From the NCBI GenBank assembly GCA_041738395.1, contig JBGSPW010000064.1, positions 1 to 64,000 on the forward strand: 64,000 nucleotides of DNA. Reading direction: 5' to 3'. A program made the position numbers and the translations under genes. The notes below the pieces were generated by a model, which worked only from the letters and a program-made list of their open reading frames with translations, did not search any database and had not been told where the DNA came from. Positions 1 to 64,000 of this stretch are shown one piece after another (within the stretch, counting starts at the first letter, position 1; each line of letters begins with the position of its first letter). The stretch is from Thermoflexales bacterium. Its GTDB lineage: Bacteria; Chloroflexota; Anaerolineae; Fen-1058.

Positions 1-1
1 C

Positions 2-3000
2 TTCACGGTCTACGGCGATCAAACGCTGGCGAAAAAACTGGTGGTTGCCGGCAAGAAAGCCGATCTGATCATTGGCGGGCACAGTCATACCAACTTGACC
101 AGTGCGACGGTTGTCAGCGGCACCACGGTCGTGCAAGCCTACTACGCCGGGCGCAAGGTCGGCCGCGCTGATCTGACCATCGACACGACCGCCCATACCA
201 CGCTGGTCGCATGGCAGCCAATCACGATCAGCACCTCGGGCCCCGTCGATGCACCCACCGAGGCTCGAGTCAATATGTGGGCCAACGACCCAGCCTATCA
301 AGCGCAGATCAATCAAGTAATCGGCTTCAGCAACATCGATCTGGTCCGCGACTACAACGGCGACAACTTCGTCGGCGATCTGGTCAACGACTCGATCTAC
401 AACGACCTGAACACCGATGCGGATCCAGCCAATGACGTGGACATGGTGTTCAACAACGCGGGCGGCCTACGCACCGACATCACCGACACCGTCCATCCCT
501 TCACGCTGACGTATGGTCTGCTCTTCAGCGAATTGCCGTTCGGCAATGCGACCCTCGTCGGCGACATGACCGGCGCGCAGATTGTCGATCTGCTCAACCA
601 GAGCGCCACCTTATTCAAGGGCGCGCTGCAGGTGGGCGGCGTCCGCTACAAGTTCTATCGCTACAGCGATGCGCTCCCCGGCCCGCAACCGTACGCGTGG
701 GGCGCGTACAGCATCACTGTCAAGAACCGCAGCACGAGCCTCTACGAACCACTGGTGATGACCAAGACGTACAGCGTAGGCACCAATGAATTCATGGCCC
801 CGGCTGGGAACGACGGCTTCGTTCCGTTCAAGTATGTCACCAACTACTCGTACTACGGCGACATGCTTGACGGCGTCAATCGCTGGGTGAGCAAGATGTA
901 CAGCACCACCCTGTCAGCTTACAACGGCCCGAACGGTGACGGCCTGCTGGATGGCCGCATCACGCGCAACGGCACCGACACCTACGGTGGAACCCCCACC
1001 GAAGTTGTGCCAGTCACCATGCTCCACCACAATGACTCGCACGGCCGACTGCTCGACTACCTGTATCTCACAATGCAGCCTGGCTACACCCGCCTGGCGA
1101 CCCTCATCAAGCAAGAGCGCCAACACAATCCAAGCCGCACACTCTTGCTTAGCGGTGGCGATCAGATTCAGGGCGATGCCATGATGGCCTTCTACAAAGC
1201 GGCCTTCACCGGTAAAGGCGCTGATGGAACAACGCTGCCGGTTACGTTAACCGTGAATCCGATGATGGCGGCGATGAACTCCCTGGGCTATGATGCCATG
1301 ACGCTGGGCAATCACGAGTTCAACTATGGCAGCACCATCTTCACGGGCACGCTGGGGCAGGCAACCTTCCCGCTGCTGCAAGCGAATCTCTATGATACAG
1401 GTGCCTACGGTATTGCCGCTGTCGGCGTCAAGCCGTACATCACCAAGACCCTGCCCGGTCCGGTCGGCAACATCAATCTGGCCGTGCTCGGCATTGGCAA
1501 CCACCGCGTGCCGCAGTACGAACTGCCCAGCAACATCCCCGGCTTGACGTTCACTAACCCCATCACCGAAGCGCAGAATCGCGCTCCGGCGTTGAAGGCC
1601 GCCAATGATGTCGTCGTCGCGCTGACGCACATTGGGTTCACGACCATCCCGGGTAGTGGCGAAGTTGATACCAACGTCGATACCAACCTCGCGGCGCAAA
1701 CCACTGGCATCGACGCCATCGTCGGCGCCCACAGTCACACGAACCCGACCACGGGGCAAGATCCTTATAAGTTCCTGCCGACGTACGTGGGCGCGCCGGA
1801 CAACACCCCGGTGATCATCAACCAGGCCTATCGCTATAACACCTTCTTGGGTGAAGTCGTGTTAGGCTTGCTGCCGAAGGCGGGCAGCGGCTACGAAGTG
1901 GTGTCTCGCGCCGGCCGCGACATCGCCAACACCACGAGCATACCGGAGGATTCAGCGACCAAGGCAATCGTGCAGCCCTATGACGATTTCCTGGTCACGT
2001 ACAAGATGCGCGTCGTCGGTCAGACCACCGTTCCGATCGACACGCTGCTGGCTTTCACGCAAGAGACGAACGGCGCAAACTTGCAGGCTGACGCTTCGCT
2101 GTGGAAGTTAAACTCGGCGCTGTCGCCCACGGTCCAGATCGACTTCCACTTGTCGGGCGCGACAACCAGTGCGAAGATCGCCGCCTCCGCGACCTCCACC
2201 AGCCTGGTCACACTGACGGTCAATGATATGTATTCCTTGATACCGTATGAGAATTCCCTAGTGGTATTCCGCCTGAATGGCCCACAGATCAAGACAATCC
2301 TTGAGCGCGGGTACCGGAACTATTACTACTACAAGTACGTCCCCGGGTACGGCGGGTACTCCTACTACCCGACCTGTGTGCTCGACATCAGCAAGGATGG
2401 GCAAATCACCTACTGGAATACTTATCCCAGCCTCCCGAACGGGAACAACGTTGCCAGTTTGACGTTCAACAACCGCACGATAGACTTCCTCAACGCGACG
2501 ACGTACTACACTGTCTCAACCGTCAACTACATCGCCGCCGGTTCGTGCAACTTCAACAACGACGGGGTGACGCTCTGGCCACTGGCCCAGATCGTGGCTG
2601 ACACGCAGTACTATGTACGCGATGCGGTGATCAACTACATTCCGGGTCAGACTCAGCCTATCGCGCCAGCGATCGAGGGACGATTAGTATTTGCGTCAGC
2701 CGTTCTCCCCAGCGGTATCAGCATCAGTGGCCCGACCACAGGTACCGTTGGCACCACTTACACATTCACTGCGACTGTCAGCCCGGTCACGGCGACAACG
2801 CCCATCACCTACGTGTGGCAGATCGTCGGCCAACCATCTGTGACGCATGTGGGTGGACTCACTGATACAGTTCTATTTGCTTGGCCGCCCGGCACGCAGG
2901 GCGCACAAACCGTCGACGTTTCGGCGAGCAATGCCGTGGGGACGATCACCGGCACACACACGATTATTCTTGGCCCACCCGTCAATACACTGCGCGTACG

Positions 3001-6000
3001 CGGCAACGAGCCCACCATGCTCGATCCGGCACTCGTGACCTACATCGACGAGTGGCGAGTCGCCCGTCAAACCTTCGAGGGGTTGACACGCTTGGACGAA
3101 AATCTTGAACCTCGTCCGGCGCTGGCCAGCGCGTGGAGTTACTCGCCAGATGCGCGTGTGTATACCTTCACGCTGCGCGAAGCATACTTCGCCAACGGAC
3201 GGCGCGTCGTGGCCGACGATGTAACGACCTCTTTCATGCGCGCCTTGTCGCCGACGATCAACGGCGGCAACCCGGCCGATTACGCTTCCATGCTCTACGA
3301 TATTCAGGGCGCGGCACAATATAACAGCGGCTCGATCACCGTGCCCGTCGGCATTCACGCGTTGGATGCGTCAACTGTCCGGTTCGATCTGGTCGATGTC
3401 ATGCCGCCGGGAGTGTTTCTCAAGAAGCTTACCCTGCCCATTGCGAGTCTCGTCCCCATCGAAGCAGTCAACGCCGGCGGTGTAAACTGGTGGCGTGACC
3501 CGGCGCACTATTTTGGCGCGGGGCCTTATCGGCTAACCGAGTGGCTATCCGGTTCACACATCTCGCTGATTGCCAATCCCCTCTATCTCGCCGGTAATCC
3601 GATCGGATATGGCGGCCAACTGGTGCCCGATGGTGTAACGATCTATTTCACGGATACAACGACGGCTCTGGCGGCCTTCCGCGCCGATCAGCTGGATATT
3701 GTTGAAGTTTCTTCCTCCGAGATGATGACGATTACAGCTGATCCACACCTCGCTAACAATCTGATCAGCGCGCCGGGAACGTGCACGTTCTGGTGGGCGA
3801 TGGATAACCAGACGGCGCCGTTCAATGGCGCAAACGGTCTGAAGCTGCGCCAGGCAATCGGGCACGCGCTCGACCGATCGGCCTTGGTGAGCGCGACGCT
3901 GAACAACATCGGGACCCCGGCCATCGGATTACTCCCACCATCGATCTACGGCTACAATCCCGCCTTGCAGGGTCTGCCCTTCAATCTCATTTCGGCCACT
4001 CAACGTTTAGCCGAGTCTGGCTATCTGGGCACGCCACAAATCATCCTGCGCACCGGCTTGAATCACCTGCCGAAAGCGCAAAACATTCACGATCAATTGC
4101 AAAACCATCTCGGCCTCAACATCGCCGTGCTGACCACGACTGTTTTTTCGGAGCGAGAATTACGCGGGTGGTGCGCCGATTATCCTGATCCAGAGAACTG
4201 GCTGCCCCCCCTGCTACGCAGTGATGCGACCTTCAATAGCGGTCACTATAACAATCCCATATTTGATGCTCTAGTCGATCAGGCCGGGCACACCATCACC
4301 GAGTCCGAACGATTGACGTTGTATCGTCAGGCGGAAGAGCTGGCGATGTCGGAAGGCGCGGTGATTCCTCTCTATCATTTTCAGTCCACTCTGCTCCAGT
4401 CACCGCGCGTCACCGGGCCGCTTATCGCCAACTGGCAATGGGTGTTGCCTTTTGACATGCTGCGCATCCAGGCGGGGCGCGGCGCGGCGGAAGACCTCCC
4501 TCCTGGCACGACCATCACCGATACCACCCCGATCGCCGCTTCCGCCAACTGGTATCGTGTCCCGGTCGCTCAACCCGGTTCGACATTGACCGTCACACTC
4601 GGCGAACTAGGGGAGGATTTTGATCTGTATCTGTTCGCGCCCGAAGTGGACGAAGAAACCGGCCAGCTGCGCGACATCGGGCAGATTGCCGACCTGGGGC
4701 AAATGGGCAACATCGGCCAAATGGGCAACATCGGCCAGATGGGCAACATCGGCGACTTGTTGGATCTGGGGCAAATGGGCAATATCGGACAGATGGGGAA
4801 CATCGGCCAGATGGGCAACATCGGCCAGATGGGGAATATCGGGCAAATGGGCAACATTGGCCAGATGGGGAACATCGGCACGTTGGTCGGCGTCTCCGCC
4901 AATCCGTTCACGGCCACCGAACAAATCGCTCACGATGTCCACGAACTGGCAGGGAATTATTACATCGCCGTCGCCAGCCAGTCGGCCAGTGCAGCGAGCA
5001 CCCCCTACTCGCTGACCGCCTGGATCGCCCCGCCGACACAGGCCTATCTGCCGATTACAGAGACTGTGCCGATCACGTTTACGACACCGCCCACCGACAC
5101 CGCGATCAACACGCTCATCCTGGTCAATCCGTCACGGCTCAATCGATTCTATCCGAGTGGCGAGACGATCACTTCCACGCAATTGATCAGCCGGCTGGAG
5201 ATGCTGCGAGCGCATCCGAACGTCAACGGTGAGATCATTTCGCTCGACGCGTATCCGGCGGTTGTGGCCGCCTACGATCGTTGGGATCAGCAGCCGCTCA
5301 ATCCGATGGCGGCCAATCACGTGGCGATGACGATCAAATCGCTGCTCTATCGCTTGGCTCCGGCCTATCCCAATTGGCAGTATCTCGTCATCGTCGGCGA
5401 TGATCGCGCTATTCCACAACGTCGTCTGGTCGATGAGGCGCTCATCGCCAATGAACGCACGTATGCCGGTGTGGCCTACACGCCCATCATTTCTTCGTCA
5501 TTGGGCGCGCGCTATCTCTTGAGTGATGATTATTACGCGGGCCTGCTGCCCCTGCCCTGGCGCGGGCGCGAGTTGTATCTGCCGCAAATCAGCAGCGGGC
5601 GACTGGTGGAGTCGCCGAGTGAGATCGTGGCGGCCCTCAACGCGTACCTGGCGCAGCCGGTCATCACCCCGACCAATGCGCTGGTGACCGGCTATGATTT
5701 CTTGATCGATGAAGCGAACGCCATCAGCGCGACGTTGCGCGCCGCCGGCCTGAATGACCTGCGCGGCTTGATCAGCAATGTGTGGACGGATAGCGATCTG
5801 CGCACGCAACTCTTTGGGCCGATCGCGCCTGCACTGAATTCGATCAACTCCCACTTCCAACACTATCGCCTCTTCCCGACCAACCCCTCCGGCCAGCTGT
5901 TTGCCACCGAGATCACGGCGACCACCAACTACACCGGCGCACTCTTCTTTTCGGTTGGCTGCCATTCGGGGTTGAATGTGCCCGATACGGATTCGTTCAA

Positions 6001-7825
6001 TCTTCAGACCGGCACCGATTGGCCGCAAGCCTTCCTGCGGCGCGGCGCAACGTTGATCGGCAATACGGGCTACGGCTACGGCGATTCTGATCTGGTGGCT
6101 TATTCCGAGCGCCTGATGTTGAACTTCACGCAGGCATTAGGCGATCATGCGCAAGGCGCGCCAACGGTGGGGCGCGCGCTCTTGCAAGCAAAACAGGGTT
6201 ACTACAACAGCGCCTCGGCCGGCTCGCTCAGCACCTATGATGAGAAGGTGCTGGCGGAAACAACGTTGTACGGCTTGCCCATGTTGCAAATCAATCTACC
6301 GACAGTCACGACAGCTGCTCAACCCGATCGGCCGCAGCACGTTCAAGCGCAAGACGTCTTCACCACGCGCGTGGCCTTGCCGCTGGCGTTTACGCCGCAC
6401 GCGGGCAGCCTGGGCACGTTCTACACGATCGTAGGCGAGGAGGACGCGCACGCGGCCGGCGCGCGCCCCATCGAGCCACGTACCAATCGCGACGTGCACG
6501 TCGCCGATACAATCGCGCATGGCGCGCTGCTGCTAGGCGGCACTTTCACGCAGCAGCCCATCGATCCCTTCATTTCGCGCGTCGTCACGGACGAGTTGTA
6601 TCTGCCGGACGAACCGCACTTTCCAACCGAAGCCTGGTATCCCATGCAAATGAGCGTGGTCAATCGTTTCCTGGCGATTGACGGCCAATCTCATGAGCGG
6701 CTCGTCGTCGTACCTGGCCAATTCAAGGCCACGGCCGACATCCCGGCAACCAGCGGCCTGCAACGCTTATACACTTGGCTGGATTACGAAGTCTATCATG
6801 CACCCTTCACGATGACCGACTTTATCGCGCCAAGCATCTGGAATGTGGAAGCGTACAGCACTACCAGTGCTCTGTTGTTCCGCGCGCTCGTCACCGACGA
6901 TCAATACGATCTGCGGCGCGTGGTCATTTTGTATCGCCCCTTGTCGATCAACACGTGGAGCCGCGCCGATCTGGCTTATGATCCGCTGACACATTACGCC
7001 TTCGCCAGTGTGCCGCCGTTAGCGGAAGACTTTGAATACTTCGTGCAGGCGGTCGATCAGGCGGGCAACGTCGCGCTCGCGCTCGATCACGGCAACTCCT
7101 TCCAGCAGTACTCTACGGTCGAAGCACGGCTTGAGGCAACCACGACTACCGTGACCGAAAATGCGGGTAGCGCGATTGTGGCCGTGATGTTGAGCACACC
7201 GCCCATCATCACCACCATGATCGATTATGCCACGCTCGGCGGTACGGCTCACGCCGGATCAGACTACGCGGCCGCCAGCGGTACCTTGATCTTCTCGCCG
7301 GGGATGACACGCACCACGATCAACCTGACGCTGCTGAACGACAACGTCTACGAACTCGGCGAAAACTTCACCCTCAAGTTGAGCAATCCCGTCAACGCCA
7401 GTCTGGGTGATCCCGTCCTGCTCACGTTCATGATCCTCGACGACGATGCGCTGCCGGCAGTCGCCTTTGCTTCTAGTGCAGCGACCGTCTCGGAAGCCGG
7501 CGGCAGCGCCATCATCACCGTGACGCTCGATCATCCCTCGGTGTTGACGACCACCGTCGCGTATGCCACCACCGACGGCATGGCCAATGCCGGCAGCGAC
7601 TACATCGCGACCAGTGGTACGCTGACTTTTGCGCCGCTGACCACCAGCTCAACCTTCGCGGTTGGCATTGTTAATGACGCCAAGCATGAAGTGACGGAAA
7701 CACTGACCGTGAACTTAAGCAATCCTGGCAACGCAACGTTGGGCGTACCGAATCAATTGACCCTCTTCATCGGCGATGATGATGCCGCAGGATCCAAAGT
7801 CTATTTGCCGTTGATCAGGAGATAA
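2..7825 (+). CDS. Giant multidomain secreted protein, 5'-partial (open at the window start). Domains in order: two metallophosphatase/5'-nucleotidase modules, a PKD-like domain, a family-5 solute-binding (peptide SBP) domain, a PPC domain with tandem GQMGNI repeats, a clan-CD (C25/gingipain-like) peptidase-like domain and three Calx-beta domains.
   Basis: Continuous ORF with no upstream stop in frame back to nt 2. Metallophosphatase motifs GGHSHT, GNHEFNYG and GAHSHTN. SBP_bac_5-like stretch (FEGLTRLDENLEPRPALASAWS...). PPC-like stretch (YRVPVAQPGSTLTVTLGELGEDFDLYLF...NYYIAVAS). Cys/His peptidase-like motifs (INSHFQHY, FFSVGCHSG). C-terminal repeats (GSDYxAxSGTLxFxPG) typical of Calx-beta. 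Confidence 0.7.
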   Translation, partial: FTVYGDQTLAKKLVVAGKKADLIIGGHSHTNLTSATVVSGTTVVQAYYAGRKVGRADLTIDTTAHTTLVAWQPITISTSGPVDAPTEARVNMWANDPAYQAQINQVIGFSNIDLVRDYNGDNFVGDLVNDSIYNDLNTDADPANDVDMVFNNAGGLRTDITDTVHPFTLTYGLLFSELPFGNATLVGDMTGAQIVDLLNQSATLFKGALQVGGVRYKFYRYSDALPGPQPYAWGAYSITVKNRSTSLYEPLVMTKTYSVGTNEFMAPAGNDGFVPFKYVTNYSYYGDMLDGVNRWVSKMYSTTLSAYNGPNGDGLLDGRITRNGTDTYGGTPTEVVPVTMLHHNDSHGRLLDYLYLTMQPGYTRLATLIKQERQHNPSRTLLLSGGDQIQGDAMMAFYKAAFTGKGADGTTLPVTLTVNPMMAAMNSLGYDAMTLGNHEFNYGSTIFTGTLGQATFPLLQANLYDTGAYGIAAVGVKPYITKTLPGPVGNINLAVLGIGNHRVPQYELPSNIPGLTFTNPITEAQNRAPALKAANDVVVALTHIGFTTIPGSGEVDTNVDTNLAAQTTGIDAIVGAHSHTNPTTGQDPYKFLPTYVGAPDNTPVIINQAYRYNTFLGEVVLGLLPKAGSGYEVVSRAGRDIANTTSIPEDSATKAIVQPYDDFLVTYKMRVVGQTTVPIDTLLAFTQETNGANLQADASLWKLNSALSPTVQIDFHLSGATTSAKIAASATSTSLVTLTVNDMYSLIPYENSLVVFRLNGPQIKTILERGYRNYYYYKYVPGYGGYSYYPTCVLDISKDGQITYWNTYPSLPNGNNVASLTFNNRTIDFLNATTYYTVSTVNYIAAGSCNFNNDGVTLWPLAQIVADTQYYVRDAVINYIPGQTQPIAPAIEGRLVFASAVLPSGISISGPTTGTVGTTYTFTATVSPVTATTPITYVWQIVGQPSVTHVGGLTDTVLFAWPPGTQGAQTVDVSASNAVGTITGTHTIILGPPVNTLRVRGNEPTMLDPALVTYIDEWRVARQTFEGLTRLDENLEPRPALASAWSYSPDARVYTFTLREAYFANGRRVVADDVTTSFMRALSPTINGGNPADYASMLYDIQGAAQYNSGSITVPVGIHALDASTVRFDLVDVMPPGVFLKKLTLPIASLVPIEAVNAGGVNWWRDPAHYFGAGPYRLTEWLSGSHISLIANPLYLAGNPIGYGGQLVPDGVTIYFTDTTTALAAFRADQLDIVEVSSSEMMTITADPHLANNLISAPGTCTFWWAMDNQTAPFNGANGLKLRQAIGHALDRSALVSATLNNIGTPAIGLLPPSIYGYNPALQGLPFNLISATQRLAESGYLGTPQIILRTGLNHLPKAQNIHDQLQNHLGLNIAVLTTTVFSERELRGWCADYPDPENWLPPLLRSDATFNSGHYNNPIFDALVDQAGHTITESERLTLYRQAEELAMSEGAVIPLYHFQSTLLQSPRVTGPLIANWQWVLPFDMLRIQAGRGAAEDLPPGTTITDTTPIAASANWYRVPVAQPGSTLTVTLGELGEDFDLYLFAPEVDEETGQLRDIGQIADLGQMGNIGQMGNIGQMGNIGDLLDLGQMGNIGQMGNIGQMGNIGQMGNIGQMGNIGQMGNIGTLVGVSANPFTATEQIAHDVHELAGNYYIAVASQSASAASTPYSLTAWIAPPTQAYLPITETVPITFTTPPTDTAINTLILVNPSRLNRFYPSGETITSTQLISRLEMLRAHPNVNGEIISLDAYPAVVAAYDRWDQQPLNPMAANHVAMTIKSLLYRLAPAYPNWQYLVIVGDDRAIPQRRLVDEALIANERTYAGVAYTPIISSSLGARYLLSDDYYAGLLPLPWRGRELYLPQISSGRLVESPSEIVAALNAYLAQPVITPTNALVTGYDFLIDEANAISATLRAAGLNDLRGLISNVWTDSDLRTQLFGPIAPALNSINSHFQHYRLFPTNPSGQLFATEITATTNYTGALFFSVGCHSGLNVPDTDSFNLQTGTDWPQAFLRRGATLIGNTGYGYGDSDLVAYSERLMLNFTQALGDHAQGAPTVGRALLQAKQGYYNSASAGSLSTYDEKVLAETTLYGLPMLQINLPTVTTAAQPDRPQHVQAQDVFTTRVALPLAFTPHAGSLGTFYTIVGEEDAHAAGARPIEPRTNRDVHVADTIAHGALLLGGTFTQQPIDPFISRVVTDELYLPDEPHFPTEAWYPMQMSVVNRFLAIDGQSHERLVVVPGQFKATADIPATSGLQRLYTWLDYEVYHAPFTMTDFIAPSIWNVEAYSTTSALLFRALVTDDQYDLRRVVILYRPLSINTWSRADLAYDPLTHYAFASVPPLAEDFEYFVQAVDQAGNVALALDHGNSFQQYSTVEARLEATTTTVTENAGSAIVAVMLSTPPIITTMIDYATLGGTAHAGSDYAAASGTLIFSPGMTRTTINLTLLNDNVYELGENFTLKLSNPVNASLGDPVLLTFMILDDDALPAVAFASSAATVSEAGGSAIITVTLDHPSVLTTTVAYATTDGMANAGSDYIATSGTLTFAPLTTSSTFAVGIVNDAKHEVTETLTVNLSNPGNATLGVPNQLTLFIGDDDAAGSKVYLPLIRR
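4672..4880 (+). repeat. About ten copies of an 18-bp in-frame tandem repeat (unit GGCCAGATGGGCAACATC, encoding GQMGNI), with one interruption, inside the giant protein.
   Basis: Direct reading of nt 4672-4880. Units differ only at third codon positions. Confidence 0.9.
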
Positions 7826-7942
7826 GCGTCGGGCTGTGTGCTAACCGCCTCAATCCGCCGGTCGTCCGAAGATCGATCTTTGGACGACCGGCATTTTTTA
7901 CCCCAATGTTATAATCGAGACAGTCCCCGCGCGAGATGCCCT

Positions 7943-8518
7943 ATGGCCGATCCATTCACCCACACCCGCCGCTCGATCCGGCGCTATCTCGATCGCCCTG
8001 TTCCCATGGAGTTGATCGATCAACTTCTGGAAGCGGCCACGCGTGCGCCCTCGGCTCATAATCTCCAACCGTGGCGCTTTGCGGTGATCTCCAGCCCGAT
8101 CGTTAAAGCGCAGCTCGCCGATCGAATGGGAGAACGGTTGAAAGCCGATCGGCAGCGCGAGGCCGATCGGGTAGCCGAGATCGATCGAGATGTGCAGCGC
8201 TCGCGGGAGCGCCTCAACGCCGCGCCGGTTGTGATCGTCGTGTGTCTGTCGTCGCTCGATCTGGATGAAGCGCGCGAACGAATCATGGCGATACAGAGTG
8301 TGGCCGCCTCGATCGAGAATCTGTTGTTGGCGGCGCACGAGGCAGGACTGGGCGCGTGCTGGATGGCTGCACCGCTGTACTGTCCCGACGTGGTGCGCGA
8401 CGTGTTGCAGTTGCCGGACGATTGGGAAGCACAGGCATTGATCACAGTTGGGTACCCAGCGGATAAGGTCAAGCCAAAAGCGCGCGTTGATTTTCGAGAG
8501 AAAACAATTTACCGGTAG
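7943..8518 (+). CDS. Nitroreductase-family protein. It resembles the FbiB C-terminal domain and is a possible dehydro-F420-0 reductase.
   Basis: N-terminal RRSIRRYLDRPVP...APSAHNLQPWRF matches the nitroreductase fold. The ATG at 7943 is chosen over the upstream GTG at 7838. The gene sits directly upstream of cofD and cofC. Confidence 0.6.
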   Translation: MADPFTHTRRSIRRYLDRPVPMELIDQLLEAATRAPSAHNLQPWRFAVISSPIVKAQLADRMGERLKADRQREADRVAEIDRDVQRSRERLNAAPVVIVVCLSSLDLDEARERIMAIQSVAASIENLLLAAHEAGLGACWMAAPLYCPDVVRDVLQLPDDWEAQALITVGYPADKVKPKARVDFREKTIYR

Positions 8519-8531
8519 GGGCGAGGACAAC

Positions 8532-9563
8532 ATGAACATTGTGGCCTTAGCAGGCGGCGTGGGTGGAGCAAAGTTGGCGCAGGGACTCACCCTCACCCCA
8601 GTCCTCTCCCTTGAAGGGAGAGGGAGTTTGACGATCATCGTCAACACGGGCGATGATTTTGAATGGCACGGGCTAACCATCTGCCCCGATCTCGATACAG
8701 TGACGTACACGCTGGGTGGATGGGCAAACACCGTTACTGGCTGGGGTGTGGCGGGCGATACGTTCGAGGCGATCGGTGCGCTGCAGCGGCTGGGCATCGA
8801 GCCGTGGTTCAAGATCGGCGATCGAGATTTGGCGACACATGTGTATCGCACTGAATTGCTGCGCCAGGGTCAGACCTTGACCGAAGTCACGCGCCGCATC
8901 ACCCGCGCCCTTGGCATCGAGGCAACGATCCTGCCGATGACGGATGATCGCTTGCGGACGATGATAGACACCGATCAAGGCGTGTTGGAATTTCAAGAAT
9001 ATTTCGTGCGGCGGCAGTGGCAGCCGATCATTCGCCGCATCTTCTTCGACGGTGCTGAGACGGCCCGCGCTACCCCGCAGGTCAGCAGCGCGTTGGCGCA
9101 AGCCGATGCCATCCTCATCGCTCCGTCGAATCCGTTTGTGAGCGTGGAACCGATCTTGAGCCTCACCCCCCTACCCCCTCTCCCGAAATCGTCCTTCGAC
9201 TCCGCTTCGCTCCGCTCACGCCGTACCCGCGAAGCGGCGGCGCGCTGGGCGGGAGGCGGAGTTCGGGCGAGGGGGCCGGGGGGGAGGCTTGCCGTGTCGC
9301 CCATCGTCGGCGGGCAGGCCCTCAAAGGCCCCGCGGCCAAGATGTTCCGCGAACTGGGTGTGGAACCATCGGCCTTTGCCGTGGCACAGCATTACCACGG
9401 TCTCGTCACCCACTTCGTGCTCGATCAACTCGACGCCGATCAAGAAAGTGCGATACAATCGCTGGGCATGAAAACGCTGGTGACGAATACGATCATGCCG
9501 TCGGTGGAAGATCGCGTGCGACTCGCTACAGAAGTGGTAGAATTCGTAAAACGTAATACGTAA
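8532..9563 (+). CDS. cofD: 2-phospho-L-lactate transferase (CofD/FbiA) for F420 biosynthesis. It carries an in-frame insertion of about 130 nt made of a palindromic repeat element.
   Basis: MNIVALAGGVGGAKLAQGL...IIVNTGDDFEWHGLTICPDLDTVTYTLGG is the canonical CofD N-terminus. An RBS precedes the ATG at 8532. The insert spans 9159-9289. Confidence 0.85.
   Translation: MNIVALAGGVGGAKLAQGLTLTPVLSLEGRGSLTIIVNTGDDFEWHGLTICPDLDTVTYTLGGWANTVTGWGVAGDTFEAIGALQRLGIEPWFKIGDRDLATHVYRTELLRQGQTLTEVTRRITRALGIEATILPMTDDRLRTMIDTDQGVLEFQEYFVRRQWQPIIRRIFFDGAETARATPQVSSALAQADAILIAPSNPFVSVEPILSLTPLPPLPKSSFDSASLRSRRTREAAARWAGGGVRARGPGGRLAVSPIVGGQALKGPAAKMFRELGVEPSAFAVAQHYHGLVTHFVLDQLDADQESAIQSLGMKTLVTNTIMPSVEDRVRLATEVVEFVKRNT
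9159..9289. repeat. GC-rich nested palindromic element (copy 1), inserted in-frame within cofD. Its core is shared with 40624-40766.
   Basis: Core cttcgactccgcttcgctccgctcacgccgtacccgcgaagcggcggcgcgctgggcgg is about 90% identical to 40689-40752. Flanking arms are inverted: agcctcaccccc versus gggggggaggct. Confidence 0.75.
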
Positions 9564-9598
9564 AACGTAACACCGCGCCTTACGTTTCACGTTTTATC
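9544..9598. repeat. GTAAAACGTAA/TTACGTTTCACG hairpin element (copy 1), overlapping the cofD stop. It is probably a terminator or REP-like element.
   Basis: cgtaaaacgtaatacgtaaaacgtaa...ttacgtttcacgtttt. A second copy lies at 62565-62633. Confidence 0.6.
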
Positions 9599-9607
9599 CT
9601 TCACACC

Positions 9608-10231
9608 ATGACCTTTGCCTCACCTATCTACGCCATCATCCCCGTCAAGCCGCTCCGTCGTGCTAAGAGCCGACTGGCCCGCGCTCTAAAAGCGCCGACA
9701 CGCGCCGCGCTGGTACGCTCAATTTTTTCGCGCACACTGGACATCATCGCGCAAGTGGAACGCATCGACGGCGTAATCGTCGTGAGCCGCGATCTCACCA
9801 TCCTGGAATTGGCCCGCCAGCGCCATGCGCTTGCTCTGGCCGAATCAGAGTCTGGCTTGAATTCGGCCATCACACAGGCCGCGCAGTGGGCGACCCGGCA
9901 CCACGCCCGAACGGCGATCGTCATCCCTGTGGATTTACCGCTGATCACTTCGGCCGATCTCGACGCGGTGATCGATCGGGCCGTAGAAGAGCGCTGCGTC
10001 GTTATCGCTCCCGATCGGCACGAGGATGGCACCAACGTCCTGCTCGTGCGCCCGCCCGACGCGATCCAGTTTGCCTACGGTACGTCATCGTTCAACGCGC
10101 ATCGCGCGCAGGCCATTGAACGCGGCCTGATCGTACATGAGTATCGATCACCTACGACCGCATTCGACATCGACGTGCCGGACGATTTGGAACTGTATCG
10201 TGCGCTTGACGCACAGCATATTTCGGAATAA
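9608..10231 (+). CDS. cofC: 2-phospho-L-lactate guanylyltransferase (CofC/FbiD).
   Basis: IPVKPLRRAKSRL is the hallmark CofC motif. Size is 207 aa. The gene is adjacent to cofD. Confidence 0.8.
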   Translation: MTFASPIYAIIPVKPLRRAKSRLARALKAPTRAALVRSIFSRTLDIIAQVERIDGVIVVSRDLTILELARQRHALALAESESGLNSAITQAAQWATRHHARTAIVIPVDLPLITSADLDAVIDRAVEERCVVIAPDRHEDGTNVLLVRPPDAIQFAYGTSSFNAHRAQAIERGLIVHEYRSPTTAFDIDVPDDLELYRALDAQHISE

Positions 10232-10264
10232 ACTGAATTTGACCTCACACCCAAGGAGAGTCCC

Positions 10265-11260
<996 letters not shown>

Positions 11261-11264
11261 AACA

Positions 11265-12566
11265 TTGACAGCACCACCTGTGACAATTCAGCCAGTCGCT
11301 ACGCCGCGCCAAGTGCTGCGGAACACCAATTTCACCAGACTGCTCGTGGGACAATTCATCTCCCAGCTCGGCGACGGCGTCGTCTTCCTGTCGCTGATGA
11401 TTATCCTCAACCGCATGCTGGGCGATGCCGCCGCCTCGGCCATTGGCGTGCTGCTCATTTGCCTCACCGCGCCGCGCGTCGTGCTGGGCTTGCTCTCGGG
11501 CGTATATGCCGATCGGCTGGATCGCAAGAAACTTATGATCGTCGCCGATGTCGCGCGCGGTTTCATCGCGCTGTCGTTCTTACTGGTGAAGAGTCCGGAA
11601 GACATCTGGATGATCTACATGGGCGGCTTTGCGTTGTCGGCAGTCAGCGCGATCTTTGCCCCGGCCAAAGACGCCAGCTTGCCGCAGATCGTCCAGCCCG
11701 ATCAGCTGATCCTGGCCAACAGCCTGTCGCAATCCAGTTACATCATCGCCGCGACGCTGGGCTCGGCGCTGGCCGGCATCTTGATCGGCGCATTCAACAC
11801 CGCCACACCGGCGATCGTGTTCAATGCCGCGTCGTTCTTTGTGTCCGCGGCGTTCATCGCCACCGTGCATTTGCCGCACGTGCAACGCCACGCCGAGCAA
11901 TATCCCAGTATGCGGCAGGTCTGGCATGAATTGCGCGAAGGCCTGAGCTACGTGGCGCATCAACGGCAAATGGTCGGCGCGCTGACCGGCCTCGGCGTCA
12001 CCATGCTGGGCGTCGGCGCGATCAACGTGCTGTTTGTGCCGTTCTTGTCGAATGATCTACATCTGCCGGAAACGTATCTGGGCTTTGTCGATCTGTTTCA
12101 GATGGCGGGCATGGTGCTGCTGAATGTCTTCGTGGCGAAGCTGGCGGTGCGCTTCTCGCCTGCGCAGATCATCGGCAGCGGCATCATTTTGATCGGTATC
12201 TTCCTGGGCGCAGCCGGGTTCGTGCAAGTGGCATGGGTGATCTTTCCGTTGGGCTTCATCTGGGGCTTGTGCATCGCGCCGGTTGAGGCCAGTGCCGCCA
12301 CCGTGATCCAACACGCGCCCGATCACATTCGGGGCCGCGCGGCCAGCGCTTCGCAAACGGTGATGGGCACGGCGAATGTCCTGTCGATGGCGATCGCCGG
12401 GATTGCCGGGGCCTCGTTGGGGCCGCGCCTGGCCTTTGTCGCTGGCGGCGCTTTTGCGGTCGTGGGTGGAATCCTGGCCTGGCTGATCATGCGCAGTGCT
12501 GCGCCTCAGCCAGAAGCGGCTGATCGGGTCATGCCTGAAGCAGTGCTGGCACGCAGTGAAGACTAA
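11265..12566 (+). CDS. MFS transporter.
   Basis: 433 aa with about 12 hydrophobic segments. The GxLaDRxDRKK motif is typical of MFS loop 2-3. Confidence 0.75.
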   Translation: MTAPPVTIQPVATPRQVLRNTNFTRLLVGQFISQLGDGVVFLSLMIILNRMLGDAAASAIGVLLICLTAPRVVLGLLSGVYADRLDRKKLMIVADVARGFIALSFLLVKSPEDIWMIYMGGFALSAVSAIFAPAKDASLPQIVQPDQLILANSLSQSSYIIAATLGSALAGILIGAFNTATPAIVFNAASFFVSAAFIATVHLPHVQRHAEQYPSMRQVWHELREGLSYVAHQRQMVGALTGLGVTMLGVGAINVLFVPFLSNDLHLPETYLGFVDLFQMAGMVLLNVFVAKLAVRFSPAQIIGSGIILIGIFLGAAGFVQVAWVIFPLGFIWGLCIAPVEASAATVIQHAPDHIRGRAASASQTVMGTANVLSMAIAGIAGASLGPRLAFVAGGAFAVVGGILAWLIMRSAAPQPEAADRVMPEAVLARSED

Positions 12567-12575
12567 AGGAACCTC

Positions 12576-13094
12576 ATGAATCATCCGTTTCTGGAAACGC
12601 TGTTCGCGTACGATCGCTGGGCCACGCGCACTATCCTTGAGACGTGCGCGGATTTATCGCAAGAAGAGTTCGAGCGGCCACTAGGCATCGGGCCGGGAAG
12701 TTTGGAACGCACGCTCAATCATCTGATCGGCGCGATGTTCTTTTTTGCTGATCGGCTCAATCGGCATGCGCCGCGACCGCGCTTGGAGAAAGACGGGCGC
12801 ACCAAGACGGCGGCCGAATTGCTGGAGTTGTTCGAACAGGCCGATCGGGAATTTGGCGAGGCCGTGACGCACACGATCGAAATGCACACCATGACCGATC
12901 TGCTCAACTGGACGGATACCGACGAAGGCGAAATCGATCCCGAAGATCGAATTCCGTACGCGCTGGCGCTGGCCCAGATGATCGATCACGGCATTCAACA
13001 TCGCACCCAAGCGGCGGATATGCTGGAGTTGCTGGGGAAAGGATTACCGCAGGAACTTAGTCCGTTCGTGTGGGATGAGACGCGGCACAGCTAG
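12576..13094 (+). CDS. DinB/YfiT-like (DinB_2) family protein.
   Basis: FAYDRWATRTILETCADLSQEEF...LNHLIGAM matches the DinB_2 four-helix pattern with His residues. Confidence 0.6.
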   Translation: MNHPFLETLFAYDRWATRTILETCADLSQEEFERPLGIGPGSLERTLNHLIGAMFFFADRLNRHAPRPRLEKDGRTKTAAELLELFEQADREFGEAVTHTIEMHTMTDLLNWTDTDEGEIDPEDRIPYALALAQMIDHGIQHRTQAADMLELLGKGLPQELSPFVWDETRHS

Positions 13095-13798
13095 GCGTAG
13101 ACCGTGGTCAATACGATCAGCGCTTGCCCGGTGATGTATAACACCCACACCACATCGTGCACCAGAAACCAGTCGTTGTCGCGCAATTCGCGGTTGCCGA
13201 GGATGATGTCGGAGATCAGGAAGAGCACGCCGCCGATCGCCGTCAGGGTGAAACGCGGATCGGACAGTGCCAGCGCGGTAGCCGTGCCCGCCATGATCGC
13301 AATCAACCAGCCGTAGAACAATGAGCCGATATTCAAGACGCGCGACTTGGCCGGGTTGTAGATCAGGAAAAACCACAGCAGCGCCGCGACGATCATGAAG
13401 GCCGCCCACAAGATCGATTCCGCCAAGGGATCACTCAAGCCCAACGCGCGCGCCGTTTGCGAGAAGCCGGCGATATAGCAGAGATGGCCGATCGAGAACA
13501 CGATGATGCCGCTGATCATGCGCTTGGGCAGCGGTATCACATCGGCCAGCACCAGATCGCCCAGCGCCCCAAACGTCATCCCCAGCGCGATCAACAACGC
13601 GGGCGTGCGCAGCGTCGAACTCACACTAAGAATGATCCAGGCGCACGCGACTAGAATCCATGAAGTGGACAAGCGCAGTGGCTTGATCGTGCGGCGGGTT
13701 CGCTCGGCGTTAGTGTGGCCGAAGACAAACGCGATGATCAGGATAACGGGAATCGCCGCCAGGCCAAGTACAACGAGTAAGTACGCGGGATTGAGCAC
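13091..13798 (-). CDS. YhhN-family (lysoplasmalogenase-like) integral membrane protein.
   Basis: 235 aa and highly hydrophobic with about 8 TM segments. The call is by similarity of pattern only. Confidence 0.45.
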   Translation of the reverse strand: MLNPAYLLVVLGLAAIPVILIIAFVFGHTNAERTRRTIKPLRLSTSWILVACAWIILSVSSTLRTPALLIALGMTFGALGDLVLADVIPLPKRMISGIIVFSIGHLCYIAGFSQTARALGLSDPLAESILWAAFMIVAALLWFFLIYNPAKSRVLNIGSLFYGWLIAIMAGTATALALSDPRFTLTAIGGVLFLISDIILGNRELRDNDWFLVHDVVWVLYITGQALIVLTTVYA

Positions 13799-13800
13799 GC

Positions 13801-14217
13801 TTATTCTCCTATGATCTGTGCCACGACTTCACGCTGCCGCGGGCGTGTGTCGAAATCGATGAGGATGATCTGCTGCCACGTCCCCAGGGTCAGGCGCCCG
13901 GCGACAAATGGTATACTCAACGCTGGGCCGAGTAACGCGGCGCGGACATGACTGTGGCCGTTGTCGTCGCCCCAGCGCAAATGATGTTCGTACTCGGCGT
14001 GACGCGGCGCCATTTTCTCCAACACCCGGCCCAGATCAGCAATCGCGCCGTCTTCATATTCGATGGTCGTCAAGGCGGCCGTGGAACCGACGACGAACAG
14101 CGTGATCACACCGCCGGTCAGTTGCGATTCTTTCAGCGCCCGCTCAACACCGGGCGTGATATCGATCGTGTCGCCGTTACCGCGTGTGCTCAAAGTGAGT
14201 TGTTTGGAGACGATCAT
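13801..14217 (-). CDS. YjbQ/UPF0047 family protein, annotated in this family as a secondary thiamine-phosphate synthase.
   Basis: The conserved ITxxVxxxxxxSxxxxGxxxxFxxHTTAAL-like core and the HxRxxL...GxWQ C-terminal motif. Confidence 0.75.
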   Translation of the reverse strand: MIVSKQLTLSTRGNGDTIDITPGVERALKESQLTGGVITLFVVGSTAALTTIEYEDGAIADLGRVLEKMAPRHAEYEHHLRWGDDNGHSHVRAALLGPALSIPFVAGRLTLGTWQQIILIDFDTRPRQREVVAQIIGE

Positions 14218-14324
14218 GGTGACATCCTTCTGCCGAAATTCCGCACCGGATTATACCAGCCCCGATCGGCCGGGGCGATCCCTACATTTCCCGAACTTCA
14301 CATTCTCAGAAAGGAGACAGGATC

Positions 14325-15581
14325 ATGGCAAAGACAGTGGTCATAGTGGGCGCGCTTGACACCAAGGGCGAAGAGTTTGCCTATGTCAAAGCGCTGCTCA
14401 AGAAGAAACGCGTGAAAACGATCGTGGTTGATTTTGGCGTGCTGGGTGAACCGGCCTTTGAGCCGGACATCAGCCGCAGCACCGTGGCCGCGGCGGGCGG
14501 CGGTGATCTGGAACGCTTCCGCTTTGGCGAGCACAAAGACGAAGCGATGAAGGCGATGGCCACCGGACTCGCTGTCATCGTACGCCAGCTATACGACGCC
14601 GGAAAGCTCGACGGCATCCTGAGCATGGGCGGCAGCGGCGGCACCTCGATCGCGACGAACGCGATGCGCACCCTGCCGGTGGGTGTGCCCAAGGTGATGT
14701 TGTCCACAGTCGGCGGTGGTGATGTCAGCGCGTATGCCGGCCCGAAGGACATTACCTTCATGCCGTCGATTGTCGATGTGGCGGGCTTCAATCGCATCAG
14801 CCGTACCATTTACGCCAACGCCGCGGGAGCCATCGCGGGCATGGTGAACATGAGCGAGCCGAGAGCAACCGCCAAAGACACGGCGAGCATGGTGAGCTTT
14901 AGTGTAGCAGAAGCACCAGCCGACAAGCCGCTGATCGTCGCGTCGATGTTCGGCAATACGACCAAAGCCGTTGATCACGCCCGCGGCATCATGGAGCAAA
15001 ACGGTTACGAGGTGTTAGTCTTTCACGCCACCGGCACCGGCGGCAAGACGATGGAGAGCTTGATCGCCGATGGGTTGATCGCCGGTTCGCTGGACATCAC
15101 CACGACGGAACTCGCCGATGAAGTGTGCGGCGGCGTGTTCAGCGCGGGGCCCGATCGGTGTGGGGCGGCTTCCAAGGCGGGCATCCCCGCCGTGCTCGTG
15201 CCGGGCTGCGTCGATATGGCAAATTTCGGGGGCATCGATACCGTGCCGGAAAAATACAAAGGCCGCAATCTGTATCAGTGGAATCCCAACGTGACCTTGC
15301 TGCGCACCAACGTCGAAGAGAACGTGAAGATGGGTGAGCTGATCGCTGCGGCGGCCAATGCCGCCACTGCGCCCGTCGCCATCGTGCTGCCTCTCAAGGG
15401 CGTCTCCATGCTCGATAGTGAAGGTGGCAACTTCTGGGATCCAGAAGCCGATCGGGCGTGCTTTGATGCGATCAAGCAGAATCTCAAGCCCGGCATTCCG
15501 GTGATCGAAGTCGATCACAACATCAACGATCCCGAATTCTCCGGCAAAGTCGCCGAGACGCTGTTGGAGATGTTGAAATAA
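14325..15581 (+). CDS. Tm-1-like ATP-binding protein (UPF0261).
   Basis: The MAKTVVIVGALDTKGEEFAYVK N-terminus is characteristic of UPF0261. It is paired with the downstream PEP-hydrolase-like TIM barrel gene. Confidence 0.75.
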   Translation: MAKTVVIVGALDTKGEEFAYVKALLKKKRVKTIVVDFGVLGEPAFEPDISRSTVAAAGGGDLERFRFGEHKDEAMKAMATGLAVIVRQLYDAGKLDGILSMGGSGGTSIATNAMRTLPVGVPKVMLSTVGGGDVSAYAGPKDITFMPSIVDVAGFNRISRTIYANAAGAIAGMVNMSEPRATAKDTASMVSFSVAEAPADKPLIVASMFGNTTKAVDHARGIMEQNGYEVLVFHATGTGGKTMESLIADGLIAGSLDITTTELADEVCGGVFSAGPDRCGAASKAGIPAVLVPGCVDMANFGGIDTVPEKYKGRNLYQWNPNVTLLRTNVEENVKMGELIAAAANAATAPVAIVLPLKGVSMLDSEGGNFWDPEADRACFDAIKQNLKPGIPVIEVDHNINDPEFSGKVAETLLEMLK

Positions 15582-15592
15582 CATCATCGCGC

Positions 15593-15653
15593 AGAAACCG
15601 GGTTTCTACCGTTCGGATGGAATCAAGGTCTGGAATGTAGAAACCCGGTTTCT
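15593..15653. repeat. AGAAACCGGGTTTCT inverted-repeat hairpin element, locus A.
   Basis: Arms agaaaccgggtttct and agaaacccggtttct are exact reverse complements, separated by about 31 nt. Confidence 0.85.
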
Positions 15654-15663
15654 CATCTCACAC

Positions 15664-16509
15664 ATGGAGGACAGCATGGCAGTTTCACGCGCAGAAATCT
15701 TGAAACGGCTCAACGCGCAGGTGGCCGCAGGCAAACCCATCGTCGGCTGCGGCGCGGGCACCGGCATCTCAGCCAAGATGGCCGAGGCCGGTGGCTGCGA
15801 TCTGATCATCATCTACAACAGCGGACGCTATCGCATGGCGGGACGCGGCTCACTGGCCGGGCTGTTGTCTTACGGCGATGCGAACGGCATCGTCGTCGAG
15901 ATGGCCAGCGAAGTGCTGCCCATCGTGAAGAACGTGCCGGTGCTGGCAGGCGTCAACGGCACCGATCCGTTCCGCCTGATGCCCGTATTCTTGAAGCAGC
16001 TCAAAGACATGGGCTTCAGCGGCGTGCAGAACTTTCCCACCGTCGGACTGATCGATGGCAACTTCCGCGCCAACCTGGAAGCGACCGGCATGGGCTACGA
16101 TAAAGAAATCGAAACGATCCGTCTGGCCCATGAAATCGATCTATTCACGTCGCCCTACGTCTTCGATGTCGATCAAGCTAAAGCGATGGCACAGGCGGGC
16201 GCCGATCAGCTGGTGGCGCACGTCGGCCTGACGACGGCGGGAACGATCGGCGCGGGCGTGGCGTTGACGCTGGACGAAGCGATCGAGCGGGTGCTGCAGA
16301 TCGCCGCAGCGGGTCGCGCGGTGCGCAAAGACATTCTCGTCATCTGTCACGGCGGCCCCTTCGACGAGCCGGATCAGGTCGGTAAAGCGCTGCTGCGTAT
16401 GCCGGGCATCAGCGGCTTCTTCGGCGCATCGAGTATCGAACGGCTGCCGACCGAGCGCGGCATTCGCGGACAGGTGCAGGAGTTTAAGGGGTTGAAACTG
16501 GCGAAGTAA
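15664..16509 (+). CDS. Phosphoenolpyruvate hydrolase-like TIM-barrel protein, the partner of Tm-1-like/UPF0261.
   Basis: 281 aa. Gene-pair context with UPF0261. The start could instead be the ATG at 15676. Confidence 0.6.
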   Translation: MEDSMAVSRAEILKRLNAQVAAGKPIVGCGAGTGISAKMAEAGGCDLIIIYNSGRYRMAGRGSLAGLLSYGDANGIVVEMASEVLPIVKNVPVLAGVNGTDPFRLMPVFLKQLKDMGFSGVQNFPTVGLIDGNFRANLEATGMGYDKEIETIRLAHEIDLFTSPYVFDVDQAKAMAQAGADQLVAHVGLTTAGTIGAGVALTLDEAIERVLQIAAAGRAVRKDILVICHGGPFDEPDQVGKALLRMPGISGFFGASSIERLPTERGIRGQVQEFKGLKLAK

Positions 16510-16539
16510 GCGACTGAGGGAATAGCGAAATTTGACATT

Positions 16540-16707
16540 ACCCCAGCCGCATGCTATAGTTCGGCGCGTAGGAAGTGGTAAGAACCTGAAGTGGTTGTAG
16601 CAGTTAAGATCCGCTCGGGCTTACGGGAACCTGAAGCGGATTTTTGTTACACCTCACCGGGCCTTACGGCAACCTAACATTTCAATCATTCTGAAGGAGC
16701 AGCAACC
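16540..16707 (+). promoter_or_regulatory. Long, structured 5' leader of the cold-shock gene, likely a cspA-type thermoregulatory UTR.
   Basis: About 170 nt of non-coding sequence upstream of csp. Direct repeats cctgaagtgg and cctgaagcgg are present. Confidence 0.4.
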
Positions 16708-16917
16708 GTGAGCGACAAGGTAACCGGAACCGTGAAGTGGTTCAACAATGCGAAGGGGTATGGCTTTATTTCGCAGGAGACCGGCGAGGACGTGTTCGTG
16801 CACCACTCGGCCATCGAGATGACCGGCTATCGCACGCTGAACGAAGGCCAGCGCGTGCAGTTTTCAGTTGAGCACGGCCCCAAGGGCCTGCAGGCCAAGG
16901 ACGTTAGTCCCATTTAA
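16708..16917 (+). CDS. cspA: Cold-shock protein (CspA family).
   Basis: [15 protein letters not shown]...DVFVHHSAI carries the RNP1 and RNP2 motifs. GTG start with an AAGGAG RBS. Confidence 0.95.
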
Positions 16918-17046
16918 TCCCGCAGCTGACAACTGAATAGCAGCGCCGCCCTCTAAGGGGCGGCGTTTTTGTTTCCCGCGAGTTGTTGTACAATCGCGCC
17001 CGTTATCTTACGGGAAGAATGAAAGCACTTAATTTCAAATCAACCA

Positions 17047-17108
17047 AGAAACCGGGTTTCTCCATTTTCAGAGGAATGGAACGCTTAGCGTGGAGAAACC
17101 CGGTTTCT
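17047..17108. repeat. AGAAACCGGGTTTCT inverted-repeat hairpin element, locus B.
   Basis: Same arms as locus A with a roughly 32-nt loop. It lies upstream of the LCP gene. Confidence 0.85.
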
Positions 17109-17146
17109 GGTCGGCGCTTTCCCGCTAACGCGGAAGAGCTGGAAGA

Positions 17147-18316
17147 ATGAAGACACTGATGTCAAAAAACGATTCAATCTGGAGTTCAAAGTCGCCAGCC
17201 GCGCGCTGGCAATCGCAAGAGACGCAGCCGTCGCCACGCCGGCGCGCGCAGGCAATCACCCGATCGAGCCGCCGCAAGCCGATCGGATTGTATGTGCTGA
17301 CCGGCCTGCTCACCGTGATCGTGTTCATGTGCGTCGGCACGAGCCTGGTACTCGCTGCCATCGGGCCTACCACGCTGCTGGCGCTGCGCGATCGCTGGTT
17401 GGGACGCAATGTCGAAGAAACGATCAGCACGATTGGGCAAGTTGCCAAAGTGATCGTGACCAACGACAGCGATGTCTGGCCCGCGCTGGATAATGGCCGC
17501 GTCACCGTGCTGCTGCTGGGCGTCGATTCGCGCGGTACGCTGCGCGAGGGCGGACTCAATACCGATGTGCTGACACTCGTCACGATCGATCCGATCAGCA
17601 AAACAGCGGCGCTGTTGTCCATTCCGCGCGATCTGTACGTGCCGCTGCCGGGCACAAACGTTCAGAGTCGCATCAATGCCGCCTATGCCTGGGGTGAAGT
17701 CAACCAGCTGCCCGGCGGCGGATCGGCATATGTGGAGAAGACCATCACGGACAACTTCGGTGTGCCAGTGCAGCGCTATGCCATCATCGACTTTAACGGC
17801 TTCCAGAAAATCGTCGATGCGGTCGGCGGAGTGGATATTGATGTGCCGCAGGCGATCGTCGATTACGAATATCCCACGCCCGATTATGGCACCGAAGTGT
17901 TGCAGATTCCGGCAGGGCGCATTCACATGGACGGCGATCTGAGCCTGAAGTACGTGCGCACCCGGCACGGCGACAGCGATTTTGGCCGCTTGCAGCGTCA
18001 ACAGCAGGTGATGCTGGCCATTCGCGATAAAGCGTTGAGTATTGGCTCAATCGATAAGGTGCCGGAAGTTTTGAATGCCGTGGGCGATTCACTCGCCACC
18101 GATCTCACCTTGCCGGAGATTCTGTCGCTGGCGAAGAAGTGGGGGCAGATTCCGCGCGAGAATATTCGCACCTATCGCATCGACGAGACGATGATTCAGC
18201 CGTACATCACACCGCAGGGCGGACAGGTGCTGCAGCCCGATTGGGATAAGATCGCCGAAGTCGTGGCGCAGTTCCTGGGAGAAACGCCGGTCACGCCAGT
18301 GGCCGCGCAACAGTGA
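17147..18316 (+). CDS. LytR-CpsA-Psr (LCP) family cell-envelope phosphotransferase.
   Basis: An N-terminal TM segment followed by the LCP core (LLGVDSRG...NTDVLTLVTIDP...SIPRDLYVPLPG...RINAAYAWGE). Confidence 0.8.
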   Translation: MKTLMSKNDSIWSSKSPAARWQSQETQPSPRRRAQAITRSSRRKPIGLYVLTGLLTVIVFMCVGTSLVLAAIGPTTLLALRDRWLGRNVEETISTIGQVAKVIVTNDSDVWPALDNGRVTVLLLGVDSRGTLREGGLNTDVLTLVTIDPISKTAALLSIPRDLYVPLPGTNVQSRINAAYAWGEVNQLPGGGSAYVEKTITDNFGVPVQRYAIIDFNGFQKIVDAVGGVDIDVPQAIVDYEYPTPDYGTEVLQIPAGRIHMDGDLSLKYVRTRHGDSDFGRLQRQQQVMLAIRDKALSIGSIDKVPEVLNAVGDSLATDLTLPEILSLAKKWGQIPRENIRTYRIDETMIQPYITPQGGQVLQPDWDKIAEVVAQFLGETPVTPVAAQQ

Positions 18317-18323
18317 TCGAGAG

Positions 18324-18385
18324 AAGAAACCGGGGGGCTGCCATTTGAACGGCATGACGAGCTGGAAAGGTGAAACCCGGTTTCT
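18324..18385. repeat. AGAAACCGGGTTTCT inverted-repeat hairpin element, locus C, with a degenerate left arm.
   Basis: agaaaccggggggct...tgaaacccggtttct. It lies between convergent genes. Confidence 0.7.
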
Positions 18386-18388
18386 CCA

Positions 18389-18880
18389 TCAACGATAGAA
18401 GTTAATCCACTCGATGGTAAACTTGCTCTCCTCGCTCTGCATGAAAGCTGCCGGGGCCTCGAGGTCAAAGTAGCCGGAGTTAGACGTCACATTCATCCAG
18501 TGAGCATCACCAGGGCTGAGCGCGCTGATCTGGCCCTCTTGTACCAACATTTCGCGCGTTTGAGTAGAAACCGACACCTCCACGGTTTGTGCGCCATGCT
18601 TGAATTTGAAACTCTCCAGGCCTTTGACATGCAGCCGCATCACAATCTTGGGCGGCCACTGACCAGAGGCTTTCGCAATCATTACACTGCCGATGCCGGT
18701 CGGGCTGGTGATATCGATCAGGACCATCTCATTCGAGGTCGTGAAGACAATCCTAGGATCGCCTTTCAGCGGCGTGTAACGAAACGTCGGTCGATCGATC
18801 GGGCGCGCGGGCGCGGCACAGGCCGCCAGGCTCAACAGCACAGCGCCGGACAGTAAAGCAAGCAGATAACGTCGGAACAT
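18389..18880 (-). CDS. Lipoprotein of unknown function.
   Basis: Signal peptide with a lipobox (LLSLAAC). Confidence 0.5.
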   Translation of the reverse strand: MFRRYLLALLSGAVLLSLAACAAPARPIDRPTFRYTPLKGDPRIVFTTSNEMVLIDITSPTGIGSVMIAKASGQWPPKIVMRLHVKGLESFKFKHGAQTVEVSVSTQTREMLVQEGQISALSPGDAHWMNVTSNSGYFDLEAPAAFMQSEESKFTIEWINFYR

Positions 18881-18961
18881 TTATACTGTGCTCCTAACAG
18901 GATGTGTGGTCGATTATACCCAGACAGCCAAACACCGCAATGGGTCCTTGTTCAGGCTGCG

Positions 18962-19175
18962 GACTAGTCTGAAAATGCTCACAGCCCTCGTTCCCGAGGG
19001 CGTTCCCCGCAGGCGGGGCGCGAGCGCGGAGCGTTTTCAGGCTTTGTGCTGAATGCCGTTCATGGGGTCTGATCTGAAAATGCTCACAGCCCTCGTCCCC
19101 GAGGGCGTTTCCCGCAGACGGGGCGCGAGCGCGGAGTGTTGTTAGGGGCGGGGATGAACGCCGTTCAGGCTAACT
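18962..19175. repeat. Two tandem copies of a roughly 106-nt structured, hairpin-rich element.
   Basis: ctgaaaatgctcacagccctcgttcccgagggcgttccccgcaggcggggcgcgagcgcggagcgttttcag repeats at about 92% identity. Each copy is closed by ctgaaaa/ttttcag and contains gccctcg...cgagggc and ccccgc..gcgggg stems. Confidence 0.85.
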
Positions 19176-19235
19176 ACTAAGGCTTTTCAGTCTGTCTGCA
19201 ATCGGGTAAACTACATACCTCATCAGGAGGGCGGT

Positions 19236-29877: not shown

Positions 29878-30258
29878 CGGCTGATGATGGCCTTCAAAGA
29901 CGGTGCCGCTCAGATCATCAAATTAACAACCGCAGGCCTTTCACTGATAGCGCTGCCGATGGGCTGGGTGCGTGTGAAAGCCGCGCTTGGTAATCTCCGT
30001 GGTGGGGCAGGCCTATTCACTGCTTCAAAACGAATCGGTCAACTAACGAAGTGCCCTCGGTGGGAGTCGAACCACATACATCTGATCCGACGTCAGGCGC
30101 TCAAAACACCAAACGCCCGGCGTACCGGGCGTTATAGTCGAGCTCAAGAGTGAGCACCCAAACAAAAACTACCCTGTGCCCAAATGGGATGTATATGCTT
30201 GGTAAGGCAAACCCCATGGTGCCAACAAATGCCCTTAGCGAGGATTGCTTATATTGAG

Positions 30259-30331
30259 AGCGGGAGACGAGACTCGAACTCGCGACAGCTTGCTTGGAAG
30301 GCAAGAGCTCTACCAACTGAGCTACTCCCGC
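30259..30331 (-). tRNA. tRNA-Gly (anticodon UCC).
   Basis: Reverse complement is GCGGGAGTAGCTCAGTTGGTAGAGCTCTTGCCTTCCAAGCAAG...GTTCGAGTCTCGTCTCCCGCT. The cloverleaf folds with anticodon loop cuUCCaa. Confidence 0.85.
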
Positions 30332-30336
30332 ATCAG

Positions 30337-30410
30337 TCGGGGCGGAGGGACTTGAACCCACGACCCCACGGTCCCAAACCGTGTGCGCTACCGGACTGCG
30401 CTACGCCCCG
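30337..30410 (-). tRNA. tRNA-Pro (anticodon UGG).
   Basis: Reverse complement is CGGGGCGTAGCGCAGTCCGGTAGCGCACACGGTTTGGGACCGTGG...GGTTCAAGTCCCTCCGCCCCGA with anticodon loop uuUGGga. There is one U-U mismatch in the T-stem. Confidence 0.75.
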
Positions 30411-30525
30411 AAATTACTCTAACCATCAGAGCGTGCACTACTCCCCTGCGGCTGCGCTACGCCCCGAACGGAGAGCATTGTACCTTGTCGACGCGGTTCG
30501 GTCAAGAATTTTTCATTGCCAAGAT

Positions 30526-31530
30526 TCAGACAATGGGTGTCTTCAGCCAGCCCGAGGTGTTGTGAAAATTCACCAGCGCCCCGCCCGGCGGATTAATCTG
30601 ATCGCACGCGGTGCGCTCATCGTCGCTTAACTGCATGTCCAGCACGGGCAACAGTTCCTGCAATTGCTCGATCGTGCGCGGCCCGACGATGGGCGACGTG
30701 ATACCCGGTTGATCTTTGCACCACGTCAACGCCAACTGTCCCGGCGTCTTGCCCGAGCGCTGGGCGATCTCGACGAAGCGCGTTCCCGCTTCCACGCCGC
30801 GTGGTGTAACCCGTTCGGCATAGATGCTGCCCGGTAAACGCCCCGCCCGTGAATCTGACGAATAAGGTTGATCCTTCTGATAGCGCCCGGCCAGCACGCC
30901 CTGCGCCAGCGGCGCCCATGGAATAATCGCCAGTTGATGGCGCAAGGCCAATGGGATCAGTTCATTCTCAATGCGCCGATCGAGCAAGTTGTACGGCGGC
31001 TGCTCGCTCACGTAACGCGCCAGATGCAGACGCTCACTCACCGCCAACGCTTCCATCACCAGCCAGGCCGGATGGGTAGAGCAGCCGATGTAATGCACTT
31101 TGCCCGCGCGCACCAGATCCGTCAGTGCGCCCAACGTCTCATCAACCGGAATTTCCAGGTTCGGCCGATGAATCTGATACAAGTCGATGGTGTCCGTCTG
31201 CAACCGCCGCAGCGAATCATCGCAGGCTTTCAAGATGTGCCGCCGCGAATTGCCTTCATCGTTCGGCCCGTCGCCCACCTTAAAGTGCACCTTCGTCGCC
31301 AGCACCACTTTATCGCGTCGATCGCGCAGCGCCTTGCCCACTACGATTTCGCTTTGCCCGCTGTTATACACGTTCGCCGTATCGACGAAATTGATTCCGG
31401 CTTCCAACGCCGCATGGATGATGGCGATCGAATCCGCTTCATTGGTCACACCACCGAAGTTCATCGTGCCCAGGCATAAGGGTGACACGCGCACACCCGT
31501 TCGTCCCAACAGCCGATAGTCCATCTTCAC
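30526..31530 (-). CDS. Aldo/keto reductase (Tas/YajO-like).
   Basis: [25 protein letters not shown] is the AKR N-terminal consensus. 334 aa. Confidence 0.9.
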
Positions 31531-32300
31531 CTCGCCGTATTTCCACCGTCGACGATCAACGTCGCGCCGGTCATGAAGGATGCTTCATCGCTCGCCAGAA
31601 ACAACACCGCGTTGGCGATCTCTTCCACAGTTCCCACGCGCCCAATCGGCAAGTCTTCGCCCATCGCCTTAAGCTCTGCCTCAAAGTCGCCAGACGAATG
31701 ATGCCGTTCATCGACATGCCAGCGTTCCACATCCGTATCGCCGGGACACACCGCATTCACGCGGATATGATCACGCGCCACTTCCAGTGCCACCGACTTC
31801 GTCAGCAGCACGACTGCGCCCTTACTCGCACTGTACGCCGTGTACTGCGGCCCGCCCACGATACCCCAATCCGACGCATTGTTGACGATCACGCCCCCGC
31901 CCAGTTGACGCATGATCGGCAGCACCAACTTCGTCATCAGATACGTGCCCTTCACGTTCACGTCGAATGTCCGCTGCCAATCTTCTTCGCTCGTCTCCTC
32001 TAGTGTTCCCTGGGTGACGACGCCCGCGTTGTTGAACAAGATATCAATGCGCCCGTAGGCCGCGATCGTGGCTTCGATCGATCGGCGGCAGTCCTCAACC
32101 CGAGTAACATCGGCGGCGATAAAGATCGCTTCACCACCCGCTGGTGTGATCTGCGCGACTACGGCCTCACCCAACTCTGCTCGCCGTCCGGTTATCGCCA
32201 CGCGCGCACCCTCACGTGCAAACAACTTCGCCGTCGCCTCACCAATCCCTGAGGTACCGCCCGTTATCAACGCAACTTTGGTTGACAAACGCAACGTCAT
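31527..32300 (-). CDS. SDR-family short-chain dehydrogenase.
   Basis: [15 protein letters not shown] (Rossmann TGxxxGxG), NNAG motif and a YxxxK-type catalytic motif (YSASK). Start taken at MTLRL. Confidence 0.85.
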
Positions 32301-32370
32301 ATGAGCATCCTTGCCAGCATGAACGTGTTGCGTATTGCGTAACTCCGTTTCACGCACCACGCAATACGCA

Positions 32371-33630
32371 CTACGCTGTCGTATCCAGCGCCGCCGCAAA
32401 AATCTTCAGCGCCTCATCCATCTCCGACTCACTGACGATCAGCGGCGGAATCCAGCGGATGACGTTATCGTACGTGCCGCACGTCAGCAGCATCAAACCT
32501 CGATCGAACGCCGCTTTCACCACGGCTTTTGAAGTAGCCGTATCCGGTTCGCCATCCTTGGTAAACTCAGTCGCCACCATCAGGCCCTTACCGCGCACAT
32601 CGCCGATGACCGGGAACTCTTGCTGCAACTTTCGCAAGCCAGTCAGCAATTGTTTACTGCGGGCATTGACGTTGTCCAGCAAGCGCTCCTCTTTGATCAC
32701 GCGCAGGGTTGCCACGGCCGCCGCGCACGCCACCGCATTGCCGCCATACGTTCCGCCATGCGAGCCTGTCGTCCACTTGGCCATCAAATCTTTCCGGGTG
32801 ACCAACACACTCAATGGCATGCCCGAAGCGAGGCCCTTCGCCGTGATCAACACATCGGGCTGCACGCCGAAGTGCTCCATGGCAAACCATACGCCCGTGC
32901 GCCCGACGCCGCTCTGCACTTCGTCGGCCACCAGCAGAATGCCGTATTGATCACACAAGGCGCGTAGTTCCTGCACGAACTCAACGGGCGGCACCACATA
33001 GCCGCCCTCGCCCAATACCGGTTCCATCACGATGCACGCCGTTTCTTCGGGCGCGCTCTGGCTCTTGAGCAAGCGCTTCAATTCGTGCAGGCAGTAGTCG
33101 GTGGTCTCGGCCTCGCTCAGCTTCAGTTGATACGCGTACGGATAGGGGGTGACGAAGATACCGGAGGGCAACGGCTGATAGCCAATCCGATAGATCGTCT
33201 TGCTCGTCGTCATCGCCATCGTCAAATGCGTGCGGCCATGAAACGCGCCGCTAAACACGATGGTATTCTGGCGCTTCGTCGCATGTTTGGACAACTTCAC
33301 GGCTGCTTCGACAATTTCCGCGCCACTGTTGCTGAAGAAGTATTCGCTGAGTTCCGGCCACACCACGATCGAGCTCAGTTCGTCGATCAAGTCCATCATC
33401 GGTTGGTGATAGACAATGTTGGCCTGACCGTGGATCAGCTTCGTCGCCTGCTCGGCGATGGCCTGCGCCACTTGGGGATGTGCGTGGCCGGTGCTCGTCA
33501 CGCCGATGCCCGACGTGAAGTCAAGGTAACGTCGTCCCTCCGTATCGATGAGATAAACCCCTTCACCGCGCTCCACCATGACGTTGAACGCGCGACCCCA
33601 GACGGTTCCGATGTGTTCGACGCTGGACAT
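32371..33630 (-). CDS. Class III PLP-dependent aminotransferase (4-aminobutyrate/omega-aminotransferase-like).
   Basis: YLDFTSGIGVTSTGHAHP, DEVQSGVGRTG and a PLP-lysine region (TAKGLASG). Confidence 0.85.
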   Translation of the reverse strand: MSSVEHIGTVWGRAFNVMVERGEGVYLIDTEGRRYLDFTSGIGVTSTGHAHPQVAQAIAEQATKLIHGQANIVYHQPMMDLIDELSSIVVWPELSEYFFSNSGAEIVEAAVKLSKHATKRQNTIVFSGAFHGRTHLTMAMTTSKTIYRIGYQPLPSGIFVTPYPYAYQLKLSEAETTDYCLHELKRLLKSQSAPEETACIVMEPVLGEGGYVVPPVEFVQELRALCDQYGILLVADEVQSGVGRTGVWFAMEHFGVQPDVLITAKGLASGMPLSVLVTRKDLMAKWTTGSHGGTYGGNAVACAAAVATLRVIKEERLLDNVNARSKQLLTGLRKLQQEFPVIGDVRGKGLMVATEFTKDGEPDTATSKAVVKAAFDRGLMLLTCGTYDNVIRWIPPLIVSESEMDEALKIFAAALDTTA

Positions 33631-33719
33631 GGCGACTCCTTGTGACTCTGCGAATTCATACAAGAAAGGGGCCAGGGTGAATCCCCTAACCCCTCTACCG
33701 CGACGATTTTTCCCGGACG

Positions 33720-35000
33720 TTACTGCTTGATCTCCGTCCAGATCTGATCGTACAACGGCGTTGCATCGCCCACGTCCTCAATACGATGCCCCTTTTTCAG
33801 ATCTTCGAGCGGCGTATTGGTTGTGGATGATTCCGTGTAAGCCTTGTATAGATCAGCTAAGGCAATCTCGTTGCCATCGGCGTCTTTCACCTTGAAATCG
33901 CTGCTCCTCGCGAATTCCAAGGCACCCTTACTGGGATTGGTGTACGGGAAGTCGCGCAGTATCATCCAAAAGAGATCGGGCTGCATGGTGTAATTGATCC
34001 AGGCATAAGCCGCATCCGGATGCGGTGCGTCTTTGGGCATGGCGTAATTGTCTTGCCAAAGGATAGCGCCTTCTGTGGGGTACACGTATTTGATCGCCGG
34101 ATTTTCACGGCTGGCGAGTTCAACTTCACCTGTCCAGACAATGCCTAGGTCGGCATCGTCAGCGATTAGCGCACTCTTTGGACTATCGCTGTCGTACAGC
34201 TTGACGCCCTTGGCAAGTTCGGCAAGTTTAGCCTTAGCTTCGGCTAACTGCTTCTCATCCTTTGTATTCGGATCATAGCCGAGCGTCAGCAGTGTCGCAC
34301 CAATGATTGCGCGTGAGTCGTCCAGCATGATCATGCGCTTGGCATTGATGAATTCCGGATTCCACAAATCAGCATACGCCTTGGGTGCATCCTTCACCTT
34401 GTCTGAGTTATACACGATCGCGTCAGTGCCGACCAGATACGGAATGGTGTACTCATTGTTCGGATCGAACGGCAGATTGAGATAGTTGGGATCGAAATAC
34501 TGCATCACGGGCAGTTTGCTCTTCTCGAGCTTCTGCAGCAAACCTTGGCGGATCATCAGGCTGACAAGGTAATCTGTCGGCTGCACTAGGTCGTAAATGT
34601 TGCTGCCCGCGGTCAGGCTGGCGTACATCTCTTCATTAGATGAATATTCTTTGCGATTGACCTTCACGCCGTAAACCAGCTCAAAGCAGTCCAGCGCATC
34701 TTGCGGAATATACTCCGTCCACACAAACAGATTCAACTCGGTGGACTTCACGTCCAACTTCTGCTGCGGCGTGGGGCATGCAAAGCCGCTGGACGTGGTC
34801 TTGCCGCTAGGCGTGGACACAAACGCGCCAGACACCGCCGCTTCCGTCGGCTTTTCCGCCGGGGCCTGCGTCGCTTTCAGTGCCGAGGTTGCGGGCGCAG
34901 CACCGCCACCGCAAGCCGTCAGCACCAAACTGGCAATCACCACCAACACCAATCCCGTCCAGATTGTTCTACACGATTTCAACATCTTCTCCTCCTTCAA
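33720..35000 (-). CDS. potD: Polyamine (spermidine/putrescine) ABC transporter substrate-binding lipoprotein, PotD/PotF-like.
   Basis: Signal peptide with a lipobox (LVLTACGG). SBP_bac_1-like sequence. Directly downstream of potABC. Confidence 0.75.
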   Translation of the reverse strand: MKEEKMLKSCRTIWTGLVLVVIASLVLTACGGGAAPATSALKATQAPAEKPTEAAVSGAFVSTPSGKTTSSGFACPTPQQKLDVKSTELNLFVWTEYIPQDALDCFELVYGVKVNRKEYSSNEEMYASLTAGSNIYDLVQPTDYLVSLMIRQGLLQKLEKSKLPVMQYFDPNYLNLPFDPNNEYTIPYLVGTDAIVYNSDKVKDAPKAYADLWNPEFINAKRMIMLDDSRAIIGATLLTLGYDPNTKDEKQLAEAKAKLAELAKGVKLYDSDSPKSALIADDADLGIVWTGEVELASRENPAIKYVYPTEGAILWQDNYAMPKDAPHPDAAYAWINYTMQPDLFWMILRDFPYTNPSKGALEFARSSDFKVKDADGNEIALADLYKAYTESSTTNTPLEDLKKGHRIEDVGDATPLYDQIWTEIKQ

Positions 35001-35080
35001 GATTGAGAGATCTTTATATGATCCGAACGGTCAACCGTTCGAACTCAGCCCCCGATCGGCCGGCGTGGCTCGATCGGGGT

Positions 35081-35920
35081 TTACGCTACCCGCCGCTGCA
35101 CGCGGTTCGACACGAACAGCGCCACCAATACCATCAGAATCCACATTGTCGACAGCGCGTTGACCTCCGGGGTCACGGTGCGCCGCAGCAAACCGTACAC
35201 ATAGATCGGCAGCGTGGTGGAGCCCGGTCCATTCGTGAAGAATGTGATGATGAAGTCATCCAACGACAGCGTGAACGCCAGCATCGCCCCGGCCAATATG
35301 CCGGGCATAATCAGCGGCAGCGTGATGCGGCGGAACGTCGTCCAGGCATTCGCACCCAGATCGGCGGCGGCTTCTTCCACCGCCCGATCGAAACTGTGCA
35401 GACGCGTGCGTACCGTCAAGGTGACAAAGGGCACGCTGAACGCCACATGCGAGATGATCACGGTTCCCAATCCCAGACCCAGCCGTTGCGCCGGAGCCAG
35501 ATCGAGCGTGGTGTTGACGAACTTGAACAGCGCATTGAACAGCACTAAAATGCCGATGCCCATGACGATCTCAGGAATCACGATGGGGATATACAGCGAG
35601 GTCTCGGCAAACAGTTTCAACTTGAAGGTGTGGCGCTGCAAAGCCAGCGCCGCCATCGTGCCGATGACGGTGGCAATCACCGTGGAAGTGAGGGCGATCT
35701 TGAGCGTGTTGACGGACGCATCCAGCGCGTCCTGATTCTGGAATACCTTGCAGAACCAGTAAAACGGGCCGCACGGATCGCGATTGACGATGCCTTCAAA
35801 CACCACATTCTGCCGCGACGAGTTGAAGGCAAAGACCACCAGCACCACGATGGGCAGGTACAGGAAACCGTAAACCAGAATGGCCGACAGGGTCAACCAA
35901 GGCGATCGGCGATTGCTCAT
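35081..35920 (-). CDS. potC: Polyamine ABC transporter permease PotC.
   Basis: Six TM segments with an EAA-like loop motif ([21 protein letters not shown]). Confidence 0.8.
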
Positions 35921-36777
35921 GTGATCGCCACCTCCTCGCCGAAGCCGAACTTCCGCGTATAGATGATCATCACGATCAATGTCATGCCCATCAAAATAAT
36001 CGAAGCCGCCGAGCCAAAGGTGGGATCGCGCGCGTCCAGGAACTGCCGCTGAATCAGATTTCCCACCAGCACAAACTGCTTGCCGCCCAGAATATCGGAG
36101 ACGACAAAAGTGCCCATCACCGGCACAAAGACCAGCAGCGTTCCGGCGACCACGCCCGGTAGCGACAGGGGCAGTGTCACCTTCAAAAACGTCTTCAACG
36201 AATTCGCGCCCAGGTCGGCCGCCGCCTCATACAACGACGGATCGATCTTTTCCAGCGAAGTGTACATTGGCAGGATCATGAACGGGATGAATTCATAAAT
36301 CATGCCCACCAGTACCGCTTGCGGCGTGTACAGCAGGTCAAAGGCGCGCAGGATGCGAATCCACGCATAGACGCGGATGACGAAGTTGGTCCACAAAGGA
36401 ACGAGGATTAAAAATAGCAGCATGTTGCGCCGCCGGGCAGGCGCGCGAGCTACGTAGTAAGCCAGCGGGTAGCCCAGCACGATCGTGAAAATCGTAGTGA
36501 CCAACGCCAGCCCCACCGAACGCACTAGAATGTCCAGATACAACGAATTAAAGCAGGTGGCGGCTCCATCCGCGCAATTTGTCTCGAAACCCGCCAGCCG
36601 GATGTAGTTATCCAGCGTAAAGGTATAGATGACGTTGCCGTCCGGATCACGCTGCCCGAAGGAGGTGACCACAATCAGGATCAGCGGCACAATCAACAGC
36701 GCGATCATCCATAGCAGCGCAGGTGAGGCGAGCAGCGTCCCTTGCAATGATTTGTTCTCACGTAGTTTCTGAAGCAT
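35917..36777 (-). CDS. potB: Polyamine ABC transporter permease PotB.
   Basis: EAA motif ([21 protein letters not shown]). Its end overlaps the potC start by 4 nt. Confidence 0.8.
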
Positions 36778-36782
36778 GATCT

Positions 36783-37925
36783 TTACTCCGTGAGGATCCG
36801 GCCCGCCGCAATGGCAAAACTCACGCTGACTTCTTCGCCGACATTCGCCAGCGGGCGTGAGCCGGGCATGTTGTTCTGCTCGCGGACTCTCACCCTCTGG
36901 CCGCCTGCCAGCTCAATGCCATAGTGGGTGTCCGTGCCGATGTAAACCACGTTGATCACGCGCCCCTTGAACGCATTCTCCAGTTCCCGTGTGCCGGCCG
37001 CGTTGACGTGCATCTTCTCCGGGCGGACCGCCACACTGACTTCGGTGCCGGCCGGGAGCAGTTGTTCGCAGTCGGCGCGCAAGATCAATCCAGCGCCGAC
37101 GCCGACTTCAGCCACCCGGGCCTGCTGGGCCTTGATTTTGCCATTGATGAAATTGGTGTCGCCGATGAAGTCGGCCACAAAGCGGCAGTGGGGACTTTCG
37201 TAGATGTCGCTGGAATTGCCGAGCTGCAGCAGTTGCCCCTTGTTCATCACGCCAATCCGATCGGACATGGTGAGCGCTTCTTCCTGATCGTGCGTGACGT
37301 AGATGAAGGTAATGCCCACTTCGCGCTGGAGCGTTTTCAATTCCAACTGCATCTCTTTGCGCAATTTCAAATCCAACGCGCCGAGGGGTTCGTCCAGCAG
37401 CAGCACTTCCGGCCGGTTGACCAGGGCGCGCGCTAGGGCCACGCGCTGCTGCTGACCGCCGGACAGCTGCTTGGGTTTGCGGTTTTCATAGCCGGGCAAG
37501 CGCACCATGGTCAGCGCTTCTTTCACGCGCGGCGCGATGTCACTCTTGGAAACACCCTTCATTTGCAAACCAAACGCCACGTTGTCAAAGATGGTCATAT
37601 GGGGAAACAGCGCGTAACTTTGGAAGACAGTATTCACGAGGCGTTGATAGGGCGGGGTCTTGCCCATCGCCTTGCCGTGAATGAAAACCTCGCCGGAGGT
37701 GGGAAGTTCAAATCCCGCGATCATCCGCAGCGAGGTCGTTTTGCCACAGCCCGAAGGGCCTAATAATGAGAAGAATTCGCCGTCATTGATTTGAAGATCG
37801 ACGTGGTTGACGGCGGCGAACGCCTCGCCTTTTTTCTCCGGCTCGGCAAATTCCTTGACCACGTCCCTTAATTCGACTGCAATCTCGGCCATTTCACCTC
37901 CTGCGTGTGCGGCTGAGGACCGCAC
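36783..37925 (-). CDS. potA: Polyamine ABC transporter ATPase PotA.
   Basis: Walker [10 protein letters not shown], signature [15 protein letters not shown] and Walker B LLLDEPL. There is a C-terminal TOBE-like domain. The start may be the internal ATG at 37892. Confidence 0.9.
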
Positions 37926-38155
37926 ATCGTCACCAAGAAATTGGCGCGATTATAGCATCGCGGGGGGTGCGGTGCAATACCCGAACGCACCATCTTAACC
38001 AACCTTAACATTCACGGCCTGCCGCGCAACGTGGGTTTTCCAAGCACAAATGGGCAACTCTTACACCACAATTTCAAGCCAGAACGGCTGGAACATTCCG
38101 CACCCCTCCAGCGTCCAATCAGTAGAAACGCCCAAACAAACGCTGGAGGTGTATC

Positions 38156-38293
38156 ATGGCAATCTGGCTTCCGCTGCTCCTCGTCGTCCTCGTCTTTAGC
38201 TGCGCGCGCAAGACCGGCGCCGGCCGCCGCTGCGATTTGGGTCTCGTCGTCGTAATGCTGTCGGTGGCGCTGATTGCCACGCAATTGCAGTGA
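38156..38293 (+). CDS. Possible small hydrophobic protein of 45 aa. Speculative.
   Basis: GGAGGTG RBS followed by ATG. The product MAIWLPLLLVVLVFSCARKTGAGRRCDLGLVVVMLSVALIATQLQ is TM-like. Confidence 0.2.
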   Translation: MAIWLPLLLVVLVFSCARKTGAGRRCDLGLVVVMLSVALIATQLQ

Positions 38294-38542
38294 TACGAAA
38301 AATAAGAACCTACCGCATGAGCGGTTAGCATTCAGCAACCAACACTCAGCCGCCAGTGAGAGAATCCCTCGCTGGCGGCGTTTTGTCTGGCGGAAACTAC
38401 CTGAGTTAGTTCGTCCAGAAATTAAGCCGCTGCATTTTTGCGAGGCGGTGCTGGGTCACAGAAAACGAAAGAAGACGCTGGCTGAAACCAGCATCTTCTC
38501 TCGATTCATTTCTGACGCTTTCAATCCCGCACGAATTGCGCG

Positions 38543-39157
38543 TTACTCTGCCTGATCGAGCGAATCGATCGGATGGAAGGAATGCTGGCAAGCCTCGCAG
38601 ATGATCGCGCTGTTGTCGAGTACCGCGCGGTTCACCAAAATCACACGGGCGGGCAAACACAGACAGCAGGCCAGCACGCGATCCCCGGCCGCGGCTTCGC
38701 CGAGGTTCTCGATCAGATCGGCGGCCAGAATCAGGCCGACGTTGTGTTCGATCGCGGTTGCCAGCGGCGCGAACAACGCCTGCCAGCGCTGCTTGGTCTC
38801 GGGCGATAAGGTCCAGTAGCCGCGATCGGTCACGGGATCGTGCGCCAGAATCAAGCCGCACGGCTGCGCATAGGTCGGCGAGTAACGCCCCACCGCGTCA
38901 ACCACCTCCAACAGCATATTCGCCACAATCGTTTCCGCGGCGCGATCGGGCGCGTTGAGATCGGCGCCGTCGAACAATGAAAGCAAATCGGGCAAATCAG
39001 GAATGACGTCATACGCGCGGCACATCGCCAACCAGGCGTGCTGCAGCGCATCGAGCAGATCGATCGACGAATCGGCATCCGAGCGCCCGATCGGCAGATC
39101 ATTCTTCCCCGGCCCCGGGCGCGTGGTGGGCGGGCCGAGGGGTTTATGGGTATACAT
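38543..39157 (-). CDS. Hypothetical protein whose start overlaps the last codons of hdrCB by 14 nt.
   Basis: 204 aa with a C-terminal CEACQHSFHP motif. No confident family. Confidence 0.4.
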   Translation of the reverse strand: MYTHKPLGPPTTRPGPGKNDLPIGRSDADSSIDLLDALQHAWLAMCRAYDVIPDLPDLLSLFDGADLNAPDRAAETIVANMLLEVVDAVGRYSPTYAQPCGLILAHDPVTDRGYWTLSPETKQRWQALFAPLATAIEHNVGLILAADLIENLGEAAAGDRVLACCLCLPARVILVNRAVLDNSAIICEACQHSFHPIDSLDQAE

Positions 39158-40601
39158 CGGTTAATCCCCCTCTGTTGAGGGGATGAGCTTCCCCCCCTTG
39201 TGCGACGGAATAGCTTAACCCCTTCGCTTCCAGCATCGGTCGTGGATCAACCAGGTTCTTGTTCAACGCCGCTTTCTCCGGCACACCCAACGCCAGCGCC
39301 ATCAATTGCGTGAAGTACAACACCGGCAGTGGTTCGGCTAATTTCATCTGGAATTGGCGCGCGTCGAGATTCGAATGGCACATGGGGCACGCGACGGCGA
39401 TTGCATCGGCGCCCGCCTCACGCGCATGCTCGATCAGATCGCTGCTCAACTTCAGCACGATGTCCGGTCGCGTGAGTGAATGAGCCGCGCCGCAACACGA
39501 CGTCTTGTATGACCAATCGCGCACCTCGGCGCCCAGCGCCACCATCAACTGATCCATGTCCGTCGGATTTTCAGGATGCGGCGCTTCGGTGACTTGCGGC
39601 GGACGGGTAAGCAAACAGCCGTAGTAACACACCACGCGCAGGCCCGTCAACGGCTGCTTGACCGCCGCCGCGACCTGCTCTACGCCGATATGCCGGGTGA
39701 TCGATTCGATGAGAGTGGTGACCTGCACCGTGTCGCGGTACTCATAGCCGATCGTCTCACTCACCTCAGCGCGCTGTTCGTCGTTGTGCCGGATTTCGAA
39801 CTGCGCGGCTTTGTGGCGATTGAAGCAGGCCGCGCACGGCATCGTCACTTCCTTGAAGCCGCTCTGCTCGATGAGCGCGAGATTTTCGATCGGCAGGCGC
39901 AGGGCCGCCTCGGGATCGGTGCGATGCGCGGCCGAACTGCCGCAGCACACCCAGCCCCTCGGTTCGATCACGTTCAAGCCCAACGCTTCACACACGGCGC
40001 GCGTGGAGATATCAAATTCAGGCGCGGTGGAATGTAGCGAACAACCGGGATAGTAGGCGACGGCCTCCGTCGCACCGGCGACCGGTTTGGCCCGGTGCGG
40101 CATGCGTGTGGGATGCGGCAGCAAAGAGATTTTATGCTTGCGCAGCATCTTCACGCCCAGGTCCATGTCGCCCAAAATGTTGCGCGTGCGGAGCTTCATC
40201 TCGGCCATCAAGCCCAGTTCATACGCGCGGCCCCACAACTGCACCTCGCGCATGAACGCGACATTGAAGGTATTCACCTCGGGCACTTGCGGCTTGATGC
40301 CACGCGCCCTGGCCTCGCGCGTGAGGAACTCCATAATCGCCGTGATGTCCAATCCTTGTGGACAACGTGTCGTACAAGTCTGGCACGACGCGCACAGCCA
40401 CGGCGTCTGGGAATGCAGCGCCACATCTTCCTGCCCCAGTTGCAAGGCGCGCATCACCTGATTCGGCTGCCAATCGAAGAATTCAGACACAGGGCAGCCA
40501 CTGGTGCACTTCACGCACTGATAACACAGAAAGACATTCTGCCCGGTTTCGTCTTGCACACGTCGCGCAAGCTCAGAATTGACTGGCGTTGCTTCGTCCA
40601 T
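39144..40601 (-). CDS. hdrD: HdrC-HdrB fusion (HdrD/GlpC-like) Fe-S protein with two [4Fe-4S] ferredoxin motifs and two CCG domains.
   Basis: CYQCVKCTSGCP and CASCQTCTTRCP motifs. CCG motifs VCCGSSAAH and SCCGAAHSL. AGGAGG RBS before the ATG at 40601. The upstream Met codons are encoded by the repeat element. Confidence 0.8.
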   Translation of the reverse strand: MDEATPVNSELARRVQDETGQNVFLCYQCVKCTSGCPVSEFFDWQPNQVMRALQLGQEDVALHSQTPWLCASCQTCTTRCPQGLDITAIMEFLTREARARGIKPQVPEVNTFNVAFMREVQLWGRAYELGLMAEMKLRTRNILGDMDLGVKMLRKHKISLLPHPTRMPHRAKPVAGATEAVAYYPGCSLHSTAPEFDISTRAVCEALGLNVIEPRGWVCCGSSAAHRTDPEAALRLPIENLALIEQSGFKEVTMPCAACFNRHKAAQFEIRHNDEQRAEVSETIGYEYRDTVQVTTLIESITRHIGVEQVAAAVKQPLTGLRVVCYYGCLLTRPPQVTEAPHPENPTDMDQLMVALGAEVRDWSYKTSCCGAAHSLTRPDIVLKLSSDLIEHAREAGADAIAVACPMCHSNLDARQFQMKLAEPLPVLYFTQLMALALGVPEKAALNKNLVDPRPMLEAKGLSYSVAQGGEAHPLNRGGLTDVYP

Positions 40602-40623
40602 ATGCGCCTCCTGATTCATCAAC

Positions 40624-40766
40624 GTCATTGCGAGCATCTTTTCGCGAAGCAATCTCAGGCTCGATTAGCGGGGATTGCTTCGTCGCATTCTTCGACTTCG
40701 CTGCGCTCCGCTCACGCCGTATCCGCAAAGCGGCGGCGCGCCGGGCGGAACGCTCCTCGCAATGAC
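40624..40766. repeat. GC-rich nested palindromic element (copy 2) between hdrCB and metF.
   Basis: Perfect 11-bp terminal inverted repeats (gtcattgcgag/ctcgcaatgac). Inner inverted repeat gcgaagcaatc/gattgcttcg. Core shared with 9192-9255. Confidence 0.8.
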
Positions 40767-40776
40767 GGCCCTACCA

Positions 40777-41787
40777 CTACACGATCGGTCGGGGCAGCAA
40801 GCCCGCGCCTTCCACGATCGGCTTGACGGCTTCTTCCCACTCGATCGCCATGATGTGCACCCCGGCCACGCCTTCAATCTCGCGCAGCTGTTGGATCAGT
40901 TCGATGCAAATTTTCATGCCTTCGGCCTGCCACGCACCCGATCGGGCTTTCTTGTCTTCCTTGGTCAGCTCGTCTTTCGACTTGTTCGCCCACGGCGCAC
41001 CGGCTTGCGTCATGCGCTCGATGAGTGGATCGGGGATCCGCAGGCCCGGCACGTTGTCTTTCATGTAGCGCGCCATCGTCGGGCTTTTGAGCGGCCCGAC
41101 CCCCGCCAGGAGGTAGACTTTTTCGTGCAGGCCCAGTTCACGCACCTTCGCCATGAAGGTCTTGAAGCCGTCGATGTCGTAGATGAGCTGCGTCTGAATG
41201 AAGCTCGCACCCGCCTGCACTTTCTTGGCGAGCCGATACGGGCGAAAGTCGATCGGGCTGGCGAAGGGCGACTCCGCAGCTCCGACGAAGAAGCGCGGCT
41301 CTTGTCCCTTGATCGCTTCACCGCACTGGAAGGCGTGCTGATCGCGCAGGGCCGTCACCATCTGCACCATCTGGATCGAATCCATGTCGAAGACGTTCTT
41401 CGCATTGGGATGGTTGCCAAAGGTCTGATGATCGCCCGACAGGCACAGCAGGTTGCGCATGCCCAGCGCATACGCGCCCAGTAGATCGCTCTGCATGGCG
41501 AGACGATTGCGATCGCGGCACGTCATCTGGATGATAGGCTCCAATCCTTCCTGCACCACGAGCGTGCCCGCGCCGATGCTGGACATGCGCACGATGGCCG
41601 TCTGGTTGTCAGTGATGTTCACCGCATCGCAGTTGCCTTTGAGCAGTTTTGCTTTCTTCCGAATCACCTCGACATCAGCGTTTTGCGGCGGGCCAAGTTC
41701 ACCCGTGACGGCAAAGTGGCCGTTCTTCAACACCTTCTCCAGATTCGATCCAGACAGATAGCCGTTGCCGTTAGGTTGTGGAGTCAT
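40777..41787 (-). CDS. metF: Methylenetetrahydrofolate reductase MetF.
   Basis: MTPQPNGNGYLS...FAVTGELGPP...SIQMTCRD... matches the MTHFR fold. GGAGGCA RBS 5 nt before the ATG at 41787. Confidence 0.85.
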   Translation of the reverse strand: MTPQPNGNGYLSGSNLEKVLKNGHFAVTGELGPPQNADVEVIRKKAKLLKGNCDAVNITDNQTAIVRMSSIGAGTLVVQEGLEPIIQMTCRDRNRLAMQSDLLGAYALGMRNLLCLSGDHQTFGNHPNAKNVFDMDSIQMVQMVTALRDQHAFQCGEAIKGQEPRFFVGAAESPFASPIDFRPYRLAKKVQAGASFIQTQLIYDIDGFKTFMAKVRELGLHEKVYLLAGVGPLKSPTMARYMKDNVPGLRIPDPLIERMTQAGAPWANKSKDELTKEDKKARSGAWQAEGMKICIELIQQLREIEGVAGVHIMAIEWEEAVKPIVEGAGLLPRPIV

Positions 41788-41799
41788 CGATGCCTCCTG

Positions 41800-41872
41800 A
41801 ATTCGGAATGTGGAATGCGGAATACGGAATGCCCCATTCCGAGTTCCAAATTCTGCATTCCGAATTAATCTA
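41800..41872. repeat. Palindromic element built from GGAATG/CATTCC heptamer-like units in the metV-metF spacer.
   Basis: gaattcggaatgtggaatgcggaatacggaatgccccattccgag...cattccgaatt. Confidence 0.8.
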
Positions 41873-42556
41873 TCATTCTTCTTCCGCTGCCAGTCGCAGA
41901 TCAGGCCGAACAATTTTACGCGGGCCGCCGTCACGTGACGTGCGCCAATTCTTGGGCGGCTGGATCTCCAACAGCCGATCAAGCTTGCCCATGTGATCCA
42001 GCCGATCGTAGATGAGCTGCCACGCGCAGGGAATCTCGTCGTTGATCTCGCAGTGCCCGTCTTCCGATCCGCCGCACGGGCCATTGAGCAGCGACTTCGA
42101 GCAGCGCGCGATCGGACAGATGCCGCCCGTCAAACCGAGGATGCAATCGCCGCAGGCCGCGCAGCGCTCCGTCCACACGCCCTGCTCCACCGGCAGGCCG
42201 AGGAACTTGGTGTTGAGGCCGGGCACGATCCAGGCATCGGGAAAATGCTCGGCCAGCGCCTGCACGCCGATGCCGCAGCCCAGCGACAGCACCACGTCGA
42301 CGACGCCCACTTGCTCGGCAATCTCGTCGAGGTATTCCCATTCGCACTGGCGCTGTACGGTCACATCGGTCACGTCCTTGGCGCCGCCGTCGAGTTTGGT
42401 CGCCATGCGCAATGACGCCGCGACAATCGCGGCTTCGCGCGCGCCGCCCGCAAAGCAGACAGTCACACAGGTGCCACAGCCCGCGACCAGCACCTTCTGC
42501 GCGTCGCCGATCAACGTCTTGATTTCTGCTAAGGGTTTCTGTTCGGCTACGATCAT
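41873..42556 (-). CDS. metV: MetV-like protein (MTHFR C-terminal-domain, Cys-rich zinc-binding), the small subunit partner of MetF.
   Basis: Cys clusters CGTCVTVC, CAACGDCILGLTGGICPIARCSKSLLNGPCGG and CEINDEIPC. GGAGAG RBS before the ATG at 42556. Confidence 0.7.
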   Translation of the reverse strand: MIVAEQKPLAEIKTLIGDAQKVLVAGCGTCVTVCFAGGAREAAIVAASLRMATKLDGGAKDVTDVTVQRQCEWEYLDEIAEQVGVVDVVLSLGCGIGVQALAEHFPDAWIVPGLNTKFLGLPVEQGVWTERCAACGDCILGLTGGICPIARCSKSLLNGPCGGSEDGHCEINDEIPCAWQLIYDRLDHMGKLDRLLEIQPPKNWRTSRDGGPRKIVRPDLRLAAEEE

Positions 42557-42630
42557 GGCTCTCTCCATTTCTGAATGTTGATTGCGGATTTCTGATTGCC
42601 GATTGGTCTTCAATCAACAATCAGCATTCA

Positions 42631-43065
42631 TCAATCAGCAATTCGCAGAGGATTTGCTCCCAACGCCTCAATCTTTTCTGTCATTTCCGTTGTCGCCGTC
42701 ACAAACTGATTGGCCATCGCCGACGACAGATTGAACATAGCGACTCGCTCCGGTTCAAGTCCAATCTGCCTGAGCAAGTCCTTCACGTACGCCACTCGGC
42801 GTTTGGCGTTAGCATTACCTTCCAGGTAATGACAGTCGCCGGGCAGTCAACCCGCCACCATGATGCCGTCCGCGCCGTCTTCTATCGCACGGAGTACGGT
42901 CAGCACATCCATCCGGCCTGTGCACGGTATCTGCACGATCTTGATCGCGGGCGGGTATTGCATCCGCAACCCGCCGGCTAGATCGGCGGCCGCGTAGGCG
43001 CAGTGCTCGCAGCAATAGGCGATGATGTTGAGTTGGTTAGCACGTACAGATGCAACGTCGTTCAT
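42631..43065 (-). CDS. mvhD: MvhD-family [2Fe-2S] protein with an in-frame TGA (42847-42849) at the conserved Cys position. Putative selenoprotein.
   Basis: ...PCTGRMDVLTVLRAIEDGADGIMVAG-[TGA]-LPGDCHYLEGNANAKRR... aligns with MvhD consensus GADGVLVAGChxGDCHY. A hairpin (cattaccttccaggtaatg) lies 15 nt downstream of the TGA, at plus 42814-42832. The open frame continues to a TGA stop at 42631. Confidence 0.7.
42814..42832 (-). promoter_or_regulatory. Putative bacterial SECIS hairpin downstream of the mvhD copy-1 UGA.
   Basis: Perfect 7-bp stem CAUUACC/GGUAAUG with a 5-nt loop, starting 15 nt 3' of the UGA. Confidence 0.55.
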
Positions 43066-43155
43066 CTACTTCACCACAGTCATTGCGTTCGCGATGTCTT
43101 CGGCGATCATCTTGTTAAGCTTCTCGTTACTTTGCCAGAACAGTTTCTCCTGAGA

Positions 43156-43932
43156 TCATCTTGAATTGAACAAAGCCATTTCGATATCACATGGCCGAAA
43201 CTTGGACTCGATATTCTCCCCAGCAGCATCAACGTCATTGAAAGTAAGACGCGCGTTGTTTAGCGCTGCTGCCTCTGCCTGCAAAAAGGGAACATATTCC
43301 GTGTAGTACTTATTGATGTTCACGCTTAGATCGCTGATATAGCCATCTTCCGTTCGGAGACTGAGCGTAGTAATACCATTTTTCTGTGTGAAATCATTGA
43401 CGACGTGCTTATCCATGATGCCATAATCATTCGGATACAAGAAACGAAGAAATGCTGTTGCAGTAGGGATTCTCACACCACCAATCCGGAACTTTTTTAG
43501 ACTTGACTCTCTGTATGCGTCAAGCAATTGCACATGTGCATCTTGTGCCCATTTTGCGCGCACATTCTCGACACTGCGTGATGTTCTGGATTTCTGCGAG
43601 GCCATTTTCCAATGCACAATTGCGCAGGTCACGCTCTTTAGGTTGCCAAGACGATCGCCTGTCCATTGACCACTCTCGTTAGCGCGACTACAGTCTTCAA
43701 AGACTGATCGGCTTATTACTTCAAACTTCCGCAAATTGACCCCACGCGGATAGCTCTGAGGAATGGCGGCCGGAAATATACCCGCGAATGTCCCAACATA
43801 CGGCAAGTCGTCAGTTTGAATGACTGTAAATTGCACTTCGCAGTCTCGGTAGTTATAGGCTTGTCTTTGCGCGACGTAACTGTTCAGAGGGATAAGGGTC
43901 ATAGGTATACTCCATCTACATACCCAAGCCAA
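43156..43932 (-). CDS. Hypothetical protein encoded by an AT-rich (about 45% GC) insert between hdrL1 and mvhD. Possible defense or restriction-related protein.
   Basis: GC content drops sharply relative to the 62% flanks. 258 aa with no confident family. The only motif noted is YPNDYGIMDKHVV. Confidence 0.45.
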   Translation of the reverse strand: MAWVCRWSIPMTLIPLNSYVAQRQAYNYRDCEVQFTVIQTDDLPYVGTFAGIFPAAIPQSYPRGVNLRKFEVISRSVFEDCSRANESGQWTGDRLGNLKSVTCAIVHWKMASQKSRTSRSVENVRAKWAQDAHVQLLDAYRESSLKKFRIGGVRIPTATAFLRFLYPNDYGIMDKHVVNDFTQKNGITTLSLRTEDGYISDLSVNINKYYTEYVPFLQAEAAALNNARLTFNDVDAAGENIESKFRPCDIEMALFNSR

Positions 43933-43936
43933 TCTC

Positions 43937-46900
43937 TTATCTGGTAGCTACAGTTTCTTTCACGGGCATGAATCGGCCCGATGGCTCCAACAACGCCTGC
44001 ACCTTCATCACCATCTGCGCATCCGTGTAGTGCATCAACTGAATCGCTTGCGCGGGACATTCGGCCACGCACGAGCCGCAACCCTGGCAGATCGCCGCTT
44101 CGATGTAGGCCGCACCCATAATGCTGCCCACGCCCGTCAAGTTCGCTTTGATCTTCGGCACGCCGAACGGGCAGATGCGCACGCACGTCAAGCAGCCGGT
44201 GCACTTCGCGTCATCCACTACTGCGACACGCCCACCCGCGACTAAAGACTCACGACTCAACACGCGCGCGGCGCGTGCGGCGGCGGCCTGCGCTTGAATC
44301 ATCGTCTCATCCAGCAGCTTCGGATAATGCGCCATACCCGCCATGAACACGCCATCGGATGCAAAATCGACCGGGCGCAGTTTGACGTGCGCTTCGAGGA
44401 AGAAGCCGTCGGCGTCGAGCGCGACTTTGAACAATTTCGCCACCTCGTGCGCATCGTCGCGTGGCACGACGGGCATGGACAGGACGACGAGATCGGGCTG
44501 CAGGGTGATGGTGCGCTGCAAGATGGAATCCCATGCTTGAACGACGATTGGGGAACTCGGAATTTGGAATTCGGAATTCGGATTGTTGATAATCACTTCC
44601 GGTTTATGATTGTCATCGTAGTGGACAAACAACACGCCACGTTCACGCGCGGTGGTATATATCCGTTCTTTGAAGCCATACGTCTGAATGTCTTTGTAGA
44701 GAATGACCACCTGCGCTGCGGGATTGAGTTCTTTGAATTGGATCGCGTTCTTGAGTGCGACGGTGCAGCAAATGCGGCTGCAGTATTTTTCCGCCGGGCC
44801 GACGCATTGGATCATGACGACTGAATGCGGAATGCGGAATGCGGAATGCGGAATGGAAAGCAACGACTCGAATTGCTGTTGAGTGATGATGTTCGGATGA
44901 GTGCCGAATCCATAATCCGGGCCGCGATATTCCTGTGCGCCTGTTGCTAGAATCGTGACGCCGTGCTGTATTTCTTGCATCTTGCATCCTACATCTTGCA
45001 TCTTGCATCCTGCATCTTGCTTCCCGCCTCTTGCATCCTGCGAAGCGTCCCCGTGGGATTGTATCTTGCTGATAAAATTGCCCATGAAGCCCGTCGTCGC
45101 TGCGACCTGGCTGTCGAGATAAACCGTGATGGAAGAGTTGTGCTCAACTTGATCAATCAGTTGCTTCAAGACGATTTGCGGATCTTGGGTCCCCTCTTCC
45201 ATCCCCCTCGCACGCGGGAGGGAAACCAGGACCCGCCGCAGATTGCCGCCGAGTTCATGCGCCTGCTCGACGAGATGAACGGGGAAGCCTTGATCGGCCA
45301 GCGACACAGCCGCGGTCATGCCGGCCGCGCCCCCGCCGACGATCAGGGCAGCGCGCTTCACCGGCACATCGATCAGGTGCTGCGGTTCAAGCAGCGCTGC
45401 GCGCGCCACCGCCATACGCACCAGGTCTTCAGCCTTCGCAGTGGCAACGTCCCAATCATGCGAATGAACCCACGAGCACTGATTGCGGATGTTCGCCATC
45501 TCGAACAGATAGGGATTCAAGCCGGCGTTGCGCAGGCAATCCTGAAACAGCGGCTGATGCGTCAAGGGAGTGCAGCTGGCCACCACCACGCGATTGAGAT
45601 GCTGCTCTTTGATCTGTTCGACGATGTGCTTGATGCTGTCTTGCGAGCACGCATACAAATTTGACTCGGCGTGAACCACGCCCGGCAGCGTCTTCGCATG
45701 GGCGGCAACCTGGGGCACATCGAGGAAGCCTGCGATATTCGAGCCGCAGTGGCACACAAACACGCCGATGCGCGGCTCTTCTTCGCGCACATCTCGCTCC
45801 GCTGGAAATTCCGGGCGCGTGGTCAACGCGAAGCGCGCCGTGCCGAGGCGTGTGGCAGCGGCGGCGGCGGCTCCGCTCGCTTCCACGACCGATTCAGGAA
45901 TATCCTTCGGTTCGCGGAACGGCCCGACGGCGTAGATGCCCGGTCGGCTAGTTTCCAACGGATTGAACTGCACCGTGTGACAGAAACCATATTCGTCGAG
46001 TTCGATCCCCAGGCGTTTGCCCAACGCGCGCACTGATTCGGAAATCTTCATACCGACGGATAACACGACCAGATCAAATTGTTCTTCGACAAGATCGAGT
46101 CCGGCGTCATTGCGAGGAGCGCTTCCTGAGCGGAGCAGAGCGTAGTCGAAGGACAGCGACGAAGCAATCTCCGGCTGTTCGGGACTGAGATTGCTTCGCA
46201 TCCTTCGACTACGCGGCGAACAGATGCCGCTCCACTCAGGACGCTCGCAATGACGGGCATCGGACTGATACCGAACGATCAGATTGTGAGTCTGTGGATT
46301 TTCATGCAGCTCGCTGATGCGACAGCGCGTGTAGTGAATACCGTACCGATCGCGCGCCCGTTCGAAGTAAGACCAGTAGCCCTTGCTGAACGCGCGCATG
46401 TCCATCATGAAGACCTGCACGTCCAGATCAGGTTGATGCTCTTTGGCGATCACTGCTTCTTTGGTCGCATACATGCAGCACACCGCCGAGCAGTAATCGT
46501 GCGTTTGATCGCGCGAGCCGACACATTGCAGGAAGGCAATCCGCTTTGGCGCTGCGCCATCCGATGGACGCCGTACCTGTCCCAGCGTCGGACCGGACGC
46601 CGACAACAACCGCTCGAATTGCAGCGCCGTGACCACGTTCGGATAACGACCGAAGCCATATTCGCGCGACAATGCCGCTTGATACACCTGATAGCCTGGA
46701 GCAAGGATGACAGCGCCGACGTCGATCTTTTCCTCGCGCGCGACCATGTTGTGATCGATCGCATCAACGCCGCAGGCATACACACACGCCAGGCACTCTG
46801 AGCAGATACCGCACTGCAGGCAGCGCTGCGCTTCGGCGCGGGCCTGCTGCTCGGTCAGCCCCAGCACCACCTCGCGGAAGCTGGTCACGCGTTCGGCCAT

Positions 46901-48724
46901 CGGTAGTAAGGCCGGTTGCGCCTTCGGCTGCAAGCGAATCTCTCCGCGCTGCACACGCTGCGTGATCTCTTCGCGCGTGAACTTCGCCACGGGCAGCGCC
47001 GGACGCGCCGGTTGATCGAGCGCCTCATGCTGCAAGTAACGCTGAATCGAAACCGCCACGCGATGCCCCAGCGCCACCGCCTCGATAATGTAGCTGGCTC
47101 CGGTCTTGCGGCCACCAACCACGAAGAGGCCGGGAATCTTGCTAGCCAAGGTCTTGTGATCGACGGCGAGATCGTCGAAGGCCGGATCGAGGAAGTTCAA
47201 ATCCGAGAATTGCCCCACCGTGACGATCACCGTATCCAGTTCCAGCGTGAACTCGGTGCCGGCCTCGATGGTCGGCCGGCGGCGGCCATGCGCATCCGTC
47301 GTCAGGCCACTGCCCGTCTGCGCCAGTTCCACGCCGGCCACCTTTCCGTTCTTCGCTAGAATGCGCGTGACCGTCGTATGTTCATGCAAATGAATGCCCT
47401 CGCTCTCGATGGCCGCCATCTCCCATTCATACGCCGGGATTTCGCCGCGGGGCCGATCGAGCACCAGGTAGACTTCAGCCGCGCCCAAACGTCGCGCGAC
47501 AGCTGCCGCATCCAACGCCGTGATGCCGCCGCCGATCACCGTTACGCGATTACCGATCACGATCGGTTCGCCGAGATTGATCTTGCGCAGGAAGGTGGCG
47601 GCCGAAATCACACCTGCGGCGTCTTCACCCTCAAGCCCGATCGCTGGATCACGCGACGAGATCCCCGTCGCCAGGCAGACGGCGTTGTAGCCCTGCTTCA
47701 ACAGTTGCGCCGGGTCCTTGATCGGCGAGTTGGTCTTGAGCACCACACCCAACGCCAGGATGTCGTCGATGTCCTGCTGCAGCACGCCCTTGGGCAGGCG
47801 ATGCGCGGGAATGCCGACCCGCATCATGCCACCGGCCACCGGCAGCGCTTCGTAGACGGTGACGCCGTAACCTTGCTTTACCAGATCATGCGCCGCCGTC
47901 AGACCGGCCGGGCCGGCCCCGATCACGGCCACCCATTCGGGACGCGTACGCGCGATCGGGGTGACCGGTTCACGCCCATAGGCCAGCGCATAATCCATCA
48001 CGAAGCGCTTGAGCGACATGATGCCTACCGCTTCATCGGCCAAGGCGCGCGTGCAATGTCCCTCGCAGGGATGATGACATGTGCGGCCACACACGCTGGG
48101 GAATGGATTGTCTTCTTTGATCGTGCGGAAGGCCTCGCGATAACGGCCCTGTGCGATCAACGCGATGTAACCTTGCGCGCGCTGTCCAGCCGGACAAGCA
48201 TCACGACACGGCGCGACACCGCGTTTCTCAATCGCATAAGCCGACGGCACCGCCTGAGCATACAGCCGATAAGCTGCCCGGCGATCCTTCAGCCCTTCTT
48301 CGTAGAGATCGGGCAACACGATCGGGCAAACCTTGGCGCAATCGCCGCAGCCTACACATTTGGTCACATCGATGTAACGCGGCCTGCGGCGCACGGATAC
48401 CGTGAAGTTTCCGGCCTGCCCTTCGACGCCCAGCACGTCGGTATCGGTGAGAATGTCGATGTTGAGATGACGTCCGGTTTCGACCAGGCGCGGGCTGATA
48501 TTGCACATCGCGCAATCGTTGGTGGGGAACGTCTTGTCCAACTGTGCCATGTGCCCGCCGATGGCCGACTTCTCTTCGACGAGATAGACCTTGAAGCCCT
48601 GATCGGCGAGATCGAGCGAAGCCTGCATGCCGGCAATCCCACCGCCGACGACCATCACCGCGCCGACTGGTGTCGATTGGCTTCGAGGTATTTGATTCAC
48701 GTCGATTGGACTTGTGATGTCCAT
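43937..48724 (-). CDS. hdrL: HdrL-type giant flavoprotein (1595 aa). It comprises an HdrA-like N-terminal FAD/Fe-S module, a GltD-like NAD(P)H-binding domain, a full HdrA core, a second FAD-binding module and a C-terminal di-cluster ferredoxin.
   Basis: VVGGGIAGMQASLDLA...TFPTNDCAMC. CVGCGDCAKVCP. GltD-like CPAGQRAQGYIAL...AVIGAGPAGLTAAHDL. CLQCGICSECLACVYAC...FLQCVGSRD...CSAVCCMYATKEA. C-terminal CTGCLTCVRICP...CQGCGSCVAECP. Confidence 0.8.
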   Translation of the reverse strand: MDITSPIDVNQIPRSQSTPVGAVMVVGGGIAGMQASLDLADQGFKVYLVEEKSAIGGHMAQLDKTFPTNDCAMCNISPRLVETGRHLNIDILTDTDVLGVEGQAGNFTVSVRRRPRYIDVTKCVGCGDCAKVCPIVLPDLYEEGLKDRRAAYRLYAQAVPSAYAIEKRGVAPCRDACPAGQRAQGYIALIAQGRYREAFRTIKEDNPFPSVCGRTCHHPCEGHCTRALADEAVGIMSLKRFVMDYALAYGREPVTPIARTRPEWVAVIGAGPAGLTAAHDLVKQGYGVTVYEALPVAGGMMRVGIPAHRLPKGVLQQDIDDILALGVVLKTNSPIKDPAQLLKQGYNAVCLATGISSRDPAIGLEGEDAAGVISAATFLRKINLGEPIVIGNRVTVIGGGITALDAAAVARRLGAAEVYLVLDRPRGEIPAYEWEMAAIESEGIHLHEHTTVTRILAKNGKVAGVELAQTGSGLTTDAHGRRRPTIEAGTEFTLELDTVIVTVGQFSDLNFLDPAFDDLAVDHKTLASKIPGLFVVGGRKTGASYIIEAVALGHRVAVSIQRYLQHEALDQPARPALPVAKFTREEITQRVQRGEIRLQPKAQPALLPMAERVTSFREVVLGLTEQQARAEAQRCLQCGICSECLACVYACGVDAIDHNMVAREEKIDVGAVILAPGYQVYQAALSREYGFGRYPNVVTALQFERLLSASGPTLGQVRRPSDGAAPKRIAFLQCVGSRDQTHDYCSAVCCMYATKEAVIAKEHQPDLDVQVFMMDMRAFSKGYWSYFERARDRYGIHYTRCRISELHENPQTHNLIVRYQSDARHCERPEWSGICSPRSRRMRSNLSPEQPEIASSLSFDYALLRSGSAPRNDAGLDLVEEQFDLVVLSVGMKISESVRALGKRLGIELDEYGFCHTVQFNPLETSRPGIYAVGPFREPKDIPESVVEASGAAAAAATRLGTARFALTTRPEFPAERDVREEEPRIGVFVCHCGSNIAGFLDVPQVAAHAKTLPGVVHAESNLYACSQDSIKHIVEQIKEQHLNRVVVASCTPLTHQPLFQDCLRNAGLNPYLFEMANIRNQCSWVHSHDWDVATAKAEDLVRMAVARAALLEPQHLIDVPVKRAALIVGGGAAGMTAAVSLADQGFPVHLVEQAHELGGNLRRVLVSLPRARGMEEGTQDPQIVLKQLIDQVEHNSSITVYLDSQVAATTGFMGNFISKIQSHGDASQDARGGKQDAGCKMQDVGCKMQEIQHGVTILATGAQEYRGPDYGFGTHPNIITQQQFESLLSIPHSAFRIPHSVVMIQCVGPAEKYCSRICCTVALKNAIQFKELNPAAQVVILYKDIQTYGFKERIYTTARERGVLFVHYDDNHKPEVIINNPNSEFQIPSSPIVVQAWDSILQRTITLQPDLVVLSMPVVPRDDAHEVAKLFKVALDADGFFLEAHVKLRPVDFASDGVFMAGMAHYPKLLDETMIQAQAAAARAARVLSRESLVAGGRVAVVDDAKCTGCLTCVRICPFGVPKIKANLTGVGSIMGAAYIEAAICQGCGSCVAECPAQAIQLMHYTDAQMVMKVQALLEPSGRFMPVKETVATR
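44976..45040. repeat. About nine copies of the CATCYTG heptanucleotide tandem repeat inside hdrL1 coding sequence. Three units (21 nt) encode one heptapeptide unit (KQDAGCKMQDVGCKMQ).
   Basis: Plus strand catcttgcatcctacatcttgcatcttgcatcctgcatcttgcttcccgcctcttgcatcctg. Further CGGAATG/GGAATTC tracts lie at 44563-44588 and 44824-44856. Confidence 0.9.
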
Positions 48725-48786
48725 GTTACTTCTTCGCTTCGTGCACCGACATTCATTTATGAATTGTTAGGTGCATTGACAACGAT

Positions 48787-49683
48787 TTAACTGCACCGAT
48801 CAGCACGAAAAGATAACGGTGATAGGTTAAACGTATCGACAAAGTCATCCGTAGTGTACTGAGTAAGTAACGGATGCTGAGAGATAGCTGATCTAACCAC
48901 GCAGAGAACAAAGTGCTGGTCAATCTGCGCTTGTTTCACTTCACGTGCAGTAATAATGAATGACTCTATGTCGCCTCTGACGCCTTTGACCTCGACATGC
49001 TTGAATTCAGATCCCTTTTCACAAAGAAGATCAAACCCGCGTTTATCAACTTCTACTGATTGCACTTTCCAGCCGTGTGACTCATAATGCTTCTTGACAA
49101 TAGTGATTGCCGCTTGTTCAACTCTCCGATTGCTCTCTGGTGAGCCAAATCCAGCTCCGACCTTGGTTGCCTGCCCGTTATTCTCGACAAGGTCTACTTT
49201 TGCCTGAATAGGCATGCTTTTAGCTGGCAATGGACGATCCAAAAAATGCGCCCAGTCTCGTTCAAGCTGCTCAGCAATATCTTCTGGAATAGTCCTACCA
49301 GATGCCCGTGGCTCCCAATTCATCCTTGAGTAGATGCCGCTGTTTAGCCGTTCTCTTGGAAATATTCCTTTGTGAGGGTCAAGAATGGTATCAAAGTCCA
49401 CATCTATGTATAAAGCGGATTTACCCTTCTTGCGCGCTGCCGGATTCCAATGCGGTCCCGGACTGACTTTTTCGCTTGTCACTACCCCGGAGGCCATAAT
49501 ACCGCGAGGAGGCTCTTTACCTAGCTTGATGAGAAACACGCGATCGCCTTGAACAATCTTCTTCGTCACACCGCAACTCCAAGAGTCGGAAAGATAGCCA
49601 TATTTTTCAATCTCCTGAATATCTTTCTGAAGACGCTTCCACGGCGTTAGTACTTTATTCCATGTCAGTAGGTAAGTCGCCAT
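48787..49683 (-). CDS. PUA/EVE-like N-terminal domain fused to a DUF3883 (NOV_C, restriction-endonuclease-like) domain. Candidate modification-dependent restriction or defense protein. The gene is AT-rich (about 45% GC).
   Basis: N-terminus LTWNKVLTPW...IVQGDRVFLIKLGKEPPRGIMASGVVTSE is EVE/PUA-like. C-terminus ...KRGFDLLCEKGSEFKHVEVKGVRGD...FIITAREVKQA matches the DUF3883 GyDi...iEVK...E pattern. Confidence 0.5.
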   Translation of the reverse strand: MATYLLTWNKVLTPWKRLQKDIQEIEKYGYLSDSWSCGVTKKIVQGDRVFLIKLGKEPPRGIMASGVVTSEKVSPGPHWNPAARKKGKSALYIDVDFDTILDPHKGIFPRERLNSGIYSRMNWEPRASGRTIPEDIAEQLERDWAHFLDRPLPAKSMPIQAKVDLVENNGQATKVGAGFGSPESNRRVEQAAITIVKKHYESHGWKVQSVEVDKRGFDLLCEKGSEFKHVEVKGVRGDIESFIITAREVKQAQIDQHFVLCVVRSAISQHPLLTQYTTDDFVDTFNLSPLSFRADRCS

Positions 49684-49909
49684 ATCTTTGCTCCACTTTG
49701 AGGTATTACGCCCGACTACTTCTTCACTTACGCCTCATCCATCGCCATCCATTCGCGCCGCCATCAATGTGTCATGCTGAGCGCATTTTGCGAAGCATCT
49801 CTCTCACGGCAGGCCACGTTTGCCAGTCAGAGGTAGAGATTCCTCGCTTCGCTCGGAATGACACACCACATGACGTTTATTCCGCACTCCGCACTCCCCA
49901 TTCCGCATT

Positions 49910-51103
49910 CTACGAATCCGTTGCCATCCATTCGCGCCGCCGCATTTCCGGTGTCTGCAAATTGCGCGGAATGATGACCGTGAAGCGTGTGCCTGAACCA
50001 CTTTCATCCGTCGTCACCTTGACGACAATCTGCCCGCTATGCGCATCCATGATTTTTTTGGCGATGGATAAGCCGAGGCCGGTGCCCGGTGTCTCGCCGA
50101 CATTGTCGGCGCGGAAGAAATCTTCAAAGATGTGCGGCAGATCATCGGACGGGATACCGGGGCCTTCGTCGTCGACCTCGAAGGTCAATGAGTCCGGTTC
50201 GTACCGCGCGCGAAAGGTCACCGTACTATCGGGCGGCGCGAACTTGATGGCGTTGTTCAGCAGATTGGTCAAGACCTGCCGCATCCTCCGGCGCGCCCCC
50301 ACGATCGGCTCAAACTTGGGCGGCGGCTCCACCTTGATCCGCACGCCTTTTTCGGCCGCGGCCAAGCGCACATCTTCCAAGGATTCGGTGCCCGCCTCGC
50401 CGGGATCGAACCATTCGAAATCGGCCTGAATCTGCTCCGGGCGCATCCGCGCCAGATCGACCACGTCGCCAATCAGGCCACGCAATTCGACCACGCGCAG
50501 AATGCTGCGCCGCACCATGCGCTGCTGCTTTTCATTCAACTCGCCCGCATAACCGCCGAGGATGGTCTGCAAGTAATTCTCAACGGCGGCCAACGGCCCG
50601 CGCAGTTCGTGCGAGACGATGGACAGAAAATACGTGAGCGTGTCGGTGGCATGCCGATACCGATCGCTGATCAGCGCGGCCTGCCGGTACATCACTTTGA
50701 AGCCCGCTTCGGGATGCGCCCACAGATAAGCGCGCAGCGGCGCACCATCGACCGCGATCACGCGCGCCGGTTCGAGGCACACCGCCGAAGTCGTGTAGGT
50801 ATACGGCGGGGTCAGCGTCGAGAAGCCCGCCATCTCGCCCGGCTCGACGTAGGCGATCGTCGCGTTGCGCGCCGTCGAATGCCGCCCAATCTGGATTTTC
50901 TTTTCCAGCGCCAGTTTGCCCCGTTCGACGATATACATGATCTCGGCCGGTTCGCCTTCCAGCAGCACGGTATCGCCGTCGCGATAAGTCTCTTCGCGGC
51001 AAAACTCCGCAATGGCCGCCAGATCCGTCTCGGAGAGTTCACCGAAAATCTCCGAGCGGCGCAGCCGTTCAGCGGCAATCGACAACGGTGTGACCTTAAG
51101 CAT
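49910..51103 (-). CDS. Sensor histidine kinase with an N-terminal cNMP-binding domain.
   Basis: cNMP-binding-like stretch (IFGELSETDLAAIAEFCREETYRDGDTVLLEGEPAEIMYIVERGKLAL). HisKA H-box (SIVSHELRGPLAA). HATPase motifs (NLLNNAIKF, GTGLGLSIAKKI). Confidence 0.85.
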   Translation of the reverse strand: MLKVTPLSIAAERLRRSEIFGELSETDLAAIAEFCREETYRDGDTVLLEGEPAEIMYIVERGKLALEKKIQIGRHSTARNATIAYVEPGEMAGFSTLTPPYTYTTSAVCLEPARVIAVDGAPLRAYLWAHPEAGFKVMYRQAALISDRYRHATDTLTYFLSIVSHELRGPLAAVENYLQTILGGYAGELNEKQQRMVRRSILRVVELRGLIGDVVDLARMRPEQIQADFEWFDPGEAGTESLEDVRLAAAEKGVRIKVEPPPKFEPIVGARRRMRQVLTNLLNNAIKFAPPDSTVTFRARYEPDSLTFEVDDEGPGIPSDDLPHIFEDFFRADNVGETPGTGLGLSIAKKIMDAHSGQIVVKVTTDESGSGTRFTVIIPRNLQTPEMRRREWMATDS

Positions 51104-51491
51104 GCACGCTCAACAATCTCTCGACGCGACGGAGCAAATCATCCGGTCGGGCCGGTTTCTGGACGTAGTCCTGCACATCCATCGCCATGCCGGTTTCCAA
51201 TTCGTAGCGCCGGCGGCTGGCATCTTCGACGACGGTCGTGAGCACCAGGATCGGCACGGTGGCATAGCGCGGCTCGCTGCGCATCTCGCGGATCACGCCC
51301 CAGCCATCCATACGCGGCATCAACAAATCCAGGATTAAGAGATCCGGCACTTCTTTGGCAACGAGCGCCATGCACTTCTTGCCATCGGGGGCGGTGGCCA
51401 GCCGATAGGGCTGCGATTCCAGGATAGTCGTGATGCCTTCGAGAATGTCGGGGTCATCGTCGACGATCAGAATATACGGTTGATGTTCCAT
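51096..51491 (-). CDS. Single-domain response regulator (REC).
   Basis: ILIVDDDPDILEGI...DLLILDLLMPRMDGWGV. GGAAGG RBS before the ATG at 51491. Confidence 0.85.
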   Translation of the reverse strand: MEHQPYILIVDDDPDILEGITTILESQPYRLATAPDGKKCMALVAKEVPDLLILDLLMPRMDGWGVIREMRSEPRYATVPILVLTTVVEDASRRRYELETGMAMDVQDYVQKPARPDDLLRRVERLLSVHA

Positions 51492-51542
51492 GACTACCCT
51501 TCCTATTCCTGCGCGTACCGTCATTGCGCCGAAGCCATAACG

Positions 51543-51986
51543 TTACTCACTTGCCTTTTCCTGCGCGCCGTTGAGCCTGAGCGGATTGGGACCCAGGCGT
51601 TCAATCTCCGCGGTCAACTCGGCGGCCGACCACGCGAACTGGCCGCCCATCGCCGATGACAGATTGATCATCTGCGCGCGGCGGCCTTCCAGACCGATCT
51701 CTTCCAGCAGCTTTTGCGCGTATTCAATTCGCCGGCGGGCGTTGAGATTACCTTCCAGGTAATGGCAGTCGCCTTCCAGTCAACCCGCCACCAGCACGCC
51801 ATCGGCGCCATCCTCAAAAGCGCGCAGCACATAGAGCACGTCGAGCTTGCCGGTGCACGGCAATTCGATCACCTTAATCGAGGTGGGATACTCCAGTCGC
51901 AGCGCACCGGCCAGATCGGCCGCGGCATACGCGCAGTAACGGCAGCAGAACGCGACAATTTCGGGATTGAAGTGGTCGGACGTCAT
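51543..51986 (-). CDS. mvhD: MvhD-family protein, second copy, with an in-frame TGA (51780-51782) at the conserved Cys position. Putative selenoprotein. Its ATG overlaps the hdrL2 stop codon (ATGA).
   Basis: ...ELPCTGKLDVLYVLRAFEDGADGVLVAG-[TGA]-LEGDCHYLEGNLNARRR... A hairpin (attaccttccaggtaat) lies at plus 51747-51763. Confidence 0.7.
51747..51763 (-). promoter_or_regulatory. Putative SECIS hairpin downstream of the mvhD copy-2 UGA.
   Basis: Same AUUACC-UGGAA-GGUAAU hairpin as in copy 1. It is conserved despite divergence in the flanking codons. Confidence 0.55.
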
Positions 51987-54900
51987 CGTGATACCTCGAT
52001 CTGTTCAATCGGAATGAAGCTGCTCACGTGAGAGGTTTCGTTAAACAACGCATCAATCTTGATCATCGTTTGCGCATCGGTGTAGTGCATCAATTGGATC
52101 GCGTGGGCCGGACATTCGGATGCGCACGAGCCGCAGCCCTGACAAATGGCCGGCTCGATATACGCCGCCCCGATAATACCCCCCGCCCCTGTAAAGTTAC
52201 TTTGCACCTTCGGCACGTCGTAAGGGCAGATGCGCACGCAAGTGAGGCAGCCCGTGCACTTGAGCGGATCGACCACCGCCACGCGCGCATTGCTCAACAT
52301 CGACTCTTGCGACAAGAGGCGCGCGGCGCGTGAAGCCGCGGCTTGCGCCTGCGCGATCGTCTCATCCAGAAATTTCGGATAGTGCGCCATGCCAGCCATG
52401 AATACACCATCGGCCGCAAAATCGATCGGGCGCAGTTTGACGTGCACTTCCAGGAAGAACCCGTCCATGTCCATGGACACTTTGAGCAACGTGCCCAGAC
52501 TACGTGCTCCCGGTGATGGGACGATGGGCGTGCTCAGTACGAGCAGATCGGGATGCAGTTCCAGATCGCGGTTAAGGACCGGTTCGTGAACCCGAATGAT
52601 GATTTTGGAATTCGGAATTCGGAATTCGGATTCCCGATCACTGATCACCGATCCCTGATCTCTGATCTCCACCTCCGGCTTGTGATCGAAATCGAAATGG
52701 ATGAAGCGCACGCCAGCTCGTCGCGCTTCCGTGTACAGCCGTTCCTTGAAGCCATACGTGCGGATGTCGCGATAGATGATCGTGACGTCGGCCGCCGGAT
52801 TCAGCTCTTTGATCTTGAGCGCATTCTTAAGTGCCGTGGTGCAGCACAGGCGGCTGCAGAATTTCTCGGCCGGGCCAACACACTGGATCATGACGATTGA
52901 TTTTTGATTTTGGATTTCTGATTTTGGATTGGCCAGAAACGACTCGAACTCCAACTGGGTCATGATGCCCGGATGCTGACCGTATTTGTATTCTTTGCCT
53001 TTATATTCAACACCGCCCGTAGCGACGATCGTTACGCCGTGGCCTACTTCCTGTATCCTGCCTCCTGCATCCCGCAACTTGCTGGTGAAGTTGCCCTTAA
53101 AGCCACCCAGGCCGATCAGTTCCGTGTTCAGATGCACATCGATCAGCGGATGCTGCTCGACCTTCGTTACGATCTTTTCCAGATAGTTCTGTGGCGTCAG
53201 TGCGGTCCCGTCTCCGTGCAGCGGCACAAAATAGCGCAGCTGGCGCAGATTGCCCCCCAGCGCCTCGGCACGTTCGATCAGATGGACGGGGAAGCCCTGA
53301 TCGGCCAGGGTGAGCGCCGCCGTCATGCCGGCCGCCCCTCCACCGATGATCAACGCCGCCTTGTTGATCGGCACCAGCGAGGTCTTCAACGGTTCGAGCC
53401 GCAGCGCGCGCGCCGCGGCCATGCGCACCAACGCTTCAGCCTTCACCGTTGCGCCGTCTCGATCGCCCGCGTGAACCCACGAACATTGATTGCGGATGTT
53501 TGCCATCTCGAACAAATAAGGATTGAGACCGGCCTGGCGAATGGCATCCTGAAAGAGCGGTTCATGCGTAAGTGGCGTGCACGACGCCACCACTACCCGA
53601 TTGAGCCCCAGCACCTTCACTTGATCGATGATGTGGGCGATCGTATCTTGTGAGCACGTGTATAAGTTGTCTTCCGCATGGACCACGCCGGGCAGCGATC
53701 GCGCATACTCGGCCACCGCGGGCACATCCAGATAGCCGCCGATGTTAGTGCCACAGTGACAGACGAACACGCCAACGCGCGACGTTTCATTAGCCACATC
53801 TCGTTCCGCCGGATACTCTTGAACGCGCGTCAGCGTATGCCGGGCCGGATACAGGATCTGCGCCGCCGCGGCAGCCGCGCCACTCGCTTCGATCACGGAT
53901 TCTGGAATATCCTTCGGTTCGCGGAATGGCCCGGCCACGTAGATGCCCGCGCGGCTGGTCTGCAACGGATCGAACAACGTGGTGTGGCAGAAGCCGTAGG
54001 AATCGAGCTCGATCCCCAGGTTGCGTCCCAGCCGCTTGACGGATTCGGATATCTCCATGCCCACCGACAGCACTACCAGATCGAACTCTTCCTCGATTAG
54101 CTGACTCGATCCTTCATACGGCGCGGCATAACGCACGCGAAGATTCCGCGTGACTGGATCTTCTTTCACATCGCTGAGACGACAGCGAGTGTACTTCACG
54201 CCGTACTTCTTCTCGGCGCGCTGATAGTATTCTTCATAGCCCTTGCTGAAAGCGCGCGTATCCATGAAGAAGACCTGGCACGTGACCTGACCTGCGCCGC
54301 TGCCAGAACGGTCCTCGGCCAACGCATGCTCCATCGTCATGATCGCTTCCTTGGCCGCGTACATGCAGCACACCGACGAGCAATAATCATGGCTTTGATC
54401 GCGGCTGCCCACACATTGCAAGAAGGCAATGCGCTTTGGCTTGGCGCCATCGGCGGGACGCTGGACGTGACCGAAGGTTGGGCCGCTGGCCGATAACATC
54501 CGTTCATATTGCAGCGCAGTCACCACATTGGGATAACGGCCCAATCCATACTCTTCCGACAGATGTGCTTGGTAGACTTCGTAACCCGGCGCGAGGATGA
54601 CGGCCCCGACGTTGATCTTTTCTTCGCGCGCGACCATGTTGTGATCGATCGCATTCGTACCGCAGGCGAACGTGCAGCTCATGCACTCCGAGCAAATCCC
54701 GCAGGCCAGGCAACGCGCGGCTTCTCTTTGCGCCGATTGATCATCGTAGCCCCCTTCGACCTCTACGAAGTTGTCGATGCGCTGCTCGACCGGCAGTTCG
54801 GGCAGCGGCACTCGCGTCTGACGTTTGATCTCGCCCCGCGCGATACGGGCTTCGATCTCTGCGTGTGTCAGCTTCACCACCGGTAATTCGGGATGATGCA

Positions 54901-56674
54901 ACGGTTCCAGATGTTCGCCCTGCAAATAGCGCAGAATCGATCGGGCCACGGTATGGCCGCTGTTTACCGCCTCGATCACAAACGCGGTGCCCGAGACACT
55001 ATCACCCGCCGCGAACACCCCTTCGCGCGTCGCCGCCAGCGTGTTGGGATTCACCGCAATCAACTTGCGGCCCGTCAAGCCCACGCCCGCATCGTCGGGG
55101 ATAAACGCCAGACCCGCACGCTGGCCTACCGAGAAGATCACGGTATCGCATGCGATGACGTGCGTGGAGTCGGGCACTTTCTCCACGTTGAGACGCCCGG
55201 TCTCGTCGAAGCTAAACGAAGCCACGCGCAGGCACTCGACGCCGCGCACGTGGCCGTGTTCGTCGCTGAGGATGCGTTCAAAGGTGCGGCCCTCATGCCA
55301 GACGATGCCTTCTGCTTGCGCGGCCTGCACTTCCCACGCATGCGCAGGCATCTTGTCGCCGCTCTCGAGACACGCCATCTCGACGTGACGACCCAACCGC
55401 ACGGCGCTGCGGGCGCAATCGATGGCGACGTTGCCGCCGCCGAGCACTAGCACTCGTTTACCCAATCGTGCATCGTACCCGTCGCCTTCTGCCTCCTGCA
55501 TCGTGCTTCCTGCCTCTTGCATCCTGCTTCCTGCATACTTTCCCAGTCGCACATCGCGCAAGAAGTGAGTGTTGATGATCACGCCCTCCAGGTTCGCACC
55601 CGGAATCGGCAGGCGAATACCTTCGTGCGCGCCGACGGCGATCAGCACCGCCTCGAAGCCCGCGTCGAAAATGTCGTCGAGGTTGTCGATGCGATGATTC
55701 AAGCGCAGATCGACGCCAAGGTCGACGATGTCCTGCACTTCGCGCTCGATGATGTTCGTCGGCAAGCGATATTCCGGAACGCCGAGACGCAGCATGCCGC
55801 CGGCCACCGGCATCGCTTCAAACACGGTGACGCCATAGCCCTCGCGCACGAGGTCTTGCGCCGCCGTCAAGCCGCACGGCCCTGCGCCGATAATGGCCAC
55901 GCGCTGATCGAACCGTCGGGGAAGAGGCTCGATCGGTGGGCGCGGCTCCGCGTAGACTTTATCGGTCACAAAGCGCTTGAGGGCGCGGATGTTGATCGGT
56001 TCGTCCACCAGTCCGCGGTTGCAGGCGTCTTCGCAGCGATGATTGCAGATGCGGCCGCAGATGCCGGGAAAGGGATTGTCCATCTTGATGACGCGCAGCG
56101 CATCCTGCCAGCGGCCTTCGCGAATCAACGCGATGTAGCCCTGCGCGCGCTGACTGGCGGGACAGGCATCCCGGCACGGCGCGATGCCGCGCTTCTCGAT
56201 GGCGTACGCATTGGGCACGGCTTGCGGATAGAGTTTGTAGATCGCGTGCCGTGGCGCGAGTGTTTCGTTGAAGGTATCGGGGACGATCACCGGACAGACC
56301 TTGGCGCAGTCGCCACATCCCACGCATTTGCTCAGATCGATGTAACGCGGCTGATGCTGCACACGCGCGACAAAGTCTCCGGCCTGTCCCGCCACATCCC
56401 AGACTTCGGTGTTGGTCATGATCGTGATGTTGGGATGGCCGCCTGTCTCGATGAGACGCGGCGAGATGGTGCACATCGCGCAGTCGTTGGTGGGGAAGGT
56501 CTTGTCGAGCTGCGCCATGTGCCCGCCGATGGCGGACTTGGTTTCGACCAGATACACCTTGAAACCCTGCTCGGCCAGATCGAGCGAGGCCTGCATCCCG
56601 GCAATGCCGCCGCCGACGACCATGACCGCGCCGATGGGTTGTTTATTCGTAGAGGGATCGGTTATCTGAGTCAT
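51983..56674 (-). CDS. hdrL: HdrL-type giant flavoprotein, paralog 2 (1563 aa).
   Basis: Collinear with hdrL1: VVGGGIAGMQASLDLAEQGFKVYLVE, CVGCGDCAKVCP, a GltD-like domain, CLACGICSECMSCTFAC, FLQCVGSRD and C-terminal CTGCLTCVRICP/CQGCGSCASECP. Contains heptamer tracts at 52604-52672, 52898-52931, 53046-53073 and 55484-55545. Confidence 0.8.
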   Translation of the reverse strand: MTQITDPSTNKQPIGAVMVVGGGIAGMQASLDLAEQGFKVYLVETKSAIGGHMAQLDKTFPTNDCAMCTISPRLIETGGHPNITIMTNTEVWDVAGQAGDFVARVQHQPRYIDLSKCVGCGDCAKVCPVIVPDTFNETLAPRHAIYKLYPQAVPNAYAIEKRGIAPCRDACPASQRAQGYIALIREGRWQDALRVIKMDNPFPGICGRICNHRCEDACNRGLVDEPINIRALKRFVTDKVYAEPRPPIEPLPRRFDQRVAIIGAGPCGLTAAQDLVREGYGVTVFEAMPVAGGMLRLGVPEYRLPTNIIEREVQDIVDLGVDLRLNHRIDNLDDIFDAGFEAVLIAVGAHEGIRLPIPGANLEGVIINTHFLRDVRLGKYAGSRMQEAGSTMQEAEGDGYDARLGKRVLVLGGGNVAIDCARSAVRLGRHVEMACLESGDKMPAHAWEVQAAQAEGIVWHEGRTFERILSDEHGHVRGVECLRVASFSFDETGRLNVEKVPDSTHVIACDTVIFSVGQRAGLAFIPDDAGVGLTGRKLIAVNPNTLAATREGVFAAGDSVSGTAFVIEAVNSGHTVARSILRYLQGEHLEPLHHPELPVVKLTHAEIEARIARGEIKRQTRVPLPELPVEQRIDNFVEVEGGYDDQSAQREAARCLACGICSECMSCTFACGTNAIDHNMVAREEKINVGAVILAPGYEVYQAHLSEEYGLGRYPNVVTALQYERMLSASGPTFGHVQRPADGAKPKRIAFLQCVGSRDQSHDYCSSVCCMYAAKEAIMTMEHALAEDRSGSGAGQVTCQVFFMDTRAFSKGYEEYYQRAEKKYGVKYTRCRLSDVKEDPVTRNLRVRYAAPYEGSSQLIEEEFDLVVLSVGMEISESVKRLGRNLGIELDSYGFCHTTLFDPLQTSRAGIYVAGPFREPKDIPESVIEASGAAAAAAQILYPARHTLTRVQEYPAERDVANETSRVGVFVCHCGTNIGGYLDVPAVAEYARSLPGVVHAEDNLYTCSQDTIAHIIDQVKVLGLNRVVVASCTPLTHEPLFQDAIRQAGLNPYLFEMANIRNQCSWVHAGDRDGATVKAEALVRMAAARALRLEPLKTSLVPINKAALIIGGGAAGMTAALTLADQGFPVHLIERAEALGGNLRQLRYFVPLHGDGTALTPQNYLEKIVTKVEQHPLIDVHLNTELIGLGGFKGNFTSKLRDAGGRIQEVGHGVTIVATGGVEYKGKEYKYGQHPGIMTQLEFESFLANPKSEIQNQKSIVMIQCVGPAEKFCSRLCCTTALKNALKIKELNPAADVTIIYRDIRTYGFKERLYTEARRAGVRFIHFDFDHKPEVEIRDQGSVISDRESEFRIPNSKIIIRVHEPVLNRDLELHPDLLVLSTPIVPSPGARSLGTLLKVSMDMDGFFLEVHVKLRPIDFAADGVFMAGMAHYPKFLDETIAQAQAAASRAARLLSQESMLSNARVAVVDPLKCTGCLTCVRICPYDVPKVQSNFTGAGGIIGAAYIEPAICQGCGSCASECPAHAIQLMHYTDAQTMIKIDALFNETSHVSSFIPIEQIEVSR

Positions 56675-56734
56675 AGCGTTTCGATTGTGACAATAAGTAA
56701 CGAATAATGCGTAAAGAATGAATCCATCGCCGAG

Positions 56735-57130
56735 TTATTTGAGGGCAGCGATAACGGCGTCACGCCACGGCAACAGCAGCGCGACGAGCGCGATCACATC
56801 AAACACCGCGCCGACCTTTGCACCGGGTGCGACAGTATTCCACCACGGCATGATGACGATCAACGATACGATGGCTTGCGCAACTGCTAACATCGGCCAC
56901 CAAGTTTGCTGCATCGCCAGTCCAATGCCCGCGCCCACGGAGCAAATCGCTACGATAAGCCACAACAGCCCGAAGATGTGCCCCACTCCGCTGTGCAATG
57001 TGACCCCTGTCGACAACACCCACGGTCTATTCGAGAACCCAGAGGTATTCTTCGTCCATGACGCCATGAACCCGCTCAGGTGAGCGAGACCGTGCATGAT
57101 AAACGCAGCGATAACAATGAAGTGCAGCAT
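56735..57130 (-). CDS. Small integral membrane protein (four TM segments) between mvhD and hdrL2.
   Basis: 131 aa and hydrophobic. Confidence 0.45.
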   Translation of the reverse strand: MLHFIVIAAFIMHGLAHLSGFMASWTKNTSGFSNRPWVLSTGVTLHSGVGHIFGLLWLIVAICSVGAGIGLAMQQTWWPMLAVAQAIVSLIVIMPWWNTVAPGAKVGAVFDVIALVALLLPWRDAVIAALK

Positions 57131-57153
57131 CTCCGCGACTCCTCTTTCGCTTC

Positions 57154-57654
57154 CTATGTGGTGCGCCTTCCGCGAAATCCTTCCTCTTCATCCGTCTCTT
57201 GTTCCGCAGTCCGCATTCCGAATTCCCCGTTTCCTTTCAGCGGATTCGGCCCCAACTCGCGGATGCGCTCCGTCATCGTTTGAGCCGCGTTCGCAAAAAC
57301 CTGCGCCTGACTGCCCGACATGAAGAACATCTCGAGTCGCTCGCCGCCGATGCCGATCTCGTCCAGAATTTTCTTGGCCCGGCGCAAGCGCGCGCGCCCG
57401 CGTTCATTGCCGCGCACATGATGACAGTTGCCGATCGGGCAGGCCACCACATACACGCCATCCGCGCCCTGCTCAAAGGCTTCCAGCAAATAGCGCACAT
57501 CGGTCTTGCCCGTGCACGGCATCCGCACGAACTTCACGTTGGCCGGATACTGAACCTCCAGCGTGCCCGCCGTGTCCGCGGCCATGTATCCGCAGTAGAT
57601 GCAGTAGAAGGCGGTGATTTCAGGCTCGAATGAATGTGTTATTTGAGATGTCAT
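57154..57654 (-). CDS. mvhD: MvhD-family protein, third copy, of the Cys type with no TGA.
   Basis: CTGKTDVRYLLEAFEQGADGVYVVACPIGNCHHVRGNERG. GAGG RBS before the ATG at 57654. Confidence 0.8.
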   Translation of the reverse strand: MTSQITHSFEPEITAFYCIYCGYMAADTAGTLEVQYPANVKFVRMPCTGKTDVRYLLEAFEQGADGVYVVACPIGNCHHVRGNERGRARLRRAKKILDEIGIGGERLEMFFMSGSQAQVFANAAQTMTERIRELGPNPLKGNGEFGMRTAEQETDEEEGFRGRRTT

Positions 57655-57773
57655 ATTCCTCACGGTAACGTGCTGTGTGGTTCGTTCATAACGAGTAATG
57701 AGTAACGAGTAATAGGACCATTGAGCCGGATCACACCGTTGCGATACGACCTTTACTCATTACTTGTTACTCG

Positions 57774-60700
57774 TTACGCCGCCCAACTTCCGAGTCCGCC
57801 AATCGTCTTAAGCATCATCTGCTCATCCGTGTAATTGATCAGCTGAATCGCATTGGCGGGACATTCTCCGGTGCAGGTGCCGCAGCCCTGACACTGCGCC
57901 GGATCGATGTAGGCCGCGCCGCCCAATCCGCCCACGCCCGATCGACCTTCCTGCTGGATGATTTGCGGAATGGCAAAGGGACACGTGCGTGTGCACGTCA
58001 AGCAGCCCACACACTTCTGCGGATCGACCCAGGCCACCACGCCGCCCAGATACAGCGATCCCTGCGAGAGCAGCGTCAACGCGCGCGCCGCCGCCGCCAA
58101 CGCATGGCTGATGCTCTCTTCGACAAACTTCGGATAGTGCGCCATGCCGGCCAGGAAGATGCCCTCGCGCATGAAGTCCATCGGGCGCAGCTTGAGCTGC
58201 GCTTCCTGGAAGAAACCCTCACCCGTTATCGGCACGCGCAGCAGAGCGGCCAACTCCGGTGCGGCTTCGGATGACGCAATCGCCATGCTGAGCGGCACCA
58301 GGTCGGCGGGCAGCGTCAACCAGCGATTCAACGTGAGATCGCGCACGCGCACCACCAACCGATCGCCCTCGGCGGCCCCCAGAAGGGCGACGACGGGCGG
58401 TTCGTCATCGGTAAAGCGGACAAACACGATACCGTGCCGCCGTGCTTCGGTGTAGTATTCTTCACGAAAACCATACGTCACGATGTTCTTGTACAACACG
58501 CTGACGCGGCAAGCGGGGTTAAACAACTTGATGCGGATGGCATTTTTCAGCGCGTTCGTGCAGCACACGCGCGAGCAATACTCAGGCATCCCATCCGGCC
58601 GCACGCACTGAATCATCACCACATCTTTCAACGCCGCGATCTCTTCCGGCCGATGAATGATCTTCTCTTCCAGTTCGTGCTGCGTGATCACATGCGGCAA
58701 ATCCAACAGTGGATGCTCGCGGGTCTCGCGGCCGCCCGTTGCCACGATCGTCACGCCATGCGCGATATGAAATTCGTCGAGGGTGCCGTCGGGATACTTC
58801 ATACGCAGTTCGGCCTGAAAATTGCCCACGTGCCCAATGTGGCGCGTCACTTCGGTGCGCATGTGCACGACGATGCGCCGGTGAGCGCGTACGCGATTCA
58901 CGAGGTCGCGCAACAACCGTTGGGGATCGTAGCCCTCGGCCACGTAGTACAGATTGGCCAGATTCCCGCCCAACATCTCAGTGCGCTCAACCAGATGTAC
59001 ATCGTAACCGCTGTCGGCGATGGCTAACGCAGCCGTCATGCCGCTCACGCCGCCGCCGATGATCAACGCCGCCGGTTGACATTGATTTACATCTTTGTGA
59101 ACAGGTTGTGCCGCCAGCACCCGCCCGACCGCTACCCGCAGCAACTCCTGCGCTTTGCGATTTGCCAACGCCTGCTGCTGTTGATGGACGCGGCTGCACT
59201 GTTCGCGCAGGTTGACCAATTCGAGCAGATAGGGATTGAGTCCCGTCAGGCGCAGGGTGCGCTGGAAGAGCGCTTCATGTGTCCGATTACTGCACGCGGC
59301 AATTACCACACGGTTCAGATTCGCGTCCTGAATGCGCGTCTGAATCTGTGCCAGTGTTTCGGGAAAACACGCGAAGTCGATGGCTTCGGCCAGCACGACA
59401 TTCGGCCACTGCGCCGCGCGCTGCACCAGCGCCGGAAGATTGATCACACCTCCGATCGTCGATCCGCACGAACAGGCGAAGACGCCGACACGCGGCGGCT
59501 CATCCGTCACATCGCGTTCAGGCGGCAGACCATCGGCGGAGAGGAACGGCCACTCGCGGGTGTAGACGTGCGTGCGCAGTTGATCGTTGAGCAGGCGCAT
59601 CACCTCGGCCGCCGCGCCGCTGGCATCGATGATGGTCTCGACGATCTCTTTGGGCGATGAGAACGCGCCGCACACAAACACGCCCGGGCGCGACGTTTGT
59701 AACGGCGTAAATTTATCGGTCTGGCAGAAGCCGTGTTCGTTCAAGTCGATGCCCAACAATTCGGCCAGCAGCGGGGCCGAGTCGGGCGGCTGCAAGCCAG
59801 TCGCCAGCACCACAGTCTCGAAGCGTTCCTCACGCTGCTGTCCCGTGGCATCGGCATAGCGCAAGAGCAAATCGCGCGTGGCGGGATCTTCATGCACGTT
59901 GGAGACGCGGCAGCGCACATAGCGAATGCCATGCTGTTCGCGCGCGGTGGCAAAATACGAGTGATACTCTTTGTTGAAGGCGCGCTCGTCCATGATAAAG
60001 ATGCAGCAATCCACCTCCTCGCCCAGACGTTGCTTGGCGAGGATGGCTTCTTTGGTGGCATACATGCAGCAGATCGACGAACAGAAGGTGTTGGTCTGAT
60101 CGCGCGAGCCGACGCATTGGAGCCAGGCAATCGAGCGGGGTGGCCGCCCATCCGATCGGCGGGTGATAAGTCCCTCGGTCGGACCGGAACGGCTCGCTAA
60201 ACGCTCATACTGCATCGCGTGCAGGACATTGGAGTAACGTCCGTAACCCAGCTCAGCTAAGGGAGTTGGATCATAAACCTGGAAGCCCACCGCCAGAATG
60301 ATCGCGCCAACTTCGACGGTCAACAGACGAGGCTGCTCATCCAGATCGATGGCGTGGCTGGGGCAAATGTCCGCGCACTTTCTGCAGGCGTCGCAATACG
60401 GGCCGCGATCGATCACGTACGCATCGGGGGCCGCGCGCGCCGCAACTTTGTAGGCGGCCTTGCGCATGGTCAGGCGCTGCTGGTATTCGTCCGGCATCTC
60501 GATCGGACAGACTTCGGCACAGCGGCCGCAATCGATGCAGCGCGCCACATCAATGTAACGCGGTTCCTGGCGCAACGAAATCGTGAAATCGCCGGCCTGC
60601 CCTGCCACGTCGATGAGTTGGGTATCGGTCAGAATTTCAATGTTGGGGTGCTGGTTATGCCGACTGTATGCTGGAGATATAGATGGCCGAGTACAGCCAT

Positions 60701-60926
60701 AACCATGATCGGGAGTGCCACGACATAGGACGCAATCGTGTTGGGGGAACATGTAACCGAGTTGGGCCACGCGGCCGCCCAGACAGGGCGTTTGTTCGAC
60801 GAGGTAAACCTTGAGGCCGGCATCAGCCAAATCGAGCGCAGCGCGCATTCCACTGATGCCGCCGCCAATAACCATGACCGCAGCAACCGGCGCTTTGCGA
60901 AGATGCCCTGCTCTAAAAGCGGACAT
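57774..60926 (-). CDS. hdrA: HdrA-like flavoprotein (1050 aa) with two FAD-binding modules and N- and C-terminal ferredoxin motifs.
   Basis: VIGGGISGMRAALDLADAGLKVYLVE. CIDCGRCAEVCP. WLQCVGSRDQ...CSSICCMYATKEA. Second module IIGGGVSGMTAALAIA. C-terminal CVGCLTCTRTCP...CQGCGTCTGECP. Confidence 0.8.
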   Translation of the reverse strand: MSAFRAGHLRKAPVAAVMVIGGGISGMRAALDLADAGLKVYLVEQTPCLGGRVAQLGYMFPQHDCVLCRGTPDHGYGCTRPSISPAYSRHNQHPNIEILTDTQLIDVAGQAGDFTISLRQEPRYIDVARCIDCGRCAEVCPIEMPDEYQQRLTMRKAAYKVAARAAPDAYVIDRGPYCDACRKCADICPSHAIDLDEQPRLLTVEVGAIILAVGFQVYDPTPLAELGYGRYSNVLHAMQYERLASRSGPTEGLITRRSDGRPPRSIAWLQCVGSRDQTNTFCSSICCMYATKEAILAKQRLGEEVDCCIFIMDERAFNKEYHSYFATAREQHGIRYVRCRVSNVHEDPATRDLLLRYADATGQQREERFETVVLATGLQPPDSAPLLAELLGIDLNEHGFCQTDKFTPLQTSRPGVFVCGAFSSPKEIVETIIDASGAAAEVMRLLNDQLRTHVYTREWPFLSADGLPPERDVTDEPPRVGVFACSCGSTIGGVINLPALVQRAAQWPNVVLAEAIDFACFPETLAQIQTRIQDANLNRVVIAACSNRTHEALFQRTLRLTGLNPYLLELVNLREQCSRVHQQQQALANRKAQELLRVAVGRVLAAQPVHKDVNQCQPAALIIGGGVSGMTAALAIADSGYDVHLVERTEMLGGNLANLYYVAEGYDPQRLLRDLVNRVRAHRRIVVHMRTEVTRHIGHVGNFQAELRMKYPDGTLDEFHIAHGVTIVATGGRETREHPLLDLPHVITQHELEEKIIHRPEEIAALKDVVMIQCVRPDGMPEYCSRVCCTNALKNAIRIKLFNPACRVSVLYKNIVTYGFREEYYTEARRHGIVFVRFTDDEPPVVALLGAAEGDRLVVRVRDLTLNRWLTLPADLVPLSMAIASSEAAPELAALLRVPITGEGFFQEAQLKLRPMDFMREGIFLAGMAHYPKFVEESISHALAAAARALTLLSQGSLYLGGVVAWVDPQKCVGCLTCTRTCPFAIPQIIQQEGRSGVGGLGGAAYIDPAQCQGCGTCTGECPANAIQLINYTDEQMMLKTIGGLGSWAA

Positions 60927-61157
60927 CGCGCCACCTCCCTGCTACTGAATCTGCATGAAAAGCGCGATGTCTCCTACAACCACTTGGCTGGCTTTATTAT
61001 AAGGTGGATTTCTATTATTAGTCAATTATGAGAAAGTTTTCACAAGGCGGGGAGGCATTTGATCCCTGAACCTTTCCTCCAGAACGCGCTGTCCCGATCG
61101 AGCTTGATCGGGACAGCTGCTTAATTGCAACCATCAGACCCCAAATCGCTTCATTCC

Positions 61158-61793
61158 TCAGTCGGCCAACGCGAATGTGGTCGCGTCGAGTTCGACCAAG
61201 GTGATCTGGTTCAACGTAAAAATAAACATCTCGCGCACAGTGTAGCGATCGAGTACCGTGTGCGAGATTTGGTTTTCCAAGAGCAATGTGACGAAGCCGT
61301 GAATGAGCGCCCAGACACTCACCGCGGAAAGATCAGGTGCGCCTTGACGCAAGATGCCGGCCTGCTGGCACTGAGCGACGACCTCGACGACCAAACCAAA
61401 CGTCTGCCGGGCCGTTTCCACAAAGGCCGGATAATCCTGTTCCTTTTCGATCATGTCCGAGAGGGTGACCTTGAAGTGATCAGGCTCATCGAGCGCGAAT
61501 TGGACGTATGCCCAGGAGGATTCAATCAACCGGCGCAACGGATCCATTCGATGCCGCTCAGCCACTTGTGCGATTTGCCCGTAGAGTTTCTTGTAGCCTT
61601 CTGTGGAGATGGCGGCAATGAGGGCTTGCTTGTCGGCGAAGTGAGCATAGGGGGCCGCGTGACTGACCCCCGCCTTCTGCGCGACCTTCCGCAGGCTGAG
61701 CGCGCTCACGCCTTCTTTTGAAAGCAGGTCGGCTCCGGCTTCGATCAAGGCGTTCTTCAAATCGCCGTGGTGATAGCTCTTCTTCTTGGGCAT
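61158..61793 (-). CDS. TetR/AcrR-family transcriptional regulator.
   Basis: N-terminal HTH region LSLRKVAQKAGVSHAAPYAHF. Confidence 0.9.
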   Translation of the reverse strand: MPKKKSYHHGDLKNALIEAGADLLSKEGVSALSLRKVAQKAGVSHAAPYAHFADKQALIAAISTEGYKKLYGQIAQVAERHRMDPLRRLIESSWAYVQFALDEPDHFKVTLSDMIEKEQDYPAFVETARQTFGLVVEVVAQCQQAGILRQGAPDLSAVSVWALIHGFVTLLLENQISHTVLDRYTVREMFIFTLNQITLVELDATTFALAD

Positions 61794-61809
61794 GGCTGAC
61801 TTTCTAAAT

Positions 61810-61863
61810 TCAATCTTGACACTGTTAAGATTCTATAGCATAATCTTTACAGTGTCAAGATTT
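61810..61863. promoter_or_regulatory. Perfect 14-bp inverted repeat (putative TetR operator) overlapping a divergent sigma70-like promoter (TTGACA...TATAGCAT/CATAAT).
   Basis: aatcttgacactgt N24 acagtgtcaagatt. It lies between the tetR gene and the aldolase gene. Confidence 0.6.
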
Positions 61864-61880
61864 TCCACGGAGTAGCCAAC

Positions 61881-62567
61881 ATGAGCCAGCATCAACGCCC
61901 CAGGCAGCAAGTTGTCGAAACCGCGCAGCGCTTAGTCGAAAAAGGCTATCTCATGGCGACGGGCGGGAATCTCTCAATCCGCATCCCCGGTCAGGCCGCG
62001 TTTGCCGTGACCCCGTCCAATTACGATTATTGCAAGATGACGCCCGACGATGTGTGCATTCTCGATTTCGATCTGAACGTCATTGAAGGCGCGTTGAAAC
62101 CCTCGGTGGAGAGCGCGCTGCACGCCGGAGTCTACGTGACCCGCGCCGATGTGCAGGCCGTCGTGCACACCCATCAAGTCTATGCCAGCACCCTGGCGCT
62201 GATCAACGCCCCCATCCCGGCTCTATTCGACGAGCAAGTGCGTTTTCTTGGCCGCTCGGTTGAGATCATTCCGTATGCGCCCTCGGGCACCGGCTTCCTG
62301 AAGAACGCCATCGTCAAGCACATCAAGAATCACAACAACGCCTACATCCTGCAGAACCACGGCGCATTGTGCTTCGGCCACGATGTGGAACGCGCCGCAC
62401 ACAACGTCGAAATTCTGGAGAAGTGCGCGCTGGCCTATCTGCTGGCATTGTGCAGCGAACGCCAAACCTCAAAAATTCCCCTGCCCATCCGCGAGATCGC
62501 CTTTGCCAAGTTGCGCAAAGATCAGAAGAAAGCAGAGCGCGGGGAAATCAGCGCGAGCGGAGAGTAA
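61881..62567 (+). CDS. Class II aldolase/adducin-family protein.
   Basis: LMATGGNLSIRIP...AFAVTPSNYDY...VVHTHQVYAS matches the class II aldolase fold and metal-ligand pattern. Confidence 0.8.
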   Translation: MSQHQRPRQQVVETAQRLVEKGYLMATGGNLSIRIPGQAAFAVTPSNYDYCKMTPDDVCILDFDLNVIEGALKPSVESALHAGVYVTRADVQAVVHTHQVYASTLALINAPIPALFDEQVRFLGRSVEIIPYAPSGTGFLKNAIVKHIKNHNNAYILQNHGALCFGHDVERAAHNVEILEKCALAYLLALCSERQTSKIPLPIREIAFAKLRKDQKKAERGEISASGE

Positions 62568-62633
62568 AACGTAAAGCGTAAAACGTAAGGGGTTTTGTTA
62601 CGCACTACGCTTTACGTTTCACGTTTCACGCAT
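62565..62633. repeat. GTAAAACGTAA/TTACGTTTCACG hairpin element, copy 2.
   Basis: gtaaaacgtaaagcgtaaaacgtaa...ctttacgtttcacgtttcacg. Related to 9544-9598. Confidence 0.6.
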
Positions 62634-62653
62634 CACCTGTGAAGGAAGCAACC

Positions 62654-64000
62654 ATGACCAACACGCCATCCTACGCCATCTCTGAATATCCCAACGCCGA
62701 CGAAGTTCTGGCACGCCTGAAGGAACTGACGAAACAGCCGTTAAGGCCCATCAAGCGCGATCGGATGCAGGACTTCTTGAACTATTTCGAGACGAAATGC
62801 GTCAAATCAAAAACGCTGATCGAAGAGGCCAAACAGATCATCCCCGGCGGCGTGCAGCACAATCTGGCTTTTAATTATCCGTTCCCGCTGGCGATCGAGA
62901 AAGCGCGCGGCGCGCATATGTGGGACGTGGATGGCAATCGCTACATCGATTTTCTGCAAGCCGGCGGCCCGACCGTCCTCGGCAGCAACTACGCGCCCGT
63001 ACGCGAGAAGGTCTTTGAACTGTTGCAAGACTGCGGGCCTGTGACCGGTCTGTTCCACGAATACGAATTGAAGTTGGCGCAATTGATTCAGCGCTACATG
63101 CCCTCGATCGAGATGTTCCGCATGTTGGGGTCCGGCACCGAAAGCGTGATGGCCGCCATCCGCGCCGCACGCGCGTTCACGCACAAGAAGAAAGTGATCA
63201 AGGTCGGCGGCGCATATCACGGCTGGAGCGATCAGATGGTGTACGGTCTGCACATTCCGGGCACGGGCCGCCGCGAAGCCACCGGCATTCCGCGCGGATC
63301 GAGCGGGCACACGCAGGAAGTATTCCCGAACGATCTCGGCGCGCTCCGCCAGTTGCTGATGTTCAATCGGGTGCGAGGTGGAACCGCCGCCGTGATCGTC
63401 GAACCGGTGGGGCCGGAAAGCGGCACACGTCCGGTGCCCTACGACTACAATCAAAAAGTGCGCGAACTCTGCGACGAATTCGGCGCGCTGTTGATCTTCG
63501 ACGAAGTGGTGACGGGCTTTCGTTTGGGCATGGGCGGCGCGCAGGGCTACTTCAACGTCAAACCTGATCTGACGATCTTCGGCAAGTGCGTGACCGGCGG
63601 TTATCCGATGGCGGGCGGCGTGGGCGGCCGGCGTGAGGTGATCATGCGCTTTGCGGCCGGCATCGGCGGCACGGGCGAGCGGGCCTACATCGGCGGCACG
63701 TTGAGCGCGAATCCGTTGTCGTGCGTGGCAGGCTACTATGCCCTGCTCGAAATGGAGCGCACCAATGCGCCAGTCATCGCCGGCCGCGCGGGCGATCGCT
63801 TAACCAAGGGGTTGCAGCAGATCATCGAAAAATACCGCCTGCCGTTTGTGGCCTTCAATCAAGGCTCGATCTGCCATCTCGAAACCTCGGGCGTGATGCT
63901 GCTGGACATGAAGAATCCGCTCAAACTGCTGCGCGAAATGAAGCCGCGCAAACACATGCTGGAAGAGATGGGCGCGGCCTACATGGCGCAGGGTCTCATC
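62654..64000 (+). CDS. Class III aminotransferase (glutamate-1-semialdehyde aminomutase-like), 3'-partial, open to the window end.
   Basis: DEVVTGFRLGMGG...TIFGKCVTGGYPMAGGVGG (PLP-lysine region) is typical of HemL-like class III enzymes. There is a roughly 100-aa N-terminal extension. Confidence 0.8.
   Translation, partial: MTNTPSYAISEYPNADEVLARLKELTKQPLRPIKRDRMQDFLNYFETKCVKSKTLIEEAKQIIPGGVQHNLAFNYPFPLAIEKARGAHMWDVDGNRYIDFLQAGGPTVLGSNYAPVREKVFELLQDCGPVTGLFHEYELKLAQLIQRYMPSIEMFRMLGSGTESVMAAIRAARAFTHKKKVIKVGGAYHGWSDQMVYGLHIPGTGRREATGIPRGSSGHTQEVFPNDLGALRQLLMFNRVRGGTAAVIVEPVGPESGTRPVPYDYNQKVRELCDEFGALLIFDEVVTGFRLGMGGAQGYFNVKPDLTIFGKCVTGGYPMAGGVGGRREVIMRFAAGIGGTGERAYIGGTLSANPLSCVAGYYALLEMERTNAPVIAGRAGDRLTKGLQQIIEKYRLPFVAFNQGSICHLETSGVMLLDMKNPLKLLREMKPRKHMLEEMGAAYMAQGLI

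Follow-up and report, generated by a model that had tools for sequence, protein, structure and literature searches.

Two low-GC genes in the junctions flanking hdrL1

The window analysed here, by which we mean the whole 64-kb stretch of DNA, carries an hdrL-mvhD-metVF operon of the Anaerolineae in which two additional genes, hereafter A and B, are found on either side of hdrL1 (Table 1). Gene A lies between a gene for a cNMP-binding histidine kinase, which overlaps a response regulator gene (51096-51524), and hdrL1, and gene B lies between hdrL1 and mvhD. The coordinates of the kinase, hdrL1 and mvhD agree with the original prediction, made from the DNA alone, that the two genes occupy the junctions on both sides of hdrL1, and the overlapping ATGA noted at the corresponding junction of the paralogous module is present between hdrL2 and mvhD2 (51983-51986). 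Both genes are co-oriented with the operon and leave the flanking genes undisrupted. Of the two reading frames first proposed on the minus strand, that of A (48787-49683) held, whereas B (43156-43932) had to be shortened: its mechanically called start was a TTG at 43932, and the alignment of homologs, together with a GGAG 8 nt upstream, places the true start at the ATG at 43902. The ATG of A has a GGAG 9 nt upstream.

Table 1. Positions of the genes, domains and repeats at the hdrL1 locus (window coordinates)
Feature	Position	Strand	Description
cNMP-binding histidine kinase	49910..51103	-	upstream of A; Pfam
26-nt direct repeat, copy 1	49916..49941	-	true histidine kinase 3' end (..RRREWMATDS*)
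Spacer, kinase stop to A	49684..49909	-	226 bp; decayed second copy of kinase 3' end inside
26-nt direct repeat, copy 2	49737..49762	-	relic kinase 3' end (..RREWMAMDEA*)
Gene A	48787..49683	-	298 aa; EVE-like sensor + NOV_C/DUF3883 PD-(D/E)xK nuclease
EVE (PUA-superfamily) domain of A	49234..49683	-	aa 1-150; predicted modified-base reader
NOV_C/DUF3883 PD-(D/E)xK domain of A	48814..49146	-	aa 180-290; motif GFD(217)L ... E(230)-V-K(232)-G
hdrL1	43937..48724	-	1595 aa; intact, insertion on each side; Pfam
Gene B	43156..43902	-	248 aa; orphan family, HhH-GPD/OGG-like DNA-glycosylase fold
HhH motif of B with invariant Asp164	43411..43482	-	GVRIPTATAFLRFL, aa 141-155; Asp164 codon 43411-43413
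mvhD	42631..43065	-	downstream of B; intact if in-frame TGA 42847-42849 is selenocysteine

The compositional contrast originally described, about 45% GC in the two genes against about 62% in their flanks, was borne out with slightly different figures: A and B each have a GC content of 0.466, as against 0.53-0.62 in the 18 other genes of the window and a window mean of 0.584. GC at third codon positions is 0.44 (0.441) in A and 0.48 in B versus 0.65-0.77 in the 18 neighbouring genes. In a sliding-window analysis A and B deviate with z = -3.8 and z = -3.6, respectively, and they are the only stretches with GC below 0.50 within the 64 kb. The spacer upstream of A contains what, by comparison with the kinase ends in two related loci (L004 and L060), is a relic of the kinase 3' end. 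Two copies of a 26-nt direct repeat (repeat family D9), which are 92% identical, mark the true end and its relic, with the second copy situated 179 nt downstream of the first and an imperfectly palindromic segment of 153 nt between them.

Searches with tblastn recovered no match to A or B in 64 related Anaerolineae hdr loci. In these loci the gap between the kinase and hdrL measures 32-313 bp, as against 1186 bp here, and that between hdrL and mvhD measures -3 to 243 bp, as against 872 bp here; a tally of about 50 related loci, likewise free of both genes, puts the junctions at 0-313 bp, and the gap upstream of hdrL contains no gene. For example, hdrL1 and mvhD abut in L004, where the hdrL1 ortholog shows 87% identity over aa 16-1595, and in L060 (89% identity) the hdrL1 ATG directly follows the kinase stop. 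The low GC content and the absence from 64 related loci support the view that A and B are foreign insertions of lower-GC origin in tight operon junctions, as had been proposed. Clade-wide conservation of homologs at these positions was not found; a single A homolog of 84% identity, on one short metagenome contig, apparently lies at A's own locus in a related population, indicating that the insertion of A is not unique to this genome and that it persisted through some divergence. Other cargo, in the form of 23S_rRNA_IVP, GNAT and PPC-repeat genes, was found at junctions of the same operon in relatives.

Gene A encodes a predicted modification-dependent endonuclease

In the AF2 model of A (pLDDT 87.7) two domains are connected by a disordered linker (aa 159-178). 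Pfam detects the C-terminal NOV_C/DUF3883 domain (aa 188-269, E 1.2e-11), whose nuclease motif is intact, and a sequence-profile search of A against solved structures gave no match. The N-terminal domain was identified by structure as a PUA-superfamily (EVE) fold whose aromatic pocket for base binding is conserved. In A itself it falls below the Pfam EVE threshold, in which respect A departs from the EVE-HNH/YenY4I class, and a Pfam EVE match is obtained in a homolog of 65% identity. Its invariant residues include Y4, W8, W35, D47, R48, W123 and W144. These results uphold the fusion of a PUA/EVE domain to a DUF3883/NOV_C domain that had been read from the sequence.

The same N-terminal domain is fused to an HNH domain in dozens of proteins of ~270 aa, which show 50-65% identity and are annotated as McrA-like, and is also found within an AAA ATPase (McrBC-like) with a restriction endonuclease gene next to it on Sinorhizobium plasmids. 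Combination of one sensor with HNH or McrBC-like partners is a hallmark of type IV modification-dependent restriction, the activity that had been expected from this architecture. Lutz et al. 2019 (PMC6765204) demonstrated modification-dependent endonuclease activity for fusions of the PUA-HNH and PUA-DUF3427-DUF3883 (YenY4I) types. Compared with VcaM4I and TspA15I (EVE-HNH) and with YenY4I (Lutz et al. 2019, PMC6765204; Pastor et al. 2021, PMC7897488), A joins the EVE domain directly to DUF3883, lacking the DUF3427 middle domain of YenY4I, and is half the size of the latter (298 versus ~600 aa).

Some homologs of A are solitary among housekeeping genes, and others share an island with genes of the SauUSI-like, Mrr, SLFN, NERD or integrase type. 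No methyltransferase was seen adjacent to them (loci L140-L145), nor is there one among the immediate neighbours of A in the window, namely the histidine kinase and hdrL1. PADLOC returned no defence model for A, only a weak C-terminal match of the NOV_C type to HmaA, and the family was not found in phage collections. We predict that A acts on its own as a type IV, modification-dependent restriction endonuclease. Its EVE domain would flip a modified base into the aromatic pocket, whereupon the NOV_C domain would cut the DNA; the analogy with VcaM4I and THYN1 makes a modified cytosine such as 5mC or 5hmC the most likely target.

Gene B encodes an OGG-like protein of a rare family

No family had been recognised for B in the original prediction, and Pfam, PADLOC and PDB sequence searches likewise gave no match; however, structure and profile comparisons do assign it. 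Its structural model is confident and adopts the HhH-GPD fold, with two alpha-helical lobes and a helix-hairpin-helix motif; an additional beta-hairpin inserted in the N-terminal part (aa ~20-55) sets it apart from PF21790-type relatives. Matches to Ogg models are weak and directionally consistent, that to the NCBIfam Ogg2 model scoring 12.5 bits against a cut-off of 183. The gathering threshold of PF21790 is not reached by B, and one of 37 family members shows a weak match (E 0.068). A profile of the B family recovered four proteins, P0280, P0281, P0282 and P0289, with E-values of 1e-12 to 1e-16, all of which pass Pfam PF21790 (the profile relatives pass PF21790/PF22175), and P0280 is a PLDc_2+PF21790 fusion, i.e. 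it has the architecture of an END nuclease. With hhalign, the B family matched PF21790-passing proteins with 99.8% probability (E 2.7e-29). B is homologous to the PF21790 proteins.

The residues W98, K99, D164 and D239 of B are invariant, with D164 preserved in 37 family members and 9 remote relatives. Position 146, which lies 18 residues before D164 in the sequence pattern, in line with the ~18-20 residues between hairpin and catalytic Asp in the HhH-GPD superfamily, is a nearly invariant Pro, and the Lys of the bifunctional HhH subclass is not present. We take Pro146 to occupy the position of the catalytic Lys of EndoIII and OGG1, with a spacing presumably matched to K120/D138 of EndoIII and K249/D268 of hOGG1. 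A Pro at this position implies that B would be either monofunctional or inactive, and since the Asp is also conserved in P0280, which has the architecture of END nucleases, whose sensor is described as inactive, that of B may be structural. B may then bind without catalysis, or it may be a conventional repair enzyme.

Among 1.84 billion representatives the B family accounts for 94 clusters (50% identity), of which ~13 are full length, and its members are scattered over phyla at ~50% identity; none was found in phage collections or on plasmids. B has no conserved neighbour, no family recurs beside it, and no nuclease gene is conserved there. The contexts are heterogeneous, some of them including DndB/integrase/SLFN, BrxL or AbiEii genes. 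B differs from its host by about -0.12 in GC in this window, and its homologs by -0.013 on average; most of them match the host GC, and the family is thus not generally foreign.

Dag1-17, a set of stand-alone HhH glycosylases, protect their hosts from 7-deazaguanine phages and are located in mobile DNA that is AT-rich; they are active enzymes, Dag1 being bifunctional with a Lys-Asp pair (Getz et al. 2025, bioRxiv 10.1101/2025.10.29.685425). By description B is reminiscent of these: it is stand-alone, falls in the range of ~230-250 aa, adopts an HhH-superfamily fold and has no sequence resemblance to repair glycosylases that could be detected; here it is also richer in AT than its host, and its family is scattered across phyla. 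The mechanism predicted by analogy is the same too, a modified base in phage DNA being flipped out and excised. Unlike Dag1, it has a Pro in place of the Lys, and it lies outside an integron; neither its motifs nor the accessions of its homologs were found in the part of the Dag supplementary tables consulted (Getz et al.). OGG-like domains also sense hypermodified phage DNA in END nucleases, where the sensor domain is reported to be inactive, the catalytic residues of EndoIII being absent from it (Yee et al. 2025, PMC12191111). B is homologous to this PF21790 reader of hypermodified phage bases but consists of the OGG-like fold alone, without a nuclease domain. From the Ogg2/AGOG enzymes (Tm1821, 3n0u; Pa-AGOG, 1xqp) it is separated by an identity of only 12-15%, by lack of the catalytic Lys and by a sporadic rather than core distribution.

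We predict that B is a stand-alone glycosylase (or sensor) for modified bases. It would represent a rare, unannotated, stand-alone branch of the OGG-like (PF21790) HhH-GPD superfamily. Most likely it acts as a monofunctional glycosylase, flipping a non-canonical base in the invading DNA into its HhH pocket and removing it, and phage replication would be blocked by the abasic sites left behind, as with the Dag glycosylases; less likely, it may merely bind such bases. It is unlikely that B is instead a laterally transferred base-excision-repair glycosylase of the Ogg2/AGOG kind, acting on oxidised or alkylated bases, with A as the only defence gene: against this stand the rarity and scatter of the family, its absence from ~60 close relatives, the missing Ogg2/AGOG Lys, the fact that the nearest sequence relatives are PF21790 proteins including an END-type PLD-nuclease fusion, and the occurrence of some homologs in defence or mobile islands. 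We likewise doubt that B is a non-catalytic sensor or blocker, which would bind hypermodified bases and either occlude phage DNA or recruit a host nuclease in trans. Such a role would accord with its homology to the PF21790 group, in which the fusions to PLD have the END architecture, with the END sensor reported to lack EndoIII catalytic residues (PMC12191111) and with the Pro at the HhH Lys position. However, B has neither an effector domain nor a conserved neighbour, and without catalysis it is hard to see how it would act; the invariance of Asp164 at canonical spacing, along with that of W98/K99 and D239, and the glycosylase activity of Dag enzymes of the same fold also speak against it.

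Independent insertion or a coupled system

It had been suggested that A and B form a split defence pair or, alternatively, are two independent insertions. An A-like EVE or NOV_C domain occurs within 6 kb of B in none of 74 B-family loci and B occurs near A in none of 6 A-family loci, and neither gene has a conserved partner; the pair is not supported. This lack of co-occurrence, with the unrelated cargo at the junctions of relatives, argues for two independent insertions, the alternative that fits better. On the other hand, their identical GC content and the fact that both appear to read abnormal bases leave room for joint acquisition, and a coupled split system, laterally acquired as one and regulated with the operon, in which, for instance, B would mark or excise modified bases and A would cleave there, also draws on their similarly low GC3, their domains for flipped non-canonical bases, their common orientation flanking one gene, and the finding that no promoter or terminator signal above chance separates them from the operon genes. 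We nevertheless consider it quite improbable, as a 4.8-kb housekeeping gene separates A from B, no recurrent family accompanies B, the homologs of A are solitary, and the known EVE-nuclease fusions and Dag glycosylases act as single genes (PMC6765204; 10.1101/2025.10.29.685425). Highly improbable is a purely selfish nature of A and B, as free-standing elements like homing endonucleases that cut empty junctions and are copied in without benefit to the host: the sensor of A is common to McrA-like HNH and McrB-like proteins, which points to recognition of a modification and not of a specific sequence, a nuclease domain is absent from B, and the homologs of both lie at unrelated loci with no recurring target site.

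Based on these observations we propose that A and B are probably two unrelated foreign cassettes, with A a type IV restriction enzyme and B an OGG-like glycosylase directed against modified invading DNA, each a single-gene cassette that would have landed independently in a junction flanking hdrL1. They look like independently acquired anti-phage genes, not a matched pair, and are new representatives of known kinds of defence at an unusual location. We infer their catalytic activities, substrates and anti-phage role from the features described above; both are presumably co-transcribed with the operon. A broader, rather improbable possibility is that the hdrL-mvhD-metVF junctions are recurrent landing pads for promoterless single-gene cassettes, inserted by an undescribed mechanism in which the upstream gene has its 3' end duplicated, that the anti-phage genes have come under the cNMP-sensing two-component system of the operon, and that B founds a new branch of antiviral, OGG-like glycosylases that stand alone. 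If so, defence aimed at phages whose DNA is modified would be co-expressed with energy metabolism. To date, the cargo found at these junctions consists of the EVE nuclease and the OGG-like glycosylase, along with 23S_rRNA_IVP genes, a GNAT gene and a PPC-repeat protein.

Low-GC genes at the junctions of an hdr operon

The Anaerolineae hdrL-mvhD-metVF operon in this window carries two genes of unusual composition on either side of hdrL1, namely gene A, which encodes a predicted type IV restriction endonuclease, and gene B, which encodes a protein of an orphan family. Both have a GC content of 46.6% (GC3 0.44 and 0.48, respectively) as against 53-62% (GC3 0.65-0.77) in 18 other genes of the window, and in gene-sized sliding windows they emerge (z = -3.8 for A and -3.6 for B) as the sole stretches below 50% GC in the 64 kb. 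The low GC reported in the original prediction was thus borne out, small numerical differences aside. The mechanically called ORF of gene B starts at a TTG (43932); we placed its start at the downstream ATG (43902) because all homologs begin there and a GGAG motif is present 8 nt upstream.

Genes of the hdr operon, in minus-strand order with hdrL2 first
Gene	Position	Strand
hdrL2	51983-56674	-
mvhD2	about 51540-51986	-
response regulator	51096-51524	-
cNMP-binding histidine kinase	49910-51103	-
gene A	48787-49683	-
hdrL1	43937-48724	-
gene B	43156-43902	-
mvhD	42631-43065	-
metV-like	41873-42613	-
MTHFR	40777-42084	-
hdrB/C-like	39144-40652	-

A set of 64 hdr loci from related Anaerolineae was retrieved and queried with both genes as well as the flanking proteins; gene A was absent from all 64, as was gene B. 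Gap comparisons, which cover the loci retaining the hdrL-mvhD-metV module, showed that the kinase-to-hdrL gap is 1186 bp in the window versus 32-313 bp in relatives, and the hdrL-to-mvhD gap 872 bp versus -3 to 243 bp. For example, the end of hdrL1 overlaps the beginning of mvhD in an ATGA in the related locus L004, and in L060 (89% identity) the hdrL1 ATG directly follows the kinase stop; the ATGA overlap noted at the paralogous hdrL2/mvhD2 junction of the window is likewise present. The absence of A and B from relatives, together with the short gaps seen there, implies that both genes were added to ancestrally tight junctions, as expected from the earlier proposal of foreign insertion at the hdrL1 junctions.

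Near gene A there are two copies of the final 26 nt of the histidine-kinase gene (49916-49941 and 49737-49762, 92% identity), the second lying 179 nt downstream of the first, and this duplication looks like the scar of a rearrangement that brought in the gene. The copies bracket an imperfectly palindromic segment of 153 nt (49763-49915) containing GTCATTCCGAGCGAAGCGAGGAATC. The idea that this segment is a repeated mobile element (MITE) is unsupported, as the 23-mer at its core is present a single time in the window and, among the other fetched loci, only in L001 (the same sequence), and its folding is unremarkable (z = -1.7). A search for target-site duplications around B recovered just short imperfect repeats (an 18-nt repeat and AGATGA motifs) that are not distinguishable from chance. 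Rfam gave zero matches over 42000-52200 at E-values up to 1, with attC-like, SECIS and other RNA families all undetected. A promoter and terminator scan yielded no signal exceeding shuffled expectation between the cassettes and the operon, and hence no evidence of a promoter or terminator belonging to either cassette; co-transcription of A and B with the operon is plausible.

The window DNA belongs to a metagenome contig of Anaerolineae (Chloroflexota) and is also present in Logan run SRR28170473; its hdrL1 shares 87% identity with the ortholog in the MAG 'Anaerolineae bacterium fen_1063'. Furthermore, a protein 84% identical to gene A (P0002) is encoded on a 1,396-bp contig from JGI sample 3300075153. 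Translations of the window DNA immediately upstream of A match the N-terminal read-through annotated for P0002, and on this contig 62 bp separate its stop from the start of the following gene, exactly as for A and hdrL1. Based on these translations and this spacing, a related population probably shares the insertion of A at the same place.

Related loci carry other cargo at the junctions of the same operon. Small foreign genes for 23S_rRNA_IVP (PF05635) four-helix bundles, with a GC content of 0.42-0.46 versus 0.58 in their flanks, occur between mvhD and metV in L007 (about 10960-11320) and L044 (about 13200-13600). The same junction holds a GNAT acetyltransferase gene (~190-200 aa) in L008 (about 7850-8440), L040 (about 11500-12130) and L052 (about 9960-10580); these have host-like GC and no counterpart in the window, and may represent an accessory operon member in some lineages. 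The junction used by B in the window, hdrL to mvhD, is widened to 2.3 kb in L009 by a gene (10674-12929) for a 751-aa secreted protein with at least 4 PPC (pre-peptidase C-terminal) repeats. Such varied cargo indicates that the operon junctions tolerate insertions and perhaps attract them.

Gene A, a minimal EVE-DUF3883 fusion

The C-terminal NOV_C/DUF3883 domain of gene A (aa 188-269, Pfam E-value 1.2e-11) bears a catalytic motif, D217...E230-x-K232, that is conserved in homologs, and structurally matches Hjc (9.8) and I-Ssp6803I (9.7), with Foldseek in agreement. The N-terminal domain of a 65%-identical homolog gives a Pfam EVE match (E-value 4e-4). The original call of an EVE/PUA domain joined to DUF3883 was right. 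No PDB match was obtained for A by single-sequence search or for its N-terminal domain by profile search, and tblastn recovered no match to A in the INPHARED phages. The strongest functional evidence is domain modularity. The N-terminal domain, at 50-65% identity, is joined to HNH in dozens of ~270-aa proteins, which their sources name 5-methylcytosine-specific restriction protein A, and on Sinorhizobium plasmids it is embedded in an AAA ATPase with a restriction endonuclease coming next, in a McrBC-like arrangement. Gene A matches the PUA-nuclease modification-dependent endonucleases, one of which, YenY4I, has the same DUF3883 catalytic domain (Lutz et al., PMC6765204). Compared to YenY4I it is shorter, with the EVE domain joined directly to DUF3883, and it thereby adds a minimal fusion of this kind to the EVE-nuclease restriction class. 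As a first guess, by analogy, its substrate may be modified cytosine. Homologs of A are solitary between housekeeping genes in three loci (L140, L141 and L144), and lie in islands with SauUSI-like, SLFN, NERD and MazG genes (L142) or with Mrr and an integrase (L145); no methyltransferase adjoins A homologs in loci L140-L145.

Gene B, an OGG-like glycosylase-fold protein

The original prediction assigned gene B to no recognizable family, and this stood as far as library and PDB sequence searches are concerned: we recovered nothing significant in Pfam, NCBIfam, PHROGs or PADLOC, no PDB match by single-sequence or family-profile search, and no match on plasmids or among phages (INPHARED by tblastn, IMG/VR by pattern). 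It did not hold at the level of fold, which is that of an OGG-like glycosylase. Searching 1.84 billion representatives with a profile of the B family recovered 94 clusters, ~13 of them full length, whose remote members pass the Pfam models PF21790 ('putative OGG-like') or PF22175, and hhalign relates the family to these relatives with 99.8% probability (E-value 2.7e-29), an extra N-terminal beta-hairpin being inserted in the B family. The family retains ~50% identity across Acidobacteriota, Bacteroidota, Firmicutes and others, with 30 invariant residues. A stretch of B, GVRIPTATAFLRFL-(x8)-IMD, resembles the HhH-plus-Asp signature, with Pro146 at the place held by Lys in bifunctional enzymes and the invariant Asp164 18 residues further on; from the sequence pattern, we take these positions to be equivalent to K120 and D138 of EndoIII. 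One remote relative (P0280, 375 aa) is a PLDc_2-PF21790 fusion, the published END-nuclease architecture, and ties this orphan family to a characterized defense sensor domain.

B lacks both an effector domain and a conserved neighbor (no recurrent family among 342 neighboring ORFs from 74 loci), and hence it would act most simply by catalysis. A precedent is offered by 19 stand-alone HhH-fold proteins in 17 families (Dag1-17), which are antiviral glycosylases against 7-deazaguanine phages and are AT-rich, mobile and missed by sequence searches (Getz et al., bioRxiv 10.1101/2025.10.29.685425). The supplementary tables of this preprint, which do not include sequences, have no match to B motifs or B homolog accessions. 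We consider the chances about even that B is a Dag-like monofunctional glycosylase. That it is instead a non-catalytic sensor is unlikely given its stand-alone state, even though PF21790 senses hypermodified bases in END nucleases, where a PLD nuclease is combined with an inactivated EndoIII/OGG-like domain (Yee et al., PMC12191111). An ordinary repair enzyme is equally unlikely. The contexts of B homologs are mixed: certain of them lie in plain housekeeping surroundings, others adjoin BrxL or AbiEii genes, and one shares an island with genes for DndB, an integrase and a SLFN protein. Across the family GC tracks that of the host (mean difference -0.013), and the difference of -0.12 in the window therefore marks a recent arrival of B in this lineage.

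The original prediction had offered either a split defense pair or two independent insertions. The former was not supported, as no A-like domain was found within 6 kb of B in any of 74 B loci, and B was absent from all 6 A-family loci. Identical GC and a common theme of abnormal-base reading keep alive the reading of A and B as a coupled system, albeit as a highly improbable one; two independent insertion events are the better reading, given the lack of co-occurrence and the different cargo at the junctions of relatives. Individually, A and B both fit known kinds of single-gene defense against modified DNA. What is unusual is their position within a core energy-conservation operon and the uncharacterized status of B's family; in other respects the finding is a routine instance of horizontal acquisition. 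Their placement indicates that defense genes can sit outside defense islands, where island-based discovery overlooks them, and may disturb or borrow operon regulation; likewise, hdr operon annotations in Anaerolineae may include unrelated cargo genes. The deployment of the OGG-like/HhH fold against modified phage DNA came to light only in 2024-2026 (Brig, Dag, END). The B family, with just ~94 sequence clusters known and neither a Pfam nor a PADLOC model, is a candidate stand-alone branch, as yet undescribed, of the fold in this role.

Probable cysteine recoding and simple repeats in the operon

Both mvhD paralogs contain an in-frame TGA on the minus strand (42847-42849 and 51780-51782) at the expected Cys of a conserved AG-C-x-x-GDCHY motif (MVAG-U-LPGDCHY and VAG-U-LEGDCHY). 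Among the related loci (L004-L067) this position is TGA in 78 of 81 occurrences of the motif and TGT in 3, and MvhD is therefore probably a selenoprotein throughout the clade; Rfam gave no match to a SECIS-type RNA. Short tandem DNA repeats are present in hdrL1 (44823-44854 and 44973-45041), comprising GAATGCG heptamers and a ~14-21 nt unit encoding ..DAGCKMQDVGCKMQE.., in a local low-GC stretch (~0.51). The heptamer run is 91% complementary to one at 49879-49910, just past the kinase stop. At the corresponding position the hdrL ortholog of L009 carries a peptide repeat of another kind (GSGIGDR), which points to the hdrL linker region as a hotspot of simple-repeat expansion.

Follow-up and report, generated by a model that had tools for sequence, protein, structure and literature searches.

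Two paralogous genes, hdrL1 and hdrL2, in a 64,000-nt stretch of Thermoflexales bacterium DNA (contig JBGSPW010000064.1; hereafter the window) carry tandem heptanucleotide arrays that are translated within intact open reading frames. The 7-nt unit is not a multiple of three, and a one-unit change shifts the frame. Are these arrays contingency loci, in which slippage by one or two heptamers toggles hdrL1 and hdrL2 and makes the population heterogeneous in a redox complex, or are they repeat DNA of another kind?

The hdrL genes and their heptanucleotide arrays

Judged from their sequence, both genes are HdrL-like and encode a large HdrA-related protein of the type that accompanies MetVF-type methylene-THF reductases in gene clusters; the name hdrL is kept from the preliminary description. 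The main genes of the cluster are as follows.

43937-48724, minus strand: hdrL1, 1595 aa, consisting of an HdrA-like module, a GltD/NfnB-like module and a second HdrA-like module, in this order (ORF and Pfam)
51983-56674, minus strand: hdrL2, 1563 aa, paralog of hdrL1 (ORF, Pfam and alignment)
40777-41787, minus strand: metF (MTHFR), 336 aa (Pfam; start set by sequence and by the ortholog in the relative L001)
41873-42556, minus strand: metV (DUF5981), 227 aa (Pfam)

The two HdrL proteins share 60% identity in alignment, and hdrL1 matches the Pyr_redox_2, Fer4_20, FAD and Fer4 families of Pfam. Both HdrA-like modules of HdrL match HdrA (PDB 5ODC), with the NAD(P)-binding GltD/NfnB-like module between them. 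The hdrL1 product is identical to P0001 and has homologs in Anaerolineae MAGs; the closest relatives of the window are Anaerolineae/Chloroflexota MAGs. Synteny of hdrL with mvhD, metV and metF was seen in the window and in the relatives L001, L186 and L187. Gene callers mis-handle the region in two ways: selenocysteine TGA codons split the mvhD genes, and stop-free arrays lengthen open reading frames.

Repeat analysis using TRF revealed 20 period-7 arrays in the window, compared to a mean of 1.7 in 30 Markov-2 shuffles, with periods other than 7 near expectation. TRF on shuffles replaced a period detector with a mismatch penalty of -3, which had recovered three arrays at its score threshold and four at a looser one. 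Eight of the 20 arrays sit within hdrL1 or hdrL2, with three loop positions common to both genes; 16 lie within 17 kb of the hdr-met cluster (17 of 23 when TRF rows of periods 7, 14 and 21 are counted). Three unit families recur in the window, namely GAATGCG at four loci, and GGAATTC and CAATCAG at two loci each. The hdrL arrays have 3.4-9.9 units with 77-100% matches, and no perfect run exceeds 4.7 units (33 nt). Stop-free units are about as frequent as among random heptamers, which makes their share uninformative. All tracts reported earlier in both hdrL genes were recovered by TRF within a few bases of their reported positions. The coding arrays detected by TRF are listed below.

44973-45041, minus strand: site A of hdrL1, (GCAAGAT/GCAGGAT) x9.9, 77% matches, peptide SQDARGGKQDAGCKMQDVGCKMQE
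44823-44855, minus strand: site B of hdrL1, (CATTCCG) x4.7, 100% matches, peptide SIPHSAFRIPHS
44552-44582, minus strand: site C of hdrL1, (GAATTCC-type) x4.4, 87% matches, peptide NPNSEFQIPSS
53049-53076, minus strand: site A of hdrL2, (TGCAGGA) x4.0, peptide LRDAGGRIQE
52897-52930, minus strand: site B of hdrL2, (AAATCMA) x4.9, peptide NPKSEIQNQKSI
52607-52667, minus strand: site C of hdrL2, two arrays, 52636-52667 (GATCAGG-type) x4.6, peptide EIRDQGSVISDR, and 52607-52630 (CGGAATT) x3.4, 100% matches, peptide SEFRIPNS
55484-55534, minus strand: array of hdrL2 only, (GCAGGAA-type) x7.3, peptide AGSRMQEAGSTMQEAEG, with a 21-nt super-period of 92% matches

Alignment placed sites A, B and C at homologous positions of HdrL1 and HdrL2 (aa 1228-1251 and 1200-1209 for site A, 1290-1301 and 1249-1260 for site B, 1381-1391 and 1336-1356 for site C), as had been supposed. 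However, the two peptides previously paired as equivalent, KQDAGCKMQDVGCKMQ at site A of HdrL1 and RMQEAGSTMQEAEG at aa 381-397 of HdrL2, are not homologous, the latter belonging to a 21-aa insertion of the GltD-like domain found in HdrL2 only. This insertion, encoded by the array at 55484-55534, precedes the GGG nucleotide-binding strand, and the relative L042 has an array at the equivalent position. The array at site B of hdrL1 is also present at the equivalent site in L186 (P0009).

In the AlphaFold2 model (pLDDT 78), sites A, B and C fall between secondary-structure elements, where the local confidence is low. Site A of HdrL1 is a hairpin-tip loop with a pLDDT below 50, between the strands E118-125 and E148-155, at a place where HdrA 5ODC holds a whole inserted ferredoxin domain. 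The site B loop precedes the strand VVMIQCVGP, and site C is a β-hairpin loop that is a 6-aa insertion compared to HdrA 5ODC. A further insertion site of HdrL, at aa 821-876, falls between HdrA residues 474 and 480. The repeats had been assigned to linkers between conserved domains; the model and the HdrA alignment place them instead in loops inside domains.

Recurrence, length change and reading frame in relatives

Heptamer arrays characterise some Anaerolineae genomes, and others lack them. Their density is high (4-10 per 10 kb) in L001-L003, L027, L032, L042, L053, L058, L060 and L063 and reaches about 3.6 per 10 kb in L046, whereas most of the 64 Anaerolineae loci, and most hdrL orthologs, have none. 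An origin as assembly artefact is rejected, because the arrays are shorter than a read and are found at matching positions in assemblies made independently from separate samples (window, L001, L002, L186 and L187). Across 74 hdrL genes, arrays of at least three units gather at five hot spots, around aa 385, 821-883, 1220-1251, 1290-1301 and 1378-1395, with two exceptions (an N-terminal array in L026 and a 3.1-copy array at aa ~1093 in L027). The hot spot at 821-883 has arrays in five lineages, and in the window it holds a palindromic element described below. The units at the hot spots are partly lineage-specific, such as AGTGATC in L003, CAATCTC in L032 and GGGGATC x25 in L007. Units are shared at 17.7% within a locus and 6.8% between loci, compared to 1.9% for random heptamers.

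Site A has 9.9 units in the window, 12.9 in L001 and 15.4 in L002. Near-identical contig pairs were sought for polymorphism, and L001 (an ENA assembly) and L002 (an NCBI fen MAG) formed the only informative pair. At 99.78% identity, their sole real indel is 21 nt long and lies in the longest array, that of site A, while 12 of 13 arrays are unchanged in length. As such close assemblies differ by 21 nt at this site, slipped-strand length change is probably real in these arrays, with slippage as its likely mechanism. Between the window and L001, the hdrL1 products differ in length by 7 aa at site A, 7 aa at site B and 21 aa at site C, with a net difference of 42 aa at 822-885. In hdrL2 there is no indel, and all five arrays keep their length at ~10% nucleotide divergence. 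All five indels at array sites are multiples of 21 nt, which bears out the expectation that the frame is kept when heptamers change in threes.

At the assembly level, all hdrL genes from short-read assemblies read through their arrays in one frame, and no out-of-frame allele was found in any short-read assembly with arrays. The nanopore MAG L046 has four frame breaks, one at an array (21944-21971) and three elsewhere. Because these three lie off the arrays, the breaks are probably sequencing errors, and the one at the array is ambiguous.

These data bear directly on the contingency reading, for which a precedent exists. The neuO gene of E. coli K1, carried on the CUS-3 prophage, undergoes phase variation through an intragenic AAGACTC tract and is full length if the unit number is divisible by three (PMC13001214). 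It has 3-53 perfect units and is out of frame in 65.6% of 64 genomes, and a longer repeat, in which three units add one 7-residue heptad, was reported to increase catalytic activity (PMC13001214). The hdrL arrays resemble neuO in being heptamer tracts in coding sequence whose frame is kept in steps of three units. One of them is length-polymorphic between near-identical strains, one of the four frame breaks in L046 coincides with an array, and loss of one hdrL paralog could be buffered by the other. However, in contrast to the perfect tract at the 5' end of a gene for a surface-modifying enzyme, the hdrL tracts are short (3-10 units) and mostly imperfect, and several of them occupy loops in the interior or 3' half of a 4.7-kb gene. 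HdrL is a core flavin/iron-sulfur oxidoreductase encoded beside mvhD, metV and metF, and not a protein of the surface, restriction-modification or host-interaction class. Compared to the high OFF share of neuO, there is no frameshifted allele in the short-read assemblies; every observed indel is a multiple of 21 nt, the hdrL2 arrays are invariant, and most breaks in L046 avoid the arrays. Moreover, the same loops hold unrelated heptamer units in distant lineages together with other small repeats, which speaks for loops that tolerate insertions and not for a switch. A contingency function is thus very improbable, and the description of the tracts as classic slipped-strand contingency architecture is not supported for arrays that are short, mostly imperfect, internal and in frame in the short-read assemblies.

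The 7-aa steps in which defined loops vary could also be adaptive, the length of a surface loop tuning HdrL activity or partner binding, as the raised activity of NeuO with added heptads would suggest. Nevertheless, the loop sequences are unrelated across lineages, the model confidence in the loops is low, the same loops take a palindromic element of 50 aa, and most hdrL orthologs have short loops. We regard such tuning as barely credible.

Spacer hairpins and dispersed elements

Outside the hdrL genes, heptamer arrays lie in the spacers and gene ends of the cluster.

41799-41866, minus strand: inverted arrays (CGGAATG-type, then CATTCCG-type) between the metV stop (41873) and the metF SD/ATG (41787) (sequence and fold)
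42573-42644, minus strand: inverted arrays (ATTGCTG / CAATCAG) overlapping the mvhD-1 stop and ending ~10 nt before the metV SD/ATG (42556) (sequence and fold)
57687-57778, minus strand: inverted arrays (GTAACGA / TTACTCG) that fold into a long hairpin within the spacer between an hdrA-like gene (1050 aa) and mvhD-3, overlapping the stop codon of the hdrA-like gene (TRF and fold)
57202-57235, minus strand: direct array (CGGAATG-type) x3.6 in the C-terminal tail of mvhD-3 (TRF)
49879-49910, minus strand: direct array (GAATGCG-type) x4.6 directly after the histidine-kinase stop (TRF)

The metV-metF hairpin has a folding energy of -37 kcal/mol (z -4.6) and is kept in L001 (z -3.7), whereas the hairpin upstream of metV (z -3.2) is not conserved there (z +1.4). 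The hairpin at 57687-57778 (-49.7 kcal/mol, z -4.5) is an addition to those previously listed. Among the four places described earlier as palindromic, 41799-41866 and 42573-42644 are true inverted arrays that fold as hairpins, while 49879-49910 and 57202-57235 are direct arrays; the latter lies in the tail of mvhD-3, whose FlpD domain ends at aa 138 of 169 in Pfam. As a contrast to the 21-nt rule, clean 7- or 14-nt intergenic indels were sought between the window and L001, and none was found in the two spacers compared.

Three copies of a palindromic element, all within 17 kb of the hdr-met cluster, and a 14-nt motif accompany the arrays.

46104-46254, minus strand: nested palindromic MITE-like element of ~150 nt, in frame within hdrL1 (GTCATTGCGAGCG...CGCTCCTCGCAATGAC) (sequence and fold)
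49775-49862, minus strand: degenerate copy of the element (GTCATTCCGAGCGAAGCGAGGAATCTCT...GCTCAGCATGAC), 17 nt from the array 49879-49910 (motif match)
40624-40766, no strand assigned: third copy, in the spacer between metF and a CCG-domain (hdrC/B-like) gene (motif match)
45044-45057, minus strand: 14-nt dispersed motif CCCACGGGGACGCT (peptide SHGDA), adjoining the array of site A

The element in hdrL1 sits inside an insertion of ~56 aa (aa ~821-876), folds as RNA at -99.4 kcal/mol (z -10) and is missing from the L001 ortholog; the fold of the degenerate copy alone is not significant (z -1.1). The spacer that holds the third copy is ~92 nt shorter in L001, giving two sites of presence or absence between the window and this relative. 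The terminal motif of the element has 20 matches in hdrL loci compared to two in a Markov control, and the element lies in frame at site B of hdrL in L186 and L187. Its start (gtCATTCCGag) equals an array unit. The distance from a copy to such an array is 17-20 nt in the window (49862/49879), as well as at site B of L186 and L187. The 14-nt motif has four copies in L001, all at sites A to C of hdrL1, a number reached in none of 100 shuffles. At three hdrL1 sites of L001 it is embedded in register within arrays, and it stands beside a TAATTGG array in the unrelated contigs L115 and L185. The element at 46104-46254 may be an in-frame palindromic selfish element, similar to the Rickettsia palindromic elements in dispersal, size and in-frame reading.

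Arrays in spacers and coding sequence alike might act in cis on RNA, as recognition sites or pairing partners that control the stability, processing or translation of the hdrL-mvhD-metVF mRNA, for example through a heptamer-reading single-strand-binding protein or long-range pairing of CAUUCCG and CGGAAUG arrays. The hairpins lie just upstream of the metV and metF SD and in the hdrA-mvhD spacer, complementary units occur on one strand (coding array 44823-44855 against the upstream spacers 49879-49910 and 57202-57235), the cluster is rich in arrays and palindromic elements, hdrL has more arrays than other ORFs, and comparable proposals exist for STRR hairpins and TAACTGA repeats. However, the units at the same sites differ by lineage, the metV-upstream hairpin is lost in a relative of ~90% nucleotide identity, and most hdrL orthologs are free of arrays. 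An Rfam scan of 38-62 kb at E ≤ 1 matched no family. A metagenome scan found (CATTCCG)3 in at least 120 contigs of unrelated context, and none of these 120 encodes hdrL, metF, metV or mvhD. Such control by the arrays as a whole is improbable; the spacer hairpins themselves may act on mRNA stability, processing or translational coupling.

The same scan leaves the idea of CATTCCG as an operon-specific unit unsupported. Some of the metagenome arrays lie in frame within other proteins, accepted if Pfam domains flanked them on both sides, although stop-free arrays fuse ORFs and many of these cases may be false.

The linkage of arrays with smaller repeats raises the question whether arrays actively propagate, spreading by a templated or transposition-like mechanism and serving as landing pads for the palindromic element and the 14-nt motif, in the way that small dispersed repeats reportedly insert into heptamer arrays in Nostoc, so that the hot spots reflect a DNA-level target preference as well as protein tolerance. 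Four loci within 16 kb have one and the same unit. The end of the palindromic element that equals an array unit, its spacing from such arrays, the in-register 14-nt motif and the hot spot at 821-883 would all fit. Against it, no linked transposase or other candidate enzyme is apparent, the motif has few copies (10 matches in 1.95 Mb, six of them in one gene lineage), and within-locus unit similarity could come from mutation and slippage or from gene conversion. We consider active propagation unlikely. A broader form, which we give an outside chance, is a propagating repeat system of which the arrays would be a part, as opposed to passive products of slippage: they would be copied from locus to locus and receive small mobile repeats as landing pads, with hdrL-metVF as preferred target or beneficiary, for example through mRNA-level control of a highly used operon. 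If true, it would be a Chloroflexota counterpart of the unexplained STRR/small-dispersed-repeat system of filamentous cyanobacteria, and its insertion history would be readable in a conserved enzyme.

Likeness to known repeats and proposed origin

Comparison with known systems pointed to the cyanobacterial STRR. Both consist of tandem 7-nt units in several over-represented families, and both form hairpins from inverted arrays between genes, here in the mvhD-metV, metV-metF and hdrA-mvhD spacers and there between hupS and hupL, where a role in transcript stability or translational coupling was proposed (PMC2670836). A heptamer STRR also sits at a tolerant place inside an RNase P RNA gene (Vioque 1997, as cited in PMC2858038). 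A mostly intergenic position is a further shared feature. Many of the present arrays are translated in frame at recurrent loops of a conserved enzyme, the host belongs to Chloroflexota (Anaerolineae) and the unit sequences differ. The arrays thus work like STRR and are not members in the narrow, cyanobacterial-host sense. A literature search found no paper linking heptamer repeats to Chloroflexi or Anaerolineae.

The TAACTGA direct repeats known from marine Beggiatoaceae and from some cyanobacteria and Bacteroidetes are likewise heptameric and patchy across phyla; they come in 2-6 or more copies and lie mainly between genes, in many cases in 5' leaders (MacGregor 2015, PMC4679880). They fit coding sequence in the stop-free orientation only, as did two of 24 mapped Microcystis sets (PMC4679880). 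Unlike this single dominant unit, the present arrays have many units, inverted hairpin pairs and a heavy load in one enzyme gene. In the survey of long SSRs (units of 5-11 nt) by Mrazek and co-workers, as relayed in PMC4679880, heptanucleotides are the commonest long-unit class in most genomes, polymerase slippage is the proposed cause, and repeats in genes are expected to persist only if the frame is kept. Unit lengths that are multiples of three dominate coding regions there; the 7-nt unit seen here stays in coding sequence through three-unit changes.

The elements that accompany the arrays have parallels of their own. Our palindrome of ~150 nt is dispersed and is read through, in frame, at a loop position of an intact gene, and the 14-nt motif is short, dispersed and embedded in heptamer arrays. 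The Rickettsia palindromic elements of Ogata et al. (2000) are said to be in-frame palindromic selfish elements, and the small dispersed repeats that Elhai et al. (2008, cited in PMC3116915) described in Nostoc are reportedly inserted in heptamer arrays. The present elements, which may or may not be mobile, are of another sequence family and another host.

We propose, with a probability of roughly 0.6, that the arrays are selfish DNA of an STRR-like, slippage-prone kind, kept where the reading frame and a tolerant loop permit. These heptanucleotide simple-sequence arrays occupy two places: the spacers of a co-transcribed hdrL-mvhD-metV-metF cluster, where inverted arrays fold into hairpins near ribosome-binding sites, and five insertion-tolerant surface loops of HdrL, where they are translated. 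Slipped-strand mispairing would change their length by 7-nt units, and within genes only three-unit changes (21 nt, 7 aa) would survive selection. As selection would pass these changes alone, the loops would grow and shrink by seven residues and leave the enzyme intact. Several coding arrays appear to have drifted to 14- or 21-nt super-repeats, which would make in-frame slippage easier, and the same loops also hold other small, presumably selfish repeats, namely the 150-nt element and the 14-nt motif. The sites common to both paralogs would be old arrays at permissive loops, with units turned over by concerted evolution. The coding arrays are presumably neutral or selfish. Some results count against this selfish, STRR-like origin. 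The array load of hdrL per kb is ~12 times that of neighbouring long ORFs in independent loci (23 vs ≤3, p = 2e-7), a count that common descent of arrays could inflate, and such enrichment is not predicted by a purely neutral model in which any tolerant loop would serve. The crowding of arrays and of all three palindromic copies around hdr-met, which could reflect a cluster-specific role, also weighs against it, and so does the lack of conservation of the metV-upstream hairpin in L001.

For annotation, a switch-like repeat pattern need not be a phase-variation switch; the distinction can be tested by how perfect the tract is, where in the gene it lies, whether relatives have out-of-frame alleles and whether arrays recur at tolerant loops. 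STRR-type heptanucleotide arrays extend to Anaerolineae, and the metagenome scan places the CATTCCG unit in many other environmental bacteria. The repeated uptake of frame-preserving repeat DNA at five loops provides a natural map of where HdrA-type proteins tolerate insertions. As a conserved and structurally understood enzyme, HdrL offers a tractable case for how such repeats spread and why one gene is favoured.

Heptanucleotide arrays of the hdr-met gene cluster

The paralogs hdrL1 and hdrL2, which are 60% identical, both have the HdrL architecture in Pfam, in which a GltD/NfnB-like module is flanked by two HdrA-like modules, and their nearest homologs are all found in metagenome-assembled genomes of Anaerolineae/Chloroflexota. 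Their cluster also comprises three mvhD genes, metV, metF, a CCG-domain gene, an additional hdrA-like gene and a two-component pair, and the repeat types treated below (heptamer arrays, the palindromic element and the 14-nt motif) are concentrated in it. The heptamer tracts of the preliminary description do exist, all of them being recovered within a few bases by Tandem Repeats Finder (sites A, B and C are the array positions common to both paralogs):

43937-48724, minus strand: hdrL1 gene
44973-45041, minus strand: hdrL1 site A array, period 7, 9.9 copies, 77% matches
44823-44855, minus strand: hdrL1 site B array, 4.7 copies, perfect
44552-44582, minus strand: hdrL1 site C array, 4.4 copies
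51983-56674, minus strand: hdrL2 gene
55484-55534, minus strand: array present in hdrL2 only, 7.3 copies
53049-53076, minus strand: hdrL2 array, 4.0 copies
52897-52930, minus strand: hdrL2 array, 4.9 copies
52636-52667, minus strand: hdrL2 array, 4.6 copies
52607-52630, minus strand: hdrL2 array, 3.4 copies, perfect

The window holds 20 period-7 arrays, whereas 30 Markov-2 shuffles average 1.7, and among periods the far-above-chance excess is confined to period 7 alone. In several coding arrays a 14- or 21-nt super-period scores better than the 7-nt period, which favours in-frame misalignment. The minus strand at 26316-28937 codes for MutS in full, with domains I-V, so an obvious loss of mismatch repair does not account for the repeat load. 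MutS is inefficient at recognising 7-nt loops.

Several other repeats were recorded along the way. Outside the hdr cluster, 3.7 copies of CACGCAC (32351-32376) occupy an intercistronic position where an aminotransferase gene (stop at 32371) meets one for a short-chain dehydrogenase, and arrays of the AAAACGT unit (CGTAAAA / GTAAAAC) lie at gene ends distant from the cluster (9541-9570 and 62564-62588). In the distant relative L027, this unit makes up a 14-copy array and an inverted partner, directly downstream of hdrL (6222-6320 and 6774-6802). Among longer units, 12 copies of an 18-nt unit (4660-4879), which also show a 72-nt super-repeat, encode GQMGNI-like hexapeptide repeats between the SBP_bac_5 and Calx-beta domains of a 2594-aa ORF (41-7825), and 1.9 copies of a 105-nt unit (86% matches; 18968-19167) precede an ORF with no Pfam match (19236-20576).

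Position of the arrays in the HdrL protein

Alignment of the paralogs places site A at residues 1228-1251 of hdrL1 and 1200-1209 of hdrL2, site B at 1290-1301 and 1249-1260, and site C at 1381-1391 and 1336-1356. The homology of array positions proposed earlier therefore holds for these three sites, and fails for the pair of peptides quoted in its support, because the array at 55484-55534 sits in a 21-aa insertion unique to hdrL2. The arrays had also been assigned to linkers between domains; rather, they occupy loops inside domains. When the C-terminal module is modelled with AlphaFold2 (mean pLDDT of 78.3), site A is an inter-strand loop with pLDDT below 50, site B follows a helix and precedes the strand VVMIQCVGP, and site C is the loop of a β-hairpin. 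In the solved HdrA (PDB 5ODC), a ferredoxin domain is inserted at the position of site A; relative to it, site C gains 6 residues at a turn, and a further hot spot, residues 821-876, maps between HdrA residues 474 and 480.

Of 64 Anaerolineae loci with hdrL, about a dozen have period-7 arrays at high density and most have none. When arrays of at least three units from 74 hdrL genes were placed on the hdrL1 numbering, nearly all fell in five places (residues ~385, ~821-883, ~1220-1251, ~1290-1301 and ~1378-1395), the exceptions being an N-terminal array in the relative L026 and a weak 3.1-copy array at residue ~1093 in L027. Units at the same site vary by lineage (AAATCCA, GGGGATC x25, CAATCTC x15.7, AGTGATC and others), and unit pairs within one mismatch account for 17.7% in the same locus, compared to 6.8% between loci and 1.9% at random. 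GCAAGAT at site A recurs in the window and in the relatives L001 and L053, an example of unit recurrence across distant lineages, and some array-poor orthologs retain at site B an 11-residue loop with a weak 7-nt periodicity. On these two grounds, the array pattern is old at least in part, with its units turning over.

The syntenic contig L001, ~90% identical to the window in nucleotide sequence, has the two paralogs, and their arrays occupy the same sites. Indels at the hdrL1 repeat sites amount to 7, 7 and 21 aa, in addition to a net 42 aa at residues 822-885, all being multiples of 7 aa or 21 nt; hdrL2 has no indel whatever in this comparison. L001 and L002, which come from separate samples (ERZ27256924 for L001, the fen sample of PMCF01000148 for L002), are 99.78% identical over 19.7 kb, and their sole real indel, located in the array of site A, is again 21 nt long. 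Length heterogeneity is thus evident at site A, where three relatives have 9.9, 12.9 and 15.4 units, and lacking in hdrL2 between the window and L001 and in 12 of 13 arrays between L001 and L002. The earlier argument that only changes of three units preserve the frame is borne out by both comparisons. In L046, a nanopore-derived MAG, four breaks distribute both hdrL copies (10524-22570) over several frames. The break at 21960-21971 falls on a heptamer array at site C and may be a real frameshift allele; sequencing error is the likely cause of the breaks, since the other three do not lie at arrays.

The tracts had been interpreted as a contingency locus, a phase-variable on/off switch. The benchmark for a heptamer switch within a gene is neuO, where 3-53 perfect copies of AAGACTC lie at the gene's 5' end and, among 64 genomes, 65.6% are out of frame (PMC13001214). 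All that the hdrL tracts share with neuO is the arithmetic of a 7-nt unit in a triplet code; they differ from it in tract quality, position, gene class and the lack of out-of-frame alleles among short-read assemblies. Slippage in threes is supported, whereas a contingency locus is not.

Palindromic elements, spacer hairpins and neighbouring genes

The hot spot at residues ~821-876 of hdrL1 has no heptamer array; instead, it contains a nested, MITE-like palindromic element of ~150 nt that is read in frame and resembles the in-frame Rickettsia palindromic elements. Its copies, together with the spacer hairpins and two mvhD (FlpD) genes, are as follows:

46104-46254: palindromic element within hdrL1, RNA fold of -99.4 kcal/mol, z -10
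40624-40766: further copy, spacer between metF and the CCG gene
49775-49862: degenerate copy
41799-41866: inverted arrays forming a hairpin, metV-metF spacer, -37 kcal/mol, z -4.6, ending at the AGGAGG of metF
42573-42644: inverted arrays forming a hairpin, mvhD-1 to metV, z -3.2, overlapping the mvhD-1 stop and ending ~10 nt before the metV SD
57687-57778: inverted arrays forming a hairpin, hdrA-like gene to mvhD-3, -49.7 kcal/mol, z -4.5
51543-51986, minus strand: mvhD with in-frame TGA at 51782-51780
~42640-43040, minus strand: mvhD with in-frame TGA at 42849-42847

The element also lies in frame at site B of the relatives L186 and L187, 20 nt upstream of an array of (CATTCCG)4.7 or (ATTCCGA)4.9, and its opening bases, gtCATTCCGag, match the CATTCCG array unit. 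A 14-nt motif, CCCACGGGGACGCT, adjoins the site A array in the window; its four copies in L001 all fall within hdrL1 sites A-C, a number reached in 0 of 100 shuffles, and an unrelated contig has it as well, next to a heptamer array. It resembles the small dispersed repeats within Nostoc heptamer arrays.

Among the palindromes described earlier in the spacers, those at 41799-41866 and 42573-42644 are inverted arrays that fold, and those at 49879-49910 and 57202-57235 proved to be direct arrays. None of the three spacer hairpins is followed by a U run. In L001 the metV-metF hairpin is kept (z -3.7) and the one upstream of metV is lost (z +1.4). A function of these hairpins in the mRNA is possible.

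Two spacers, HK to hdrL1 (48787-49683) and hdrL1 to mvhD-1 (43156-43932), are variable cargo slots whose junctions are flanked by heptamer arrays. They contain, respectively, a NOV_C-domain gene and a 258-aa ORF without a Pfam match, both absent from L001; L187 has a PIN/antitoxin pair in the former slot and L186 a 342-aa ORF in the latter. The TGA codons of the two mvhD genes fall within the motif VAG*L(E/P)GDCHY and probably encode selenocysteine; this accounts for the split or 66-aa FlpD fragments reported by gene callers in the window, L001, L186 and L187. The L001 ortholog of mvhD-2 (14743-15190) has Cys at this position (VAGCLEGDCHY). A conserved 7-bp hairpin, CAUUACC-UGGAA-GGUAAUG, follows the TGA by ~19 nt, with an energy only ~2 sd below shuffles.

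Occurrence outside hdrL and relation to known repeats

Arrays of (CATTCCG)n/(CGGAATG)n are widespread in environmental contigs with a GC content of 36% to 75%. An exact scan found (CATTCCG)3 in at least 120 metagenome contigs; among the matches listed, none encodes hdrL, metF, metV or mvhD, and 358 period-7 arrays occur in 684 kb. Some are translated in frame within unrelated proteins, including a planctomycete PSCyt1/PSCyt2/PSD1 protein and an amidohydrolase (L152, 3746-3776; L082, 503-532), giving the peptides AFRIPHS or RNAECGM, and many of the remaining arrays scored within ORFs may reflect ORFs fused through stop-free arrays. Nine independent Anaerolineae loci rich in heptamers have 23 arrays in hdrL and at most 3 in other long ORFs, with hdrL accounting for 39% of the ORF sequence (binomial p = 2e-7, with an effective sample size reduced by the shared ancestry of arrays). 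Arrays number 0.44 per kb in hdrL, no more than 0.04 per kb across other ORFs and 1.17 per kb elsewhere. The unit sequence is not specific to hdrL, yet the arrays are enriched there.

The closest known systems are the cyanobacterial STRR, which form hairpins in the hupS/hupL interval (PMC2670836) and occur inside the gene for RNase P RNA according to a reference in PMC2858038, the TAACTGA repeats of Beggiatoaceae (PMC4679880) and long-unit simple repeats in general. We found no paper tying heptamer repeats to Chloroflexi or Anaerolineae, which, given incomplete literature coverage, is weak evidence of novelty. The best-supported reading is that the arrays are STRR-like, slippage-prone repeat DNA, filtered by the reading frame and by the tolerance of the protein loops that they encode.
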